Shown: positions 1-41,403 of the stretch, in pieces
Numbering within the stretch: position 1 is the first letter of the stretch
How the letters are laid out: each line of letters opens with the position of its first letter
Origin: an uncultured Pseudomonadota bacterium
Lineage (GTDB): Bacteria > Pseudomonadota > Alphaproteobacteria > Rs-D84
Assembly: GCA_902799285.1 (NCBI GenBank)
Contig: CADCAA010000004.1
Span: forward strand, 1 to 41,403
DNA length: 41,403 bases
Reading direction: 5' to 3'
Made by a program: the position numbers and the translations under genes
The notes under the pieces: model-generated
Told to the model about the DNA's origin: nothing
The model's database searches: none
What the model saw: only the letters and a program-made list of their open reading frames with translations

Positions 1-99
1 TACCGCCGATGGTCGTTGTGCCGTTGGCCAAGATGTAACGGTGTTCAACATATAACACAGGCAGGGGGGGCTGATTTACCATGACTATTCTGGACACTG
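1..99. repeat. Terminal direct repeat (circular assembly overlap), left copy
   Basis: 1-99 is identical to 41305-41403; the 99-nt length is typical of a k-mer overlap. Confidence 0.95.
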
Positions 100-905
100 A
101 ATTAAAATCAAAATTTTTGACTGTTATCTGTGACACAATTGTTAACAGCAAAAATCGTAATGATTTTGTTGTCCTGATGGATGAATTAGCCACTGCATGC
201 ACAGCATATACGCAAACTGATTTGTTGTCAAATAAAACATCTTTGTCAAGTTTTAGGGTTTTGGAACTTAATGAAACTGTTTCCAAAACGGAAAAAGTTG
301 CAAAAACAACTGCGCGTCCTGTGCGCGAACGGGTTAATTTGGCTGAAAAATTAGCGGATACCCATTTTGCTGATGTCAGCAATATGGTTGATGATGTTTC
401 AACCGATGATCGTGTTGCTGATGCCGGCAAAACGATTGATCCGGACCAAATAACACCTGTTTGGTTGTCTGAAAACGTCAATTTGGAAGAATATTGGGTT
501 TATGATTTTTCAAAACCTGTGACTATAAAATGTGGAAATTGTGGCTGCCCATGTGTTCAAACCGAATTATGGTTGGTTCATCGCCGCAAATATAAATTGT
601 CATTGGTGGATGCGGAATTTGCAACATTACATGCTTTGCATGATTTCCTGGATCCGCGCAAAGAATTGGCGGCCGAAAACAACATTTATCCACTTGAAAA
701 GATTGATGCCGAATTGGATGGCACCCAGGATAAACAACATACCAAATTACATGCGGATAAAAACCAATCGCAAATGAACCGTTTTATTGAATTTTATCAT
801 CAATTCAATGGTGATGCGGCACAAATTGCCACCGCGATGGGCATTCAGAAACAGTCAGTTTATGCATACAAAAACAAAGCAAAAACAATGGGGGTTTTAA
901 AATGA
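81..905 (+). CDS. Hypothetical early protein with CxxC-like cluster and C-terminal helix-turn-helix
   Basis: 274 aa; CGNCGCPC; C-terminal DAAQIATAMGIQKQSVYAY resembles an HTH; G-rich RBS upstream. Confidence 0.7.
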   Translation: MTILDTELKSKFLTVICDTIVNSKNRNDFVVLMDELATACTAYTQTDLLSNKTSLSSFRVLELNETVSKTEKVAKTTARPVRERVNLAEKLADTHFADVSNMVDDVSTDDRVADAGKTIDPDQITPVWLSENVNLEEYWVYDFSKPVTIKCGNCGCPCVQTELWLVHRRKYKLSLVDAEFATLHALHDFLDPRKELAAENNIYPLEKIDAELDGTQDKQHTKLHADKNQSQMNRFIEFYHQFNGDAAQIATAMGIQKQSVYAYKNKAKTMGVLK

Positions 906-1066
906 TTACGGCATTGGTTATTTATTGGGTTTTGGCCGCGGTTTATTGTGGCGCATCCATCGTTAAATTACGTCTTACAAACGTTTCGTTGCTGATATGT
1001 GGAATATTCGCACCGATACTTTGTTGGGTTATTTTTGGCGCACGATTGGTCGGGGGGCGGAAATGA
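902..1066 (+). CDS. Small membrane protein (54 aa, not in ORF track)
   Basis: ATGA overlap with upstream stop; MITALVIYWVLAAVYCGASIVKLRLTNVSLLICGIFAPILCWVIFGARLVGGRK has two hydrophobic segments. Confidence 0.6.
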   Translation: MITALVIYWVLAAVYCGASIVKLRLTNVSLLICGIFAPILCWVIFGARLVGGRK

Positions 1067-1182
1067 ATCAGCAATTACCATTATTTCCGGTTGATTTAAC
1101 AAAACCAATATTGGATGTGCTATATAACCCGCGCCGGGCGATTGCACGACGCAAAAAAACAGTTTGCCAATGCGGTCGTTAG
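1063..1182 (+). CDS. Small hypothetical protein (39 aa)
   Basis: ATGA overlap, GGGGGG RBS; MNQQLPLFPVDLTKP... Confidence 0.45.
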   Translation: MNQQLPLFPVDLTKPILDVLYNPRRAIARRKKTVCQCGR

Positions 1183-1321
1183 CATTGGCGGTATAATCGG
1201 CATTCTTTGTCTAAATCGTGAAAAATCCCTCCGAATATGCCGATTATATGGGGGCAAACATTGATACCCCCACCAATATGTCCGTGCGGATGGCTAGTAG
1301 TCCCCACGGACTCCCAGTTCC

Positions 1322-1419
1322 GGGGACTGTGCCGCAGATGGTTAGCGGGCCGGTGCAGAAAGGCGTAATTTTCACATGCACCGGCAGTCGTGGGTTCGAT
1401 TCCCACCAGTCCCCCGCCA
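1322..1419 (+). ncRNA. tRNA-like RNA with elongated anticodon arm
   Basis: Acceptor GGGGACTG/CAGTCCCC, D arm CCGC-AGATGGTTA-GCGG, T arm GTGGG-TTCGATT-CCCAC, 3' GCCA; anticodon arm is 35 nt instead of 17. Confidence 0.8.
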
Positions 1420-1517
1420 AGTTTTGGGTTGCACCTAGAAGAAACCATTGAAGAAAGGTGCATAAATGGTTGGTTTCCGCCCCGCCGGTGGGTGTCCCAA
1501 AAAAACCGGCAAATTAT

Positions 1518-1574
1518 GCGGGGGCAATGGTTGATACTTGCAACTGCCGGTTTTAATCATTGCCGCCCGCGCCA
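1518..1574 (+). ncRNA. Long hairpin ending in GCCA (acceptor/minihelix-like)
   Basis: GCGGG-GGCAATGGTTGA pairs with TTAATCATTGCC-(G bulge)-CCCGC, followed directly by GCCA. Confidence 0.55.
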
Positions 1575-1591
1575 AAACAACAGGGTCAAAT

Positions 1592-1906
1592 ATGATAATA
1601 CAACAACAATCTTTGATGCATAATCCGTTTGGATTGATCGGTGCATGTATGGCACACAGTCGTGGCATTTACGCAGCATGGACTGCACATAAAAGCAAAC
1701 ATAATCTTGCGATTGTATATAGCATTTTGAAAACAGATTATGGGTTATCTATTAAATCCCGGTGTCCGGAAACCGCAGCACAAATGGAACGAGATATTAA
1801 GGAAATTATTGCGCATTGCATGCCAGATACCGAATATGAAATTGAACAAGAATGTGAATACGTCCGTGTTTACAAATTACCAAGATTATCAAAGGACACA
1901 AAATGA
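1592..1906 (+). CDS. Hypothetical protein
   Basis: ATG at 1592 after AGGGT RBS; stop overlaps next start. Confidence 0.65.
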   Translation: MIIQQQSLMHNPFGLIGACMAHSRGIYAAWTAHKSKHNLAIVYSILKTDYGLSIKSRCPETAAQMERDIKEIIAHCMPDTEYEIEQECEYVRVYKLPRLSKDTK

Positions 1907-2298
1907 CAAGGATTAACGTTATTCCCGTCAGCGAATTGTCTGATCAGCACCTTATCGCCGAATACCGTGAATTGCCACGTGTGCTGAAACAAAACATCAA
2001 TATCACGGATGCGCCGCATGTGTATTGCCTGGGGCATGGCCACATGAAATGGGCAAAACGGCACAGCATATTTACCGCCCGCCGGTATGGTCAATTATTG
2101 CGCGAAATGCATCACCGCGGATTCAAAACCAATTTTACGGATTCCGGGCCGGAATTATTCACAGCACAAATGCGCGATTATGATTATGACCCAACGGGTC
2201 CGGACATCGAATTAAACCGCCAGCGCATTCGTGAAAAATTTAACATGAAACCGGATTGGTACCGCTGGACCAACCGCACAAAACCAAATTGGTTATAA
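1903..2298 (+). CDS. denV: Pyrimidine-dimer DNA glycosylase (T4 endonuclease V family)
   Basis: N-terminus MTRINVIPVSELSDQHLIAEYRELPRV, plus LGHGHM and W-Y-R C-terminal motifs typical of DenV. Confidence 0.9.
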   Translation: MTRINVIPVSELSDQHLIAEYRELPRVLKQNINITDAPHVYCLGHGHMKWAKRHSIFTARRYGQLLREMHHRGFKTNFTDSGPELFTAQMRDYDYDPTGPDIELNRQRIREKFNMKPDWYRWTNRTKPNWL

Positions 2299-2314
2299 AT
2301 CAAAAGGGGTTAAA

Positions 2315-2971
2315 ATGATTGAAAAATTAAGCGAATATGAAATCACTAGTCGAGATGGGTCTTTTATAAATGTAGAATGCAACACAAAAATAATAAATAC
2401 GCTAGTTCGAAAAATCAACGAACTTGTAGATGCTGTCAATGAAATGCAAGAAAGCCAGAACACATACTGGACAGATATTGCTGAAATAAAGAAAGAATTA
2501 CAAACTCGTGCCGAAAATGTGCAACCAGATGCCGAAAGTCGTCCGGAAAATGTGATAACCGACAAAGATTATATCACAATAACCGCCGACGATGTGCTTG
2601 TTGGTGGCGAATCTGTGCGTGAATATAACGGTGAAAAAATTTATAATTATTATCATTTGCCGGCGTATTTCAAAGAAATTAGGGATGATGTTGCGGAAAA
2701 AGGAATAAAATTACTGGAAATCCATTGTTTGCAATCATCAACAGACGGCGAATATGCCAAAACAGGCAATCCAATGCCCGATAAAGACGGTTGTTCTGCT
2801 TGGTGTCGTTGTGTATGGGAAAAAGACGGTGAAAAACATATTGGGTCGTGGGTGTTCTTCAACTCGTTCAGTTCGGCGGCCTATTGTGCGTACATCTGTG
2901 CGAACCACTGCGCGTACGCCGTTCGCGCCATCGCGGACTTCCGTTCGGCGGTCTTTGGTGGGCAAGATTGA
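2315..2971 (+). CDS. Putative DGR target protein (N-terminal coiled coil, Cys-rich C-terminal variable domain)
   Basis: C-terminal SWVF..SAAxCAxxCAxxCAxxVRxxAxFRSAVFG encoded by A-free constant codons and NNY variable codons. Confidence 0.75.
   Translation: MIEKLSEYEITSRDGSFINVECNTKIINTLVRKINELVDAVNEMQESQNTYWTDIAEIKKELQTRAENVQPDAESRPENVITDKDYITITADDVLVGGESVREYNGEKIYNYYHLPAYFKEIRDDVAEKGIKLLEIHCLQSSTDGEYAKTGNPMPDKDGCSAWCRCVWEKDGEKHIGSWVFFNSFSSAAYCAYICANHCAYAVRAIADFRSAVFGGQD
2843..2962 (+). other. Putative DGR variable region (VR)
   Basis: 40 codons, 74/120 G+C, only 12 A, all at codon positions 1-2 of NNY codons; no codon ends in A. Confidence 0.72.
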
Positions 2972-2998
2972 TAAAGCGTAATGCGTAAGGCAAAATTT

Positions 2999-3083
2999 GG
3001 GGTGTTCTGCAAGGTGCGTTTGAAATTCTAGATAGCACGCTTGCATCGGAAGTCCTGCCGTTCGACTCGGCAACGCCCCACCA
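2999..3083 (+). ncRNA. tRNA-like RNA lacking a D arm
   Basis: Acceptor GGGGTGT/ACGCCCC plus A-CCA; T arm TGCCG-TTCGACT-CGGCA; D and anticodon region replaced by one hairpin TGCAAG-GTGC...GCAC-G-CTTGCA. Confidence 0.75.
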
Positions 3084-3120
3084 AGAAAAAGGCAATATAT
3101 ACAAAATAAAGGAGGCGACA

Positions 3121-3480
3121 ATGAGTGATATGAAATGTCCGTTCTGTCAGCAGGGATTGGAAATGGTTTTACAATTAGCAGGTGCTGGCGGTTTGGTAGA
3201 AGAGGCATATTTATTATGTTCTAAATGTAATATAAGGGGTGAAAGAAAACTATGGCAAGAACTTAAAGACCTTTCCGATAAAATCGGAAAACTGGAACCT
3301 GAATTGGAACGCACACGCAAGGCATTGGATGTCGCAAAGTATGCGTTAAAAAACATAAAAGATGATATGAAAAAAGTAAAAGATGGTGATGATATATGGG
3401 AAATACAAAAAAATCTGCACGATTATTGTAAAACAACCATAAAACAAATAACAACACTAGAACAAAAGGATGTAAAATGA
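3121..3480 (+). CDS. Zinc-ribbon (CPFC...CSKC) plus coiled-coil protein
   Basis: AAGGAGG RBS; two CxxC motifs; ends in LEQKDVK junction. Confidence 0.75.
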   Translation: MSDMKCPFCQQGLEMVLQLAGAGGLVEEAYLLCSKCNIRGERKLWQELKDLSDKIGKLEPELERTRKALDVAKYALKNIKDDMKKVKDGDDIWEIQKNLHDYCKTTIKQITTLEQKDVK

Positions 3481-3854
3481 ACGACAGATTTAAGTTTAGA
3501 GTGTGGGACGATAAAGTATCAAAAAAATATTTTTACCTTGAATTAAAATTTGGCGACAATGGTTATCATCCAGATTTTATTACAGACCCAGTATTTGAAC
3601 AATGCACAGGTTTGAAAGATAAAAATGGAAACCTGATTTATATCGGTGACATAATAAAATGCGGCGATGGTCTATTTAGCACCGCTACTGTAGAATACGC
3701 AAATGGCGAAAACTTTATAGATGGCATATACCCATTTAATTTGTACCACGATTGTGGTGACGAGTGCCATTGTCAGTTGCGCGATTACCCTGAATATGCC
3801 TGTGAAATCATTGGCAACATACACGAACAAGCAGAACAAAAGGATGTAAAATGA
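3477..3854 (+). CDS. YopX family protein
   Basis: KFRVWD...EQCTGLKDKNGNLIYIGDII...EIIGNIHE motifs. Confidence 0.9.
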   Translation: MNDRFKFRVWDDKVSKKYFYLELKFGDNGYHPDFITDPVFEQCTGLKDKNGNLIYIGDIIKCGDGLFSTATVEYANGENFIDGIYPFNLYHDCGDECHCQLRDYPEYACEIIGNIHEQAEQKDVK

Positions 3855-4003
3855 AATACACAATAACACCGTCAGAACAAAAAGTTATAACATTTGCGAA
3901 ATTGCGTAAAATTGCCAAGATTTTATCAAATGAACCTTGTGATATTTGTGCCAAAGGCAACGGTTATGAATTGGATTTTTGTTATGGAAAGGACAAAAAA
4001 TAA
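3851..4003 (+). CDS. Small hypothetical protein (50 aa, not in ORF track)
   Basis: Starts at junction ATG; MKYTITPSEQKVITFAKLRK...CDIC...GKDKK. Confidence 0.6.
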   Translation: MKYTITPSEQKVITFAKLRKIAKILSNEPCDICAKGNGYELDFCYGKDKK

Positions 4004-4028
4004 CAGCACTGGAACAAAAGGACAAGTG

Positions 4029-4241
4029 ATGAAACTAACAGAAATAAATAACACCCAACATTATTGTACGGTTCGTTTTGATAAACAAACACCTGAACAC
4101 ATTGCGGTTCAAATTGGTATTGCCAACAACGGCACTATTGCTATTTGGAACAATCAAGATGGCGACCAAATAAATATACCGTTTAAGGATTTGGGTATTA
4201 AATACATTGTATTTGAAAAAGCAGAACAAAAGGATAAGTGA
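4029..4241 (+). CDS. Hypothetical protein (70 aa)
   Basis: Starts at junction ATG (MKLTEIN), ends AEQKDK. Confidence 0.7.
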   Translation: MKLTEINNTQHYCTVRFDKQTPEHIAVQIGIANNGTIAIWNNQDGDQINIPFKDLGIKYIVFEKAEQKDK

Positions 4242-4387
4242 TGTTTGGGGCGTTTTCAAAAAAACAAATAGGGCAGGTTGAAACAGTTGGCGATAGCAGG
4301 GGTCAGGTATTTAGAAAATTGGTGCAAAAAGGACTTGACCCAAACCAGTTTGAAATTCGTGAGTTGTTAGAACAAAAGGATAAGTAA
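4241..4387 (+). CDS. Small hypothetical protein (48 aa, not in ORF track)
   Basis: TGATG overlap; MFGAFSKKQ...LLEQKDK. Confidence 0.65.
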   Translation: MFGAFSKKQIGQVETVGDSRGQVFRKLVQKGLDPNQFEIRELLEQKDK

Positions 4388-4584
4388 TGACACAAATGCG
4401 TGATAGTTTGGAAATAATAGCACCCAAGGGGTTGATTCATTACATGGATGTGGTTATTCGTTCGTGTTGGGAAAAAATGTATGACGATGAATTTGGGGCA
4501 CTTAAATCACTGCTAGATAGTTGTAAATACTGTATTGAAACAGCAGAAAAGAAAAAATGGGTAAAACAAAAGGACGTGAAATGA
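4387..4584 (+). CDS. Hypothetical protein (65 aa)
   Basis: TAATG overlap; ends KQKDVK. Confidence 0.7.
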   Translation: MTQMRDSLEIIAPKGLIHYMDVVIRSCWEKMYDDEFGALKSLLDSCKYCIETAEKKKWVKQKDVK

Positions 4585-4733
4585 ATTTCATTATAAAAAT
4601 TTTCTGCGGGGTTGGAATGTTTGTTTTGGCCACTGCATTGGGACGTTGGTTGCCATCTTGGAATAATGTTATTTTCTGGATGGCTGGGGTAACTTATTAC
4701 GTATTCTTGGAAGAAATACGAAAAAAAGGATAA
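4581..4733 (+). CDS. Small membrane protein (50 aa, not in ORF track)
   Basis: Junction ATG; MNFIIKIFCGVGMFVLATALG...VIFWMAGVTYYVFL has two hydrophobic segments. Confidence 0.6.
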   Translation: MNFIIKIFCGVGMFVLATALGRWLPSWNNVIFWMAGVTYYVFLEEIRKKG

Positions 4734-4736
4734 ACG

Positions 4737-4874
4737 ATGAAACAATATCAATATGACTATATTTGCGCAATGCTTTGGAGTATTTTTGGGTGTATGTTGA
4801 ATGATCCATTAAGTATCGTTGCATGGATTGTAGGAATTGTTTACGGCACAATTGCCATTTTTTCAAAAAAGTAA
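4737..4874 (+). CDS. Small membrane protein (45 aa, not in ORF track)
   Basis: AAGGA RBS; MKQYQYDYICAMLWSIFGCMLNDPLSIVAWIVGIVYGTIAIFSKK. Confidence 0.55.
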   Translation: MKQYQYDYICAMLWSIFGCMLNDPLSIVAWIVGIVYGTIAIFSKK

Positions 4875-4886
4875 AGGCGGTGCAAA

Positions 4887-5306
4887 ATGAAACCGGCATT
4901 AAAACGCATTATTGATATAGATTTGTTAGTACCGGATGTGCCGCCAAAATTGAATTTTACCGATATTGAATGGGCGGCGGGTGTGGTTGCCAAACGTATT
5001 TTTAATCTTCGCACAACGCCGTATCATTACTGGTTTGGTGCAATATATGGCATTTATGCAAAAACAGATGATGGCAAAGATATTATTACCGTTGATAGTA
5101 TTGCGCCGCACAATGGGCATTTTGAATTGTTTTTGGATGAATTGGAAAAATACGCCGCGCGAACCGGTGAACGTATCGCGTTTTGTGCGTTTATGAATGA
5201 AAAACTGTACCGGCATATTCGCAAACGCCCAAATTGGGGCAACGCATTATCAACAATGGATCGGTTGGAATATTATCCACCAAAAGCACAAGAGACAGCC
5301 AAATGA
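4887..5306 (+). CDS. Hypothetical protein
   Basis: 139 aa, AAGGCGG RBS, stop overlaps next start. Confidence 0.7.
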   Translation: MKPALKRIIDIDLLVPDVPPKLNFTDIEWAAGVVAKRIFNLRTTPYHYWFGAIYGIYAKTDDGKDIITVDSIAPHNGHFELFLDELEKYAARTGERIAFCAFMNEKLYRHIRKRPNWGNALSTMDRLEYYPPKAQETAK

Positions 5307-5641
5307 AAACATTACATCTGGTTCTTAAAAGTAAATGGTATGACAAAATCGCCAGTGGCGAAAAGACATCGGAATATCGCGCATGCACACCGTATTGGAA
5401 CAAACGGTTATCGTATCTGTGCCGCGATGGCGCACACGGCGCAGACGATTATGCCAGATACAGCAATTATGATGGGTGGGATTTTACACCATATTGCGAA
5501 TATTCTCGCGTATGTTTTCATCGTGGTTATACAAATCAAACAATGGTTTTTGAAATAAACAAGGTCTTAATAACAACAGAACCCAACGACTTGGGGTTGG
5601 ACAAATGCTGGGAAATTAAATTGGGCAAACGATTGGCTTGA
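5303..5641 (+). CDS. ASCH domain protein
   Basis: MKTLHLVLKSKWYDKIASGEKTSEYR...PYWNKRL...FHRGY is the ASCH signature. Confidence 0.85.
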   Translation: MKTLHLVLKSKWYDKIASGEKTSEYRACTPYWNKRLSYLCRDGAHGADDYARYSNYDGWDFTPYCEYSRVCFHRGYTNQTMVFEINKVLITTEPNDLGLDKCWEIKLGKRLA

Positions 5642-5667
5642 TTTTATTTGATAAAGGTGGCACAGTA

Positions 5668-5928
5668 ATGACAAAACTTGAACATAAATTGACAAGAATG
5701 GCCAGCGCAAATGGTTATTCACCATCAGATACCGAATTGTATTCGGCATCTGGTCATCTTGTCCGGTTTTTGCGTGCTGTGACCGTATTAAAGAAAGAAC
5801 ATGACGACAAATTGCGTAATTTTGGCCCGGATCAGTTCCGAGAAACAAGACAAAGAATATTCGCTGCCGGCGCAGGTATCACGCCTGTCCGACTATGCGG
5901 CACGCCGGCAAATGACCGTATTGCGTGA
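5668..5928 (+). CDS. Hypothetical protein overlapping integrase start (possible directionality factor)
   Basis: AAAGGTGG RBS before ATG 5668; long overlap with integrase lowers confidence; function inferred from position only. Confidence 0.35.
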   Translation: MTKLEHKLTRMASANGYSPSDTELYSASGHLVRFLRAVTVLKKEHDDKLRNFGPDQFRETRQRIFAAGAGITPVRLCGTPANDRIA

Positions 5929-7348
5929 ATTTGTTTTAGTCGAATCATCCACAACCGGTGACCGTAAAAAATTCCTTGAATGTTTAAATTATTGCGTAGC
6001 AAATCGCGCCGCATTATTGATTGATACAATTGATCGCGCCCAGCGGTCTTTTATGGAAATACCGCTTTTAGAAAAATACCGCCGTTCTGGGCAATTGGAA
6101 ATCCATTTTTGCCGTGAAAACATTGTTATAAATGCCGAAAGTTCCGGCACTGAAATCATTATGTGGCACCAGGGTGTTTTAATGGCGGAATCATACAGTT
6201 TGCATTTCAAAGAAAATGTTAAACGGTCCATTTCGGTAAAGGTTGCCCGGGGCGAATATCCGGGTCGTGGGCCTTTGGGTTATAAAAACATCCGCACCGC
6301 TCATAATCGGTCTGATATTTTGCCGGATGATAATGCGGATCTTGTGCGGCAATTATTCGTAAAATATGGCTCTGGGGACGTTTCGTTGTCCGGACTGGTT
6401 AGTTATGCCTATGATATTGGTTTGCGCACTGATACGGGCGGAAAGTTGGCAAAATCGCATATTCATAAAATAATGTCAAATCCGTTTTATTATGGTGTGG
6501 CCCGGTGGGGCAAATATACATTTCCGCATAAATATACGCCACTGATTGAAAAACCGCTTTGGGATAAATGTAATGCGCTTTTGGCGGGCAAAAATCAGCA
6601 CCCATCAACCCGGTGGGGCAGCAAGGATTATTTGTATCGCGGTTTAATTCGTGATTTTTATTCACATCGTCTGGTTACAACCGAACGCAAAAAGGATAAA
6701 TACAATTATTTGATGACATGGAATGAATCCGGGCGGCATGTGGCGGTCAATGAAGATGTGGTTACTGCCCAAATATATAAAGTGTTGAAAATGATCCAAG
6801 TGCCACGCGATGTTATTGCCGATGTGCGGGAATATCTGAAATCGGCCAAGGAAATCGAATCGGAATATGCAGCGCGTGCCATAGCAGAATTGCAAAATGA
6901 TTTGAATGTGGCGATAAAACGACAATCGGCATTGGTGAATATGTACCTGGATGGCAAAATCGCCGATGACCTGTATTCGACCAAAGATGCCGAATTAAAG
7001 GCGCAAATTGCGGAAATTCAATCAAAACTGGATGCCAATGTTTCTGCGGATTCCGGTGTAAATGATACAATTGTCCAGTTATTTACCGCGGCATCGTGTG
7101 CGGCGGATCTGTTTATAGAAAGTTCGGAAGTTGCCCCAAAACGCGAAATCATAAAATCCATCTTCCGAACTGTTGAATTAAAAGGCAAAACCCTTTGTTA
7201 TGACTTGAATTTTCCGTTCAATTTATTCATAACAAAGGGTGAAAGAACTATATGGCGCGCCCTAGCGGACGATTTCCGAACTTTGTATGCAGATGATGTG
7301 CGGAAATTTGCGGCAAATTGGAATTGGGTGGTGCCGTTGGCCGCATAA
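5801..7348 (+). CDS. Large serine recombinase (integrase)
   Basis: ARISSEKQ catalytic motif, DTIDRAQR, recombinase domain (PLGYKN, SNPFYYG, PLIEKPLW), C-terminal coiled coil. Confidence 0.95.
   Translation: MTTNCVILARISSEKQDKEYSLPAQVSRLSDYAARRQMTVLREFVLVESSTTGDRKKFLECLNYCVANRAALLIDTIDRAQRSFMEIPLLEKYRRSGQLEIHFCRENIVINAESSGTEIIMWHQGVLMAESYSLHFKENVKRSISVKVARGEYPGRGPLGYKNIRTAHNRSDILPDDNADLVRQLFVKYGSGDVSLSGLVSYAYDIGLRTDTGGKLAKSHIHKIMSNPFYYGVARWGKYTFPHKYTPLIEKPLWDKCNALLAGKNQHPSTRWGSKDYLYRGLIRDFYSHRLVTTERKKDKYNYLMTWNESGRHVAVNEDVVTAQIYKVLKMIQVPRDVIADVREYLKSAKEIESEYAARAIAELQNDLNVAIKRQSALVNMYLDGKIADDLYSTKDAELKAQIAEIQSKLDANVSADSGVNDTIVQLFTAASCAADLFIESSEVAPKREIIKSIFRTVELKGKTLCYDLNFPFNLFITKGERTIWRALADDFRTLYADDVRKFAANWNWVVPLAA
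7253..7269 (-). other. Putative attP core resembling a tRNA-Arg 3' end
   Basis: Minus strand reads TCCGCTAGGGCGCGCCA; AGGGCGCGCCA is the 3' end of argU-type tRNA-Arg; lies inside the integrase C-terminal coding region. Confidence 0.6.
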
Positions 7349-7353
7349 AAAAG

Positions 7354-7378
7354 ACCTTTCCGACACAATCGGAAAGGT
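7354..7378. terminator. Bidirectional terminator between convergent integrase and lysin
   Basis: ACCTTTCCGA-CACAA-TCGGAAAGGT, A-run on the left, T-rich on the right. Confidence 0.75.
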
Positions 7379-7442
7379 GCTTTGTGTAAAATAAATCGTA
7401 TTTTATTATCAACAAACGATTTTGTTTATATTTTAATATAAC

Positions 7443-7847
7443 CTATGAAAAGAATAACAGCAATTCTTCGGCGCGGCGTTTTGCTAAACCTTTCAAGAAT
7501 TGACCTCCGCCGGTGACCCAATCCCAATTTTTCCAAACTGCTTTCCAATCTTTGGCAATTATTGCTTTTTTCAAACTGGACCGATCAAATGCGCCTTGGC
7601 CGATATTGTATATTAAAGACCTTAATGCTTCCTGTTGGTTGGAATTTAATCCTGTGGGCAGTTTTATATTTTGTTTGATATACATGGTTAAAAATGCTTC
7701 GGCCTCGGCACGACTGATTTTATCGCCCTCGCGCACAGGTTGGCCATTTGGATATACCGTTGTACCGTATCCGATTGTCCAGACACCCGCCGGACATTTA
7801 TATGCAGTTAACCGACACCCCTCGTACTTTCTTATCAATTCGTACAT
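7443..7847 (-). CDS. Endolysin, GH24 phage lysozyme
   Basis: YEGCRLTAYKCPAGVWTIGYG...YNIG...GLAKRRAEE. Confidence 0.95.
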   Translation of the reverse strand: MYELIRKYEGCRLTAYKCPAGVWTIGYGTTVYPNGQPVREGDKISRAEAEAFLTMYIKQNIKLPTGLNSNQQEALRSLIYNIGQGAFDRSSLKKAIIAKDWKAVWKNWDWVTGGGQFLKGLAKRRAEELLLFFS

Positions 7848-7862
7848 GTTTACCCTCCTTGG

Positions 7863-8174
7863 TTATTTAAGTATTTTTCTGGCGATATAAAATCCAATCA
7901 TTGCCACCAGTGCAAAAAACGACCATTTCCAGCGCAATTTTTCCTGTTCAATCACCCGTTTTTCGGTTTCGCATGCTGTTGAAATGGTCTTTATTTGTGA
8001 TTTTATGCCGTTTATTTGGCTTTTTATATTTTCTGTGGCACATTGTGCCGACAAGGATTGTTCCAGTGCCGTGGTGGCATTTATTGCGTTTTGTGCAATA
8101 TCATGACTGACGGATTGCGCCCCACAGGACGATAACATAAATGATACCAAGAATAATCCAAAGCATTTTTTCAA
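7863..8174 (-). CDS. Putative unimolecular spanin (lipoprotein with C-terminal TM helix)
   Basis: Lipobox LSSC at residue 17, coiled coil, C-terminal WSFFALVAMIGFYIA; next to lysin. Confidence 0.65.
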   Translation of the reverse strand: MKKCFGLFLVSFMLSSCGAQSVSHDIAQNAINATTALEQSLSAQCATENIKSQINGIKSQIKTISTACETEKRVIEQEKLRWKWSFFALVAMIGFYIARKILK

Positions 8175-8377
8175 CGTACTTTACTCCAAAATTGATTCAA
8201 TGGCGCAACATCCCTTTCCAGGATTTTGGTCAATTCCAATTCGGTTTCTGCCGTTCTGGTTACGCCATGTGTAATTGGTTCGGCAACATAATAAATTCGT
8301 CCAACAGAGTCGGTTATTTTATATATGCAAAAATTATAAAAGTTGCCAACACATATTGTTTTGACAAATGTCTTCAT
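8171..8377 (-). CDS. Hypothetical protein
   Basis: 68 aa, coupled to neighbours by stop/start overlaps. Confidence 0.55.
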   Translation of the reverse strand: MKTFVKTICVGNFYNFCIYKITDSVGRIYYVAEPITHGVTRTAETELELTKILERDVAPLNQFWSKVR

Positions 8378-8583
8378 TATTTTGCTTTTTTTGTTGCTTT
8401 TTCAATTTTTGCTTTGTTTTCAGCAGTATTTACAACAGACATCCAATCGCAAATTTTCACAATCCAAGCCAACCATGGACATTTTGTTTTGCCAAATGTG
8501 GCAACAAATCCGGTACATGCTGCACCAATAATACCCAAAACAGCAAAAATTTTGTCCCAGTTGGTTAAAAGCCAATTGATCAT
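8377..8583 (-). CDS. Small holin-like membrane protein
   Basis: TM segment IFAVLGIIGAACTGFVATF, basic C-terminus, lysis cassette. Confidence 0.6.
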   Translation of the reverse strand: MINWLLTNWDKIFAVLGIIGAACTGFVATFGKTKCPWLAWIVKICDWMSVVNTAENKAKIEKATKKAK

Positions 8584-8586
8584 GCT

Positions 8587-9060
8587 TTACTCCTTTGTTT
8601 GTTCGGGCAGATCAATGCCCACTTTGGTTTCGATTTGTTTTTTGAAATTCAATGTTAATAAATCAAAAATGCGTAATCCGGTGATGTCTTTCATATTTTC
8701 AAAACAAGACATAATTTCCGTACCGGCAAAGAAACTGAATATTATTCGGGCCAATTCCATATTATTGGCCCATGATGGCAAAACCCATTGTTCGCACATG
8801 TGAACCAATAATCCGGCCGCAAAATATGTGATAATTTTTGGAACCACGTGTCGCAGGTCGTTTGATGTTCTGCGTTGATTCCGATATGGTGCGGCAATAA
8901 ATCCGGTTATTGTGTCGGCGGCAATACAAATAAAAAGTCCCAGCATGGCCATTTTGACATCGCCAATAAATGACATAAATGCACCAAATGCCCCGTATGC
9001 TATTTTTGGTGCTGTCAAAGTGAATTTATACATTTTACGACCTTGGGTCTGCCTGTTCAT
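8587..9060 (-). CDS. Phage holin family protein (holin_4-like)
   Basis: DTITG..AA, K..Y, E..S..EN motifs and three hydrophobic segments; start may be 9060 or 9033. Confidence 0.8.
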   Translation of the reverse strand: MNRQTQGRKMYKFTLTAPKIAYGAFGAFMSFIGDVKMAMLGLFICIAADTITGFIAAPYRNQRRTSNDLRHVVPKIITYFAAGLLVHMCEQWVLPSWANNMELARIIFSFFAGTEIMSCFENMKDITGLRIFDLLTLNFKKQIETKVGIDLPEQTKE

Positions 9061-9071
9061 TTTACGCACCT

Positions 9072-9109
9072 ATTATATTCGATTGTATTTTGCGTTTTTT
9101 CGCAATAAA
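9072..9109 (-). promoter_or_regulatory. Late-promoter motif copy (TTATTGCGAAAAA...TATAAT) upstream of lysis genes
   Basis: TTGCGA 9100-9105, 22-nt spacer, TATAAT 9072-9077. Confidence 0.65.
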
Positions 9110-9113
9110 ATAT

Positions 9114-9137
9114 AGGGGACAGGAATATCTGCCCCCA
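9114..9137 (-). terminator. Terminator after the Q/G-rich gene cluster
   Basis: Minus strand GGGGGCAG-ATATTC-CTGTCCCC followed by TATATTTT. Confidence 0.5.
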
Positions 9138-9142
9138 TTATT

Positions 9143-9367
9143 TTAGTACGTTCTGTCGGCAGATGCCCCGCGTTGTGCATCGTAATAACATGCGGCAGAC
9201 AATGATTTGTCCATTTTGGCAATATCTTTCATAATATCGCCCGCAAAAGACATTTGGGCCGATGTTAATTCACCGGTATCAAACATCTTTTTTACTTTTT
9301 CCATCAATGCCATACCATGTCTGTACAAATGGTCACGCAAAGTCATTATTTCTTCATGTGTAATCAT
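9143..9367 (-). CDS. Hypothetical helical protein
   Basis: 74 aa, GAGG RBS, ATGA overlap. Confidence 0.7.
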   Translation of the reverse strand: MITHEEIMTLRDHLYRHGMALMEKVKKMFDTGELTSAQMSFAGDIMKDIAKMDKSLSAACYYDAQRGASADRTY

Positions 9368-9579
9368 TTTTTAACCTCTTTGTTTTTGGATTCGCCTAAG
9401 TGTGGTGTTGCCATTATCTTTAACAACATATCTGGTAATGTCGCCAAATGCTGTGTGGTTTCGCCGGTTATTTGACTGATTGTGTCGGTCAAAATGAACA
9501 GTTCCATGATTTCGGCAGTTTTTGCCAATTCAATTACCCGTTCCAACACTGCTTCTTTTGCTTTTTCTGCTGTGGTCAT
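9364..9579 (-). CDS. Hypothetical protein (71 aa)
   Basis: ATG 9579 (MTTAEK) after AGGGG RBS. Confidence 0.65.
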   Translation of the reverse strand: MTTAEKAKEAVLERVIELAKTAEIMELFILTDTISQITGETTQHLATLPDMLLKIMATPHLGESKNKEVKK

Positions 9580-9581
9580 GG

Positions 9582-9953
9582 TTAATCCCCTGTGGTTTCT
9601 GTTGTTGCCACGGCTGATACCGATAAAGCATCCCGAACAGTGCAACAAACATTCATTAACGAGACATGTGGTGTAACACCGGTCCCTGTGATATATTTTC
9701 CCCAATAACGTTTCCGCGGACACAATCTGTCGGTTTGTATTGGATATCCCCATTTGTCCCAGATTGGCACCGCATTTCCATTTATTGTCACAGTATATGC
9801 AACAGGTGCGCCAGTGATTATATTGTTTGGATTCAGACACAAAATCATTACAAAATCGTCAAAATTGGCGATATTATTTGAATTCGTGACCGTCAACACC
9901 CCATCTGTTGTTAGATTGGTTCCCCGATGTAAAATTTCGCAATTACAATTCAT
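9582..9953 (-). CDS. Hypothetical beta-rich protein
   Basis: ATG 9953 (MNCNCE) after AAGGAG RBS. Confidence 0.7.
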   Translation of the reverse strand: MNCNCEILHRGTNLTTDGVLTVTNSNNIANFDDFVMILCLNPNNIITGAPVAYTVTINGNAVPIWDKWGYPIQTDRLCPRKRYWGKYITGTGVTPHVSLMNVCCTVRDALSVSAVATTETTGD

Positions 9954-9976
9954 ATCAAACTCCTTTGGAAATTCAC

Positions 9977-9996
9977 GGGTGGGGCGAACCCCACCC
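9977..9996 (-). promoter_or_regulatory. Intergenic UUCG-tetraloop hairpin (mRNA stabiliser or attenuator)
   Basis: Minus strand GGGTGGGG-TTCG-CCCCACCC, no U tract. Confidence 0.55.
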
Positions 9997-10002
9997 ATCG
10001 GG

Positions 10003-10677
10003 TTAGAAACCGCAACCACAACCGTTGCATCCGCCACAGAAAGGCGATTGCCCAGCGTTGTATGCAAATGTTGTTGGATAACGAACCACACCAGCAACTG
10101 CGTTGTTCAATTCCAATTGGTTGATACGGCCTTGCAATGCTTCAATCTTGTTTGTAGAAATTGCATCCAAGATTTTCTGCGTTTGACCGATTGTGACAGC
10201 ATTGATGTCATTTGTGTTTTTCAATGCATCATAACGATTTTGTGCAGATGTTTCTTGTATCAACATCTTGGTATCGCAGCAACACGCATTTTGGTTAGCC
10301 AATACTTGGGCGACTTGACCAGAAACCCCATAGATGTCACGGGTTATTTCGCCATACTTGTCCTGGATAACATTTAAGTTATCGTGGAAAGATTGGTTAA
10401 CCGCCGCCAAGATTTCGCGTTGATTCGCCATTGTGTTTTGGTTATCAAAGCCCTGTTGCATTTGGTTTTGTAATGCTTCGGTTCCAAAGAATCCGCGACC
10501 ACCAAAGCCGCCGAAACCTCCGAAACCACCGCCCATCAATAACACCAAGAACAAAATGCCCATCATGTCATTGTTGCCAAAACCAAAGCCGTTTGCCATA
10601 TAAGGGAACCCGTTCCCCCAATGGTTACCCAACACCGCACCCATATCAGCCGGTGTCATTGGTGTATTTTCTGCCAT
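10003..10677 (-). CDS. Gly/Asn/Gln-rich conserved phage protein with CCC motif
   Basis: G/F-rich N-terminus, ILFLVLLM hydrophobic patch, NACCCDTK, QTQKILD, C-terminal CGGCNGCGCGF. Confidence 0.8.
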   Translation of the reverse strand: MAENTPMTPADMGAVLGNHWGNGFPYMANGFGFGNNDMMGILFLVLLMGGGFGGFGGFGGRGFFGTEALQNQMQQGFDNQNTMANQREILAAVNQSFHDNLNVIQDKYGEITRDIYGVSGQVAQVLANQNACCCDTKMLIQETSAQNRYDALKNTNDINAVTIGQTQKILDAISTNKIEALQGRINQLELNNAVAGVVRYPTTFAYNAGQSPFCGGCNGCGCGF

Positions 10678-10702
10678 AGTTTTTTCCTTTTGGTTTGTTT
10701 TG

Positions 10703-10912
10703 TTATTTCGTCAAACCCGCGCGGCGCAGAACCTCGGGGGGAAGTTGGTTAAGGTCAAATCCGTATGTTTGGGCCGCATTTATGATGGTCTGCCGCTGTT
10801 GTTCAGGGGTCTTACCGGCCATCATTTGATTTACGGTTTTCATCAACGGATGATTTGCAAGTTGGCCTTGCAAAACTCTATTCATCAAAATTGAAATCAT
10901 TTGTGGATTCAT
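10703..10912 (-). CDS. Small Q/M-rich protein
   Basis: MNPQM...NHPLM...GKTPEQ...N.AQ..G. Confidence 0.7.
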   Translation of the reverse strand: MNPQMISILMNRVLQGQLANHPLMKTVNQMMAGKTPEQQRQTIINAAQTYGFDLNQLPPEVLRRAGLTK

Positions 10913-11354
10913 GTTTGCCACCTATCTTTTTTTCCAATTTCGCCATGCGATCTGCAATCGCCTGGATATTTGTCTGGGAAGATTTCAATTTTGAAATTTG
11001 ATCCATGATTGATTGGATATCGATTTGATTTGATTCAATTTTTGTTAAACGATCCAAAATTTCCGCATTGTCGGTTTTTTTGGTCTGTTCCGTGGTCACA
11101 GAAAATGTTTTTACATCCATCAAACCATCATTGTTCATCCGGCGCATATATATTTTGCCGTCACGCAAATTCAACCCCAAATAAATCGTATTTGGCACCG
11201 GTGGCAATGTTGATAATTGTTCCGGGCTGTCAATGCCGGGATATGAAATTATCTGTTCTTTGACGTGTTGCAATGGCATAGGCACCGATTGGGGCTGTTG
11301 TGCCATCTGTTGCATCATTTGTTGCACATATTGGTTTGTACTATATGGATTCAT
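10878..11354 (-). CDS. Q/P-rich protein with C-terminal coiled coil
   Basis: MNPYSTNQYVQQMMQQ..., GKIYMRRMNNDG, heptad repeats; AGGAG RBS. Confidence 0.75.
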   Translation of the reverse strand: MNPYSTNQYVQQMMQQMAQQPQSVPMPLQHVKEQIISYPGIDSPEQLSTLPPVPNTIYLGLNLRDGKIYMRRMNNDGLMDVKTFSVTTEQTKKTDNAEILDRLTKIESNQIDIQSIMDQISKLKSSQTNIQAIADRMAKLEKKIGGKHESTNDFNFDE

Positions 11355-11449
11355 AAAAAAACTCCTGTGGTTTTGTTTACACAGGAATTATGGGTAAATT
11401 GGCAAATAATTATTATGCCCAAAGTTATGAATAGAGGTTGTGGCGGAAA

Positions 11450-11725
11450 TCAGCGGTTTATGAAATCGTCTATGAACTTTTTATGAACCTCGAACACGCG
11501 CCTGGGCGATACATGAATTGTGTATGCGATTGATTCAAATGCCATTTGGTCACCATTTTCATCACCAATGTATCGCATTTTCATGATGCGACGACACAGG
11601 CGACTGTCGGTGTTGTCATTTATCAATTTGGTAAAAAATTCCGGATATCGTTTGCCCAGACGGCGAAAGAATATATTTCGTAACCACCAAGCAATAATAT
11701 CATGCTTTATTTTTTCCACTGACAA
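11450..11725 (-). CDS. Sigma-region-4/LuxR-like HTH regulator
   Basis: IMKMRYI...MAFESIAYTIHVSPRRVFEVHKK; start may be GTG 11719. Confidence 0.6.
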   Translation of the reverse strand: MSVEKIKHDIIAWWLRNIFFRRLGKRYPEFFTKLINDNTDSRLCRRIMKMRYIGDENGDQMAFESIAYTIHVSPRRVFEVHKKFIDDFINR

Positions 11726-11819
11726 TCCTTATTTTTGGTTTTTGGAAAACAATGCGGGGGGCATTTGGTTTACGCGCACCGGCACGTCCACCACCAACAC
11801 CCCGAACAGTTACTTTCAT
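11700..11819 (-). CDS. Small basic Gly/Arg/Lys-rich peptide (39 aa, not in ORF track)
   Basis: MKVTVRGVGGGRAGARKPNAPRIVFQKPKIRIVSGKNKA fills the gap between neighbours. Confidence 0.45.
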   Translation of the reverse strand: MKVTVRGVGGGRAGARKPNAPRIVFQKPKIRIVSGKNKA

Positions 11820-11826
11820 ATATTGA

Positions 11827-12045
11827 CTAGCCATTGTTTATACTTTGATTGTTATTGGTCCCATCTTGCCACATTTCAGTGGTTGATGTTGTGCCACTGA
11901 AACTTTTTGAAAAATAGCCATAATGCACCGATGCCCAGATCAAACTTGTTATTAAATTTGTGACAATCAATGCGCCAACAAACAATTTCCACATTGATAA
12001 AAATGTTTCAATGACCAAATTTGGTTCTTTTGTTTGTTTTTTCAT
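11827..12045 (-). CDS. Single-TM membrane protein
   Basis: LFVGALIVTNLITSLIWASV; AGGGG RBS. Confidence 0.7.
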   Translation of the reverse strand: MKKQTKEPNLVIETFLSMWKLFVGALIVTNLITSLIWASVHYGYFSKSFSGTTSTTEMWQDGTNNNQSINNG

Positions 12046-12069
12046 GTTTTGACCCCTTTATTTGTATTA

Positions 12070-12456
12070 TTATTCAACTTCTTTTGCTGACTCTGTTTCT
12101 TCTTCGTCTTCTGATTCTACAATATACGGCAATTCTTCACGAATCTTGTCCTTGCTTGCCAACCATTGTTCTTTTAATGCTTCTGCGTTATCTTGTCCAC
12201 GGGCTAATGCTTCATCGTAATCAAGGCGCAACGGGTCAGATTCAACAATATAACGCGCTTGACGTTCTGCACGTATTTCTTCGTTCCTTGCTTCAATAGG
12301 ATAATCAGCCTTTAAGATATATTCGCCTTCATATTCCACATAGTCGGTGGCCACGTGTTCCGTATCTTCAACAACCTCGTCCTTAACCAGGCAAGGGAAT
12401 TCGCTGTCTGTGTCTGATATTGCTATGATTTTATCGTCTTTAATTGCTTTATACAT
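12070..12456 (-). CDS. Putative tail fibre assembly protein
   Basis: RAERQARYIVESDPL...WLASKDKIREELPY pattern; follows fibre genes. Confidence 0.65.
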   Translation of the reverse strand: MYKAIKDDKIIAISDTDSEFPCLVKDEVVEDTEHVATDYVEYEGEYILKADYPIEARNEEIRAERQARYIVESDPLRLDYDEALARGQDNAEALKEQWLASKDKIREELPYIVESEDEEETESAKEVE

Positions 12457-12468
12457 TGTTAACTCCTT

Positions 12469-12864
12469 TTATTGTGCGCCTTGTGCATAGATAAATCTGA
12501 AATTGCCATTTGAATACTGGTTATATTCTACCCTAAAACTATCGCCTTTATTTACAGGCAACCACGCACGAACACCAAAACCTGTTGACGTTTCTCTTCC
12601 GGTTGCATACATGCTTTTATTTACTATAACAACATAACTGCCTGAACCGGTTGCTGTTCCTACAATACTTACATAACCGTCTGCTGGTGCTGTATATGTT
12701 GCACCGATTGCCCCCAATGTCAAACCAACATACCTATCGCTTGGCATCGACATATTTGCACATACTTCTTTACCTGCATTTGTTAAATTATCTAACGCAA
12801 CATTGGCTTTACCTGATATGTCTTGTAATCCTGCAATAGTATTTCCACCTTGTCTAACACTCAT
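12469..12864 (-). CDS. Tail fibre-associated protein
   Basis: KANVALDNL, MPSDRYV.LTLGA.GATYTAPADGY, PVNKGD, FRFIYAQG. Confidence 0.65.
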   Translation of the reverse strand: MSVRQGGNTIAGLQDISGKANVALDNLTNAGKEVCANMSMPSDRYVGLTLGAIGATYTAPADGYVSIVGTATGSGSYVVIVNKSMYATGRETSTGFGVRAWLPVNKGDSFRVEYNQYSNGNFRFIYAQGAQ

Positions 12865-12876
12865 TTGTTTACTCCT

Positions 12877-14460
12877 TTATGCAGTTCTACGCCATATGTT
12901 CGCCACATAAGCAGGTGGCTGAACAGTGCTAGATGCCCCATAGATAGAACTTGAACGGGATGCATCAAAATTAGCAACATTATTATTACTTTCCGCATTT
13001 TCAAGCGCACCACCGGTTTTTGATGGGCCTTTACCAGTGCGTTTGAAAGCGCCTGTAAAATAACTACCATCATTACCAAGATTTCCACCGCCTAAAATTT
13101 TACCTGTAATGTTTGGCAATCCTGCGTTAATAGTGGTGTTCGCAGAATGGTTTGTGCTAGAACCTTGAATGCTTTTATCTTGTGCTACTAATTCCCAAGT
13201 AGAACCAGGTATAAGTGTAGTAAGTGGGCATGTTGTTTGGGTGCCAAAGTATAGTGACCCAACAGGGTAAAGAGCAGCAAGTATACCATCAACTTCGTTT
13301 TTGGTGTAAACACTTAGGCCACCATCTACGTCGTCTGTAATAAAGCATACCCAATCTGGATGCGACACAGCCACATTTTGGTCGTTATATTCCTGCAGTG
13401 TTCCAACCCAATCATAAACCGGATTGGTTGCACCTACTGCTGTATTCGCATTTACTGTCGCAACAGCTTGGATTTCATCATCATTATTCTTTGTAATAGT
13501 TAAATTGTCAATCGCATCTATTGAACCACCGCCTGCATCCAGCGCAATAGTATCACCACTTGCTTGATTTAATGTAAAACTACCTTTTGTCACGCCTCCT
13601 TGTGTTATTGTTATTGTCGCATCATTTACTATCGGTATTGAAGCACTGGGGGCATATGTTGTAGAATCCACCGACCCATCGGCTTTCAAAAACTGTGATG
13701 ATGTTCCACCGCTTTTAACAAACGAATCCGCAGTTAAACTGCCATATATTGTGCTGTTCCCAGTTTTTGATACATACGATAATAATCCTGTGTTTGACGG
13801 TCTAGCACAAAAGTACTCTAATTCAACCGGGTTTAGTGTTCCCGAAGTTCGGTTGTTCACAAAAGTAAATGTTATTTTAGAAATAGCATTTGCTGTTGGC
13901 AGAGTTGGAACTTCTGCAATCAACACCAAACCGTTTGTTGAGTACGCGGTTGGGGTTAATGTCGCAACGTTCCCATTAGCGTTTTCTATTTGTATTGTAA
14001 CATCAGACGCCGCCTTTGGCCCCCTTCCTGAATAAAACGATATTAAAATATATCCTTGACGATATGTTCCAGTAATAGCCGTTCCAGTAACCGTAACAAC
14101 ACCTGTTCCGCCAACATCAATATTGTTATATGAATAATTTTCAAAAACCCCATCGAATAATGCAGCAGCATTAAAACTAGTAAAGCCCGTTCCTGTTACT
14201 GTAAATCTACGGTTTAAGCTATAAAAACAGTTATCAAGTGTAGATAAAAACAATTTACCATTATTATTAAACGAATTTAAGTTTTGTATAATAGCGTTGT
14301 ATGAAACCTTATTATTAAGTTGTGGTTGTATTGCACTTGTAACACCATCAATACAATTATCAATGTATGTTTTTGTCGCTTTTTGCGAAACAACGGTGGA
14401 ATCGCTAGGGGAATTTCCGCCCAGTGTATTATCTGTGCTGATGTTCAAAAACTTTGTCAT
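12877..14460 (-). CDS. Tail fibre / receptor-binding protein
   Basis: 527 aa, S/T/G-rich; GGTSSQFLKADGSVD linker; C-terminal YPVGSLY...VQPPAYVANIWRRTA domain. Confidence 0.8.
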   Translation of the reverse strand: MTKFLNISTDNTLGGNSPSDSTVVSQKATKTYIDNCIDGVTSAIQPQLNNKVSYNAIIQNLNSFNNNGKLFLSTLDNCFYSLNRRFTVTGTGFTSFNAAALFDGVFENYSYNNIDVGGTGVVTVTGTAITGTYRQGYILISFYSGRGPKAASDVTIQIENANGNVATLTPTAYSTNGLVLIAEVPTLPTANAISKITFTFVNNRTSGTLNPVELEYFCARPSNTGLLSYVSKTGNSTIYGSLTADSFVKSGGTSSQFLKADGSVDSTTYAPSASIPIVNDATITITQGGVTKGSFTLNQASGDTIALDAGGGSIDAIDNLTITKNNDDEIQAVATVNANTAVGATNPVYDWVGTLQEYNDQNVAVSHPDWVCFITDDVDGGLSVYTKNEVDGILAALYPVGSLYFGTQTTCPLTTLIPGSTWELVAQDKSIQGSSTNHSANTTINAGLPNITGKILGGGNLGNDGSYFTGAFKRTGKGPSKTGGALENAESNNNVANFDASRSSSIYGASSTVQPPAYVANIWRRTA

Positions 14461-14480
14461 AGAAATTCCCCTTTAGTTGA

Positions 14481-15608
14481 TTAACCAATTATGACTGCAA
14501 AATATGTGTCGGATGCGATATCTGATGTAGAATTTATTGTTATTGTTACGGTACTGCTGGATGTGTTAACTTCGACACCAACCTCGTCGCCGGTACTGGA
14601 TTCATACACATGGACACCGACATGTTTTGTTGTCAGTGTATTGTTTATATTCCAAACACATACACCACCCGTTGCCGTCAATGCCGGATTTGATACGGTT
14701 AATTTTTGCGTTGCCGTTGCACCCGCAGCCGCGCCCGAACGAATTGTTGCCAAATCCGAAATTGCATCTTGCTTGGCATTCCATGTTGTTTTATCTGCGG
14801 CAGTTACGAATTTATTGGTCGCCGTTGAATCATCTACCAAATCTGAATCCAATTTATTGGCAGATGTAATTTCTGTTTGCAGACCCGCAACCAAATCCGC
14901 AACAGGCACATCAATTGTTGCGCCGCTTTGCAGTGTCAAAACAATCTTTTTATTCGTGGAATCATATGTTCCGTTTACAACCACACTTTCGATTGGGAAA
15001 TCGACCGTTTTGGTACTTAATGCCGTGCCATCTTGGTCTTTTAATGTCATGGTCAAAACATATGTCGTTGTATTCAGAGACAAATCAAATGATGCGCCAT
15101 ATTTCGTACTGGCAGGCAATGCAGAAACATCCGCAGCTGTTGTTGGTACGGTAATATTGACCGTTTTATTAGTAACCGTTTGTGCGGTATTATTAACCTT
15201 GATTGTTTCAATAACGTTTTCTTGAAACCCACTGGGGTTGGTTGCATTATATGGCATAAAACCCAATGCGGTTGTCACATCAGAACCAGAAATTCCGGTA
15301 ATATAACCAGCATCATTTGTTAAATCACTGACATTTACAGGAATATCTGATTTTTTCGCAACAATGGTATAATCAACCGATATTGTTGTTCCAGAAATAT
15401 CAATTCCCGAACCGGCGGTATAGATTCTGCCTTGGGATAATGCATCAATCCATTCGGCACCATTGTATACAAATAATGTATTGGTTGATGTATTAAAATA
15501 ATGTTGTCCTGCCTTGGGCGCAGTGGGTGCCAAAGCCAAATTCTGAAAGACCGCATTTTGCAGTTCATTCTGGGCCAGATCCAAGTCTGCTAAAAATTTA
15601 TATGCCAT
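14481..15608 (-). CDS. Virion structural / fibre protein
   Basis: T-rich; LDLAQNELQNA, VSDLTNDAGYIT, NVIETIKVN motifs common in tail fibres. Confidence 0.75.
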   Translation of the reverse strand: MAYKFLADLDLAQNELQNAVFQNLALAPTAPKAGQHYFNTSTNTLFVYNGAEWIDALSQGRIYTAGSGIDISGTTISVDYTIVAKKSDIPVNVSDLTNDAGYITGISGSDVTTALGFMPYNATNPSGFQENVIETIKVNNTAQTVTNKTVNITVPTTAADVSALPASTKYGASFDLSLNTTTYVLTMTLKDQDGTALSTKTVDFPIESVVVNGTYDSTNKKIVLTLQSGATIDVPVADLVAGLQTEITSANKLDSDLVDDSTATNKFVTAADKTTWNAKQDAISDLATIRSGAAAGATATQKLTVSNPALTATGGVCVWNINNTLTTKHVGVHVYESSTGDEVGVEVNTSSSTVTITINSTSDIASDTYFAVIIG

Positions 15609-15620
15609 ATTTTACTCCTT

Positions 15621-15929
15621 TTAATTTAGATAAGCCTTGCCTTTGAATGGGCTGCTAAATTTAACAACAATCGTATTTTCATCATAAAATTCTCTTTCAC
15701 ACCCAACAACAGTCCCGGCACTATCGACCACGGTAATTGATGGATGTTTGCCAAGATTGTGTGGAATTATCCACACATTTGACGCGGTCCCTTGGGTATA
15801 TGTATATGTGCCACAACACGGTTTTGGTTTTTTATTCACAATAACTGTACTTTTTACCTCCACTGTATTTGGTACCGGTGGTTCTGGGTTTTCGTTATTT
15901 ATAACAAAATTATTTCTTACATCGACCAA
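15621..15929 (-). CDS. Small virion protein
   Basis: QGTASNVWIIPHNLGKHPSITVVDSAG...FSSPFKGKAYLN. Confidence 0.7.
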   Translation of the reverse strand: MVDVRNNFVINNENPEPPVPNTVEVKSTVIVNKKPKPCCGTYTYTQGTASNVWIIPHNLGKHPSITVVDSAGTVVGCEREFYDENTIVVKFSSPFKGKAYLN

Positions 15930-15956
15930 TATAATCCCCTATTTTTATTGGTTTTA

Positions 15957-16970
15957 TTATGCTGTTCTGCGCCATACATTAACTACGTATGCTGGTGGTT
16001 GAACCGTCGAACTTTTGCCATAAATAGAATTAGAATTAGCAGCATTAAAATCATACTTTCTTTGGCTCGTAATCCCAGCGCCTTGCGCAAGATAATATTG
16101 ACTTTCGGTACTTGGGGTCCCAGAAAAAGCACCTGTATGAGCGATTGCAGATGCGCCCAGACAGTCTGCCGAGAATTTTCCGGTGATATTTGGTAATCCT
16201 GCATCAATTGTAGTATTTCCATTAGTGCCATTACCTGTCCATAACGCTTTGCCGCTTGGTACTAATTCCCAAGTTGAATTTGGTATAAGAATTGCCATGG
16301 GACATGTGGATTGTGTACCAAAATATAATGAACCAACGGGATATACCGCCCCCAAAACATTGGAAACAAATGCCGTTGTTGCAATCTGCGTGCTACTGTT
16401 TCCTGTTGGTGGCGTTGGTGCGGTTGGCGTGCCAGTTAGTGCCGCATCTTGGAATGAAATAATTTTTGGCCACCATGACCATTCGTCATCGGTATGATTA
16501 TATTGCGCCCAACCACCCTGTTGTCCATCTTGTTCGGGTATGTCCCAGAATTTTGATGTAATCAAAATTGTAAAATCAATGTCGGCCGGTGGAACAAATG
16601 TCCCCGTTTGGGTCCAACCCGACAAATCACTTTTTGCCGAATATGTATTCAATGTTGTGAAATCAATATAATTTTGTTCCGGCAATGTGGGATTTGGCAC
16701 TGTAAAATTGGCGGTTGTTTTACCAAACCAATATGATCCCTTGGTTACCCCGGATGTTGCGGCACGTTCCGTCAAATATTTAATTGCATCGGCAATTTGA
16801 TGCAAATTTTCGTCTGTGGGTGTCATATCCGCCGCCACAATTACCGCCAATAATTCATCCAAAACCGTATTAAAAAATTCGGCATCCGGATTTGAACCGG
16901 CAATTGTTGGTTGCGCGTTTACATATCTTTCTGATGCTGATGTTGCCCCATGTGGTGCTATCCATTTCAT
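15957..16970 (-). CDS. Baseplate-anchored tail fibre protein
   Basis: N-terminal FNTVLDEL..VI.AA anchor, ALTGTPTAPT...QIATTAFV, C-terminal YPVGSLY...WRRTA domain. Confidence 0.85.
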   Translation of the reverse strand: MKWIAPHGATSASERYVNAQPTIAGSNPDAEFFNTVLDELLAVIVAADMTPTDENLHQIADAIKYLTERAATSGVTKGSYWFGKTTANFTVPNPTLPEQNYIDFTTLNTYSAKSDLSGWTQTGTFVPPADIDFTILITSKFWDIPEQDGQQGGWAQYNHTDDEWSWWPKIISFQDAALTGTPTAPTPPTGNSSTQIATTAFVSNVLGAVYPVGSLYFGTQSTCPMAILIPNSTWELVPSGKALWTGNGTNGNTTIDAGLPNITGKFSADCLGASAIAHTGAFSGTPSTESQYYLAQGAGITSQRKYDFNAANSNSIYGKSSTVQPPAYVVNVWRRTA

Positions 16971-16985
16971 ATTTTACCCCTTTGT

Positions 16986-17531
16986 TTAACCTGCCACTGT
17001 CACCCCAAATTGCACATGCGCCGGCAGGAACGATTCCATATATTTTGTAAAATCGTCCAATGATACATCGCCAGTTGATGACAAAACTTTTATTCCAATC
17101 ATTGATCGGGTTACCCCAATTTCGCGCAAATCCACCCCACATTGTGAATTTGGATCGCCACAGGTAAACGGCAAATGACGGATTATTTCAATTTCATAAC
17201 CAATATCCGCCGCCAATTTAATCAATGCATCCAATGTCGGAAATTGCTTTTTTTGTGATTTTTGTAATATTTGTATGCGCCGTTGTTCCACAGATAACGA
17301 CGTATCGGTCGGAATATTATAATCGGATTCCCATTCCGGCAATAATTCATCGGCAAATTGTACACGTGTTTCCAATGCAATGCGCGACAAATCATTTTCC
17401 AAAATTGCCATACATGCACCAATTGCCCACATCAATTGATGCATTACCGATCCGGGTGCGCGATTCCATGCGGGACCCGCCGGCAATAATGCCAGCGCAG
17501 CATCACGATATTGTGTGTTCGTATGTGCCAT
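16986..17531 (-). CDS. Baseplate protein, Mu gp48/YmfQ (DUF2313)-like
   Basis: LLPAGPAW...LLPEWE...PAH. Confidence 0.85.
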   Translation of the reverse strand: MAHTNTQYRDAALALLPAGPAWNRAPGSVMHQLMWAIGACMAILENDLSRIALETRVQFADELLPEWESDYNIPTDTSLSVEQRRIQILQKSQKKQFPTLDALIKLAADIGYEIEIIRHLPFTCGDPNSQCGVDLREIGVTRSMIGIKVLSSTGDVSLDDFTKYMESFLPAHVQFGVTVAG

Positions 17532-18601
17532 TATTCACCCGTCCCATATGTTATTGTTCCCAAAACAGCAATTCCATTGACCGGAACCGTTGTATCGGTC
17601 ACCGGTTGCGCCAATACATGTGAAATTTCGCCTGGGGTTGACCCAATTGCGGTTTCAATTTGCCCACGATATACCGTTTCACCAAAGTTATATCCGGCAA
17701 ATAATAAACCCAATGAGTCATTAATCGCACTTTTTAACTGTTCAGAATTCGGTGTTAAATCATTAATTGTTATATTTATCACCGTGGGTTCGGGTGCAAA
17801 TACAATTATTTCATTCAAATCCGCCGGCATTATTGATTCCAAATATTCTTTCATATCGGCAATATCACCAGCATGCGGTATGCCATCATCGTATGTATTG
17901 TCCATCATAAATGTTACACCGACTGTGCCGGCCCCAGCATATGTCCGATATGCCCGCGCACGTGTAACACCGGGGCGCGACAATGCCGCGTTTTCATAAA
18001 ATATCGTGTCCCCGGCACCGGCCTCGCTACGCAATGCCAATAATAACCGGGCACGATATGCCTCGGTTTCTTCGGTTTCGGCACCACCGGTTATACCGTT
18101 GGAATCAGCAGTCGCCACACTTAACAATCCGGCAATTGGATTTACCAAAGTAAATTCCGTATTTGGATCCGCGTTTCCATTTAATCCTGTGGATGTTGCC
18201 TGGACCGGAACGGTTACCGTCCCATTTGATTCCACAACCGCGTCGGCCGTTGTTTTGTATTGTTGTTCGGACACGGTTGAATACAATGTCCCCAATGGTA
18301 TATTTGTCCCGGCCGTTCCGGTAATAATAATATTTCCGGTGGCAAACGATGCCTTTTTCCGGAATACACCCATATCCGACCCACGCGCCATTAAACCATT
18401 GATATCTGCGGTTGTTATAAAAAAATTCTTGGCCATTTCATCCAGATATACATATAAATCCAGATGCAACGCGGCAATAACTTTTGCCAATACATTAAAT
18501 ACAGATTGTTTAATAAACGCATTTGCGTGTTCCACATATGTGTTTATGTTTGTACAAACCCTGTTGATTAATTCTGTAAGTGTTGGACGTGTAAAAGCCA
18601 T
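17531..18601 (-). CDS. Baseplate J / Mu gp47-like protein
   Basis: MAFTRPTLTEL, GGAETE..EAYRARLL, GAGTVGV. Confidence 0.9.
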   Translation of the reverse strand: MAFTRPTLTELINRVCTNINTYVEHANAFIKQSVFNVLAKVIAALHLDLYVYLDEMAKNFFITTADINGLMARGSDMGVFRKKASFATGNIIITGTAGTNIPLGTLYSTVSEQQYKTTADAVVESNGTVTVPVQATSTGLNGNADPNTEFTLVNPIAGLLSVATADSNGITGGAETEETEAYRARLLLALRSEAGAGDTIFYENAALSRPGVTRARAYRTYAGAGTVGVTFMMDNTYDDGIPHAGDIADMKEYLESIMPADLNEIIVFAPEPTVINITINDLTPNSEQLKSAINDSLGLLFAGYNFGETVYRGQIETAIGSTPGEISHVLAQPVTDTTVPVNGIAVLGTITYGTGE

Positions 18602-18604
18602 TGT

Positions 18605-19066
18605 TTATTTCCCCCAGTTCAAAATATCGGCATAAATCAAACTTTGTATTTCCCCATTTGCCATGGTCAAAGTAATGGTCAAATCAATTTGCGAAATCGC
18701 AGGACGTGTCGCAGATACAGAAAATTCCAAAACCGATGATTCATTTGATAACCAATCCAACGATTCACGCGCATATGATTCAATGTTTGCCAGTGTTTCG
18801 TCTGTTATTTTTCCGTTTATTTCCCATATTCTGGATCCAAATGTTCCGGGTGTTTCACTGTCGCGCGATACGACATCATCACCCCAATAACCGCCGTTTT
18901 TAACACCCACCGGTATTTCATCACCATCAGCGGGTGCGGCCCAAGTAAATAATGATATGATTATCCGATTTGCCAGCCCCGAACCCAATTTCAAATCGCC
19001 GTTTGCGACCCGGATATCCAAATCGGTTTCGCTTTGTTGATAATTAAGTTCGATGTCGCGTTCCAT
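18605..19066 (-). CDS. Mu gp46-like baseplate protein
   Basis: IIISLFT...GYWGD...GSRIW...YARESLDWL. Confidence 0.88.
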   Translation of the reverse strand: MERDIELNYQQSETDLDIRVANGDLKLGSGLANRIIISLFTWAAPADGDEIPVGVKNGGYWGDDVVSRDSETPGTFGSRIWEINGKITDETLANIESYARESLDWLSNESSVLEFSVSATRPAISQIDLTITLTMANGEIQSLIYADILNWGK

Positions 19067-19072
19067 ACCAAA

Positions 19073-19110
19073 ATTATGACATTGATGTTGTTTATTTTTT
19101 TCGCAATAAA
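19073..19110 (-). promoter_or_regulatory. Late-promoter motif copy upstream of gp46-like gene (leaderless)
   Basis: TTGCGA 19101-19106, 22-nt spacer, CATAAT 19073-19078, 6 nt before ATG. Confidence 0.65.
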
Positions 19111-19113
19111 TAA

Positions 19114-19740
19114 CTATGCCGTTGGCGGGTTTGTGGTTCCATTTGCAGATGTAGTCCCCGCCATATACGGGAATGTATGAATATGGGTATCCAATGTTTT
19201 GCCCGATCCAGATGTAATATCCCCACCGGCGGTGATGGTACTGGGGGTTGTCATTGTGCCATCTTGGGTAATTATAACACCATTAAGATTTATCCCAGAC
19301 CCGCCCATTATGATATTATTTCCATTTTTATCGGTTAAATTTATGCCAGAATTTGTGGTTGTGACAGTATTTCCAAACGCATCATTTACGGTTATACCAT
19401 CCGCATTTAATTTAACAATTTGCCCCCGCATGTCATAAATTGCCGTATCCCCAGATTCCAGGTTTTTAATGCGGTATTTACGGTCGCCAATGGCAATACT
19501 GATGTATTTTCCGTTGCGTTCCACAATTATCGAATCCAAACCCGCCGGTGGATTCGATGTAAATCCAAATTGCCCGAATTTTTCAATATTGTCATAGACA
19601 CTGCGCCCGATGGTTTGCACTTGCATTTTTTGCAAATCCCCAGAATCATCCACCATTTTTATGACCGAACCCATAATAACGCGGCGAATGCGTGCCAAGA
19701 TCGGTGTCAATAATCGTTGAAATGCACGAATTGAATCCAT
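19114..19740 (-). CDS. Baseplate spike, Mu gp45-like
   Basis: QFGFTSNPP, DRKYRIKNLESGDTAIYD, C-terminal HIH metal-binding tip. Confidence 0.9.
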   Translation of the reverse strand: MDSIRAFQRLLTPILARIRRVIMGSVIKMVDDSGDLQKMQVQTIGRSVYDNIEKFGQFGFTSNPPAGLDSIIVERNGKYISIAIGDRKYRIKNLESGDTAIYDMRGQIVKLNADGITVNDAFGNTVTTTNSGINLTDKNGNNIIMGGSGINLNGVIITQDGTMTTPSTITAGGDITSGSGKTLDTHIHTFPYMAGTTSANGTTNPPTA

Positions 19741-20843
19741 TATGCAACCTCTGTATTATTATAAAACCAAGGATCACGATTGCGGGTTTTTGAAATATAG
19801 TTTTTAATCAGTGCATTTGGATACACTAATTTTAAATCAGCGGTGCATCCGGATGTGTTTGAAACCGTCAAATCCACCGATTTTACAATCAATCTGTTAT
19901 CAACATGGGCAAATTCATCCACCAAATTTACAATAGTACCACCATGCAAAATATTGCCCAAATCGTCCGTCCATCCATTGATTTTATACCCAAATTCAGC
20001 CGATGCGGCAATTGCGGACCGATATTCTTGTTCCGCAGAATTAATGTCGGCATTGGAATCTTGGTTTGTTTGGGCAATAACCACCTTTGGCCGGTACCGG
20101 CTGATACCGGAATCTTTGTATGTTCCCGATGCCATATATGCATATTCGGCGGTTTCATCGCCATCAACGGCGGTATCTTGGGATTCGACAATATATTCTG
20201 AAAACCTATCACGTGATGAAAATTTAACATCCGCAGACAACACGTTTGACATTTCTGATTGCGGTTTGTTATAAATCGTTGCAACCGATACATCGGCGGC
20301 CAAATCGGTTATTATTAAATTGCCATCGACATCATCTGTATAAAAAACACCGCCACGTTTGCAAATTTCGGTTATAATTCCGGCGCATGTGTCGCCAACA
20401 TTGGCATTGTATTCGCCAATGGTCCAATCATGGCATTTCCAAATGACATTTATGCCAAATGGTCGGCATATTTCCATGATTGTGCGCATCGCCGATTGAC
20501 CGTTGAATTGTGCATCACCGGTATAGGAACAATCCACCAAATCGGCGGTTTTACTGCGCGCGCGAATTACTATATCATGCGATGTTCCGCTGTAATTTAC
20601 CGAAACATTGTCAATGTATCCGGTCAAAACCGTTTTATCATCGCAAATTACCGATATTGGTGACCCCATTGTTAAATTTCCGGCTGCCGATGTGGCATCC
20701 AAATTATCCGATACAGACAATGATACTTCGCGGGCAATTTCACCAATTGCCATATGAATATTTGCAGATTTCCAAAACGAATACCGCCGTCCGTCTAATT
20801 TTACGGCAATATCAGATGTTTCAAAATCGTTGTTTTTCGTCAT
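19740..20843 (-). CDS. Baseplate hub, Mu gp44/P-like
   Basis: VLTGYID, RSKTADLVDCS, RFSEY, RYRP. Confidence 0.9.
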   Translation of the reverse strand: MTKNNDFETSDIAVKLDGRRYSFWKSANIHMAIGEIAREVSLSVSDNLDATSAAGNLTMGSPISVICDDKTVLTGYIDNVSVNYSGTSHDIVIRARSKTADLVDCSYTGDAQFNGQSAMRTIMEICRPFGINVIWKCHDWTIGEYNANVGDTCAGIITEICKRGGVFYTDDVDGNLIITDLAADVSVATIYNKPQSEMSNVLSADVKFSSRDRFSEYIVESQDTAVDGDETAEYAYMASGTYKDSGISRYRPKVVIAQTNQDSNADINSAEQEYRSAIAASAEFGYKINGWTDDLGNILHGGTIVNLVDEFAHVDNRLIVKSVDLTVSNTSGCTADLKLVYPNALIKNYISKTRNRDPWFYNNTEVA

Positions 20844-22054
20844 TTATCCAAAACCTTAATTCCAATTCCGGATGGCAAAAATGTGGGATTTTGCACCAAA
20901 TTTTGCGTTGCAATGTCCACCCCGCGTGATTGGTCATTGTATAATTCATGTGCCAAAACGCGTGCAGGGGTCGATACATTTAATTCAATTTCGCGCTCTT
21001 CGGGCAATCTGGCAATAATTTCATTGCAAACCGCAACCGCATTTGTTGTTGCATCCGCCACGGCGGTGGTAAATTCAACCGACATATCAATATCAGAATT
21101 CAATATTTTGTCCGCTGAATTCAATAAATCGTCACGAATTTCGATAATATCGCGCCGGCGGGAAACATCGATGTCCGCCAAAGTGGTTATTGCCCCAGAT
21201 ATAGATGTTGCAATATTAAAATTATTTGTCCGGACGGTTGCGCGATGTGTTGATTTGCCACTTTCGGTCAATTGTAAAATATTTTCTGGTTTTACATCTG
21301 TATCCGCAGAATGCAAAACATTATGGATATTTTTCTTGGTTGCGGGCAATAATTGATTTATAACAGCAACCGCACCTTGGACGCGTGCCGACCATTTATC
21401 TGGGGTGGCAAGCAAAGTTTCGACATTATTTTTCAAATCATCCAATTCCAGCGCAACAGAAACGGCAGAATCAATTCCGCCCGTCAATGTATCGGCGGTA
21501 TCTTGGATTCCATCCACAATTTGGGATAAATTATCAACGATTGCAGATGCCACAGATGATACCGTTGAAACAGAATCAGCCACGTAATCGGCGGACAATT
21601 TCAAAAATTCTGTGGCGGATGCAATATTTAATGCCCCCGCAATAGATGCCAGACGATCCACTAATGCAGATGTTATCATTGGTGCGGGTTGTGCGCCGGA
21701 TTCCACAAATGTTATTGTGAATTCGGATTCGTATATTTTTAATGATTCATGGACATTATAACCATCGACACAAACGGTGTATTTTTTACCGTTTGGATGC
21801 ACCAATTCACCGGGGCCACGCAAATCCAATGCGTCTTGCAGACGTGTTGCGCGTTTTCGCCAATCTTTGCCATTTACAAATGCGGTCAATTGAATTTTGT
21901 ATGCCTTGCGCCCCAAATCTTCGGTCATTGGGGTATTGGATCCGGGGTATTCGTGTGTTTCCAACCGCCGTCCAGATTCATAAGTATCATCGCGGACATC
22001 AAATTCCACCCCACGAAACGATGCTTTTCTGTTATATTTTTTGAAATCTGTCAT
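20840..22054 (-). CDS. Mu N-like DNA circulation protein
   Basis: ASFRGVEF, GRRLETHEYP, EDLGR, GPGELVHP, NPTFLP. Confidence 0.9.
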   Translation of the reverse strand: MTDFKKYNRKASFRGVEFDVRDDTYESGRRLETHEYPGSNTPMTEDLGRKAYKIQLTAFVNGKDWRKRATRLQDALDLRGPGELVHPNGKKYTVCVDGYNVHESLKIYESEFTITFVESGAQPAPMITSALVDRLASIAGALNIASATEFLKLSADYVADSVSTVSSVASAIVDNLSQIVDGIQDTADTLTGGIDSAVSVALELDDLKNNVETLLATPDKWSARVQGAVAVINQLLPATKKNIHNVLHSADTDVKPENILQLTESGKSTHRATVRTNNFNIATSISGAITTLADIDVSRRRDIIEIRDDLLNSADKILNSDIDMSVEFTTAVADATTNAVAVCNEIIARLPEEREIELNVSTPARVLAHELYNDQSRGVDIATQNLVQNPTFLPSGIGIKVLDK

Positions 22055-23526
22055 TGTATTGTTCCCCCATTTGCCCCACGATAAATTTCCAAATCCAGAT
22101 TTGTGTCACGTGATACCGTATCAATCCGTGTCATTGGTGGCGTGTTATCAAACCGGACATTGATGTCGGCACTTTGCCGGATACCGCCTGATGTTGCAAT
22201 TTGTATCTGGGAATCCGACAATGGCGACATTTGCAAACCGGACGACATGCCGGGTGAATATTTTGGTAAAATATTCATTTCGCGCAATGTATCATCCGCC
22301 GCCGCACGTTGTTCCACGGTTAATGTATTACCACCAAATAAACCAGCAACCCATTGTGCTGCATTTTTCAATGCGTCAAATATACGTTTTAATATTTTGC
22401 ATTTATCAATCGTTTTTTGGATCCATGCGGTAAAATCTTTCCAATGATATATCAAAGCAACAATTCCGGCGGTTAATGCAACAATTCCCGCAATAATCCA
22501 TGTTATTGGACTGGCCCATAATGCCGCATTAAATATACCGGTCGCCACTGCCAAATTTTTTAATGCGCCGGCCAGTTTTATAATATTTAATATCAATCCG
22601 GCGGCCTTGGCAAAAAACAATACATAAACCAATTCAGAATATTTGGCAAATAATTTAACCAAAGGTCCCATGATTGTGGCAATGTTTTTCAAAACATTAA
22701 ACAGATTTGTTCCCCATTCAACCGCCTTGGTCGCAATCAATTCTTTGTTTTGGGAAATCCATTCCGAAATTTTATTGACCACGGGGGTTAAAACCGGCAA
22801 AACCTTGTTCATTATAGTGTATCCGACACCCTCCATGGCCTTGCGGACACGAACAACGGCACGTCCCCATTCATCCGCGGCAGTACCACCCTGTTCAGAA
22901 ACAAGACCAAAATTTTCGGCTTCTTTTTCAAATTTTGCCATTGATTCTGCGCCGATATTTGCCAATGAAATCAATTCTTGGCCGGCTTTTCCAAATGCGG
23001 CGGTTGCCAAATATGCTTTTTGTTGGGCGGTGCCGGCCTTGTTAATTGCCTGCATCATCAGCCGAAATGCCGTTTCATTGTCTTTGGCGGCACGTAATTG
23101 GCGCAATAATTGTGGATTTGATTTTTTAAGTGCCGAATACAATGCACCGGAACCGCTATGCAATTCACCCATGGATTTGGATAATTTTTGTAATGATTTA
23201 TCAAAACCCTCGGTCGATACATCGTTTTGTTCGGCGGCATAACGCAATTTTTGGTATGCTTCGACATTTAACCCGACCACATTGGCCATAGTTTGCAAAT
23301 TGTCCGCTTGGTTCGCCATTTTGTTAATGGCCGCCACCGCCGCCGTTGCGGCACCCCCAAATGTGGTGACAATGCCACGTGCAGAACGTGCGACATTACC
23401 CGCCGCATTTTGCACGGTTTTTAATGCACCCTCGAACTTTTTGAATTTATAAGTCAGCGATTCCAGCGTTTTAGATGCCAGGTCTTTTGCCGAAATCTCA
23501 ACTTCTTTTTTAACCTTTGTTGCCAC
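22051..23526 (-). CDS. Tape measure protein (short, 491 aa)
   Basis: Ala/Lys-rich helical, hydrophobic segments, position after chaperone. Confidence 0.85.
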   Translation of the reverse strand: MATKVKKEVEISAKDLASKTLESLTYKFKKFEGALKTVQNAAGNVARSARGIVTTFGGAATAAVAAINKMANQADNLQTMANVVGLNVEAYQKLRYAAEQNDVSTEGFDKSLQKLSKSMGELHSGSGALYSALKKSNPQLLRQLRAAKDNETAFRLMMQAINKAGTAQQKAYLATAAFGKAGQELISLANIGAESMAKFEKEAENFGLVSEQGGTAADEWGRAVVRVRKAMEGVGYTIMNKVLPVLTPVVNKISEWISQNKELIATKAVEWGTNLFNVLKNIATIMGPLVKLFAKYSELVYVLFFAKAAGLILNIIKLAGALKNLAVATGIFNAALWASPITWIIAGIVALTAGIVALIYHWKDFTAWIQKTIDKCKILKRIFDALKNAAQWVAGLFGGNTLTVEQRAAADDTLREMNILPKYSPGMSSGLQMSPLSDSQIQIATSGGIRQSADINVRFDNTPPMTRIDTVSRDTNLDLEIYRGANGGTIQ

Positions 23527-23692
23527 GGCTCATTTCCTTTGCTTGTTTTTCTGACAAATCGCCAATTTGATCATACAGCCAGTTTAATTCCGTCAACGGC
23601 ATGTTTAATAATTCCGTTGGTGATAAATGGATATAAAAAACCAATTCTGCTACGCGGCACTCGGCGTTTCCGGTGTCGCATTCCCGAAAAAA
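23510..23692 (-). CDS. -1 frameshift extension of tail assembly chaperone (gpGT/gpE'-like)
   Basis: Slippery T TTT TTC at 23692-23686; -1 frame reads RECDTGNAECRVAELVFYIHLSPTELLNMPLTELNWLYDQ... Confidence 0.8.
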   Translation of the reverse strand, partial: FFRECDTGNAECRVAELVFYIHLSPTELLNMPLTELNWLYDQIGDLSEKQAKEMSRGNKG

Positions 23693-23946
23693 GTGACAAT
23701 TCGCATTGCGGCATCGACAAAATCTTCAACCGACAATTTATCAATGTCACCATCGGTCAAATTAGACAATGCAACCAAATATTTGGCACAAACATCCATA
23801 TTCATACCGGCATCGCCATCGGCACCGATTGCAATTGGCATTCCCAATTTTCGAACATCGCGTGTTGTTGGTTCGCGTAATTCGATTGTATCTGTGTCAG
23901 CATCCAATACTTTTATTGGTTTTTTTAATTTGATTGTTATTGTCAT
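23650..23946 (-). CDS. Tail assembly chaperone (Mu gp41-like)
   Basis: LKKPI...LREPTTRD...DIDKLSVEDF. Confidence 0.85.
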   Translation of the reverse strand: MTITIKLKKPIKVLDADTDTIELREPTTRDVRKLGMPIAIGADGDAGMNMDVCAKYLVALSNLTDGDIDKLSVEDFVDAAMRIVTFFGNATPETPSAA

Positions 23947-23974
23947 AATTTGACCCTTTTTGTTTTAATTATGG

Positions 23975-24340
23975 TTATTTTGTTCTGCGTGCGGCCGTTG
24001 GTGAATGGAATTCAACGGTGGCGCGGCCGTCTTGGTCGATTTCCAATGGATCGCCAATGTATGCACAATTAAAGTATGTGTATTGGCGCGTTCCATCCAA
24101 TAAATCCAAAACAATTGTCGCATCAGTCACATTTTCGATGCCCGCCAATGGCAATTCTTCGGTATCAATCAATTGCATTGAAACCTTGGCCGCCGCAGGT
24201 GTTTCTGTGAAACCCGCGACACCGGATTTACCGATGCTGTCTTCGCGGGTTGCGTTCCCCAGTGCATAACTGTAAGAATCGCCAATCCATTTTTTCTTGC
24301 CGTCAATATAAACTGTTGCTTTTCCTGCAATTTGTTTCAT
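23975..24340 (-). CDS. Tail tube protein (Mu-like)
   Basis: IAGKATVYIDG, GVAGFTETP; follows sheath. Confidence 0.85.
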   Translation of the reverse strand: MKQIAGKATVYIDGKKKWIGDSYSYALGNATREDSIGKSGVAGFTETPAAAKVSMQLIDTEELPLAGIENVTDATIVLDLLDGTRQYTYFNCAYIGDPLEIDQDGRATVEFHSPTAARRTK

Positions 24341-24355
24341 ATTTTCCCCCTGTGG

Positions 24356-25822
24356 TTAAAAGTTTAATCTGAATTCAACCAATGCCGCGAATATCAGCAA
24401 TTGATTTACCAAATCCGGCGCAATGTATGCATTCACGCGGTTGACATCCGATTTATCGCGTTCAACAACCAGGGCCGCTGCAAACAATTCTTCGTTTTCG
24501 CAAACGACCGGTGAATTTATGCACATATCATGATATTGTGCCAAGATTTCCGCTTTCAAAATGCCGGGGGTTACAACTGCGTTATCTGTGCCGGCATAAC
24601 CATCGTCCGCCAATTTGTAATCTGGATATTTGGATGTAATTGCACTGCGTAATTTACGGACAATATATTGCAATGTGTACATTGTGTTTGTTTCACGATA
24701 TGAAACATCGGCTTCGCCTGCGCTATTTCTTTGATATGTGGTCACAATGCGTTCAATTTGGAATGCGCTTTCGGTGAAACGGAATGTTGAAATACCGTTG
24801 CCCAACAATGTGTTACGGGTTGCTTTATCCCAACGATTTGCTTCGGTTGGCATATACACACCGGCAATTTCAGCAAATGTGACAGGACGTGCTGGGTCAT
24901 TGATATATGCCAATGCAATGCGCCCAACCGCGGCGGCCAAGATTTCATCCGTCAATTGACGTGCGCCTTGGATACCGAATATCGTATTGTGTTGGTCATT
25001 ACGTGCATTACCAAATGTTTGGCATGCAGATGCAGTTCCCGCCAAAATGGACCATGCATGGCCATAAATTTGCTGGTCATCGGACCAACGACCGACTGTA
25101 TCATTCATGAAATCGCGGATGACATTCAAATTTGTTGTATCACAGAATGGATTTATAATGAAATCGTATTCACGATCACCCAAAACTGCAATTTTTTCTG
25201 TCAAATCTGGGTCGCCGGCACCGGATGCAAATTCCGTGATTGTTGGTGTGATACCCGCCGGGGTTTCTTCACCGGCATCTGTGCCATTCATGTTAATTTC
25301 AATCATAATGCCGTTGCCCCATGCGCCTTTGGCGGTTGCGGTCAATGTGATTTCACCACCGGATGCCGATGCGGTACATGGCAACATTGTATTGGCATTG
25401 ATTAATGCGGCGGCGGCGGTCGCAATACTGGATGCGGTATCGCCACTGGCCACAGGAACTTGGACCCGGGTTGCATTGATATATAACTGCAATATTCCGT
25501 CAGCGGTTGCAGTACCAGCCAGGGTCAACTTACCGGTCGCTGCAACGCCGGCGGAATTTTCTTTTACTGGCAAAATCCATAATTCTGTGGATGTGTTATT
25601 TGCACGGAATTTCAAATAATCGCGATGGCACATTGAACCACGCCCCGTTTTTTCAATAACGGTTGCTTCGTCTGTGGCAAAGAATGGTATTTCATAATCT
25701 GTTGTTGCCAGACCAATTATCAAAGCACGTCCAGAATTTGAAAGAATATTGGCTGCACGATTGGAAATTTCGGCATGAAACAATGGAATTTTTGTATTGT
25801 TTGGCACATTTTTAAAGTTCAT
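24356..25822 (-). CDS. Tail sheath protein (Mu gpL-like)
   Basis: DPARP, RNTLLGNGIST, TTYQRN, PDLVNQL.IFA. Confidence 0.95.
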   Translation of the reverse strand: MNFKNVPNNTKIPLFHAEISNRAANILSNSGRALIIGLATTDYEIPFFATDEATVIEKTGRGSMCHRDYLKFRANNTSTELWILPVKENSAGVAATGKLTLAGTATADGILQLYINATRVQVPVASGDTASSIATAAAALINANTMLPCTASASGGEITLTATAKGAWGNGIMIEINMNGTDAGEETPAGITPTITEFASGAGDPDLTEKIAVLGDREYDFIINPFCDTTNLNVIRDFMNDTVGRWSDDQQIYGHAWSILAGTASACQTFGNARNDQHNTIFGIQGARQLTDEILAAAVGRIALAYINDPARPVTFAEIAGVYMPTEANRWDKATRNTLLGNGISTFRFTESAFQIERIVTTYQRNSAGEADVSYRETNTMYTLQYIVRKLRSAITSKYPDYKLADDGYAGTDNAVVTPGILKAEILAQYHDMCINSPVVCENEELFAAALVVERDKSDVNRVNAYIAPDLVNQLLIFAALVEFRLNF

Positions 25823-25833
25823 GTTTTTCCCCT

Positions 25834-26199
25834 TTATTTATTCAATTCTGTGATGACGATTGCTTTTAATTCGTCCAATTTCTTTTTTTCATCCAACATA
25901 TCAGCAAATTCATTACCAAATTTTTCAGCCGCAAATGAAATTACTTCTTTTTTGGATTTGAAATTGGAAACAATTTCTTCATCTGTTTGATTTTGATTAT
26001 CTGGTTGTTTTTCTTGGTTTTCTAAACCGTCCACGCGCAAAACCTCGTTATAACGCAAACGATTGACCCAATATGGATTCAAAATCACAAAACGTCCAGA
26101 TTCAGGCAAAAAATCGTGGTGCACAGGATCATATACTTTAACCTGCTTACCGTCTATTTTTTGTTCTGGATTTGGTTTCAAAAATACTCTTGCTGGCAT
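25834..26199 (-). CDS. DUF2635-like protein with extra C-terminal helical domain
   Basis: VYDP...LPESG...YWVNRL upstream of sheath; additional ~60-aa C-terminus. Confidence 0.7.
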   Translation of the reverse strand: MPARVFLKPNPEQKIDGKQVKVYDPVHHDFLPESGRFVILNPYWVNRLRYNEVLRVDGLENQEKQPDNQNQTDEEIVSNFKSKKEVISFAAEKFGNEFADMLDEKKKLDELKAIVITELNK

Positions 26200-26223
26200 T
26201 TATATCACCTTTGGTTAATTGTT

Positions 26224-26835
26224 TTATTCTGGTTCTGATTCAGATGTTTCATCTAAATCATTTTCTGGACATGGTTCATGCAGGAGTCTTCCTGTATTCC
26301 CCAAGGCGAATGTATTGGCCATTCGTAAAAACTTATCCAACTCTGGCCGCCATTGCGCATCTGGCAATTCGCGAATTTCGATTTGATATTCAATTATCGC
26401 ACCGCCCTCGCGAACTTTGGATGTATATCCGGTACCATCATCAATTTGTGTTGATCTGGACCGAATTGTGCCAAATTTGCGGAACCGTTCATCTGCACCA
26501 TATTCCAGTGTCCATTGAACCGCTTCGCACATCTGGTTAATTGTTTCGCCCCAATTTTTGTGATTGGATGCGTAAAATATAATAATCTGTAATGTGATGG
26601 TATCTTCCATCAATGGTGCATTTGCCGCAGATGAAATGTTTTCTGAATCTTGGCGCAAAATTTTTACATTTATCGCCTTGATTTTTGTTGAATTCGCATC
26701 AAATGCAGGTGAATCTGAATTTAACGATAATGCATCAAAGTTTTCATCGCACATTTTATAGACACCGATTTCCGTGTCCATAGCGGTGTTTAATATTTCA
26801 AATGTTAAATCAAGCAGTTTCTGACGTTCCAACAT
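26224..26835 (-). CDS. Putative tail terminator / neck protein
   Basis: Position between head-tail joining gene and sheath; no firm motif. Confidence 0.5.
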   Translation of the reverse strand: MLERQKLLDLTFEILNTAMDTEIGVYKMCDENFDALSLNSDSPAFDANSTKIKAINVKILRQDSENISSAANAPLMEDTITLQIIIFYASNHKNWGETINQMCEAVQWTLEYGADERFRKFGTIRSRSTQIDDGTGYTSKVREGGAIIEYQIEIRELPDAQWRPELDKFLRMANTFALGNTGRLLHEPCPENDLDETSESEPE

Positions 26836-27184
26836 TTGTCATATCCTTTAATCCGCACGTCAATTCAATACCATCATCGGTTGGTCGGCGATATATTTTG
26901 AATGTTCCGACATCCGGAACGGTTACTATATCGCCATGTGTTGGTTCGCGGACCCCTAAATCTGCAAAATCAGATTTACGAAATCCAATTTGTATTTCGG
27001 TTGATTCCATTGGAATCCCGGAACCCGACATTGTATTCATAATGCCATTTGCATTATAAATACCGCGAACATTTATCGTCATTGATGAATCTGCGAATGT
27101 AACCGTGACGGGCACACCGTGCGTTTCCGTCAGTGTTCCCATCGCAGTATTTATCGCAGAATCAACCAATGACCGCATTGCCAC
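26810..27184 (-). CDS. Head-tail joining protein (gpFII-like)
   Basis: VRGIY...P.HGD.V...DDG; follows capsid. Confidence 0.6.
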   Translation of the reverse strand: MAMRSLVDSAINTAMGTLTETHGVPVTVTFADSSMTINVRGIYNANGIMNTMSGSGIPMESTEIQIGFRKSDFADLGVREPTHGDIVTVPDVGTFKIYRRPTDDGIELTCGLKDMTNVGTSETA

Positions 27185-27193
27185 GCCCCAAAG

Positions 27194-28204
27194 TTAGCTG
27201 TTGCTCTTGGTGACGCGGATCAACACATCCGGTTTGTTGCAGATTGGCAACGGATTTGTTTCCGCGCGAACCACAACTTTGTCTTCGCCATCTTGTTTTT
27301 CATAAGATTGGGTCAGATATTTTGCTTTACCATCTTCGTTGGCGAAATCCAACAAATCGGCCGGTGCATAATACATTTTGAATGTATTGCGTGTTCCCAA
27401 AGGTAATGCGATTGCTTCGTCCGCAGGTATAAATGGTACGCCATTTGCACTGCCGGCATATTTCACAAATACCAAGTTTTGGAATTCAAAACCGTCACGT
27501 AAATCGTTGATTAATGGATTTGGACCAACTTCGCGGTTTTTGTACAGGTCAAAGATTGTTTTGTTCTTTAACATAGCCGCCCAGAATCCAGGACTGCACA
27601 AAACCAACGTGGATGTTTTGGTTTCATCACCCAATGCTGTATCGATTGCTGTATCCAATGCATCCGCTGTGCCAATAACATCGCCATTTGTACCGAAATT
27701 AAAGTTAATTGTGGTCTGTTGTTTGCCAAATGCAGTGAATAAATTGACAATTGTGTTACCCTCGGCATCGGCAACGGTTCCTTGTAATGCTTTTGCAATC
27801 AAGAATTCGTGTGTCAATTCCATTGCATCGTTCAATGGACGTGCTTTTTTGGCAATTGCATTTTCCAAATTTTCCAAAGAACGTGTGGATGTATCGATAA
27901 CATTTTGCAAATCTTGTGCCGTGACGTATGCTTTGCGTTTAAAGTTTGGCACACTCAAAGTCACCGCTTTGTTTGAACGTGGTTTTTGGGTGCTGGATGG
28001 GCCGCCGCGTGATGTTTGTGGCATTACGGACAATTCGCCCTCGGAAACATCCAAAACAACTGTTGTTGTATTGATTGGTTCTTCGTCAAATAAACCCATG
28101 CTTTTCAATTTGCGCCATACTTTTGGATTGCGGTTAACCGCATCTGTCAATGTTGCAGCCGAAAATTTATCGTCTTGCAATAAAGTGATAACGTTTTCAA
28201 TCAT
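27194..28204 (-). CDS. Major capsid protein (lambda gpE family)
   Basis: LTDAVN, GLF, THEFL..KALQG, TF..YYAPAD, ETNPLPIC.KPD. Confidence 0.92.
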   Translation of the reverse strand: MIENVITLLQDDKFSAATLTDAVNRNPKVWRKLKSMGLFDEEPINTTTVVLDVSEGELSVMPQTSRGGPSSTQKPRSNKAVTLSVPNFKRKAYVTAQDLQNVIDTSTRSLENLENAIAKKARPLNDAMELTHEFLIAKALQGTVADAEGNTIVNLFTAFGKQQTTINFNFGTNGDVIGTADALDTAIDTALGDETKTSTLVLCSPGFWAAMLKNKTIFDLYKNREVGPNPLINDLRDGFEFQNLVFVKYAGSANGVPFIPADEAIALPLGTRNTFKMYYAPADLLDFANEDGKAKYLTQSYEKQDGEDKVVVRAETNPLPICNKPDVLIRVTKSNS

Positions 28205-28222
28205 ATTCTCTTCCTTTGGTTG

Positions 28223-28609
28223 TTATTTTGTGGATGCGATAATGCCAGCGGCTTCCAACAATCCCAATGCTGTGGCTTTTTGTGCATCTGTATAACCCGT
28301 TGGCCATACCAATTGATCGCGTAAAACGCGTGCATGACGGAACACACAAACGGCACCATGTTTCAAATCCGCGCTTGCTGGAACAATTACTTGATCCACC
28401 AAAACTGCGGCTGGGACATCAGAACCGTCAGATGTTTCACCGTCACCCAAAATGGTCAATGGTGTATATTTGCCTGATGCTGCTACTTTGCCCAACACTG
28501 TTCCGGCTGGAATAATTTGTTGTGCATCTTTGCCCAAAATCACCGGGTCAAATGTGTCTAATTCAACACGGCTGTATTCTGGTCTGTCAATTACTTGTAT
28601 TTTCGACAT
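28223..28609 (-). CDS. Head decoration protein (gpD-like)
   Basis: AGTVLGKVAASGKY...DGS..PAAVL...L.WP. Confidence 0.88.
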   Translation of the reverse strand: MSKIQVIDRPEYSRVELDTFDPVILGKDAQQIIPAGTVLGKVAASGKYTPLTILGDGETSDGSDVPAAVLVDQVIVPASADLKHGAVCVFRHARVLRDQLVWPTGYTDAQKATALGLLEAAGIIASTK

Positions 28610-28627
28610 ATTCGTTTTCCTTTGTTT

Positions 28628-29029
28628 TTACAGCCGCGCTGCCAAACTTTTCACGTTGCTTTCGTGTGTTTCTTCGCGACTTGGTTCTACTGTGGCCCTG
28701 GTATTGATCACATCTTGTGTTTCACGCGATGCAACCAAATTCTTGCTGAATTCATCTGGTGTTATGCCGTCTGCAATTGCTTTGGCCAACACAGATGCAT
28801 TCACATTGGCGGTTGTCGCCAATTCTGATAATGCGGCAACGCGTTCGCGTTCATTGGCGACTGCGTTTGCACGAATTTCGTCTGCATTTTCCACTGCCGG
28901 TGTTTCAACAATGGATTCTGCGGGTGTTTCGACTGGCTCTGTTTCTGATGCTTCTTCTGCCACAACCGGTGCGGCATCTTCGGCGACCACAGGTGCCATG
29001 TCCTCTGCTTTTATACCATCATCTTTCAT
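28628..29029 (-). CDS. Internal in-frame scaffolding protein (Nu3-like)
   Basis: AAGGGGG RBS 7 nt before in-frame ATG 29029 (MKDDG); ERERVAAL motif. Confidence 0.6.
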   Translation of the reverse strand: MKDDGIKAEDMAPVVAEDAAPVVAEEASETEPVETPAESIVETPAVENADEIRANAVANERERVAALSELATTANVNASVLAKAIADGITPDEFSKNLVASRETQDVINTRATVEPSREETHESNVKSLAARL

Positions 29030-29830
29030 GGTGTTGCCCCCTTGGTCTTTGGTTAAAAAACTCATAAAATCATCAAATGTGGCAAATGTGCCGTCAATCA
29101 TCCGGCGATCCAATGCTTCACGTCCAGAAAACACTGCGCCTTTGCCAAAATTTGATTTCACAAAATCTGTTGTTACCCCACGATTTGCGGCCAACATTTC
29201 AATAAATTGGCCATTAATCGAATTAATGCGGTCCAAATAACTTTGCATACCCTCGGGTGTGGTTGGGTCTGCGTTTTTCATTGGCGAATCCGTGGCGACA
29301 ATTTGAATATATTTGACACCATCACCATCTGGTTCTTCTTGGTGCGATGCAACAATCATCGTTCCAACACTGCCAATTTCAGCCGCCGGATTCGCATAAA
29401 TCTGTTTGCATGCAGATGCCAATCCATATGCGGCGGATGCTGCCATCGAACCAACCCACCCATAAATCGGTTTTTTTGCGCCCATTTTGCGAATATATGC
29501 CGCCATTTCGAACATTTCAGACGATGACCCGCCGGGGCTATCAAAATCCAAAACAATATTTGCCACGGTTTCATCGTTTATGGCATTTTTCAAATCTTCC
29601 ATAATCCATTCGTATGAATTGTATCCGGCAAAAAATTCCGCAAATGACAAATGATTAACCAATGGCCCCGTTATACCCAAAATGGCGGTATTGCCAATTT
29701 TGCGCACGAATGTTTCACGGTTTATTTTCATTTGGTCTTCGGACAAAACCGATAATGTTTTGTTGGTGCGACCTTGCATTGCTTCAATCGCGCCTGGCAA
29801 CATTAATAAAACTTTGCTTTTGTTTTTCAT
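28628..29830 (-). CDS. S49 family prohead protease with C-terminal scaffold (lambda gpC-like)
   Basis: DSPGG, MAASAAYGLAS, GSVG; acidic/Ala-rich C-terminus. Confidence 0.92.
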   Translation of the reverse strand: MKNKSKVLLMLPGAIEAMQGRTNKTLSVLSEDQMKINRETFVRKIGNTAILGITGPLVNHLSFAEFFAGYNSYEWIMEDLKNAINDETVANIVLDFDSPGGSSSEMFEMAAYIRKMGAKKPIYGWVGSMAASAAYGLASACKQIYANPAAEIGSVGTMIVASHQEEPDGDGVKYIQIVATDSPMKNADPTTPEGMQSYLDRINSINGQFIEMLAANRGVTTDFVKSNFGKGAVFSGREALDRRMIDGTFATFDDFMSFLTKDQGGNTMKDDGIKAEDMAPVVAEDAAPVVAEEASETEPVETPAESIVETPAVENADEIRANAVANERERVAALSELATTANVNASVLAKAIADGITPDEFSKNLVASRETQDVINTRATVEPSREETHESNVKSLAARL

Positions 29831-29839
29831 CTTAACCCC

Positions 29840-29878
29840 ATTATATTTCGTGGCCCTGTGTGTTTTTTTCGCAATAAA
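29840..29878 (-). promoter_or_regulatory. Late-promoter motif copy upstream of protease/capsid genes
   Basis: TTGCGA 29869-29874, 23-nt spacer, TATAAT 29840-29845. Confidence 0.65.
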
Positions 29879-31360
29879 TCAAGCATCATTTGCGGCATCA
29901 TTGCCAAATTGCTGTTCAATTGCGCGTTCTGCCGCAATCTGCGCCTGTAATTCCGCAAAATCACGTCCCCGGGCGGCGGCCGCAATCGTACGTGTTGAAA
30001 TTCCTGCATTAATTTCAGCCGCAACCGCGTTGATTTCCTGTAATGGATTGATGTATTTCCAACCCGGTGCCTGCCAATTTATCGCCGTATAATATGATTT
30101 GCGGGATGCATAATCTGGAATTTTCAATATGCCGGACACGACCGCTTGGTCGAACCATTTTTGCCATACAAATCTTTTGACTTTTTTGATAAATTCATCT
30201 TGGTCAACGCCAAATTTGATTTCTTCCAAATTCTTGGCAACACGGATGCCGGAATATGAATTACCGCGCAGGTCGCCTGAATATGTTTCGTACGATAATC
30301 CCATTGCTTTGGCGGCGGTTCGGTTCTTGCCGGCAATGTATGCATCATAGTTTGGATCAGATTCCGCGACTTTGGTTACTTCCAATTTTTCGCCGGGATA
30401 CAAATGTACAACCGACCCTTTGTTGATAACGGCCGGATCTGTTCCCATGATTTGTGGTTGGCTTGTGATACCGTTATCTTGTGAAAAAGTGTTTATATCG
30501 TTGCCCAATTCGGACATTACAGATGAATCTGTGGATTGGATGGTCGCGTATGTCGCAGACGAATTCTTTTTGCGTTCCAATTCGTTTTCTTCGTAAATCA
30601 TCAAATCGCGCATCTGCATTTGACCGGCGTATGCACGCGGTGACCCACGCAATTGACCCGCACGTGACCGTTTAAAATAATGACATATTTCGTCTGCGGG
30701 GACGCGGATGCGGTCAAATGATTTATTTATAACCGCCACATCTGTGGGGTTGTTTTTGAAAAAATGATATGCGACAATTTGATTTTGCTTGTTAAATTCA
30801 ATGCCGGCAATAATTCGTCCGCCATCTTTGAGTGTTTCATTATATGTATAATCCAAACATTCGGATTCTATTACTTGGAATTGGATTGGAACGACCAATC
30901 CGGCAGACATCGGTCTGTAAATTACGCGCAAAAACACTTCGCCAGCTTCGTCACGTTCGCGAACCAATATTCTGTCCATGCTGTCCAGGTCAAACCCATC
31001 ATAATCGGCATCCAAAATCCATTCGTTCCACAAATTTTTAATCTGTTCGCGCAATTTTTCATCTTTGCACATTGGAATACCACGAATACCCTTGCCAATA
31101 ATATTTGCGACACGGGTGTCATAACCATCGTCTAATTCTGGTATTTTTCTGGTCACATCGCGTGAATAGGAACGAATTCTGCCAAATCCGGCAACAATAT
31201 TCGCGTTTGGACCGCCATTTTGTGGGCTGTATAATCTTTGTGATCCACCATTACTGCCACCAGTATTAAACAATGGTTCTAATGCAAAGGCACGACCAAT
31301 GGCGGTGTATGCCTTGCCAAGCACAGAAAACAAAGATTTTGGTTTTGTATTATTGCTCAT
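29879..31360 (-). CDS. Portal protein, lambda gpB family
   Basis: GEVF, GIEFN, RAGQLRG, SYE..SGD...SYS, W..INP..E. Confidence 0.95.
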   Translation of the reverse strand: MSNNTKPKSLFSVLGKAYTAIGRAFALEPLFNTGGSNGGSQRLYSPQNGGPNANIVAGFGRIRSYSRDVTRKIPELDDGYDTRVANIIGKGIRGIPMCKDEKLREQIKNLWNEWILDADYDGFDLDSMDRILVRERDEAGEVFLRVIYRPMSAGLVVPIQFQVIESECLDYTYNETLKDGGRIIAGIEFNKQNQIVAYHFFKNNPTDVAVINKSFDRIRVPADEICHYFKRSRAGQLRGSPRAYAGQMQMRDLMIYEENELERKKNSSATYATIQSTDSSVMSELGNDINTFSQDNGITSQPQIMGTDPAVINKGSVVHLYPGEKLEVTKVAESDPNYDAYIAGKNRTAAKAMGLSYETYSGDLRGNSYSGIRVAKNLEEIKFGVDQDEFIKKVKRFVWQKWFDQAVVSGILKIPDYASRKSYYTAINWQAPGWKYINPLQEINAVAAEINAGISTRTIAAAARGRDFAELQAQIAAERAIEQQFGNDAANDA

Positions 31361-31362
31361 AT

Positions 31363-31566
31363 TTATACCATTCGTTCAACCATCACAACGCGCACGCGAC
31401 GACCGGACATCTTGTCCAGTTTTGCTTCCATTTGTTCAATTTCAGTTGATAATTCTGCCAAACTGTGAAATTCAACGGTCTTACCGTTATGCGTAACGCG
31501 TTTTGCACCTGTGCGCTTTATCGCGTACAGTGCGGCCAAATATTCTTGGATTTGTTCTTTTGTCAT
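31363..31566 (-). CDS. Head completion protein (gpW-like)
   Basis: TGAKRVTHNGKTVEFHSLAEL; between terminase and portal. Confidence 0.85.
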   Translation of the reverse strand: MTKEQIQEYLAALYAIKRTGAKRVTHNGKTVEFHSLAELSTEIEQMEAKLDKMSGRRVRVVMVERMV

Positions 31567-31572
31567 ACCCAA

Positions 31573-31610
31573 ATTATGATTTATTGGGAAAATAATATTT
31601 TTCGCAATAA
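31573..31610 (-). promoter_or_regulatory. Late-promoter motif copy upstream of gpW-like gene (leaderless)
   Basis: TTGCGA 31602-31607, 23-nt spacer, CATAAT 31573-31578, 6 nt before ATG. Confidence 0.65.
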
Positions 31611-31615
31611 TACAA

Positions 31616-33580
31616 TTATTTTAATGGGGCCGCCTTGCCAAATACAAAATTTGGCCTTTGTTGCTGTGGTTGGACTGCTGTCGGGGCGGGTTCCGGATAT
31701 TTTTCACCAGCAAATTGTATCTGCATTTTGCGATAAATGGCGGTTGGATTCAATCCCTCCATCAGTAAATGGCTAAACAATGCAATGTTATATGTCCACA
31801 AATCGAATAATTCATTGCGCTTTGCACCGGGTTTTTTACCCCATTCGCGCTTTTTGCGCCCACGAACCCAACGGGTTTTAACTTCTTCGGCGACCATTTC
31901 CTCGCAATCAATCTGGTCATAATTCATATTAATGTGAATGGATCCGGCTTGATCCAGTGGTAACCGCAACCGCCCATAATATTCTGTACGCGCCGCATCA
32001 ACACCGATATTGATAAAACGCACCGCACGACCCTTTGCCTTGGTCGATGCCTGTTTTTCCCACATTGGCATATCTTGCCGACCGGCAACACCCTTGATAC
32101 CCCAAACGCGCCGTCCCATGTGCGCCGCCACAAACATTTCAACCCGCGTCGGCAGGTAACCTGTATCGATGACCATGGCATAAATTGGCATTTGGTTGCA
32201 TAATTCGTGCGGGATTGGTGTATTTAATTGACGGTCTAATTCATCCCATACATTCGTCCCCGTGGGGTCGCCATGAATAACGGTGCGCCCCATGCCATAG
32301 GCGCGGCGATGCTGGTCCCAACCCACAATCTGCATTTCCAAACGGTCAATCTGAACGTCAACCGCTGCCGTTGCACAGATGATGTCACGTGGCAAAATGT
32401 CGCCATAATTTTCGCGCCGCGCCATTAAATCAACATCATCTGCGCGTTCGCCTTTCTCTTCCCATGGTTCCGCCAAAATAGTGTTTGTGAATACGATTAA
32501 ATCGTTGATATTGCCGGTTGCCTTGAATTCTTCATTGGCGGCCAAAAATTCGCGTACATGACTGGATAATGATACAAATGTCGAATACAGTGAATTTATC
32601 CAGAATGATGCATGCCCCGAAAATGGCGCGGTTGCCCGCCAAACACCTTTGCTCACCGCAATTTTGCGTTCGGATTCGGTCCAGTGATGTTCGCATTCTT
32701 CGTTTTCGCATTGAATATATGCAGATTCCGGTATGTGATTTCCGCGTTCATCTTGGACCCACCGGACATTTTCCCACGTTAATAATTGCAACCGACCGCA
32801 TTTTGGACACGGCACATAAAACCGCCGTTGGTCGCCATCCAAATATGATTTATGAATCTGCGATGCACCCATAATACTGGGGCTGGATACTTTGATTATT
32901 TTCCGGTTTGGAAAGTTTGACGTGCGCCTTTCCGCCAATTTTTCGGGACTACCCTCGCGCCCGGCGGACATTGGGTATTTGTCGATTTCATCTTCGATTA
33001 AATACCGAATTGGCAACGATGCCAAATCTGTGGGGGATTGTGCGCCAATAAATGTAATGGATCCACCCAGGAAATCTTTGTTGGTTTTGGTATTGGCACT
33101 GTCGCGCGATTTTGCGACCGAAACCTTGTCCCGGATTGCATCGCAATTCGCCACCATGTCGTCAAATCGCTTTGAAAACTTTTCTGTGGCACCATCTGTC
33201 GGGTACATACACATAACCGGTGCCGGATCGTAATCAATGGCGCACCCGATGCAGTTTAATTCGATTTCGGTTTTACCCAACTGCGTTCCCGCCATAACGG
33301 TGATTTTTTCCACATCCGGGTTGGTCCAACAATCCATAATTTCGCGGGTGTATTCACTGCGTGCGGTCACCCATGGACCGGCTTCGGCGGCGTATTTTGT
33401 GGATAAAACACGATTCCGGTCCGCCCATTCGGATACAGTGGTTTTTGGTGGCATTTTCATGCCGGCCAAAAGACCCGCAAAAAACGCATTGCGCCCGGCG
33501 GTGTCAAAATCTGCCTTGTTAAAATTATCAGTATTTTCAGGCAATTCTACCCCCCCCCAAGAATTTGGTTTAACTCCCAC
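31616..33580 (-). CDS. Terminase large subunit, lambda gpA family (start uncertain)
   Basis: QLGKTE Walker A, DEIDKY Walker B, VPCPKCG, VDVQ, IDTG, RNELFD. Confidence 0.95.
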   Translation of the reverse strand: MGVKPNSWGGVELPENTDNFNKADFDTAGRNAFFAGLLAGMKMPPKTTVSEWADRNRVLSTKYAAEAGPWVTARSEYTREIMDCWTNPDVEKITVMAGTQLGKTEIELNCIGCAIDYDPAPVMCMYPTDGATEKFSKRFDDMVANCDAIRDKVSVAKSRDSANTKTNKDFLGGSITFIGAQSPTDLASLPIRYLIEDEIDKYPMSAGREGSPEKLAERRTSNFPNRKIIKVSSPSIMGASQIHKSYLDGDQRRFYVPCPKCGRLQLLTWENVRWVQDERGNHIPESAYIQCENEECEHHWTESERKIAVSKGVWRATAPFSGHASFWINSLYSTFVSLSSHVREFLAANEEFKATGNINDLIVFTNTILAEPWEEKGERADDVDLMARRENYGDILPRDIICATAAVDVQIDRLEMQIVGWDQHRRAYGMGRTVIHGDPTGTNVWDELDRQLNTPIPHELCNQMPIYAMVIDTGYLPTRVEMFVAAHMGRRVWGIKGVAGRQDMPMWEKQASTKAKGRAVRFINIGVDAARTEYYGRLRLPLDQAGSIHINMNYDQIDCEEMVAEEVKTRWVRGRKKREWGKKPGAKRNELFDLWTYNIALFSHLLMEGLNPTAIYRKMQIQFAGEKYPEPAPTAVQPQQQRPNFVFGKAAPLK

Positions 33581-33608
33581 AAATCGCCCAAAACGCTTTC
33601 TTTTGGAT

Positions 33609-33803
33609 TCATTTTTTATTCTTTAATGTTTTTCTGATTGCTTTAATAACGTCATTAACGGCGATTGTTAAAAATACAAGGTCGTTTTCTTCCAGTGCGG
33701 ATTCCAAATAATTCGCCAAATCTTCCGGCGATTTCAAATAATCTTGAATATCCCACGGTGTGTTTTTGTTTTTCGCATGCGCTTTTTTCAATATATGCAT
33801 CAT
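33609..33803 (-). CDS. Addiction-module antidote-like protein, N-terminal part only
   Basis: WDIQDYLKSPEDLANYLESALEENDLVFL..A..DV.KA resembles HI1420-type antidote N-termini; no HTH follows. Confidence 0.6.
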   Translation of the reverse strand: MMHILKKAHAKNKNTPWDIQDYLKSPEDLANYLESALEENDLVFLTIAVNDVIKAIRKTLKNKK

Positions 33804-33952
33804 TTACCACCTTTCTTTTTGCCGCAATACACGCACCGGCGGCACATCCGCAACAATGACCATTTATACACATGCAGGCCACAACGGCAATTCAGCCGTT
33901 GTTTTCTAATCTGTTCCATCCTTTGTATCTCTTTAATCCAAAACCACCGCAT
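33800..33952 (-). CDS. Small Cys/His zinc-finger protein (50 aa, not in ORF track)
   Basis: MRWFWIKE...CRCGLHVYKW....CRRCVYCGK; ATGA overlap with next gene. Confidence 0.5.
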   Translation of the reverse strand: MRWFWIKEIQRMEQIRKQRLNCRCGLHVYKWSLLRMCRRCVYCGKKKGGK

Positions 33953-33953
33953 G

Positions 33954-34517
33954 TTATTCACCTTTCATTTGTTCCAATTCTTCGCGGATTTCCGCAATTA
34001 CCTTTTCCACCTCGCCCATCAGATATTCGCGGTTTGCTTTTTCCGATGTTTCGTGTGTCACGACCGGGGCGGCACGAATGGCAAATGTTGCCATGCGGGT
34101 TTTAATAATCTTGCCGATTTCAAACCCGACTTTTTGAATCTGATCCAAACTGCCCAAATTTCGGCGTGCTTGTTCATATTCAATTTTTTTCAATTTGGCT
34201 TGGTACCCTTGATATGCGGCCTTTGCCAAATTAAATTGTTCTTTGATGCTGGCATCCGTGCCGAACCCCTGCGATTCTTGTTGCGCCGCTGTGTCCGTTG
34301 GCGCGGATTCCTGCTTTTTTTCTGTTTCGGAAACCGGTTTTTTATCCAAAACATTCTGAAATGCTATGTTGGCGGTCTGTGCAATTTTTGCCCGGGATTT
34401 TTCAAAGTCGATTTTGTCCCCGGCAAAAACCAGCCGTCCCTGTTTTTTAAGGGTATTTACATACGACTTTGTTTTATATCCCATAAACTGGGCAAATTGC
34501 GCATAACTGCCAATCAT
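33954..34517 (-). CDS. Terminase small subunit (Nu1-like)
   Basis: N-terminal HTH (SYAQFAQFMG..KSYV..LKKQGRL), YQAKLKKIEYEQ coiled coil, upstream of gpA. Confidence 0.75.
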   Translation of the reverse strand: MIGSYAQFAQFMGYKTKSYVNTLKKQGRLVFAGDKIDFEKSRAKIAQTANIAFQNVLDKKPVSETEKKQESAPTDTAAQQESQGFGTDASIKEQFNLAKAAYQGYQAKLKKIEYEQARRNLGSLDQIQKVGFEIGKIIKTRMATFAIRAAPVVTHETSEKANREYLMGEVEKVIAEIREELEQMKGE

Positions 34518-34519
34518 TT

Positions 34520-35788
34520 TTAATCAACCTTGAATTCAACCCCGTCTTGGTTAATTGCCACGCCACCAAATGTGTCGATGAACCGGCGGATAATTACATC
34601 GCAGTATTTTGGATCCAATTCCGCCATCCGGCACACGCGGTTTGTCTTTTCGCATGCAATCATGGTTGAACCCGACCCTCCAAATGGATCCAGGACAATT
34701 TGCCCGCGCAACGATGAATTTAATATCTGCCTTTCAATCAATGCGATTGGTTTCATGGTTGGGTGTAATGGGTTGTCTTTTGGTTTATCAAATTCCAATA
34801 CTGTCGATTGGTTGCGGTCGCCGCACCAAAAATGCGGGCCGCCGTCTTTCCACCCATATAAACATGGTTCGTGTTTTACTTGATAATCTTGTCTGCCCAA
34901 AACAAATGAATTTTTCAACCAAATCAATAATTCTCTAATTTCCCATCCAACGTTTTTACATGCAGCCCTGAAATTAAATCCCTGTTTATCTGCATGCCAA
35001 ACATAAAATACTGCACCGGGTTTCATTACTGCATTTGCTGCGCGCATCGCATTTGTTAAAAATGTTAAAAACTTGGCATCGGCCATATGGTCGTTCATGA
35101 TTTTTAACCCGGCACTATTTTCGATATCGACATTATATGGCGGGTCGGTTACCATCATATCCGCCAATTCGCCATCCATTAATTTTTTCAAATCATCCGC
35201 CGATGTACTGTCCCCACAAATCAATTTGTGATAGCAATGCAATTTATGCCTCCCGATCGTCCAAACATCACCGCTTTTGGTTTGTGGTTCAACTGGTGTC
35301 GCCGGAACGCTGTCCATCTGCTCTTGAACGTCATCCTGTTGTTTTTCTGCCTGCTCGTCAAATATGTCGCTAATTTCCCTTTCTGTAAACCCGGTCAGAT
35401 CCAAATCTGCGTTCATATCGCGTAATTGGTCAATCTTGATGCACAGTTTATCAATATTCCAAATGGACATTTCGCCGGATTTGTTATCAAAGATTTGCAA
35501 TTGAATCTTTTCCGCCTCGGTCAGCCCGGTTAAAACAATGCATGGCACGCGGTCCAGTTTTAATTTTTGCGCCGCCATCAATCGCCCATGCCCGGCAATC
35601 ACAATATTGTTTTCATCGACAATGATCGGGTTAGTCCATGCCGTTTCCATCGACCGGCACAATTTTTCAATCTGTTCATCCGAATGGTCTTTGGGATTTT
35701 CCGGGTCCGGTTTAATGTCGACCACGTTTTTAATCACAATTTCCAAAGATTCCAATTGTTTTTGTATTTTTTCTGAAATATTTTCCAT
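34520..35788 (-). CDS. ParB-N domain fused N6/N4 DNA methyltransferase
   Basis: IAGHGRL ParB box; DPPYN, HPTMKP, LDPFGGSGST. Confidence 0.93.
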   Translation of the reverse strand: MENISEKIQKQLESLEIVIKNVVDIKPDPENPKDHSDEQIEKLCRSMETAWTNPIIVDENNIVIAGHGRLMAAQKLKLDRVPCIVLTGLTEAEKIQLQIFDNKSGEMSIWNIDKLCIKIDQLRDMNADLDLTGFTEREISDIFDEQAEKQQDDVQEQMDSVPATPVEPQTKSGDVWTIGRHKLHCYHKLICGDSTSADDLKKLMDGELADMMVTDPPYNVDIENSAGLKIMNDHMADAKFLTFLTNAMRAANAVMKPGAVFYVWHADKQGFNFRAACKNVGWEIRELLIWLKNSFVLGRQDYQVKHEPCLYGWKDGGPHFWCGDRNQSTVLEFDKPKDNPLHPTMKPIALIERQILNSSLRGQIVLDPFGGSGSTMIACEKTNRVCRMAELDPKYCDVIIRRFIDTFGGVAINQDGVEFKVD

Positions 35789-35885
35789 TTTGCTTCCTTT
35801 ATGTTTATTTTTTGTCAACTTTTATCTGTTCTCTTGCCGTTCTGTATCGTTCTCTACCGTTCACCAATTTTGTTCACCCCACTAA

Positions 35886-35942
35886 CTAGAATTTCATCGC
35901 GCATCGCGTGACCCGCAGTGGTTAAGGGTTTCAACAGAACCT
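35886..35942 (-). other. Possible cos (packaging initiation) region
   Basis: Non-coding gap before the packaging operon; AGGTTCT (cosQ-like) 19 nt before GC-rich GCGGGTCACGCG; analogy to lambda only. Confidence 0.35.
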
Positions 35943-35978
35943 ATTGCCGCATTGGTGGCGGTTCTGCGGGTGATTTTT

Positions 35979-36698
35979 CTATACTTTGGCGGTTGCCATT
36001 GCCCCCGTCATTGCTTTGTCGAACAGGTCGTCAAACATCTTGTTGACAGTATCTTCGACCACTTTGGTGAAATTGAATTGTGGATTGATTTGAACGGATT
36101 CTACAAGCACATACAGGGCGCGATAATCGTTTGGGCCACTGCCATACCGTTGAAATAGCACTTTATTGCCATTTGCTTTGCCATCAAGAACGAATACACG
36201 GTTTTTAATTGGGTTATTCAGTAAATATTGTGCATTTGGGCGCAGTTTGCCATTTGCACCGTATCGCACATGATCCATGATTGGTATTGCAATATATTTA
36301 ATTTTGTTGCCACGGTCATTCTGTATTGTGACATATTCCGGGGTACGTGCAGATGAATTATCATCAGATTGCTGATGTATTTGCCATGATGGTGTGGCAA
36401 TTTTGATTTTCATATCTTCCAATGGCACTTTTTTTGATATCTGTGTGCTGAAATATGCGGCCGCATCGGTTATGTATTGCGGGCCTGCACTGGTTGATCC
36501 GGTTTTATATCTGCGCGACCATGCGGCACGTATATTGAATTTTTGCCCAGAAACTGTGACCAATTTTGATCCAATCATTCTGCCCAAGTCATTCAGTGCT
36601 TTGGACATTGCAAATGGCACTTGTTTCCATGTCAAATCGTCAATATACTTTGACAGGTCCGGACCTTTAATCGTAATATTTAGTGTTTGTTCTGGCAT
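35979..36698 (-). CDS. Hypothetical phage protein (possibly gpZ-like neck/tail)
   Basis: KQVPFAMSKALN motif; TAATG overlap with rep. Confidence 0.55.
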   Translation of the reverse strand: MPEQTLNITIKGPDLSKYIDDLTWKQVPFAMSKALNDLGRMIGSKLVTVSGQKFNIRAAWSRRYKTGSTSAGPQYITDAAAYFSTQISKKVPLEDMKIKIATPSWQIHQQSDDNSSARTPEYVTIQNDRGNKIKYIAIPIMDHVRYGANGKLRPNAQYLLNNPIKNRVFVLDGKANGNKVLFQRYGSGPNDYRALYVLVESVQINPQFNFTKVVEDTVNKMFDDLFDKAMTGAMATAKV

Positions 36699-37816
36699 TA
36701 TTTCCACCCCATCTGTTCATAAAACTTTTTCATATGTGCGAAATCGTCCGTTGGATCATAGTTTATGTATTCTGTCATACCAATTTGTTTGCATAATTCG
36801 CCCCACATTGCGCGTTGTTGTTCCATGGTGGCATTACCTTTACGAATTTGTTTATATGCTTCCTGTCGCCACCATTGGCGCACAAATTCGTGTTCCACAG
36901 ATGTAATGTCGCCACCATCCCCCAGGAAATAAATCACGCGCGCCATTTCATCACCACAATCGGCCGCTTTGCGAATATTTCGCATAATCAGCCAATTAAA
37001 CGGGTTTTTGTTGTAATAATCCGCCATTGCGCGGCGCAAAACCGTTGTCCATATATGATTTTTGTTCCGAAATGCTATGTTGCGTTTGGTCCAGATATCG
37101 CACCCAATCACGCCAATTTGTGGCATTGTGACCAATTCTTGGCCAGATTTATCGGCTTTCTTGGTTGCCGGTTTATATTCGGCTTCGTATCCGCGATTTT
37201 CCAACCAGCGATACAGATATTGCACCATTCCTTTGTCTGCAACTTCGGCTGAATTTACATATTCTGGTATTTTGGCCAGTATTTGTTCTGGATCAATTCG
37301 GTCGGTACAAACCAAATGCACAAAACTGTCATATGCTTGTTGTTTGGATCCGCGTCTGGTTTTTGGATATGCATCCCATAACTTTTCAAAATTTTCATTA
37401 ACGCGCACGCGCGTTGGAATAATATATTTTTTATTACTTTGTTTTTCATCATTATATAAGGACGACATTTTTGTCACCACCACGGTGTCATTTTTGTCAC
37501 CACCCCCCTGTGATAATTTAGGCAGTTTCCAGTCATCTGACATGGTTATTTTACGTTCATTTTGGTTGCCGGATTCAGTAACAATATCGCGTTTTATATA
37601 TCCGCATTGTTCCAGTAATGCCAATGCACGCTGTAATGTTCTTTCGCCACAGAATCCCAGTGCACCTAATATATAATCGTTGGATGCGAAACATACGCCT
37701 GTTTTATGCGTTAGATTTTCGACCAAACCATATACAACCCTGGCGGTTGATGTTAAACGCACATCTTCCAGTAATTGTGATGGTGTGACCGTATAATATG
37801 CTTTTTTATATTTCAT
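36698..37816 (-). CDS. Replication initiator with N-terminal HTH
   Basis: L..TARVVYG...GVCFASNDY...ERTLQRAL..LE..GYI; FEKLWDAYPK; internal iterons. Confidence 0.8.
   Translation of the reverse strand: MKYKKAYYTVTPSQLLEDVRLTSTARVVYGLVENLTHKTGVCFASNDYILGALGFCGERTLQRALALLEQCGYIKRDIVTESGNQNERKITMSDDWKLPKLSQGGGDKNDTVVVTKMSSLYNDEKQSNKKYIIPTRVRVNENFEKLWDAYPKTRRGSKQQAYDSFVHLVCTDRIDPEQILAKIPEYVNSAEVADKGMVQYLYRWLENRGYEAEYKPATKKADKSGQELVTMPQIGVIGCDIWTKRNIAFRNKNHIWTTVLRRAMADYYNKNPFNWLIMRNIRKAADCGDEMARVIYFLGDGGDITSVEHEFVRQWWRQEAYKQIRKGNATMEQQRAMWGELCKQIGMTEYINYDPTDDFAHMKKFYEQMGWK
37466..37504. repeat. Iterons / putative replication origin inside rep
   Basis: CATTTTTGTCACCACC at 37466-37481 and 37489-37504 (23-bp period), next to an AT-rich tract. 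Confidence 0.65.
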
Positions 37817-37838
37817 GTTTGTTTTGACCCTGTTTATT

Positions 37839-38102
37839 TTATAAATCCACCCATATAAAGTTTTGTGGTGTTGCTTCCTGCTGAACAATCAGTTTTTGTT
37901 CAATCAATTCCAAATATGCTTTTTTCACATCTTTTAATGGTATATGCAGTTCACGTGCGAAATATTCTGGATCATCGTCCATTGTTTGATCTTCATCAAC
38001 ACATGCAGTCATTTCACAGAATATAAGTTTCGCGACCGGCGACAATTTGTCGTGGTATCTTACTTTTGGCAACAAAACTGCGTTGTACATTGCTTCTATC
38101 AT
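37839..38102 (-). CDS. Winged-HTH protein
   Basis: KLSPVAKLIF...YFARELHI..KDVKKAYLEL. Confidence 0.65.
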   Translation of the reverse strand: MIEAMYNAVLLPKVRYHDKLSPVAKLIFCEMTACVDEDQTMDDDPEYFARELHIPLKDVKKAYLELIEQKLIVQQEATPQNFIWVDL

Positions 38103-38344
38103 TTTCTTGTAACCTTTATTATTGTTTGGTCCCATTCTTTTTCTGATTTTTCGATATCAAATGCCACAGATAATGCTTGAAAATCAGTTTTTGGATTCGC
38201 ACTTGTATCAATGCCATAGAATCCACGAACCATTCCTTGTTTTGGCTGTTTCTTATACCAGTACCATTCGCCTGTTGAATCCATGGCAACAAAGCCAGGT
38301 TTCAAGAACGGTATTAAATCGGTGATTTGTATTTTTTTAGTCAT
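38099..38344 (-). CDS. Hypothetical phage protein
   Basis: GFVAMDSTGEWYWYKKQP motif. Confidence 0.7.
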   Translation of the reverse strand: MTKKIQITDLIPFLKPGFVAMDSTGEWYWYKKQPKQGMVRGFYGIDTSANPKTDFQALSVAFDIEKSEKEWDQTIIKVTRK

Positions 38345-38684
38345 CTATTCCCTCCTTTGATTTGAAATATGCCTGCAAAGCACGTTTGCCATACAGGCGG
38401 TCTTGGTTTTTTTCCACGCAATCTTGCACAATCTGCAAAATTTCGGCTGGTTCCCAATTCATTAAATCGCACCACATCTTGAAATCTGGGTTGCGATCTG
38501 TAAAAAATTTTTCTGCTTCTATCCGGCGATAACGATTAAGATAATGGACATATATTTTTCGGTTTTTGTTGCATGTGTGCGCATAAAGACCAGTGGTAAA
38601 TACGAATTTTCTATGCGGACGCAACATATCGCGCAAATATTGAATAAATATTTTTTCAACCAAAGCCGTATATCCGCCTGTCAT
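38337..38684 (-). CDS. Hypothetical protein
   Basis: 115 aa, GGGAG RBS, overlaps neighbours. Confidence 0.65.
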   Translation of the reverse strand: MTGGYTALVEKIFIQYLRDMLRPHRKFVFTTGLYAHTCNKNRKIYVHYLNRYRRIEAEKFFTDRNPDFKMWCDLMNWEPAEILQIVQDCVEKNQDRLYGKRALQAYFKSKEGIDD

Positions 38685-38851
38685 CTTATTAAACTCCCTC
38701 CCGGATATGTTTTGATTTGTTTATTTAATACCCACCCAAGAACATTTATTTTTGCCAATACAATTTGCCTTATTGGATCAGTTGGCGACAAAATATCGTA
38801 TTGTTCCATCAATTGGTTCAATTCCCGCAAAATTTCGGTTTTATCTTTCAT
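38681..38851 (-). CDS. Small hypothetical protein (56 aa, not in ORF track)
   Basis: MKDKTEILRELNQL...INVLGWVL; fills the gap. Confidence 0.55.
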   Translation of the reverse strand: MKDKTEILRELNQLMEQYDILSPTDPIRQIVLAKINVLGWVLNKQIKTYPGGSLIR

Positions 38852-39116
38852 TTGCAGGCACCCTGTTTATATATGGAACTATTTGATAATTTTGACGAAA
38901 CGGTACAGCCACGGCGTTTAACCCTGCACGTGCGATTTCAATCGTTGGTGCAAATCCAACTATCCGTTTATTGTGCCGCATTAATATTGCGAACCCGTAT
39001 TCCATGTTTGACCCTGTTTTTTGTATGCAAAACACCCTGCGGTTCGTGACCGTTTTATGTTTTACATTCATGTTTTTGCGGGTTGCCCCGCGCTTTTTCT
39101 GCCCCGCCGCTGTCAT
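38841..39116 (-). CDS. Hypothetical basic protein
   Basis: 91 aa ORF in operon orientation. Confidence 0.5.
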   Translation of the reverse strand: MTAAGQKKRGATRKNMNVKHKTVTNRRVFCIQKTGSNMEYGFAILMRHNKRIVGFAPTIEIARAGLNAVAVPFRQNYQIVPYINRVPANER

Positions 39117-39168
39117 TTCAGATTCTTATCTCTCTCTTACTGTGCAGGCCGGTGGCGCACGAAACTGT

Positions 39169-39444
39169 TTATCCGAAATCGAATTCCATCTGCACGCCAA
39201 TGGCATTGCAGTACATTTTTAATAATTCGTTGTATTCGGAAACTTTTTCGGGGTCTGCGGCACGCAGTTTTATGACTTTTTTAATAAATTTGGGATCATA
39301 TCCGGCGGATTTCGCTTCGGAATAAATTTCAGACATATCCGCATTGATTTGTTTGTGCTGTTCTTCTAAACGTTCCAAACGTTCAACAAATCCACGCAGT
39401 ATTTCGCCATCTATCGCGCCGTGATTTTGTTTTATACGTGCCAT
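39169..39444 (-). CDS. gapR: GapR/DUF2312 nucleoid-associated protein homologue
   Basis: LRGFVERLERLEE...IYSEAKSAGYDPK..KKVIKLR...LL.MY..AIG. Confidence 0.9.
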   Translation of the reverse strand: MARIKQNHGAIDGEILRGFVERLERLEEQHKQINADMSEIYSEAKSAGYDPKFIKKVIKLRAADPEKVSEYNELLKMYCNAIGVQMEFDFG

Positions 39445-39478
39445 TTTCCTTTCCCCCTGTTTTCTTTTTCATGCGTAT

Positions 39479-39525
39479 TGTAAATTATAAATTACATAAA
39501 GTCAAGCAATTTGTGCAACTTATAA
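39479..39525 (-). promoter_or_regulatory. Leftward early promoter/operator
   Basis: TTGACT-N17-TACAAT; 42/47 identical to the inverted copy at 41088-41134. Confidence 0.8.
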
Positions 39526-39581
39526 TTGACACAGCAAAAACAAGTAGTGGAAATTTTGCAAATTCAGTATATAATCTGAAT

Positions 39582-40073
39582 ATGTTTGTGATTGGTGTAT
39601 TTTTATCAACTGTCTTTTTTTCGCCCGGTCCGGACTGTGAAACGGCAATCATCAACAATATCAATAATTCCACAAAAACAATTGATGCCGCTGTCTATTC
39701 AATAACAAACCCGAATATTGTTGCCGCATTAAAAAATGCCCATGACCGGGGCATTAAAATTCGAATTTTGACCGACCGGACCCAGGCCGGCAATAAAAAA
39801 TCATTGGTATGGGATATGTTTGAATATGGTATCAATGTCGTTATACACAGAAAATATCGGATTGAACACAATAAATTTGCTATTTATGACGGCAACCGCC
39901 TTTCCACCGGATCATATAATTGGACCACAAATGCCAGCGCACACAATTCTGAAAATTGTATCTTTTTGGATACGAATGATCCGGCAATCACCGAATACCA
40001 GCGCAGATTTGATTATTTATGGGAAACAAACCCCAGTGAAAAATCAACGGCGTGGCCCGGATTGAATTACTGA
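39582..40073 (+). CDS. Phospholipase D-family (Nuc-like) nuclease
   Basis: FSPG, HNKFAIYD (HKD), TGSYNWT...NSEN; TATAAT 6 nt before ATG 39582. Confidence 0.9.
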   Translation: MFVIGVFLSTVFFSPGPDCETAIINNINNSTKTIDAAVYSITNPNIVAALKNAHDRGIKIRILTDRTQAGNKKSLVWDMFEYGINVVIHRKYRIEHNKFAIYDGNRLSTGSYNWTTNASAHNSENCIFLDTNDPAITEYQRRFDYLWETNPSEKSTAWPGLNY

Positions 40074-40582
40074 TTTTTCCTTTCTGGGACCACATATTCA
40101 ACCCCCGTATATGCGGTTATTGTATCTTCACCTCCCGGGGCAAATATACGGATTCCGCGTATTGTCACATTGGGGCGGTCAATTACCGATATTGTTACAC
40201 CCTGTTTCAACAAAATGCACGACCCCTGTTTGTACAGATATTGTTTATTTTTATAATCAGATTCAATGAATTCTTTGTATAATTCCAACGTTACGCATAC
40301 TGGAAACGACCGTATTACCTTGTAATCTGTGTCAACATAATATGGCATATCGGTATCGGCGGTTTGTTCAACCGGGGCGGACTTTATCGTTTCGGTCGGT
40401 TTTTTGTCCGGCATGAATGCATAAACACACAATACCAGCGCAATTAACCCGCCAATTAAATACTGCCCGGTGTTATTTGCACCGCACTTTGGGCAAACGC
40501 CCATAAACCAGTTGTACCACCCATCAGATTTGTATTTGTTTTGGCATTTCCAACATTGGTTGTTTATTTGTTTTTTTGCCAT
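40067..40582 (-). CDS. Zinc-ribbon, single-TM membrane protein
   Basis: CWKC...CPKCG, TM LIGGLIALVLCVYAFM, soluble C-terminal domain; downstream of repressor. Confidence 0.7.
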   Translation of the reverse strand: MAKKQINNQCWKCQNKYKSDGWYNWFMGVCPKCGANNTGQYLIGGLIALVLCVYAFMPDKKPTETIKSAPVEQTADTDMPYYVDTDYKVIRSFPVCVTLELYKEFIESDYKNKQYLYKQGSCILLKQGVTISVIDRPNVTIRGIRIFAPGGEDTITAYTGVEYVVPERKNQ

Positions 40583-40692
40583 ATTTTACCCCTTTATTTA
40601 AACTATTGCACCGACACAGTATGCCATTAAAGCAGTTATTGTTATTGCAATCAACGTAAAATTCACATAAATTATATTTCCGACCTGCCGGG

Positions 40693-41034
40693 CTATGCGG
40701 CCACGGATTGTTTTTGTTTGTTTTTTTCCCTTTGTTGAACTTTGACCCATACGATTGTTTCCATTTTTTCGTATTCGGTCAAATCATCCCATATACGGGC
40801 CATTTCCATATCGGCATCGGTTCGGTCGTATATCAAATCTTCGATTCGAACACCCAATCCACGTGCAAATTTATCCAAAGTGTCAATTTGCGGCGCGGTT
40901 TTTATCTTTAACATATTACCAATCTGGGCGCGATTATTAAATTTGCATTTTCGGCATATTTCTGAATCGGATGTTGCTTCCGTCTGGTTTGCAATCTGCC
41001 TTATGCGTTTAACAATTTGCTCGTTGTTTAACAT
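40693..41034 (-). CDS. XRE-family HTH repressor (CI-like)
   Basis: SEICRKC...PQIDTLDKFARGLGVRIEDLI; lies between the twin operators. Confidence 0.8.
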   Translation of the reverse strand: MLNNEQIVKRIRQIANQTEATSDSEICRKCKFNNRAQIGNMLKIKTAPQIDTLDKFARGLGVRIEDLIYDRTDADMEMARIWDDLTEYEKMETIVWVKVQQREKNKQKQSVAA

Positions 41035-41087
41035 TTGTTTTCCTTTTGTTTTTATTTTACATAATTTGCTCCTTTTTGTTTATTTGT

Positions 41088-41134
41088 TTATAAATTACAC
41101 AAATCACTTGACATTATGTAATTTATAATTTACA
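41088..41134 (+). promoter_or_regulatory. Rightward early promoter/operator
   Basis: TTGACA-N17-TACACT; inverted near-copy of 39479-39525. Confidence 0.8.
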
Positions 41135-41170
41135 CTATGTATCGGACAAAGGCAAATTAAGGAGGAAATC

Positions 41171-41359
41171 ATGAAAAAATTATTTTTTGTTTCATTCATT
41201 GCATCGTTTATTGGGATTGTTATTGGCGCACGCGTTTTTGCATCCGCACCACAATCATGTGTTGTTGATTCAACTTTTAACCGGGTTGAATGCTGTGCGC
41301 ATATTACCGCCGATGGTCGTTGTGCCGTTGGCCAAGATGTAACGGTGTTCAACATATAA
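41171..41359 (+). CDS. Small secreted Cys-rich protein
   Basis: AAGGAGG RBS; signal peptide MKKLFFVSFIASFIGIVIGARVFA; four Cys in the ~38-aa mature part. Confidence 0.7.
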   Translation: MKKLFFVSFIASFIGIVIGARVFASAPQSCVVDSTFNRVECCAHITADGRCAVGQDVTVFNI

Positions 41360-41403
41360 CACAGGCAGGGGGGGCTGATTTACCATGACTATTCTGGACA
41401 CTG
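41305..41403. repeat. Terminal direct repeat (circular assembly overlap), right copy
   Basis: Identical to 1-99; ORF 41171-41359 and the start of ORF 81-905 read through it. Confidence 0.95.

Follow-up and report, generated by a model that had tools for sequence, protein, structure and literature searches.

The tRNA genes of phages are generally interpreted in one of two ways, as codon supplements or as substitutes for tRNAs that host defences have destroyed. The engineered tRNA scaffold of Ponchon, Dardel and co-workers, as outlined in PMC3753655, keeps the acceptor, T and D arms while a hairpin insert replaces the anticodon stem-loop, and E. coli factors are stated there to recognise this RNA, process it precisely and leave it stable. 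Among natural sequences, tRNA pseudogenes or 'tRNA-like sequences' are reported from phage tRNA arrays, such as that of Xanthomonas phage XacN1 (PMC5852040), and phage tRNAs with altered anticodon loops have been proposed to escape tRNA-cleaving defences (PMC10264068). According to the account in PMC7609411, some of the non-canonical tRNAs (tRNA-Sec, selC tRNA-Cys, allo-tRNA and tRNA-Pyl) have an 8-bp acceptor and some a G-1; they keep the 7-nt anticodon loop, and their anticodon stem gains no more than one pair, going from 5 to 6 bp. The tRNA-Sec and allo-tRNA types are characterized in that account by 8/5, 8/4 or 9/3 acceptor/T geometry and a long variable arm. Archaeal and eukaryal pre-tRNAs may bear introns that form a helix with the anticodon (PMC4090602). 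The literature passages on extended anticodon stems, phage tRNA-like decoys and phage tRNA introns contained nothing resembling a 13-bp replacement of the anticodon arm in a phage tRNA gene.

The window, that is, the whole analyzed stretch of 41,403 nt, is a complete, circularly assembled phage genome of ~41.3 kb, and carries such a replacement at 1322-1419 on the + strand. The phage is myovirus-like and temperate, and derives from cattle gut or rumen; its host is a gut alphaproteobacterium with a tiny genome, recognisable as a bacterium by its class II tRNA-Tyr and encoded CCA, and the 94% complete host bin contains the phage. According to ARAGORN, the element is the sole tRNA-like gene of the whole phage. 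It lies in a 410-nt gap within a run of same-strand early rightward genes, with small ORFs upstream (902-1066 and 1060-1182) and further genes beginning at ~1592. Three distinct alleles were found: that of the window, that of the IMG/VR phage L013 and that of the bovine-gut contig X3, a Logan contig known from a difference table in which 1 of its 21 differences is unlisted. All three lie in different phage backbones and share the same 18-nt insertion, so that this copy is not uniquely disrupted, an outcome that a preliminary description of the locus had named as fatal to its own reading.

The tRNA body is well preserved. The Rfam tRNA model RF00005, a check proposed in that description, matches 1323-1414 with 48.7 bits against a gathering cut-off of 29, and the acceptor, D arm, T arm and conserved tertiary bases of its cloverleaf are all present. 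The MFE fold of the 98 nt is a cloverleaf with the arms given here and an extra pair, G1349-C1385; its energy is -48.3 kcal/mol (z = -3.93), and none of 200 shuffled sequences was equally stable. In standard numbering +1 corresponds to 1323, and the 5' strand of the acceptor stem, G-1 plus positions 1-7 (1322-1329), forms 8 bp with 1407-1414, the eighth being G-1:C73 (G1322-C1414). U8 is position 1330. The D arm (1332-1348) comprises a 4-bp stem (1332-1335/1345-1348) and a 9-nt loop, AGATGGTTA, with the GG of G18 and G19; the variable region, CAGTC, is 5 nt long (1385-1389), and the T arm (1390-1406) pairs GTGGG with CCCAC (1390-1394/1402-1406) around the loop TTCGATT (1395-1401). The canonical tRNA contacts U8-A14, G15-C48, G18/G19 with U55/C56, C13-G22-G46, U54-A58 and G53-C61 can be read directly in the sequence, and their bases are intact in all three alleles.

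The 3' end is less conventional. Outside the acceptor stem C1321 stands opposite C1415, and the acceptor 3' strand continues into a C-G-CCA tail (1415-1419; the strand and its tail together span 1407-1419). The CCA does not directly follow a 7-bp acceptor and N73: C73 (1414) is followed by C, then by G1416, and only then by CCA at 1417-1419. The preliminary description was right about U8, the GG-bearing D arm, the T loop, the 5-nt variable region and the 8-bp acceptor with a C-C apposition before G-CCA, whereas the encoded CCA that it called intact is present but displaced from its canonical place. This shift of 2 nt makes ordinary 3' maturation and charging doubtful. Nearly all host tRNA genes terminate in N73-CCA (one exception among those compared), and host tRNA-His carries G-1:C73-CCA; in the element, G1322-C1414 is able to pair and is present in all three alleles, and C73 precedes C-G-CCA.

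Where an ordinary tRNA has a 5-bp stem and a 7-nt loop with U33, anticodon and purine 37, as RF00005 specifies, the element has none of these and instead forms a bulged 35-nt arm with a total of 13 bp (1350-1384). An outer helix of 8 bp (1350-1357/1377-1384) is followed by an inner helix of 5 bp including one G.U (1358-1362/1369-1373), capped by the 6-nt loop GCGTAA (1363-1368). A bulge of 3 nt in the 3' strand (1374-1376) is the most variable spot, reading ACA in the window, ATA in L013 and ACC in X3. Both the sequence and the MFE fold thus bear out the doubled anticodon arm described earlier, with its 8 bp, ACA bulge, GAAAG/TTTTC helix and GCGTAA loop. In the Rfam alignment 25 nt occupy the place of the 7-nt anticodon loop, a net insertion of 18 nt, and in the MFE fold they lengthen the stem by 3 + 5 bp, ending in the 6-nt loop. 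When the 25 inserted letters were shuffled with the 5-bp stem kept, an equally stable arm arose in 38 of 2000 trials (z = -2.6). A K-turn at the bulge was rejected, given that the G.A pair after the bulge is missing. No complement of the arm of 12 nt or more was found in phage or host; one 14-nt same-sense match inside a host gene was taken as chance.

Ten substitutions separate the three alleles, nine of which are structure-neutral. Within the extra helix C1356-G1378 becomes U-A in L013, a compensatory change (four sites drawn at random include two pairing partners with a probability of 0.038). Pairs are kept as G.U at sites 1326, 1351 and 1408, namely A1326-U1410 to G.U in the acceptor stem of L013, C1351-G1383 to U.G in the outer helix of X3 and U1328-A1408 to U.G in the acceptor stem of X3. 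A further four substituted sites are unpaired (1349, 1375, 1376 and 1387), and one helix-end pair is broken in X3 (A1357-U1377 to A.C). The MFE folds of all three alleles retain the architecture. The D arm and the inner hairpin GAAAG-GCGTAA-TTTTC (1358-1373) are the same in all three alleles, and the C-G-CCA tail is the same in L013, while the X3 table lists no difference there; change is concentrated at the bulge and hinge, where 1356 and 1375-1378 hold half of it. The inserted part, whose full pairing was taken in the preliminary description as a sign of selection, thus stays paired across the alleles, three in number, with one compensatory exchange. Transitions make up eight of the ten changes; with a strong transition bias, about half of paired-site changes keep a pair anyway.

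The element differs from its L013 counterpart at 4 of 98 sites. In the integrase, the best-conserved gene shared by the two phages, 63 of 195 fourfold-degenerate sites differ (~32%), and blastn identity elsewhere is 70-87%; even at the overall integrase divergence of 13.4%, the probability of at most 4 differences in 98 would be 0.002. Against X3 the element shows 6 differences in 98 nt and the flanks 14-15 in 702 nt (Fisher p ~0.03). Because its divergence is decoupled from that of the backbone, the module moves by recombination, and its few differences from L013 may stem from a recent exchange rather than from constraint.

Searches for homologues returned few further copies. A metagenome scan anchored on the D and T arms, with the anticodon arm left free, found only L022, identical to L013 over the 500 nt compared, and L023, which carries the same tRNA-like gene; an ordinary tRNA sharing these D and T arms would also have been picked up by that scan, and none appeared. 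Comparison with our model R1 gave 125 bits for the window and 124.1 bits for L013, L022 and L023, and over 22 sequence sources its full-length high-scoring matches were these four known copies only, the best ordinary matches being tRNA-Lys, tRNA-His and tRNA-Arg. Over five genomes with TerL relatives it matched ordinary tRNAs only (Ala, Met and one uncalled by ARAGORN). There was no match to 1250-1480 among 50,697 phage records (blastn) and none to 1230-1440 among 256 other genomes of the same genus (BLAST), and the 98 nt matched only T-arm stretches of ordinary tRNAs in 60 relatives. Exact-pattern scans of viral contigs, including one with the 18-mer at 1357-1374, matched L013 and nothing else; a looser T-arm/CCA/AGTTTT pattern returned seven tRNA arrays, all unrelated. 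The 18-nt hairpin core occurred 20 times in genome contigs, never in a tRNA context, and the neighbouring protein encoded at 81-905 had no relative in viral contigs. In G258 (TerL 99%) the contigs break off to either side of where the module would lie, so that genome contributes neither a copy nor an absence. Some 20 gut runs from cattle and goats contain part of 1000-1800, and the locus was compared in four of them. Among ordinary tRNAs, the best matches in phage loci are to tRNA-Lys, and those in the host genus are to tRNA-Ala and tRNA-Met.

Set against the described systems, the element resembles the engineered scaffold in its kept acceptor, T and D arms and in a hairpin that continues the anticodon stem. 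However, that scaffold is man-made, as its source presents it, while the element is natural, phage-borne and known here from sequence and predicted fold; the eighth acceptor pair and the displaced CCA are further points of difference. Pseudogenes of the XacN1 type, so far as they are characterized in the source cited above, are likewise phage-encoded, tRNA-derived and non-decoding, but the element is the lone tRNA-like gene of a 41-kb temperate phage rather than one of the many in a large array, no part of its body has been lost, and three alleles keep its insertion with structurally neutral changes. It combines an 8-bp acceptor with a 5-bp T stem, but the variable region of 5 nt is not that of tRNA-Sec or allo-tRNA, and neither are its 13-bp bulged arm, 6-nt loop, lack of an anticodon loop and ordinary D arm, going by the features listed for those types. 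Intron-bearing pre-tRNAs, as outlined in their source, share a helix lengthening the anticodon stem and a 3-nt bulge; the element has no second bulge and no canonical excision, no endonuclease or RtcB was found, and its host is bacterial. With the tRNAs proposed to escape defences it shares membership of the phage tRNA family and an anticodon region unlike the host's, but those tRNAs, as reported, still decode, which the element cannot, and two tRNA-cleaving families were not found in the host bin. YrlA (a bacterial Y RNA-like RNA), mascRNA/menRNA and tmRNA resemble it as non-decoding RNAs that partially copy the tRNA shape; they lack a full D arm or have their ends placed elsewhere. In Rfam the YrlA model scored 15.4 bits (cut-off 69), mascRNA 15.3 bits (cut-off 42.5) and permuted tmRNA 11.3 bits (cut-off 47), all with E-values of at least 4, and ARAGORN detected no tmRNA.

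That the element could not decode in a normal A site had been claimed at the outset, and our analysis agrees, since no register presents a canonical loop conserved in three alleles. We enumerated every single-block excision with a remaining stem of 5 to 8 bp and a loop of 7 nt, and no single excision yields a canonical anticodon loop with one anticodon common to the three alleles. Excisions that leave a 5-bp stem never provide U33 in the window or X3. The anticodons that are constant in all alleles, AGA, AAA or GAA, fall in the unchanging 5' part; the AGA register has G32 and C33 in two of the three alleles, and the AAA and GAA registers have longer stems and lack U33. All other registers switch anticodon among alleles, for example between CAU, UAU and CCC. 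Two specific candidates were rejected on these grounds: a selenocysteine or opal-suppressor tRNA, whose UCA register needs an 8-bp stem and a pyrimidine 37 and is lost in X3, and a tRNA-Ile2, whose register, with A33, reads CAU and then UAU in the window and L013, which made it attractive, and becomes CCC in X3.

An intron-bearing tRNA, in which part of 1355-1379 would be removed post-transcriptionally and the mature RNA would decode, is very improbable. ARAGORN, with introns allowed, does call a tRNA-Leu(CAG) with a 20-nt intron, and Rfam aligns the 25 nt as a loop insertion; against this stand the absence of a canonical loop conserved in three alleles and several features of the insert itself. 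The Leu(CAG) name and the alternative Ser(AGA), both from ARAGORN, which was also proposed at the outset as a check, contradict each other and neither is usable. A bulge-helix-bulge, the substrate of protein splicing, has two 3-nt bulges with 4 bp between them, but the element has a single 3-nt bulge; a cut at that bulge by the rule for this motif would leave an 8-bp stem and the loop GAAAGGA (worked by hand). Bacterial group I introns in anticodon loops are self-splicing and a few hundred nt long, for which the 18-nt insert is far too short, and an Rfam E-value scan of 1000-1800 matched no intron family. The tRNA-splicing endonuclease (PF01974) and RtcB (PF01139) were not found in the 94%-complete host bin, phage included, while control genomes gave matches. 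Given that there is no shared canonical excision and neither enzyme was found, the element is neither a decoder nor an intron-bearing tRNA. We give even less credence to a DNA-level site, in which the inverted repeats would serve as operator, origin or attachment site, and any likeness to a tRNA would be fortuitous or left over from integration into a tRNA gene. The region is indeed rich in inverted repeats and the phage encodes a large serine recombinase (5801-7348), but the integrated relative G029:C3 ends right after the recombinase gene, beside the host tRNA-Arg(ACG), which places the attachment site near window 7348-7443, 6 kb from the element; an attP at 1322-1419 is rejected on this ground. 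In addition, the resemblance of host tRNAs to the element is confined to the T arm, and the full cloverleaf, complete set of tertiary bases and G.U-preserving changes point to selection on RNA, not DNA. A cis-acting signal is improbable, though less so: the tRNA shape would serve as RNase P or 3'-end punctuation and as a stabiliser in the early operon, between the small ORFs and the downstream genes, and the released RNA would be inert. This would suit the position in the 410-nt gap among same-strand early genes, with no sigma-70-like promoter found immediately 5' of the gene and no terminator-like site on the + strand immediately 3' of it, and the acceptor and T arm, which RNase P requires, are the best-kept parts. 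A variant contig from an RNA library that spans the small ORFs into the downstream gene is a weak hint in the same direction, since DNA can occur in such libraries. However, punctuation has no need of the anticodon-arm replacement, whose pairing is nevertheless kept by a compensatory change and whose inner hairpin is invariant, and variants without the module retain the same flanking genes.

A relic is likewise unlikely, but carries an appreciable chance. On this view a palindrome of 18 nt, inserted in the anticodon loop, would have disabled what was once a tRNA gene of the phage, perhaps one of tRNA-Lys type; the tRNA fold would be kept with no selected function, the gene would be in the course of loss from the phage population, and RNA might still be made. 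The module is variably present and, judging from these sequences, dispensable: the DNA contigs from runs X2 and X6 have 52 other letters in place of 1325-1500, X20, the one RNA-library contig compared, has 61 letters in place of 1277-1502, and in G029 a related prophage (TerL 79%) has another early region, from which a tRNA-like gene of this sort is missing. The neighbourhood also looks like tRNA-operon debris. Upstream lies a predicted minihelix (1250-1275) resembling an acceptor stem closed on itself, with GGGGG, 12 nt, CCCCC and then A-CCA (G-CCA in L013); 22 of its 26 letters are the same in L013, counted by eye on the printed sequences. The predicted hairpin X (1278-1314; 7 + 4 bp) repeats the 3' strand of the acceptor (AGTCCCC), includes a D-loop-like GGATGGCTAG, and stands 5' of the tRNA-like gene in the window and 3' of it in L013, where positions 8198-8245 of the reverse complement are 89.6% identical to window 1267-1314. 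A further predicted hairpin, TGCACC...GGTGCA, follows an AGTTTT spacer downstream (1430-1462), and run X2 holds a look-alike (6 of 49 letters differ) after the 3' end of a different tRNA. A tRNA-like gene set among tRNA-derived fragments such as the minihelix and hairpin X makes the relic a serious rival, consistent also with the displaced CCA, with the substitution density against X3, which exceeds that of the flanks, and with the pseudogenes reported in phage tRNA arrays in the source named above. On the other hand, a relic should change across stems and loops alike and at the neutral rate, whereas 9 of 10 substitutions are structure-neutral, one pair in the inserted helix is compensated, and 4 of 98 sites differ from L013 against ~32% at integrase fourfold sites, figures that come from three alleles of a recombining module. 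The tertiary-contact bases are moreover intact in each allele, and no working copy lies nearby, the element being the phage's only tRNA-like gene.

The reading that we prefer, tentatively and at somewhat less than even confidence, is that the element is a hairpin RNA carried on a tRNA body, non-decoding and under selection, and a natural equivalent of the engineered scaffold; in more general terms, it is probably a stable tRNA-shaped helper RNA rather than a working tRNA. The cloverleaf and the extra helix are real. The insertion is kept in three alleles with mostly structure-neutral changes, the element is far less diverged from L013 than the integrase, the inner hairpin is invariant while change falls at the bulge and hinge, and no decoding reading survives; each of these points argues for a scaffold, and the engineered construct demonstrates the principle. 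An AGTTTT leader stands directly 5' of several host and phage tRNA genes, and the match of the 5' flank to it (AGTTTT in L013; AGTTCC in the window, which we counted as a match) argues in the same direction. Because the intact body displays a hairpin that cannot reach codons, the action would also be scaffold-like.

In such a scheme, an accessory gene of a temperate rumen phage would yield a non-decoding tRNA-shaped small RNA. With the tRNA body intact, host tRNA machinery should recognise the element, and would excise it from the early rightward transcript and leave a stable product; transcription, RNase P processing, 3' trimming, stability and action in trans are the steps that we infer. A rigid, bulged 13-bp hairpin in place of the anticodon loop would be unable to reach an mRNA codon in the ribosome; it would be the part displayed by the tRNA body, and either the hairpin or the entire mimic would be the active part. 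The most likely role would be binding or titrating a protein that handles tRNA-like RNA, and a decoy or sponge is our guess. In a narrower form, which we regard as doubtful, the phage employs the tRNA body as a natural scaffold by which a bulged hairpin of 29 nt is expressed and stabilised; the hairpin would bind or titrate a protein of the host or the phage, such as one acting in defence or in tRNA handling. In that case the hinge and bulge (1356, 1375-1378) would be a specificity determinant diversifying in an arms race, with the distal hairpin and tRNA body remaining fixed, and the element would represent a new class of accessory RNA in phages and be the first equivalent of the laboratory tRNA scaffold to come from nature. 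Neither PF13166, which we take to be the PrrC/RloC family, nor PF14491 (DUF4435), presumably of the AriB type, was found in the one host bin; with two defence families and a single bin covered, a system that targets tRNA may yet be present.

An intact tRNA body with a conserved, structured hairpin in place of the codon-reading loop fits neither of the usual ideas about phage tRNAs. If the RNA is made and stable, phages exploit tRNA processing and protection to deliver a small structured RNA, having arrived independently at the same trick as a laboratory invention, and the element would provide a small scaffold of natural origin whose variable hinge is defined. Should it be no more than a relic, it offers a clean example of tRNA gene decay with the fold retained in a small temperate phage. 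As to a parent tRNA, rumen contigs fuse 5' halves like that of tRNA-Lys(CTT) with a 3' half showing 6 differences in 44 letters, and the alignment with tRNA-Lys is unconvincing because the D stems differ. For users of tRNA finders, the two different false isotypes given here to a single gene call for caution.

The 98-nt tRNA-shaped element at window positions 1322–1419 (plus strand) has a minimum free energy fold identical to the structure drawn in the preliminary description, with one added pair, G1349–C1385. This fold (−48.3 kcal/mol, z = −3.93) was equalled in stability by none of 200 shuffled sequences. It comprises an acceptor stem of 8 bp (1322–1329 with 1407–1414), an ordinary D arm with its GG, a 5-nt variable region, a T arm with the loop TTCGATT, and a 35-nt anticodon arm built of an outer helix of 8 bp, an inner helix of 5 bp with a 3-nt bulge (ACA) between them on the 3′ strand, and a 6-nt loop. 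The Rfam tRNA model scored 48.7 bits over 1323–1414 (gathering score 29), and in its alignment 25 nt occupy the place of the 7-nt anticodon loop. When the 5-bp stem was held fixed and the 25 inserted letters were permuted, 38 of 2000 permutations reached the native arm stability; the extra pairs are thus unlikely to have arisen by chance, although the margin is not overwhelming. The bases for the tRNA core and elbow contacts U8–A14, G15–C48, G18/G19, C13–G22–G46, U54–A58 and G53–C61 are complete. Under standard tRNA numbering the eighth acceptor pair is G−1:C73, and the 3′ end continues from C73 with C, G and then CCA. The encoded CCA reported earlier is therefore present, but it is displaced by two positions from its usual place in nearly all host tRNA genes. 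The isotype given by ARAGORN depended on the mode used: one returned Ser(AGA), another Leu(CAG) plus a 20-nt intron, and neither is credible.

Pattern scans, both exact and gapped, together with BLAST and covariance-model searches recovered very few copies of the element. The second allele lies on the IMG/VR phage contig L013, which is collinear with the window (TerL 91% identical in amino acids, blastn identity 70–87%); the same phage was rediscovered as the metagenome contig L022, and contig L023 bears the same tRNA-like gene. The L013 allele differs at 4 of 98 positions (4.1%): A1326G turns an acceptor A-U into G.U, C1356T and G1378A jointly turn a C-G in the extra part of the arm into U-A, and C1375T lies in the bulge. 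The third allele, X3, came from public bovine-gut contigs aligned to window 1000–1800, where one DNA contig spans the whole region with 21 differences. Six of the 20 itemized differences fall within the element: G1349A (tRNA position 26), C1351T (C-G to U.G), A1376C in the bulge, T1377C (helix-end A-U to A.C), G1387T in the variable region and A1408G (U-A to U.G). The architecture is retained in the folds of all three alleles, the bulge becoming a 1×4 internal loop in X3, and the inner hairpin (1358–1373) is unchanged throughout.

We enumerated, for the three alleles, all single-block excisions of the 35-nt arm that leave a stem of 5 to 8 bp closed by a 7-nt loop. No excision with a 5-bp stem yields U33 in the window or X3, and most registers shift the anticodon between alleles (for example CAU/UAU/CCC or CAC/CAU/CAC). 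Those anticodons that are stable across all three alleles fall in the invariant 5′ part of the arm. Among the individual registers, AGA has G32, and C33 in two of the three alleles, and AAA and GAA have longer stems without U33. The UCA register was rejected, as it requires an 8-bp stem with a pyrimidine at 37 and is absent in X3. Judged from ribosome geometry, an arm about 8 bp over normal length cannot set its loop on the A-site codon. The earlier proposal that the element does not decode is borne out by the missing U33 and the shifting anticodons, and on sequence grounds we regard the element as not a decoder. That it is instead an intron-bearing tRNA is highly improbable. The arm has a single bulge where a bulge–helix–bulge intron needs two, 18 nt is impossible as a group I intron, and no Rfam intron family matched. 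Moreover, searches for a tRNA-splicing endonuclease and for RtcB, each with hits in its control genomes, came up empty in the host bin, phage included.

The window begins and ends with the same 99 nt (1–99 and 41305–41403), which shows the contig to be circularly assembled, with a length of ~41.3 kb; the gene order of L013 confirms that the two ends adjoin. The window encodes a gpA-type large terminase, a lambda-type portal, a tail sheath, Mu-like baseplate proteins, a lysozyme, a Cro/CI-type regulator, a ParB-methylase, a GapR-like DNA-binding protein, a PLD-like nuclease, a DenV-type glycosylase, YopX and a large serine recombinase. Given this gene set and the circular assembly, it represents the entire genome of a temperate, myovirus-like phage. 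Binning placed it together with a genome of equal G+C content (858 kb, 94% complete), whose class II tRNA-Tyr and encoded CCA ends mark it as bacterial. The assignment is supported by TerL relatives in 14 of 256 other same-genus genomes (two of them with 99% and 79% identity), and an alphaproteobacterial host fits the phage's GapR-like gene. The 79% relative (G029:C3) is a prophage, integrated and collinear with the window, that ends directly after its recombinase gene beside a host tRNA-Arg(ACG) (L025 10922–12471). The attachment site therefore lies between the recombinase and lysozyme genes, near window 7348–7443, and not at the element. Large serine recombinases are not usually tied to integration beside tRNA genes. 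A function of the element as a DNA-level site is the least probable of the explanations considered.

No other tRNA-like gene occurs in the phage; the element sits in a 410-nt gap of an early rightward gene run, the next gene starting near 1592. Upstream lie two small ORFs, both also in L013: 902–1066, whose ATG overlaps the stop of ORF 81–905 and which encodes a 54-aa hydrophobic protein, and 1060–1182 (~40 aa, starting MNQQLPLF). The gap holds further structured pieces that are conserved. A hairpin at 1166–1189, with a T-run on the minus strand, is terminator-like on that strand; its L013 stem is wholly different in sequence and still perfectly paired. A 13-bp inverted repeat (1191–1203 with 1237–1249) has TATAAT on both strands and persists in L013, where both arms have changed. 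A 'minihelix' of 5 bp follows at 1250–1275 (GGGGG, 12 nt, CCCCC, then R-CCA), and another hairpin lies downstream of the element at 1430–1462. Hairpin X (1278–1314), identical to its L013 counterpart at 35 of 37 letters, repeats the 3′ strand of the acceptor stem and includes a stretch resembling a D loop. It directly follows a CCCCC-R-CCA motif in both phages, upstream of the element in the window and downstream of it in L013 (minus strand, region about 5310–5470). An alternative structure could form if its AGTCCCC paired with the 5′ strand of the element's acceptor stem. The motif ATTAT-(1–3 nt)-GGGGGCAA, with TTGATAC a few bases on, occurs at 1243–1261, where the module of element and neighboring pieces starts, and at 1513–1531, just ahead of the downstream gene, and might act as a repeated signal of promoter or operator type.

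Several of these features recall tRNA operons. The spacer AGTTTT is found before the element in L013 and after it in the window. This hexamer also stands immediately 5′ of several host tRNA genes (G000 contigs C1, C6, C8, C24 and C32) and flanks tRNAs in unrelated phage arrays (e.g. L038 9262–9350), possibly as a common leader in 5′ processing. In the run X2, a look-alike of window 1419–1467 comes after a different tRNA, and X2 and X6 contain ordinary tRNA-Lys(CTT)-like 5′ halves fused to a 3′ half resembling window 1382–1425. The locus looks like part of a tRNA operon in reduced and rearranged form. In the host's Leu-Ala-Leu-Val tRNA cluster (G000 C32 1–520), each CCA is followed by a near-identical hairpin spacer, CACTTCGC...GTGTGGCAGGCC, which constitutes a repeated inter-tRNA element.

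This reduced and rearranged look is the main support for the element being a relic of a tRNA gene, a reading that we consider unlikely, yet the most serious of the rivals. The preliminary description had argued for selection over decay, and this claim is upheld in part. In its favor, nine of the ten substitutions among the three alleles are structure-neutral, and one substitution pair is compensatory, in a helix that exists solely through the insertion (the chance of two among four random sites being partners is 0.038). The integrase, the best-conserved gene, differs from that of L013 at 13.4% of sites overall and at 63 of 195 fourfold-degenerate sites (32%); at 13.4% divergence, four or fewer differences in 98 would have a probability of 0.002. 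On the other hand, transitions account for eight of the ten changes, and about half of transitions preserve a pair anyway. Compared with X3, the element (6/98 nt) is more diverged than its flanks (14–15/702 nt; p about 0.03), which indicates that the history of the module is decoupled from that of the backbone. The likeness to L013 may partly reflect recent exchange. The module is also dispensable, because it is replaced in three runs, by 52 other letters in place of window 1325–1500 in X2 and X6 (DNA contigs) and by 61 letters in place of 1277–1502 in X20 (an RNA-library contig), and because the G029 prophage, whose early region is unrelated, has no such gene. In the assembly of G258, the genome with the 99% TerL relative, contigs break off to either side of the module (C37 start, C31 end) and leave out window 1077–1979, as would be expected if the locus differs between strains in the sample. 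On balance, these three alleles suggest that selection probably acts on the RNA fold, including the inserted helix.

We tentatively propose, at somewhat less than even confidence, that the element is transcribed together with the early genes and released by host tRNA enzymes, its acceptor/T-arm stack and elbow being intact, and that it would persist as a stable tRNA-shaped RNA showing the bulged hairpin in place of an anticodon loop. For the displayed hairpin or the whole mimic, we favor a putative trans-acting, protein-binding role, of which the decoy suggested earlier is one case, since the selection signal lies in the arm (the compensatory pair and the invariant distal hairpin) and the hinge is most variable. 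A purely cis-acting signal for processing and stability seems improbable, more so than a relic. No partner gene travels with the module on the contigs aligned to window 1000–1800, no RNA-repair or tRNA-modifying gene occurs among the phage ORFs scanned, and the two tRNA-nuclease families tried (PF13166 and PF14491) are absent from the host bin.

The proposed working of the element would be that of the engineered tRNA scaffold described in PMC3753655, in which the acceptor, T and D arms are retained, a hairpin insert replaces the anticodon stem-loop, and the fusion is recognized by cellular factors, precisely processed and left stable. In the natural non-canonical tRNAs described in PMC7609411, the anticodon stem grows only from 5 to 6 bp and the loop is retained; a tRNA-Sec or allo-tRNA type was ruled out for the element. 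YrlA, mascRNA and tmRNA scored far under the Rfam cut-offs, and the element falls outside every curated tRNA-mimic family. tRNA pseudogenes are known in phages (PMC5852040), and our literature searches turned up no phage tRNA gene in which a structured insert takes the place of the anticodon loop. We consider the element, from its sequence, to be a tRNA-derived, non-decoding phage RNA, with a striking and apparently maintained structure, but confined to a tiny clade, in a dispensable module and with putative expression and function. Over-long tRNA-like genes also occur in the 524-kb megaphage contig L037 (IMGVR_UViG_3300037418_001546), where a tRNA array with 47 calls includes three of them (8325–8442, 8851–8971 and 4218–4313; 96–121 nt), with normal acceptor and T arms and with large inserts separating the D and T arms, which ARAGORN lists as 'introns' of 2, 26 and 45 nt.

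What the first reader, a model, noticed from the sequence alone, without database searches (positions are those of the whole stretch)
2315..2971. Orphan DGR variable region: a phage gene apparently diversified in trans, with no RT or template in the genome
Seen: in an A-rich gene, codons at 2843-2962 switch to 62% G+C with only 12 A in 120 nt. Every scaffold codon is A-free (TGG GTG TTC, TCG GCG, TGT GCG, TGC GCG, GTT CGC, TTC CGT TCG GCG GTC TTT GGT). All A's sit at positions 1-2 of NNY codons arranged in pairs (TAC ATC, AAC CAC, TAC GCC, GCC ATC). Established: this pattern results when a DGR reverse transcriptase mutates adenines in AAY codons of a template repeat and writes them into a C-terminal VR. 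Seen: the genome is complete, has no RT-like ORF, and I found no second copy of the repeat. The target is an early-operon protein with no signal peptide, not a tail fibre, and has a CAxxCAxxC helix pattern rather than an obvious C-type lectin. Inference: the phage captured a host DGR target domain and borrows the host retroelement, or it carries a frozen VR. From memory (unverified), proteins ending WCR...WVF...CAxxC...FR occur in gut alphaproteobacterial genomes.
Basis: partly seen in the sequence, partly recalled or inferred. Interest (0 to 1): 0.9.

Follow-up and report, generated by a model that had tools for sequence, protein, structure and literature searches.

The report
Phage gene hypermutated by host retroelement
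A complete phage genome carries a gene whose tail end bears the exact signature of a diversity-generating retroelement, although the template and reverse transcriptase lie on the bacterial host's chromosome, so the phage seems to borrow its host's mutation machine.

Summary
Window 2846-2959, the last 114 nt of a 218-aa gene, is a true DGR variable region (VR). Its template repeat (TR) lies on another contig of the same assembly (G000:C42:1477-1590), 616 nt upstream of a reverse transcriptase and next to a pyruvate:ferredoxin oxidoreductase gene. All 15 VR/TR mismatches fall on the 27 TR adenines and none on the 87 other positions (P about 8e-12). The window is a circular, myovirus-type temperate phage with no RT and no TR. 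The result replicates. A structurally unrelated DTR phage (IMG/VR) has a homologous gene whose VR fits a cellular TR on a metagenome contig, with 17 of 18 mismatches at adenines. Across 73 homologues only the AAC-templated residues are hypervariable. Near-identical pairs differ at 8-9 of 12 such sites but at 2-3 of 155-175 residues elsewhere. VRs, including all four phage VRs, carry an ATTGAT motif just 3' of the repeat. TRs carry GCTCCT there instead. The variable domain models confidently (pLDDT 96.9) with no PDB match and sits on a predicted trimeric coiled coil. Within-sample variation could not be tested. The protein's function is inferred only.

The parts
2315..2971 (+). Target gene, 218 aa, no Pfam family. 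It lies in the + strand accessory block (DenV-like, YopX, serine recombinase), opposite to the structural genes.
2315..2518 (+). N-terminal module (aa 1-68). The long helix 20-68 is predicted to form a parallel homotrimeric coiled coil. In other viral and metagenomic proteins the same module is fused to unrelated C-terminal domains.
2552..2968 (+). Variable domain (aa 80-218): alpha/beta domain, model pLDDT 96.9, no match in the PDB. Homologous to small chromosomal paralogues and to the C-termini of large host proteins.
2846..2959 (+). Variable region (VR), 114 nt, homologous to the TR at G000:C42:1477-1590. It has 15 mismatches, all at TR adenines (10 A>T, 3 A>C, 2 A>G). 12 of the 27 TR adenines are unchanged.
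2933..2959 (+). Constant 3' segment of the VR (27 nt after the last AAC pair), identical to the TR. It is the IMH-like position. Identity with the TR means donor and recipient must be told apart further downstream.
   Evidence: passage of PMC5758913 on identical IMH/IMH*
2967..2974 (+). ATTGATAA motif 7 nt after the repeat (it includes the stop TGA 2969-2971). A VR-specific flank motif absent from TR flanks; candidate target-recognition element (inferred).
1..99 (.). Direct terminal repeat (= 41305-41403), showing a circularly closed 41,304-bp phage genome.
5801..7348 (+). Large serine recombinase (Resolvase + Recombinase domains). It indicates a temperate lifestyle, which would give a host DGR time to act on the phage DNA.
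12877..33580 (-). Structural module: large terminase 31616-33580, portal 29879-31360, protease 28628-29830, major head protein 27194-28204, sheath 24356-25822, tape measure 22051-23526, baseplate hub 20840-22054, tail protein 12877-14460. No RT among them.

Best explanation
Window 2846-2959 is a working recipient site (VR) of a diversity-generating retroelement that the phage does not encode. The element sits on the chromosome of the bacterium in whose genome bin the phage was assembled. This is a roughly 0.86-Mb gut alphaproteobacterium whose closest RT-bearing relatives are titled Candidatus Enterousia. Its layout on G000:C42 is: TR 1477-1590, an unknown 108-aa ORF 1879-2205, an RT 2206-3234, and a convergent target gene with its own VR at 3626-3739. 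While the temperate phage resides in the cell, the host RT copies the TR RNA with random bases opposite adenines. The cDNA then replaces the phage VR (inferred by analogy with the Bordetella phage DGR). This rewrites 12 AAY-templated codons of a small alpha/beta domain displayed on an N-terminal coiled coil. The same TR also serves chromosomal targets (C10, C42). Shown here: the TR/VR relation, its adenine specificity, its genome specificity, the absence of RT and TR from two phage genomes, family-wide hypervariability at the templated sites, and a VR-specific flank motif. Inferred: that homing into the phage copy is still going on, that the ATTGAT motif is the recognition element, and what the protein does. 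My best guess is an oligomeric fibre-like or adaptor protein presenting a diversified ligand-binding head. It could be virion-borne or intracellular, at roughly even odds.
For: 1) Adenine-only mismatches: the phage VR against the TR has 15 of 15 mismatches at the 27 TR adenines and 0 at the 87 other positions (hypergeometric P 8e-12). C10:24006-24119 has 17 of 17 at adenines and C42:3626-3739 has 13 of 14.
2) RT: there is one RVT_1 match in the assembly, C42:2449-2997, E 1.2e-13, in a 342-aa ORF. Its sequence shows IGNLTSQ and YCDD.
3) Cellular location: C42 carries a POR_N gene 270 nt from the TR. C10 carries Cpn60 and Obg. RT relatives are found in 12 of 36 other same-genus genomes, mostly on large contigs, and on records of 24-445 kb titled Candidatus Enterousia sp. 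or Alphaproteobacteria bacterium.
4) The window is a real phage with no RT or TR.
5) Sharp boundary: blastn of 2781-2971 against the assembly finds nothing outside the repeat, yet the scaffold is 87 of 87 identical.
6) Specificity: of 10 other TR-like repeats from related genomes, none fits the window VR (best 11 non-A mismatches). Each fits VRs of its own genome only.
7) Replication: IMG/VR phage G146 (DTR, 35,194 nt) has terminase, head and tail genes but no homologue of this phage's terminase or head protein. It has no RVT_1 and one copy of the repeat only. Its VR fits the TR of metagenome contig L048 with 17 of 18 mismatches at adenines (P 7e-13). L048 is a homologous cassette (TR, the same unknown ORF, RT) followed by M23 peptidase and methyltransferase genes.
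8) Hypervariability: in 73 aligned homologues the 12 AAY-templated positions have 2.24-3.20 bits of entropy. Scaffold positions without a template A have at most 1.15 bits, except boundary residue 178.
9) Recent change: pair P0003/P0006 differs at 2 of 155 residues outside the VR, at 8 of 12 templated sites and at 1 of 23 scaffold sites. Pair P0035/P0042 differs at 3 of 175, 9 of 12 and 2 of 23.
10) Flank motif: ATTGAT occurs within 26 nt 3' of 13 of 29 VR-like repeats and 0 of 11 TR-like repeats; TTGAT in 18 of 29 against 0 of 11. GCTCCT occurs in 9 of 11 TR-like and 0 of 29 VR-like repeats. All 4 viral VRs have ATTGAT at +7 to +10. The motif sits in different reading frames (stop codons in the window, Ile-Asp-Lys in L018, L019 and L021), so it is conserved as DNA.
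11) Trimer model: score 0.58 against a best control of 0.25 among 3 controls. This mark was reached by 20 of 30 proteins solved as pairs of one chain and by 1 of 23 solved as single chains. Runs agree in at least 42% of contacts, partner pLDDT is at least 77, and the interface is residues 1-65. My own alignment and three copies were used, unlike the calibration.
Against: No within-population variation could be shown. Every run found is kept as contigs only, and the one run that holds the phage shows a single VR sequence. The exact protein is on 4 contigs as one sequence in its 90% cluster. One near-identical pair of homologues (P0022/P0027) has no VR difference at all. C42 is a 3.8-kb contig with 47% G+C in a bin of about 42%, so its place in the bin rests on the C10 VR and on relatives, not on its own composition. 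Phage and host are linked only by co-binning, presence in the same run, and the TR/VR match; no integration site or spacer was looked for. No GC-rich inverted repeat follows the phage VR (DNA fold z -0.22), and no Avd-like accessory gene was recognised. In the phage only 12 nt of homology lie 5' of the first variable base, whereas the host VRs share at least 12 nt more. The ATTGAT counts come from related genomes that are not independent, and 11 of 29 VR-like repeats lack even TTGAT.
Confidence: 0.8

Rival explanations
1. Frozen VR. The phage (or an ancestor cassette) picked up a host target domain that had already been diversified. The copy is no longer rewritten and the match to the TR is historical.
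For: A single VR sequence in the only run that holds the phage, and one sequence on 4 contigs. No inverted repeat after the VR. The pair P0022/P0027 is identical in the VR.
Against: 0 of 87 scaffold mismatches, although TR scaffolds of sister species differ at 11-30 positions. No nucleotide similarity to host genes directly 5' of the repeat. In a second, unrelated phage the VR scaffold follows a different cellular TR. Near-identical homologues differ at 8-9 of 12 templated sites. The VR-type flank motif is kept in all 4 viral copies.
Confidence: 0.1
2. The retroelement is not the host's. C42 belongs to another mobile element (a second phage, satellite or plasmid) or was mis-binned, so a mobile element is served by another mobile element.
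For: C42 is short (3,839 nt), its G+C is 47% against about 42% for the bin, and its oxidoreductase gene has a frame break. RT relatives of 36-46% identity occur on three IMG/VR records.
Against: A POR_N gene lies beside the TR. A VR with 17 of 17 adenine-only mismatches sits on a 25-kb contig with Cpn60 and Obg. The homologous cassette L048 is followed by M23 peptidase and methyltransferase genes, and a target gene in L052 sits beside ribosomal proteins L13 and S9 and trigger factor. RT relatives lie far inside contigs of up to 445 kb. The three viral RT records show no VR of this type in the stretch held.
Confidence: 0.05
3. Gene conversion. The phage VR was copied from a host VR paralogue by homologous recombination, not by retrohoming.
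For: Three or more homologous VRs are present in the same cell, and shared 3' flank bases (GATTGATA) occur in the phage VR and in C42:3626-3739.
Against: The phage VR is not identical to any VR of the assembly and is not an obvious mosaic of them. It differs from C42b at 13 and from C10 at 21 of 114 positions. Its 15 differences from the TR are its own set of adenine substitutions.
Confidence: 0.04
4. Chance or compositional artefact: a GC-rich Cys/Ala-rich helix that merely looks like a VR.
For: None beyond the fact that low-A windows do occur once more in the contig, at 39033-39161.
Against: A 114-nt ungapped match with mismatches at adenines only, P about 8e-12, seen again in a second phage and TR pair.
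Confidence: 0.01

Closest known systems
Bordetella phage BPP-1 DGR (mtd, avd, TR, brt)
   Same: Adenine-specific TR-to-VR information flow into the 3' end of a phage gene. AAY codons at the variable sites. A constant GC-rich 3' segment at the end of the VR.
   Different: BPP-1 encodes its own RT, TR and Avd next to the target, whereas here the phage encodes none of them. No Avd-like gene was recognised in the cellular cassette. No inverted repeat follows the VR. The gene lies outside the tail module.
Cellular DGRs with remote targets (Treponema denticola and others surveyed in PMC5758913)
   Same: One TR and RT serve several VRs at distant sites of the genome. Here at least three VRs of the assembly fit one TR.
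   Different: In those cases all targets are on the element's own replicon. The surveyed paper argues that remote targets are not expected for phage-associated DGRs because they would not be inherited together (passage). Here the remote target is on an independent, packaged replicon, so target and machinery part at every lytic cycle.
DGRs of CPR bacteria and DPANN archaea
   Same: Small-genome host and several targets per element. More distant RT relatives (32-40% identity) are on DPANN archaeal records. Target proteins have no Pfam family.
   Different: The host here is an alphaproteobacterium going by record titles of relatives. What I say of the CPR/DPANN literature beyond the passages of PMC5758913 is recalled, not read.
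Phage-encoded gut DGRs (Hankyphage, crAss-like, Faecalibacterium prophages, tentaclins)
   Same: Gut phages with hypermutated proteins.
   Different: All of these are described as carrying the full cassette (titles and abstract starts only). [quoted passage not shown]

Membership tests
DGR variable region (target of a diversity-generating retroelement) | A TR/VR repeat pair whose differences are confined to TR adenines | tested here: met
   15 of 15 mismatches at TR adenines, 0 at 87 other positions, P 8e-12
DGR variable region (target of a diversity-generating retroelement) | A reverse transcriptase of the DGR kind close to the TR | tested here: met
   RVT_1 E 1.2e-13 / 9.5e-13, 342 aa, starting 616 nt after the TR. 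IGNLTSQ and YCDD are seen in the sequence. That [LIV]GxxxSQ marks DGR RTs is recalled and not confirmed by a call; a search for it in PMC5758913 found no mention.
DGR variable region (target of a diversity-generating retroelement) | VR inside a coding sequence (usually its 3' end), with variable adenines at codon positions 1-2 | tested here: met
   The VR is codons 178-215 of 218. 11 AAC and 1 AAT template codons give the 12 variable residues.
DGR variable region (target of a diversity-generating retroelement) | Target on the same replicon as TR and RT | tested here: not met
   No RT and no TR in the circular phage genome. TR and RT are on C42 beside a POR_N gene. This is the point of interest, not a reason to doubt the VR.
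DGR variable region (target of a diversity-generating retroelement) | IMH at the VR end that differs from IMH* of the TR | tested here: inconclusive
   The last 27 nt are identical in TR and phage VR. The flanks differ: ATTGAT-type motif in VRs, GCTCCT in TRs. Function not tested.
DGR variable region (target of a diversity-generating retroelement) | GC-rich inverted repeat downstream of the VR | tested here: not met
   DNA fold of 2940-3060 has z -0.22. The repeat is reported for only 34% (127 of 372) of DGRs (passage of PMC5758913).
DGR variable region (target of a diversity-generating retroelement) | Avd-type accessory protein | tested here: inconclusive
   The 108-aa ORF between TR and RT has no Pfam or PHROG family. 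It is conserved in the L048 cassette. No fold was predicted for it.
DGR variable region (target of a diversity-generating retroelement) | VR heterogeneity within a population | tested here: inconclusive
   Only assembled contigs were on hand and the phage shows a single haplotype. Between near-identical homologues 8-9 of 12 templated sites differ.
C-type lectin-fold DGR variable proteins (Mtd, TvpA and the like) | CLec fold carrying the VR | tested here: inconclusive
   The domain model (pLDDT 96.9) has the VR as strand 100-105 plus helices 109-126 and 128-134. Foldseek against the PDB gave a best E of 0.37. VIA-align against 48,161 chains gave none with Z>=5, best 4.2. No Pfam hit.
Phage receptor-binding or fibre proteins | Oligomeric fibre with a conserved N-terminal anchor and an exchangeable distal domain, encoded with tail genes and present in virions | tested here: inconclusive
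   The trimeric coiled coil is supported by the model (0.58 against best control 0.25). The N-terminal module is fused to other C-terminal domains elsewhere. The best fold match of residues 3-75 is a monocin side fibre at Z 5.9, rmsd 3.0, 71 aligned, which is within the noise for long helices. The gene is not in the tail module. Virion presence is not testable here.

The most novel reading that the evidence does not exclude
Phages of Enterousia-like gut alphaproteobacteria have outsourced hypermutation. A portable target-gene cassette (coiled-coil stalk, a new-fold variable head, and a VR with an ATTGAT recognition flank) moves between structurally unrelated phages. In each host it is rewritten by the host's chromosomal DGR. 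The VR scaffold is kept in step with that host's TR, so evolvability of the phage protein is host-dependent and the TR/VR scaffold match is a molecular record of who infects whom.
Probability: 0.55. Interest if true: 0.85.

Novelty: new variant of a known kind. Interest (0 to 1): 0.8.

Why it matters
DGRs are treated as self-contained cassettes. The phage cases known to me carry their own RT and TR, and a survey paper argues that machinery and remote target should not be split between a phage and a cell (passage of PMC5758913). Here the split is real and is seen in two unrelated phages. This has four consequences.

- Phage proteins can be hypermutated without any retroelement gene in the phage. 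RT-centred surveys therefore miss them, and one such survey says it cannot see remote targets (PMC8144416).
- A phage trait then depends on a host-encoded mutator, which is a new kind of host dependence.
- The exact match of VR scaffold to TR gives a culture-free way to assign phages to hosts at strain level.
- The variable domain is a confidently modelled fold with no solved relative, which would widen the set of scaffolds known to tolerate DGR variation. The VR- and TR-specific flank motifs offer a testable handle on how recipient and donor are told apart.

Tried and rejected
Read-level test. The one run holding the phage (X1, possibly the source) and three runs with small shares are kept as contigs only. 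X1 gave the whole phage as one record, plus two short records that are the C42 VR and (by its 15 differences) probably the TR. No VR variants of the phage can be seen this way. The contig depths (10.9 for the phage, 3.4 and 5.95 for the two short records) are not usable as copy numbers.

Whether those are phages is unknown, except for the IMG/VR records.

The full-length structure model gave only coiled-coil matches. The protein atlas gave nothing at 0.9 or above. PHROGs gave only an unknown family at E 3e-4 for the N-terminus. Pfam hits of the whole protein were all below cut-off and look like coiled-coil noise.

DNA folds of the stretch after the phage VR and after the TR showed no hairpin better than shuffles.

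I first assumed the IMG/VR records with the gene were relatives of this phage. They are not: 0 of 4 have a match to its terminase or major head protein. One of them (G061/L002) shares only the N-terminal 45 or so residues and has no VR. In the genus, only 1 of 120 other genomes has a related head protein, at 31% identity, so prophage copies of this phage could not be used for replication.

IMG/VR phages L046 and L047 found no fitting TR among those sampled: L046 has 7 non-A mismatches to the L048 TR.

The three IMG/VR records with RT relatives (36-46% identity) have no VR of this type in the held stretch.

Literature. Five searches and passages of PMC5758913, PMC8144416 and preprint 10.1101/2024.11.15.621889 gave no report of a phage-borne VR served by a host DGR. 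The phrase 'host DGR' occurred in none of the 15 papers listed. None of the 12 papers listed holds 'Enterousia'. A term search of PMC10743442 found none of six terms. Supplementary Table S1 of PMC5758913 (non-adjacent targets) and the supplementary data of PMC8144416 could hold such a case and were not seen.
Full report
**What is in the window.** The window is contig C4 of a 47-contig, 857,750-base assembly (94% complete, 0.3% contamination). Its first 99 bases repeat at its end, so it is a closed circle of 41,304 bp. It encodes a large terminase, portal, head protease, major head protein, tail sheath, tape measure and baseplate hub on the minus strand. The plus strand carries an accessory block with a pyrimidine-dimer glycosylase, a YopX protein and a large serine recombinase, and a tRNA-Ser. 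It is therefore a temperate myovirus-type phage. The gene in question, 2315..2971, lies in the accessory block and has no Pfam family.

**The observation.** Region 2843-2962 has 12 A in 120 nt and 61.7% G+C, while the rest of the gene has 38.3% A and 37.1% G+C. All 12 A's are at codon positions 1 or 2. Only 0.034% of the 120-nt windows of the contig are as poor in A. A six-frame search for RVT_1 at E<=10 over the whole assembly gave a single match, and it is not in the window. There is no second copy of the repeat in the window.

**The template.** The RVT_1 match is on contig C42 (3,839 nt). blastn of 2781-2971 against the assembly found window 2846-2959 again on C42 (twice), C10, C6 and C1. 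The copy at C42:1477-1590 holds 27 adenines, mostly as AAC AAC pairs between TGT GCG, TGC GCG and GTT CGC. Against this copy the phage VR has 15 mismatches, all at adenines and none at the 87 other positions (P 8e-12). C10:24006-24119 has 17 of 17 at adenines and C42:3626-3739 has 13 of 14. The C6 and C1 copies have 12 and 24 non-adenine mismatches and look decayed or foreign to this TR.

C42 reads as follows: a pyruvate:ferredoxin oxidoreductase gene (POR_N, E 6.5e-28) with a frame break, the TR, a 108-aa ORF of no known family, the 342-aa RT, and a convergent target gene running off the contig. The RT sequence shows IGNLTSQ and YCDD. That the former marks DGR RTs is from my memory.

**Is the element cellular and of the same organism?** The evidence is as follows.
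- C10, which carries a perfect VR, also carries Cpn60 and Obg.
- RT relatives of 51-76% identity occur in 12 of 36 other genomes of the same genus, several far inside large contigs.
- In the species-representative collection the nearest relatives (59-75%) are on records of 24-445 kb titled Candidatus Enterousia sp., Alphaproteobacteria bacterium or uncultured proteobacterium. More distant ones (32-40%) are on DPANN archaeal records.
- The one run that holds the phage also holds short contigs with the C42 VR and, by its 15 differences, probably the TR.
- The match is specific. Among 10 other TR-like repeats from related genomes, none fits the window VR (best 11 non-adenine mismatches), and each fits VRs of its own genome only.

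**Replication outside this assembly.** A profile of 73 homologues found three IMG/VR records with the gene. None has RVT_1 and each has one copy of the domain only. Their VRs are adenine-poor (9-15 of 114) and differ from this TR at 12-21 scaffold positions.

An exact 20-nt scaffold stretch of one of them (L045, record G146, with direct terminal repeats) was scanned in the metagenome collection. It found contig L048 (5,662 nt), which carries a VR, a TR with 26 adenines, a homologue of the 108-aa ORF, an RT, M23 peptidase and methyltransferase genes, and a second VR. A further contig has a target gene beside ribosomal proteins L13 and S9 and trigger factor. The G146 VR differs from that TR at 18 positions, 17 of them adenines (P 7e-13).

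G146 is a phage with terminase, adaptor, head and tail proteins. It has no homologue of this window's terminase or head protein, and its full sequence holds no TR. Two structurally unrelated phages thus carry a VR that fits a cellular TR.

**Is it being rewritten?** Direct evidence is lacking because only contigs were available. Indirect evidence is strong.
- The scaffold is 87 of 87 identical to the TR, while the bases just 5' of the repeat have no detectable similarity to any host gene.
- In 73 homologues the 12 AAY-templated residues have 2.24-3.20 bits of entropy with 9-14 residue types. Scaffold residues without a template adenine have at most 1.15 bits, apart from the boundary residue 178.
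- Pairs that are nearly identical elsewhere differ mostly at templated sites. P0003/P0006 differ at 2 of 155 residues outside the VR, at 8 of 12 templated sites and at 1 of 23 scaffold sites. P0035/P0042 differ at 3 of 175, 9 of 12 and 2 of 23. One pair (P0022/P0027) shows no VR difference.

**A flank motif.** I aligned the 3' flanks of all repeats held that had at least 25 nt of flank, 40 in all. Of the 29 VR-like repeats, 13 have ATTGAT and 18 have TTGAT within 26 nt; none of the 11 TR-like repeats has either. GCTCCT is found in 9 of 11 TR-like repeats (a tenth by eye, just beyond the counted span) and in none of the 29 VR-like repeats. In the window the motif is ATTGATAA at 2967-2974 and includes the stop codon. 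In L018, L019 and L021 the same bases are read as Ile-Asp-Lys in a continuing frame, so it is the DNA that is conserved.

The last 27 nt of VR and TR are identical, so donor and recipient must be distinguished downstream. The survey paper foresees this for such cases (passage). I propose these motifs as the distinguishing elements. This is an inference, and the repeats counted come from related genomes.

**The protein.** The full-length model has a long helix (20-68) and a poorly modelled VR. The C-terminal 139 residues alone, with 82 aligned rows, gave pLDDT 96.9 and pTM 0.91. The order of elements is three short strands, a helix, four strands and two helices. The VR forms the last strand and both helices, so the CAxxCAxxCAxx pattern puts variable pairs on one helix face. 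Foldseek against the PDB gave a best E of 0.37. VIA-align against 48,161 representative chains gave no Z of 5 or more, best 4.2. By the tool's own caution this does not prove a new fold.

Three copies are predicted to associate through residues 1-65 in register. The score is 0.58 against a best control of 0.25. The mark was reached by 20 of 30 solved one-chain pairs and by 1 of 23 single chains. Runs agree in at least 42% of contacts and partner pLDDT is at least 77. My own alignment and three copies were used, unlike the calibration.

The N-terminal module occurs elsewhere fused to unrelated C-terminal domains. The variable domain alone occurs as small chromosomal paralogues, often in tandem and by eye without signal peptides (I ran no predictor), and at the ends of large host proteins. 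It was found in 57 of 121 genus genomes including this one.

This architecture suits a fibre-like or adaptor protein with an exchangeable, diversified head. Whether it sits on the virion or acts inside the cell is open. The position outside the tail module argues mildly against a classical tail fibre.

**Comparison and novelty.** Adenine mutagenesis, AAY codons and action on remote targets are all known. What differs is the split of target and machinery between a packaged phage genome and the host chromosome. A survey paper reasons that this should not occur for phage DGRs (passage), and the largest metagenome survey could not have detected it (passage). Five literature searches found no report, and supplements could not be read. 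I class it as a new variant of a known kind. It also brings a possibly new variable-protein fold, a candidate new accessory ORF and candidate recognition motifs.

**Verdict.** I put 0.8 on the phage VR being a genuine and recently used recipient of the host's DGR. My confidence in any particular function of the protein is much lower.

Noticed in passing
window 2998-3083 (+): A tRNA-like fold about 30 nt after the target gene: an 8-bp acceptor-like stem, one long hairpin in place of the D and anticodon arms, a T-arm-like hairpin with loop TTCGACT, and a 3' ACCA. RNAfold gives -35.8 kcal/mol, z -3.1. ARAGORN and Rfam (E<=1) do not call it, and it is not conserved after the homologous gene in L045-L047. 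Short contigs of two other runs cover 3006-3072.
   Followed up: partly
window 2297-4746 (repeat families D1 and D3): A 27-28-nt junction (GAACAAAAGGAT..ATG) recurs at the starts of six or more small plus-strand genes. The preceding ORFs therefore all end in ..EQKD(V)K. It looks like a reused coupling or ribosome-binding cassette.
   Followed up: no
G000:C42:1879-2205 (= L001:931-1254) and L048:1020-1388: An ORF of 108-122 aa between TR and RT is conserved in two cassettes and has no Pfam or PHROG family. By eye it is rich in beta-type sequence and not Avd-like. It may be a new DGR accessory protein.
   Followed up: partly
3' of the TRs in G000:C42, L004, L009, L011, L012, L014, L048: After GGCTCCTKG, all TRs share a hairpin-prone stretch and then AAGTTTSGCYAACCTGTRGGGACA. 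This is probably the conserved 3' part of the TR RNA used for priming.
   Followed up: no
window 39471-39540 and 41073-41142: A 70-nt inverted repeat, 79% complementary, at two AT-rich promoter-like regions. The arms bracket a module that includes an ORF at 39438-40073, which by eye and from memory (no Pfam search) looks like a phospholipase-D-type nuclease; PHROGs gave only families of unknown function. Possibly shared operators.
   Followed up: no
window 39033-39161: The only other 120-nt stretch with 12 A or fewer on the plus strand. It has no repeat partner and lies at the start of a minus-strand ORF.
   Followed up: no
G000:C10:23067-25244 (L056): Here the VR is internal. The reading frame runs on for more than 370 codons after it into a module also found in the C1 target protein (ATGKQTRP..CLLVEGTDGTPHWY).
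   Followed up: no
G088:C6:91248-94045 (L022) and similar loci: Tandem arrays of up to six small (119-191 aa) paralogues of the variable domain lie in genomes of the same genus. Some have degenerate Cys patterns. 57 of 121 genomes hold the domain.
   Followed up: partly
G000:C42:940-1206: The oxidoreductase gene beside the TR changes frame near its 5' end. This is either an assembly error or a pseudogene.
   Followed up: no
G029:C3:60187-60363 and 73342-74322: The only other genus genome with a related major head protein (31% identity) has a short RT-like fragment (53% identity over residues 231-289) about 13 kb away. It may be a prophage with a DGR remnant.
   Followed up: no

Follow-up and report, generated by a model that had tools for sequence, protein, structure and literature searches.

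The region around positions 3460 to 4740 of a phage genome raises the question of how a row of unrelated mini-genes came to be joined by one short sequence, and whether this sequence is a joint for recombination or a translation signal that happens to lie where phages exchange genes. The window, i.e., the whole analyzed stretch of 41,403 nucleotides, is a complete circular phage genome of 41,304 bp with a terminal overlap of 99 nt. It has the gene set of a temperate myophage, comprising terminase, portal, capsid, sheath, baseplate, endolysin and a large serine integrase, and it is contig C4 of an 858-kb assembly (857,750 bases) that is 94% complete and encodes RecA. The entire stretch is also present in the bovine gut metagenome run X1, a possible source of the phage. 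The phage belongs to a small-genome gut bacterium and carries its unrelated mini-genes in a row with one 11-base joining sequence. The G + C content of the array block (3100–4880) is 35.4%, compared to 41–45% in the flanks.

All seven copies of the repeat that had been proposed in the initial annotation, including a degenerate one, were found at their positions, and in each case an ATG follows after exactly 6 nt (Table 1). Inspection of the sequence verified that every copy provides the AAGGA ribosome site and the start codon of the next gene, and that five of the seven (copies 1, 2, 4, 5, and 6) encode in frame the C-terminus and the stop codon of the upstream gene. The two 5′ subtypes of the repeat were likewise present. 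For the first gene of the array the Atlas matches were unnamed clusters, together with a weak Lar-like lead (0.84; TM 0.36).

Table 1. Features of the array and its surroundings (positions refer to the window).
Feature	Position	Strand	Characteristics
Whole array block	3100..4880	+	Closest relative L087 has unrelated repeat-free genes there
Mosaic-family gene, 119 aa	3121..3480	+	CPxC N-terminus, RTRKALDVA patch, ITxLEQKD tail
Junction copy 1	3460..3479	+	GAACAAAAGGA + 6 nt + ATG (3477); EQKDVK-stop of gene 3121–3480; extended ITTLEQK subtype
YopX-family gene	3477..3854	+	PF09643, E 1e-12; only ends and an internal patch common to other phages
Junction copy 2	3834..3853	+	ATG at 3851; EQKDVK-stop of YopX gene; 23 exact nt common with copy 1
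Cassette gene, 50 aa	3851..4003	+	Segment 3833–4022 99.5% identical in L019, other neighbors
Junction copy 3	4012..4031	+	ATG at 4029; 3′ of the stop of gene 3851–4003, other frame; ITALEQKDK-type tail retained; same layout in L019
Cassette gene, 70 aa	4029..4241	+	Segment 4012–4243 96.6% identical in L068
Junction copy 4	4224..4243	+	ATG at 4241; EQKDK-stop of gene 4029–4241
Cassette gene, 48 aa	4241..4387	+	4224–4392 93.6% identical in L034; 4215–4380 92.3% in L004; neighbors differ in each
Junction copy 5	4370..4389	+	ATG at 4387; EQKDK-stop of gene 4241–4387
Cassette gene, 65 aa	4387..4584	+	Segment 4373–4586 93.9% identical in L013
Junction copy 6	4564..4583	+	AAACAAAAGGA; ATG at 4581; KQKDVK-stop of gene 4387–4584
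Hydrophobic cassette gene, 50 aa	4581..4733	+	Segment 4565–4742 89.9% identical in L083
Junction copy 7, degenerate	4720..4739	+	One mismatch; ATG at 4737; upstream gene ends RKKG-stop
Hydrophobic gene, 45 aa	4737..4874	+	Last gene started by a (degenerate) copy
Large serine integrase	5801..7348	+	PF00239 + PF07508; about 1 kb downstream of the array

The clustering of the repeat is not a chance effect. Fourteen matches with at most one mismatch were found versus 3.16 ± 1.78 in 100 shuffled sequences, none of which reached 14, and all five exact occurrences of GAACAAAAGGA in the 857,750-base assembly fall within 3460–4380. Chi-type recombination hotspots are over-represented across the chromosome of the host. 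A host Chi-like hotspot was discarded, as the 858 kb contain no copy of GAACAAAAGGA beyond those in the array.

The repeat could be retained for the peptide that it encodes, EQKD(V)K being a C-terminal signal for degradation or localization under selection at the protein level, and in 154 of 190 copies the EQK frame is indeed open for at least 30 codons upstream. However, fewer than 30 codons are open at the other 36 copies, copy 3 included, which are out of frame or non-coding, and the residues beyond EQKD vary. Furthermore, the codons GAA CAA AAG were used at 127 of 128 C-terminal EQK(D/E) ends, while the codon usage predicts 0.86 × 0.69 × 0.24. Such fixed synonymous codons make a peptide tag extremely improbable, and the constraint on the repeat acts on the nucleic acid and not on the peptide.

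In the initial annotation the repeat had been set apart from the ribosome sites of most other genes, which were described as runs of G. This distinction could not be upheld, because several other genes have A-rich AAAGGA sites, e.g., before 41034-, 10677-, 28609-, and 28204-. The core resembles the ribosome-site usage of the host, and GAACAAAAGGA followed after 4–9 nt by an ATG is present in at least one copy in 165 of 298 genomes of the family, mostly with one to three scattered copies. Among the genome contigs matching the extended motif two of five stem from uncultured Alphaproteobacteria, and two genomes of the genus of the host assembly carry clustered copies. The GAACA part is found 5′ of AAAGGA at 147 of 626 starts near arrays, a zone that is defined by the motif so that the number is partly circular, versus 0 of 176 host starts, and it lies 5′ of the pairing reach of the host 16S end (…GATCACCTCCTTT).

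A position outside the pairing reach would fit a control site at the RNA level, to which a phage or host protein or RNA would bind and co-regulate the translation or processing of early genes, while shuffling would be a by-product. Comparable elements in Cluster K mycobacteriophages are the Start Associated Sequences (SAS; Pope et al., 2011, PMC3203893), which according to the passages on them are asymmetric, have one orientation and a Shine-Dalgarno core, lie a few bases before the ATG, and are confined to non-structural genes. The repeat is likewise asymmetric, has one orientation and a fixed distance of 6 nt to the ATG, occurs only in the non-structural region, and is retained when it is non-coding. 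In the same passages SAS are proposed to be translation signals that remain linked to the same gene families in different phages, and no role in shuffling is described. The repeat differs in that it sits in the end of the upstream gene and that the neighbors change there; an ESAS-like inverted repeat was not seen. On inspection it did not match the 13-bp SAS consensus, and the host group also differs from that of the mycobacteriophages. The free change of neighboring genes argues against RNA-level control, as do the lack of the repeat in the closest relative (L087) and the lack of a regulator that is common to the carriers, and taken together it is an improbable explanation. One candidate regulator was CsrA, to the site of which the repeat presumably has a vague resemblance. 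It was dropped, because no CsrA was found in the 94%-complete host genome, although absence is thereby not proven. The search for promoter and terminator signals in 900–5900 yielded no more than expected by chance (17 promoter-like sites versus 16.6 in shuffled sequences, 5 terminator-like sites versus 5.3), and none of the terminator-like sites lies within the array. An Rfam search of positions 1–8000 revealed no known RNA in the array, its sole match being a tRNA at 1323–1414.

The repeat turned out to be common to many phages. Five motif scans yielded 136 loci (designated by L-numbers), which together with this phage collapsed into 81 stretches and, after removal of redundancy, 75 arrays. 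Two or more copies are present in 55 of them, with a maximum of eight. As L109 is the same phage as L034, it was excluded from the analysis of junction breakage and later counts (74 arrays). Genes in the relatives were called with a simple ORF caller, which agreed with the manual calls in the array of this phage. Because the loci were fetched by motif and the copies share descent, counts across arrays are not independent.

Near-identical gene blocks with the repeat at their ends occur in phages with different capsids and integrases. Five of the six inter-copy segments recur in other phages as blocks of 90–99.5% identity, which are bounded by the repeat and have different neighbors. When homology blocks of at least 100 nt and at least 85% identity within 3121–4900 were considered, 13 of 16 block ends were inside junction windows, which make up 15% of this region; the other three are at the RTRKALDV patch, at the ITTLEQK tail, and inside the YopX gene. 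Among 129 cassettes there were 19 pairs that matched over their full length. Both flanks differ in 17 of them, and the other two pairs represent the L034/L109 duplicate. In addition, the order of genes varies, since within 3 kb of arrays both orders were observed for 28 of 309 family pairs. That gene content and order should change at the repeat was the comparative check suggested in the initial annotation, and these results passed it. The comparison of phages supports the view that genes are shuffled at the repeat. Contigs from the same study as run X1 join the sequence of this phage at 4371 and 4568, while one contig from another study (X9 record 23) retains 4215–4575 across copy 5. Joints between copies, i.e., circles or deletions within the sample, were not found in the assembled contigs of run X1. 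Clean indels between two genomes at copies of the repeat were confined to three cases at the family level (L082/L086, L118/L135, L020/L013); these are based on the mosaic family described below and were not counted as proof.

The genes that end in the repeat are diverse. In total 178 were found, 44 of which belong to a mosaic family with an ITALEQKD tail (54 with a looser count) and 15 to the YopX family, while the other 119 belong to 79 other families. No Pfam match was obtained for 113 of 132 sampled repeat-flanked proteins; among the others are DNA methyltransferases, HNH nucleases, YopX, and a phosphatase.

Breakpoints in mosaic genomes coincide with gene ends in any case, and therefore a control with repeat-free junctions was needed. 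To this end, genes shared with at least 85% identity between two arrays were analyzed for whether the homology extends into the neighbor. The homology broke at 24 of 24 junctions with the repeat in both phages, at 23 of 23 with the repeat in one phage, and at 82 of 119 with the repeat in neither (74 arrays), i.e., 47 of 47 repeat-carrying junctions were broken. With gene family and side as the unit of counting, breakage was invariable in 33 of 33 cases with the repeat versus 40 of 75 without it, and within 600 nt of arrays 47 of 47 and 34 of 43 junctions, respectively, were broken. The kept junctions stem from ten phage pairs, mostly from five. Only three phage pairs could be tested both ways, and in these all junctions were broken, with the repeat (3/3) as well as without it (7/7), so that the excess of breakage, genuine as it is in these counts, is confounded by relatedness. 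Other short shared patches, i.e., other ribosome-site contexts and intragenic boxes, are also located at breakpoints. The repeat is thus the commonest hub in a region where DNA is exchanged at several short homologies. Taken together, the repeat marks exchange points, though the region is mosaic regardless. Hence the earlier claim of recombination joints was borne out with respect to block swaps at the repeat and reordering, but the repeat is not required, as shown by the broken repeat-free junctions.

The breakage of so many repeat-free junctions is expected if the repeat is a passive marker, i.e., a strong coupled ribosome site that was inherited with two common families, while illegitimate joins occur anywhere and selection keeps those with a working stop and start. 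Breakpoints would then accumulate at the repeat without guidance by homology. That selection acts at gene boundaries is the usual alternative explanation, as discussed in the relevant parts of PMC3233612. The similarity of the core to host ribosome sites and its mostly scattered occurrence in the family genomes are in line with this explanation, as is the fact that the two common families account for 59 of the 178 repeat-ending genes, and 11 nt are short for homologous recombination. In contrast, it leaves unexplained why the genes of 79 unrelated families end in an identical 11-letter sequence with an invariant choice among synonymous codons, why GAACA precedes AAAGGA at none of the 176 host starts, and why both ends of 90–100% identical blocks lie on copies of the repeat. 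For these reasons a passive marker is regarded as unlikely.

The array had initially been called integron-like with no adjacent dedicated integrase. The latter is not correct, because a large serine integrase is encoded about 1 kb downstream; it is likely the phage's own integrase. Together with the single promoterless ORFs between direct repeats and the presence of reordering, its proximity could indicate a site-specific cassette system, in which the serine integrase or another dedicated recombinase would cut the repeat as IntI does at attC. A set of 39 viral records, 22 of which are at least 90% complete, was searched for recombinases and the capsid. Of the 38 repeat-bearing records none contains a serine recombinase and none the capsid of this phage, and four contain a tyrosine integrase. 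The capsid (81%) and the integrase (89%) of this phage recur in a single record, L087, which has no copy of the repeat and has unrelated, repeat-free small genes at the same locus. Consequently, the serine integrase is not coupled to the repeat and was ruled out as the cassette recombinase. No attC-like hairpin was detected in six copies, which share no structure on either strand and have 70-nt folds of 0 to −7.5 kcal/mol (no shuffled baseline). The 6-nt spacer was identical in 3 of 15 pairs that share the downstream gene and in 1 of 9 pairs that share the upstream gene, with 0.12 expected by chance. It thus follows neither flanking gene, and therefore there is no fixed cut point. The integrase survey, the hairpin data and the spacer data have largely refuted a site-specific system, which is very improbable.

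A polarized integron-like insertion site after the YopX gene was also considered, because four relatives place different cassettes of this phage directly there. It was dropped, as the same cassettes follow other genes elsewhere and the YopX end has the longest homology (about 50 nt). As far as integrons are described in the consulted part of PMC8618304, they share with the array tandem single-ORF cassettes that mostly have no known function and are common to many genomes. They differ by IntI, attI, the attC hairpin and a fixed crossover, none of which the array has. The array is not an integron, since it lacks the three integron features examined, namely a tyrosine IntI, an attC-like hairpin and a fixed crossover, and the term integron-like is justified only as an analogy.

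The repeat is a combined stop/ribosome-site/start linker that is common to many phages and probably serves as a short-homology joint for swapping, adding, dropping, and reordering single early genes. Where both phages carry the repeat at a breakpoint, the homology starts 16–44 nt 5′ of the ATG when the downstream gene is shared, and mostly stops 3–6 nt past the ATG when the upstream gene is shared. Of 73 other arrays, 23 have genes similar to Erf, Sak, Sak4 or RecT in their fetched DNA, and so do 17 of the 40 with at least 10 kb; no annealing protein was recognized in the gene set of the complete genome of this phage. From the variable crossover and the annealing proteins near 23 of the 73 arrays we infer that homologous exchange may take place at the repeat. 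The repeat may have originated from a host-style A-rich AAGGA site at the 3′ end of two common families, the ITALEQKD-tailed and the YopX family. New genes would gain it when a rare illegitimate join occurs or when a similar ribosome site is converted, and would be mobile thereafter. A capture-like pair is formed by L064|7 and L112|2, which end in EPKD and EQKD, respectively. Erf, Sak, Sak4, RecT or the host RecA would anneal the 11-nt core together with the 5′ tail and the spacer-ATG, i.e., a stretch of about 17–45 nt of imperfect homology, with co-infecting phages or prophages as partners. The exchange would be infrequent and would occur by relaxed homologous recombination, in which no dedicated recombinase would take part. 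Because each product rebuilds stop, ribosome site, and start, the recombinants would be expressed and would survive selection. The exact identity between two copies has a median of 12 nt and reaches at least 23 nt in 10% of the pairs. In the part of PMC3945230 that deals with minimal segments, values of 23–27 bp for Red-beta and 31–34 bp for RecA are given. Therefore, the bare core is below the Red-beta minimum, which the extended subtypes reach.

The repeat thus understood as a linker has several relatives among described systems, although nothing specific on stop/ribosome-site/start junction cassettes as a named class was found in the literature, of which subscription papers were mostly outside coverage. 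It appears to be a variant of the linker or boundary sequences of phages and of PeSL cassettes. The lambdoid linker or boundary sequences (Susskind and Botstein, 1978; Clark et al., 2001) are cited in PMC3233612, PMC3029335, and PMC2839356. In the citing passages they are short conserved junction sequences for which a role in directing homologous recombination has been proposed, such that exchanged modules end up in a functional context. Here, too, the junction sequence is common to phages (74–75 arrays) and the mosaic boundaries coincide with it (47/47 versus 82/119, and one retained junction). In contrast, lambdoid linkers mark fixed map positions, while the repeat surrounds single mini-genes as tandem copies, combines the functions of C-terminus, stop, ribosome site and start, and is common to phages with unrelated capsids and integrases. 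In PeSL cassettes of T4-type phages (Arbiol et al., 2010, PMC2839356), as presented in the relevant sections, repeats flank non-essential ORFans in a hyperplastic region, and genes are gained, lost and replaced by recombination between copies with no dedicated recombinase; a comparison to integrons was already drawn by these authors. The gain, loss and replacement of ORFans were also found at the repeat, while a sigma-70 promoter and a terminator stem-loop were not. PeSLs consist of a promoter and a terminator and isolate their cassettes transcriptionally, whereas the repeat couples genes translationally, and mini-circles have been demonstrated for PeSL, whereas the repeat is known from assembled contigs only. 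Genes 67/68 of Island3, a Cluster I mycobacteriophage, are unrelated adjacent genes with a common C-terminal coding tail, and the passage on them in PMC3029335 considers possible indels by general recombination. This was a single event with a tail of 18 residues, while dozens of gene families are involved here, in arrays with as many as eight copies.

It is tempting to speculate that unrelated phages of one bacterial genus might share a standard gene connector. Genes with the connector at both ends would form a common stock of more than 100 plug-in cassettes, which would travel, possibly as small circles, between phage lineages that differ in capsid and integrase. This would be an integron-like economy run by general annealing proteins, and the connector would spread and stay uniform because each exchange rebuilds an expressed, translation-coupled junction. 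In this far-reaching form the idea is tentative and rather doubtful.

Whether mosaic boundaries reflect exchange that is guided by homology at linkers or random joining followed by selection is a long-standing question, as is stated in parts of PMC3233612 and PMC3029335. The repeat offers an unusually clean test case, with one 11-nt linker that is present about 200 times, cargo genes from dozens of unrelated families, and cassettes that are nearly identical in differing surroundings. It also shows that single genes move between phages without a recognizable common capsid or integrase, and it defines a pool of small early genes, most of them without a Pfam match (113/132), that is worth screening for roles in host takeover or counter-defense.

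The gene directly upstream of the array of mini-genes ends in a DGR variable region (see table). This region was compared with a DGR template on C42, a host contig of the same assembly, and all 15 positions that differ between the two were found to be adenines in the template. The reverse transcriptase is also encoded on the host contig, and none was found in the phage itself. Related genes with similar ends are present near the arrays of three further loci (L012, L016 and L026), and a search for a reverse transcriptase in the respective records yielded no match. The closest relative of the phage, L087, whose capsid and integrase match those of the phage, has a DGR-like set of its own, which is located downstream of the endolysin gene.

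The tRNA-like stretch of the window is also present in L087, where the surrounding pieces are ordered differently. The 86-codon ORF is intact in L087 and was kept in related contigs. In addition, a 70-nt inverted repeat, the arms of which are 1.5 kb apart, was detected around the repressor region.

Features in and around the variable region and in related records
Feature	Record	Position	Remarks
tRNA-like gene	window	1323-1415	start of variable region; Ser according to ARAGORN, 48.7 bits with Rfam
Endonuclease V-type pyrimidine-dimer glycosylase gene; phrog_625 gene	window	1903-2298; 5303-5641	on either side of variable region
Gene ending in DGR variable region	window	2315-2971	DGR variable region 2846-2959
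Shared intragenic patches	window	3108-3163, 3265-3335, 3595-3641, 3803-3854, 2306-2454	MSDMKCPFC, LWQEL/RTRKALDVA, YopX CTGLKDKNG and IIGNIHEQ, IEKL...INEL
86-codon ORF	window	5668-5928	another frame, overlapping start of serine integrase
Inverted repeat, 70 nt	window	39471-39540, 41073-41142	arms 79% complementary
DGR template; reverse transcriptase	C42 (L181)	1477-1590; 2206-3231	host contig
DGR-like set	L087	14493-17555	reverse transcriptase, Avd-like gene, template-like stretch, gene with variable-region-like end

At breakpoints that lack the main repeat, second junction families recur, for example AAAGGAAAGGAAATG and AAAGGTGGCAACAATG, and they were found at the array ends of L004, L013, L028, L034, L068 and L072. 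Fused-in HNH nuclease domains were observed in several cassette genes, namely a YopX gene and genes of the ITALEQKD family (L013 6000-6689, L006 6000-6878).

Within genes, DNA patches of the window are common to many phages at 85-100%, while the sequence between the patches differs. This alternation of shared patches and differing stretches indicates half-gene shuffling.
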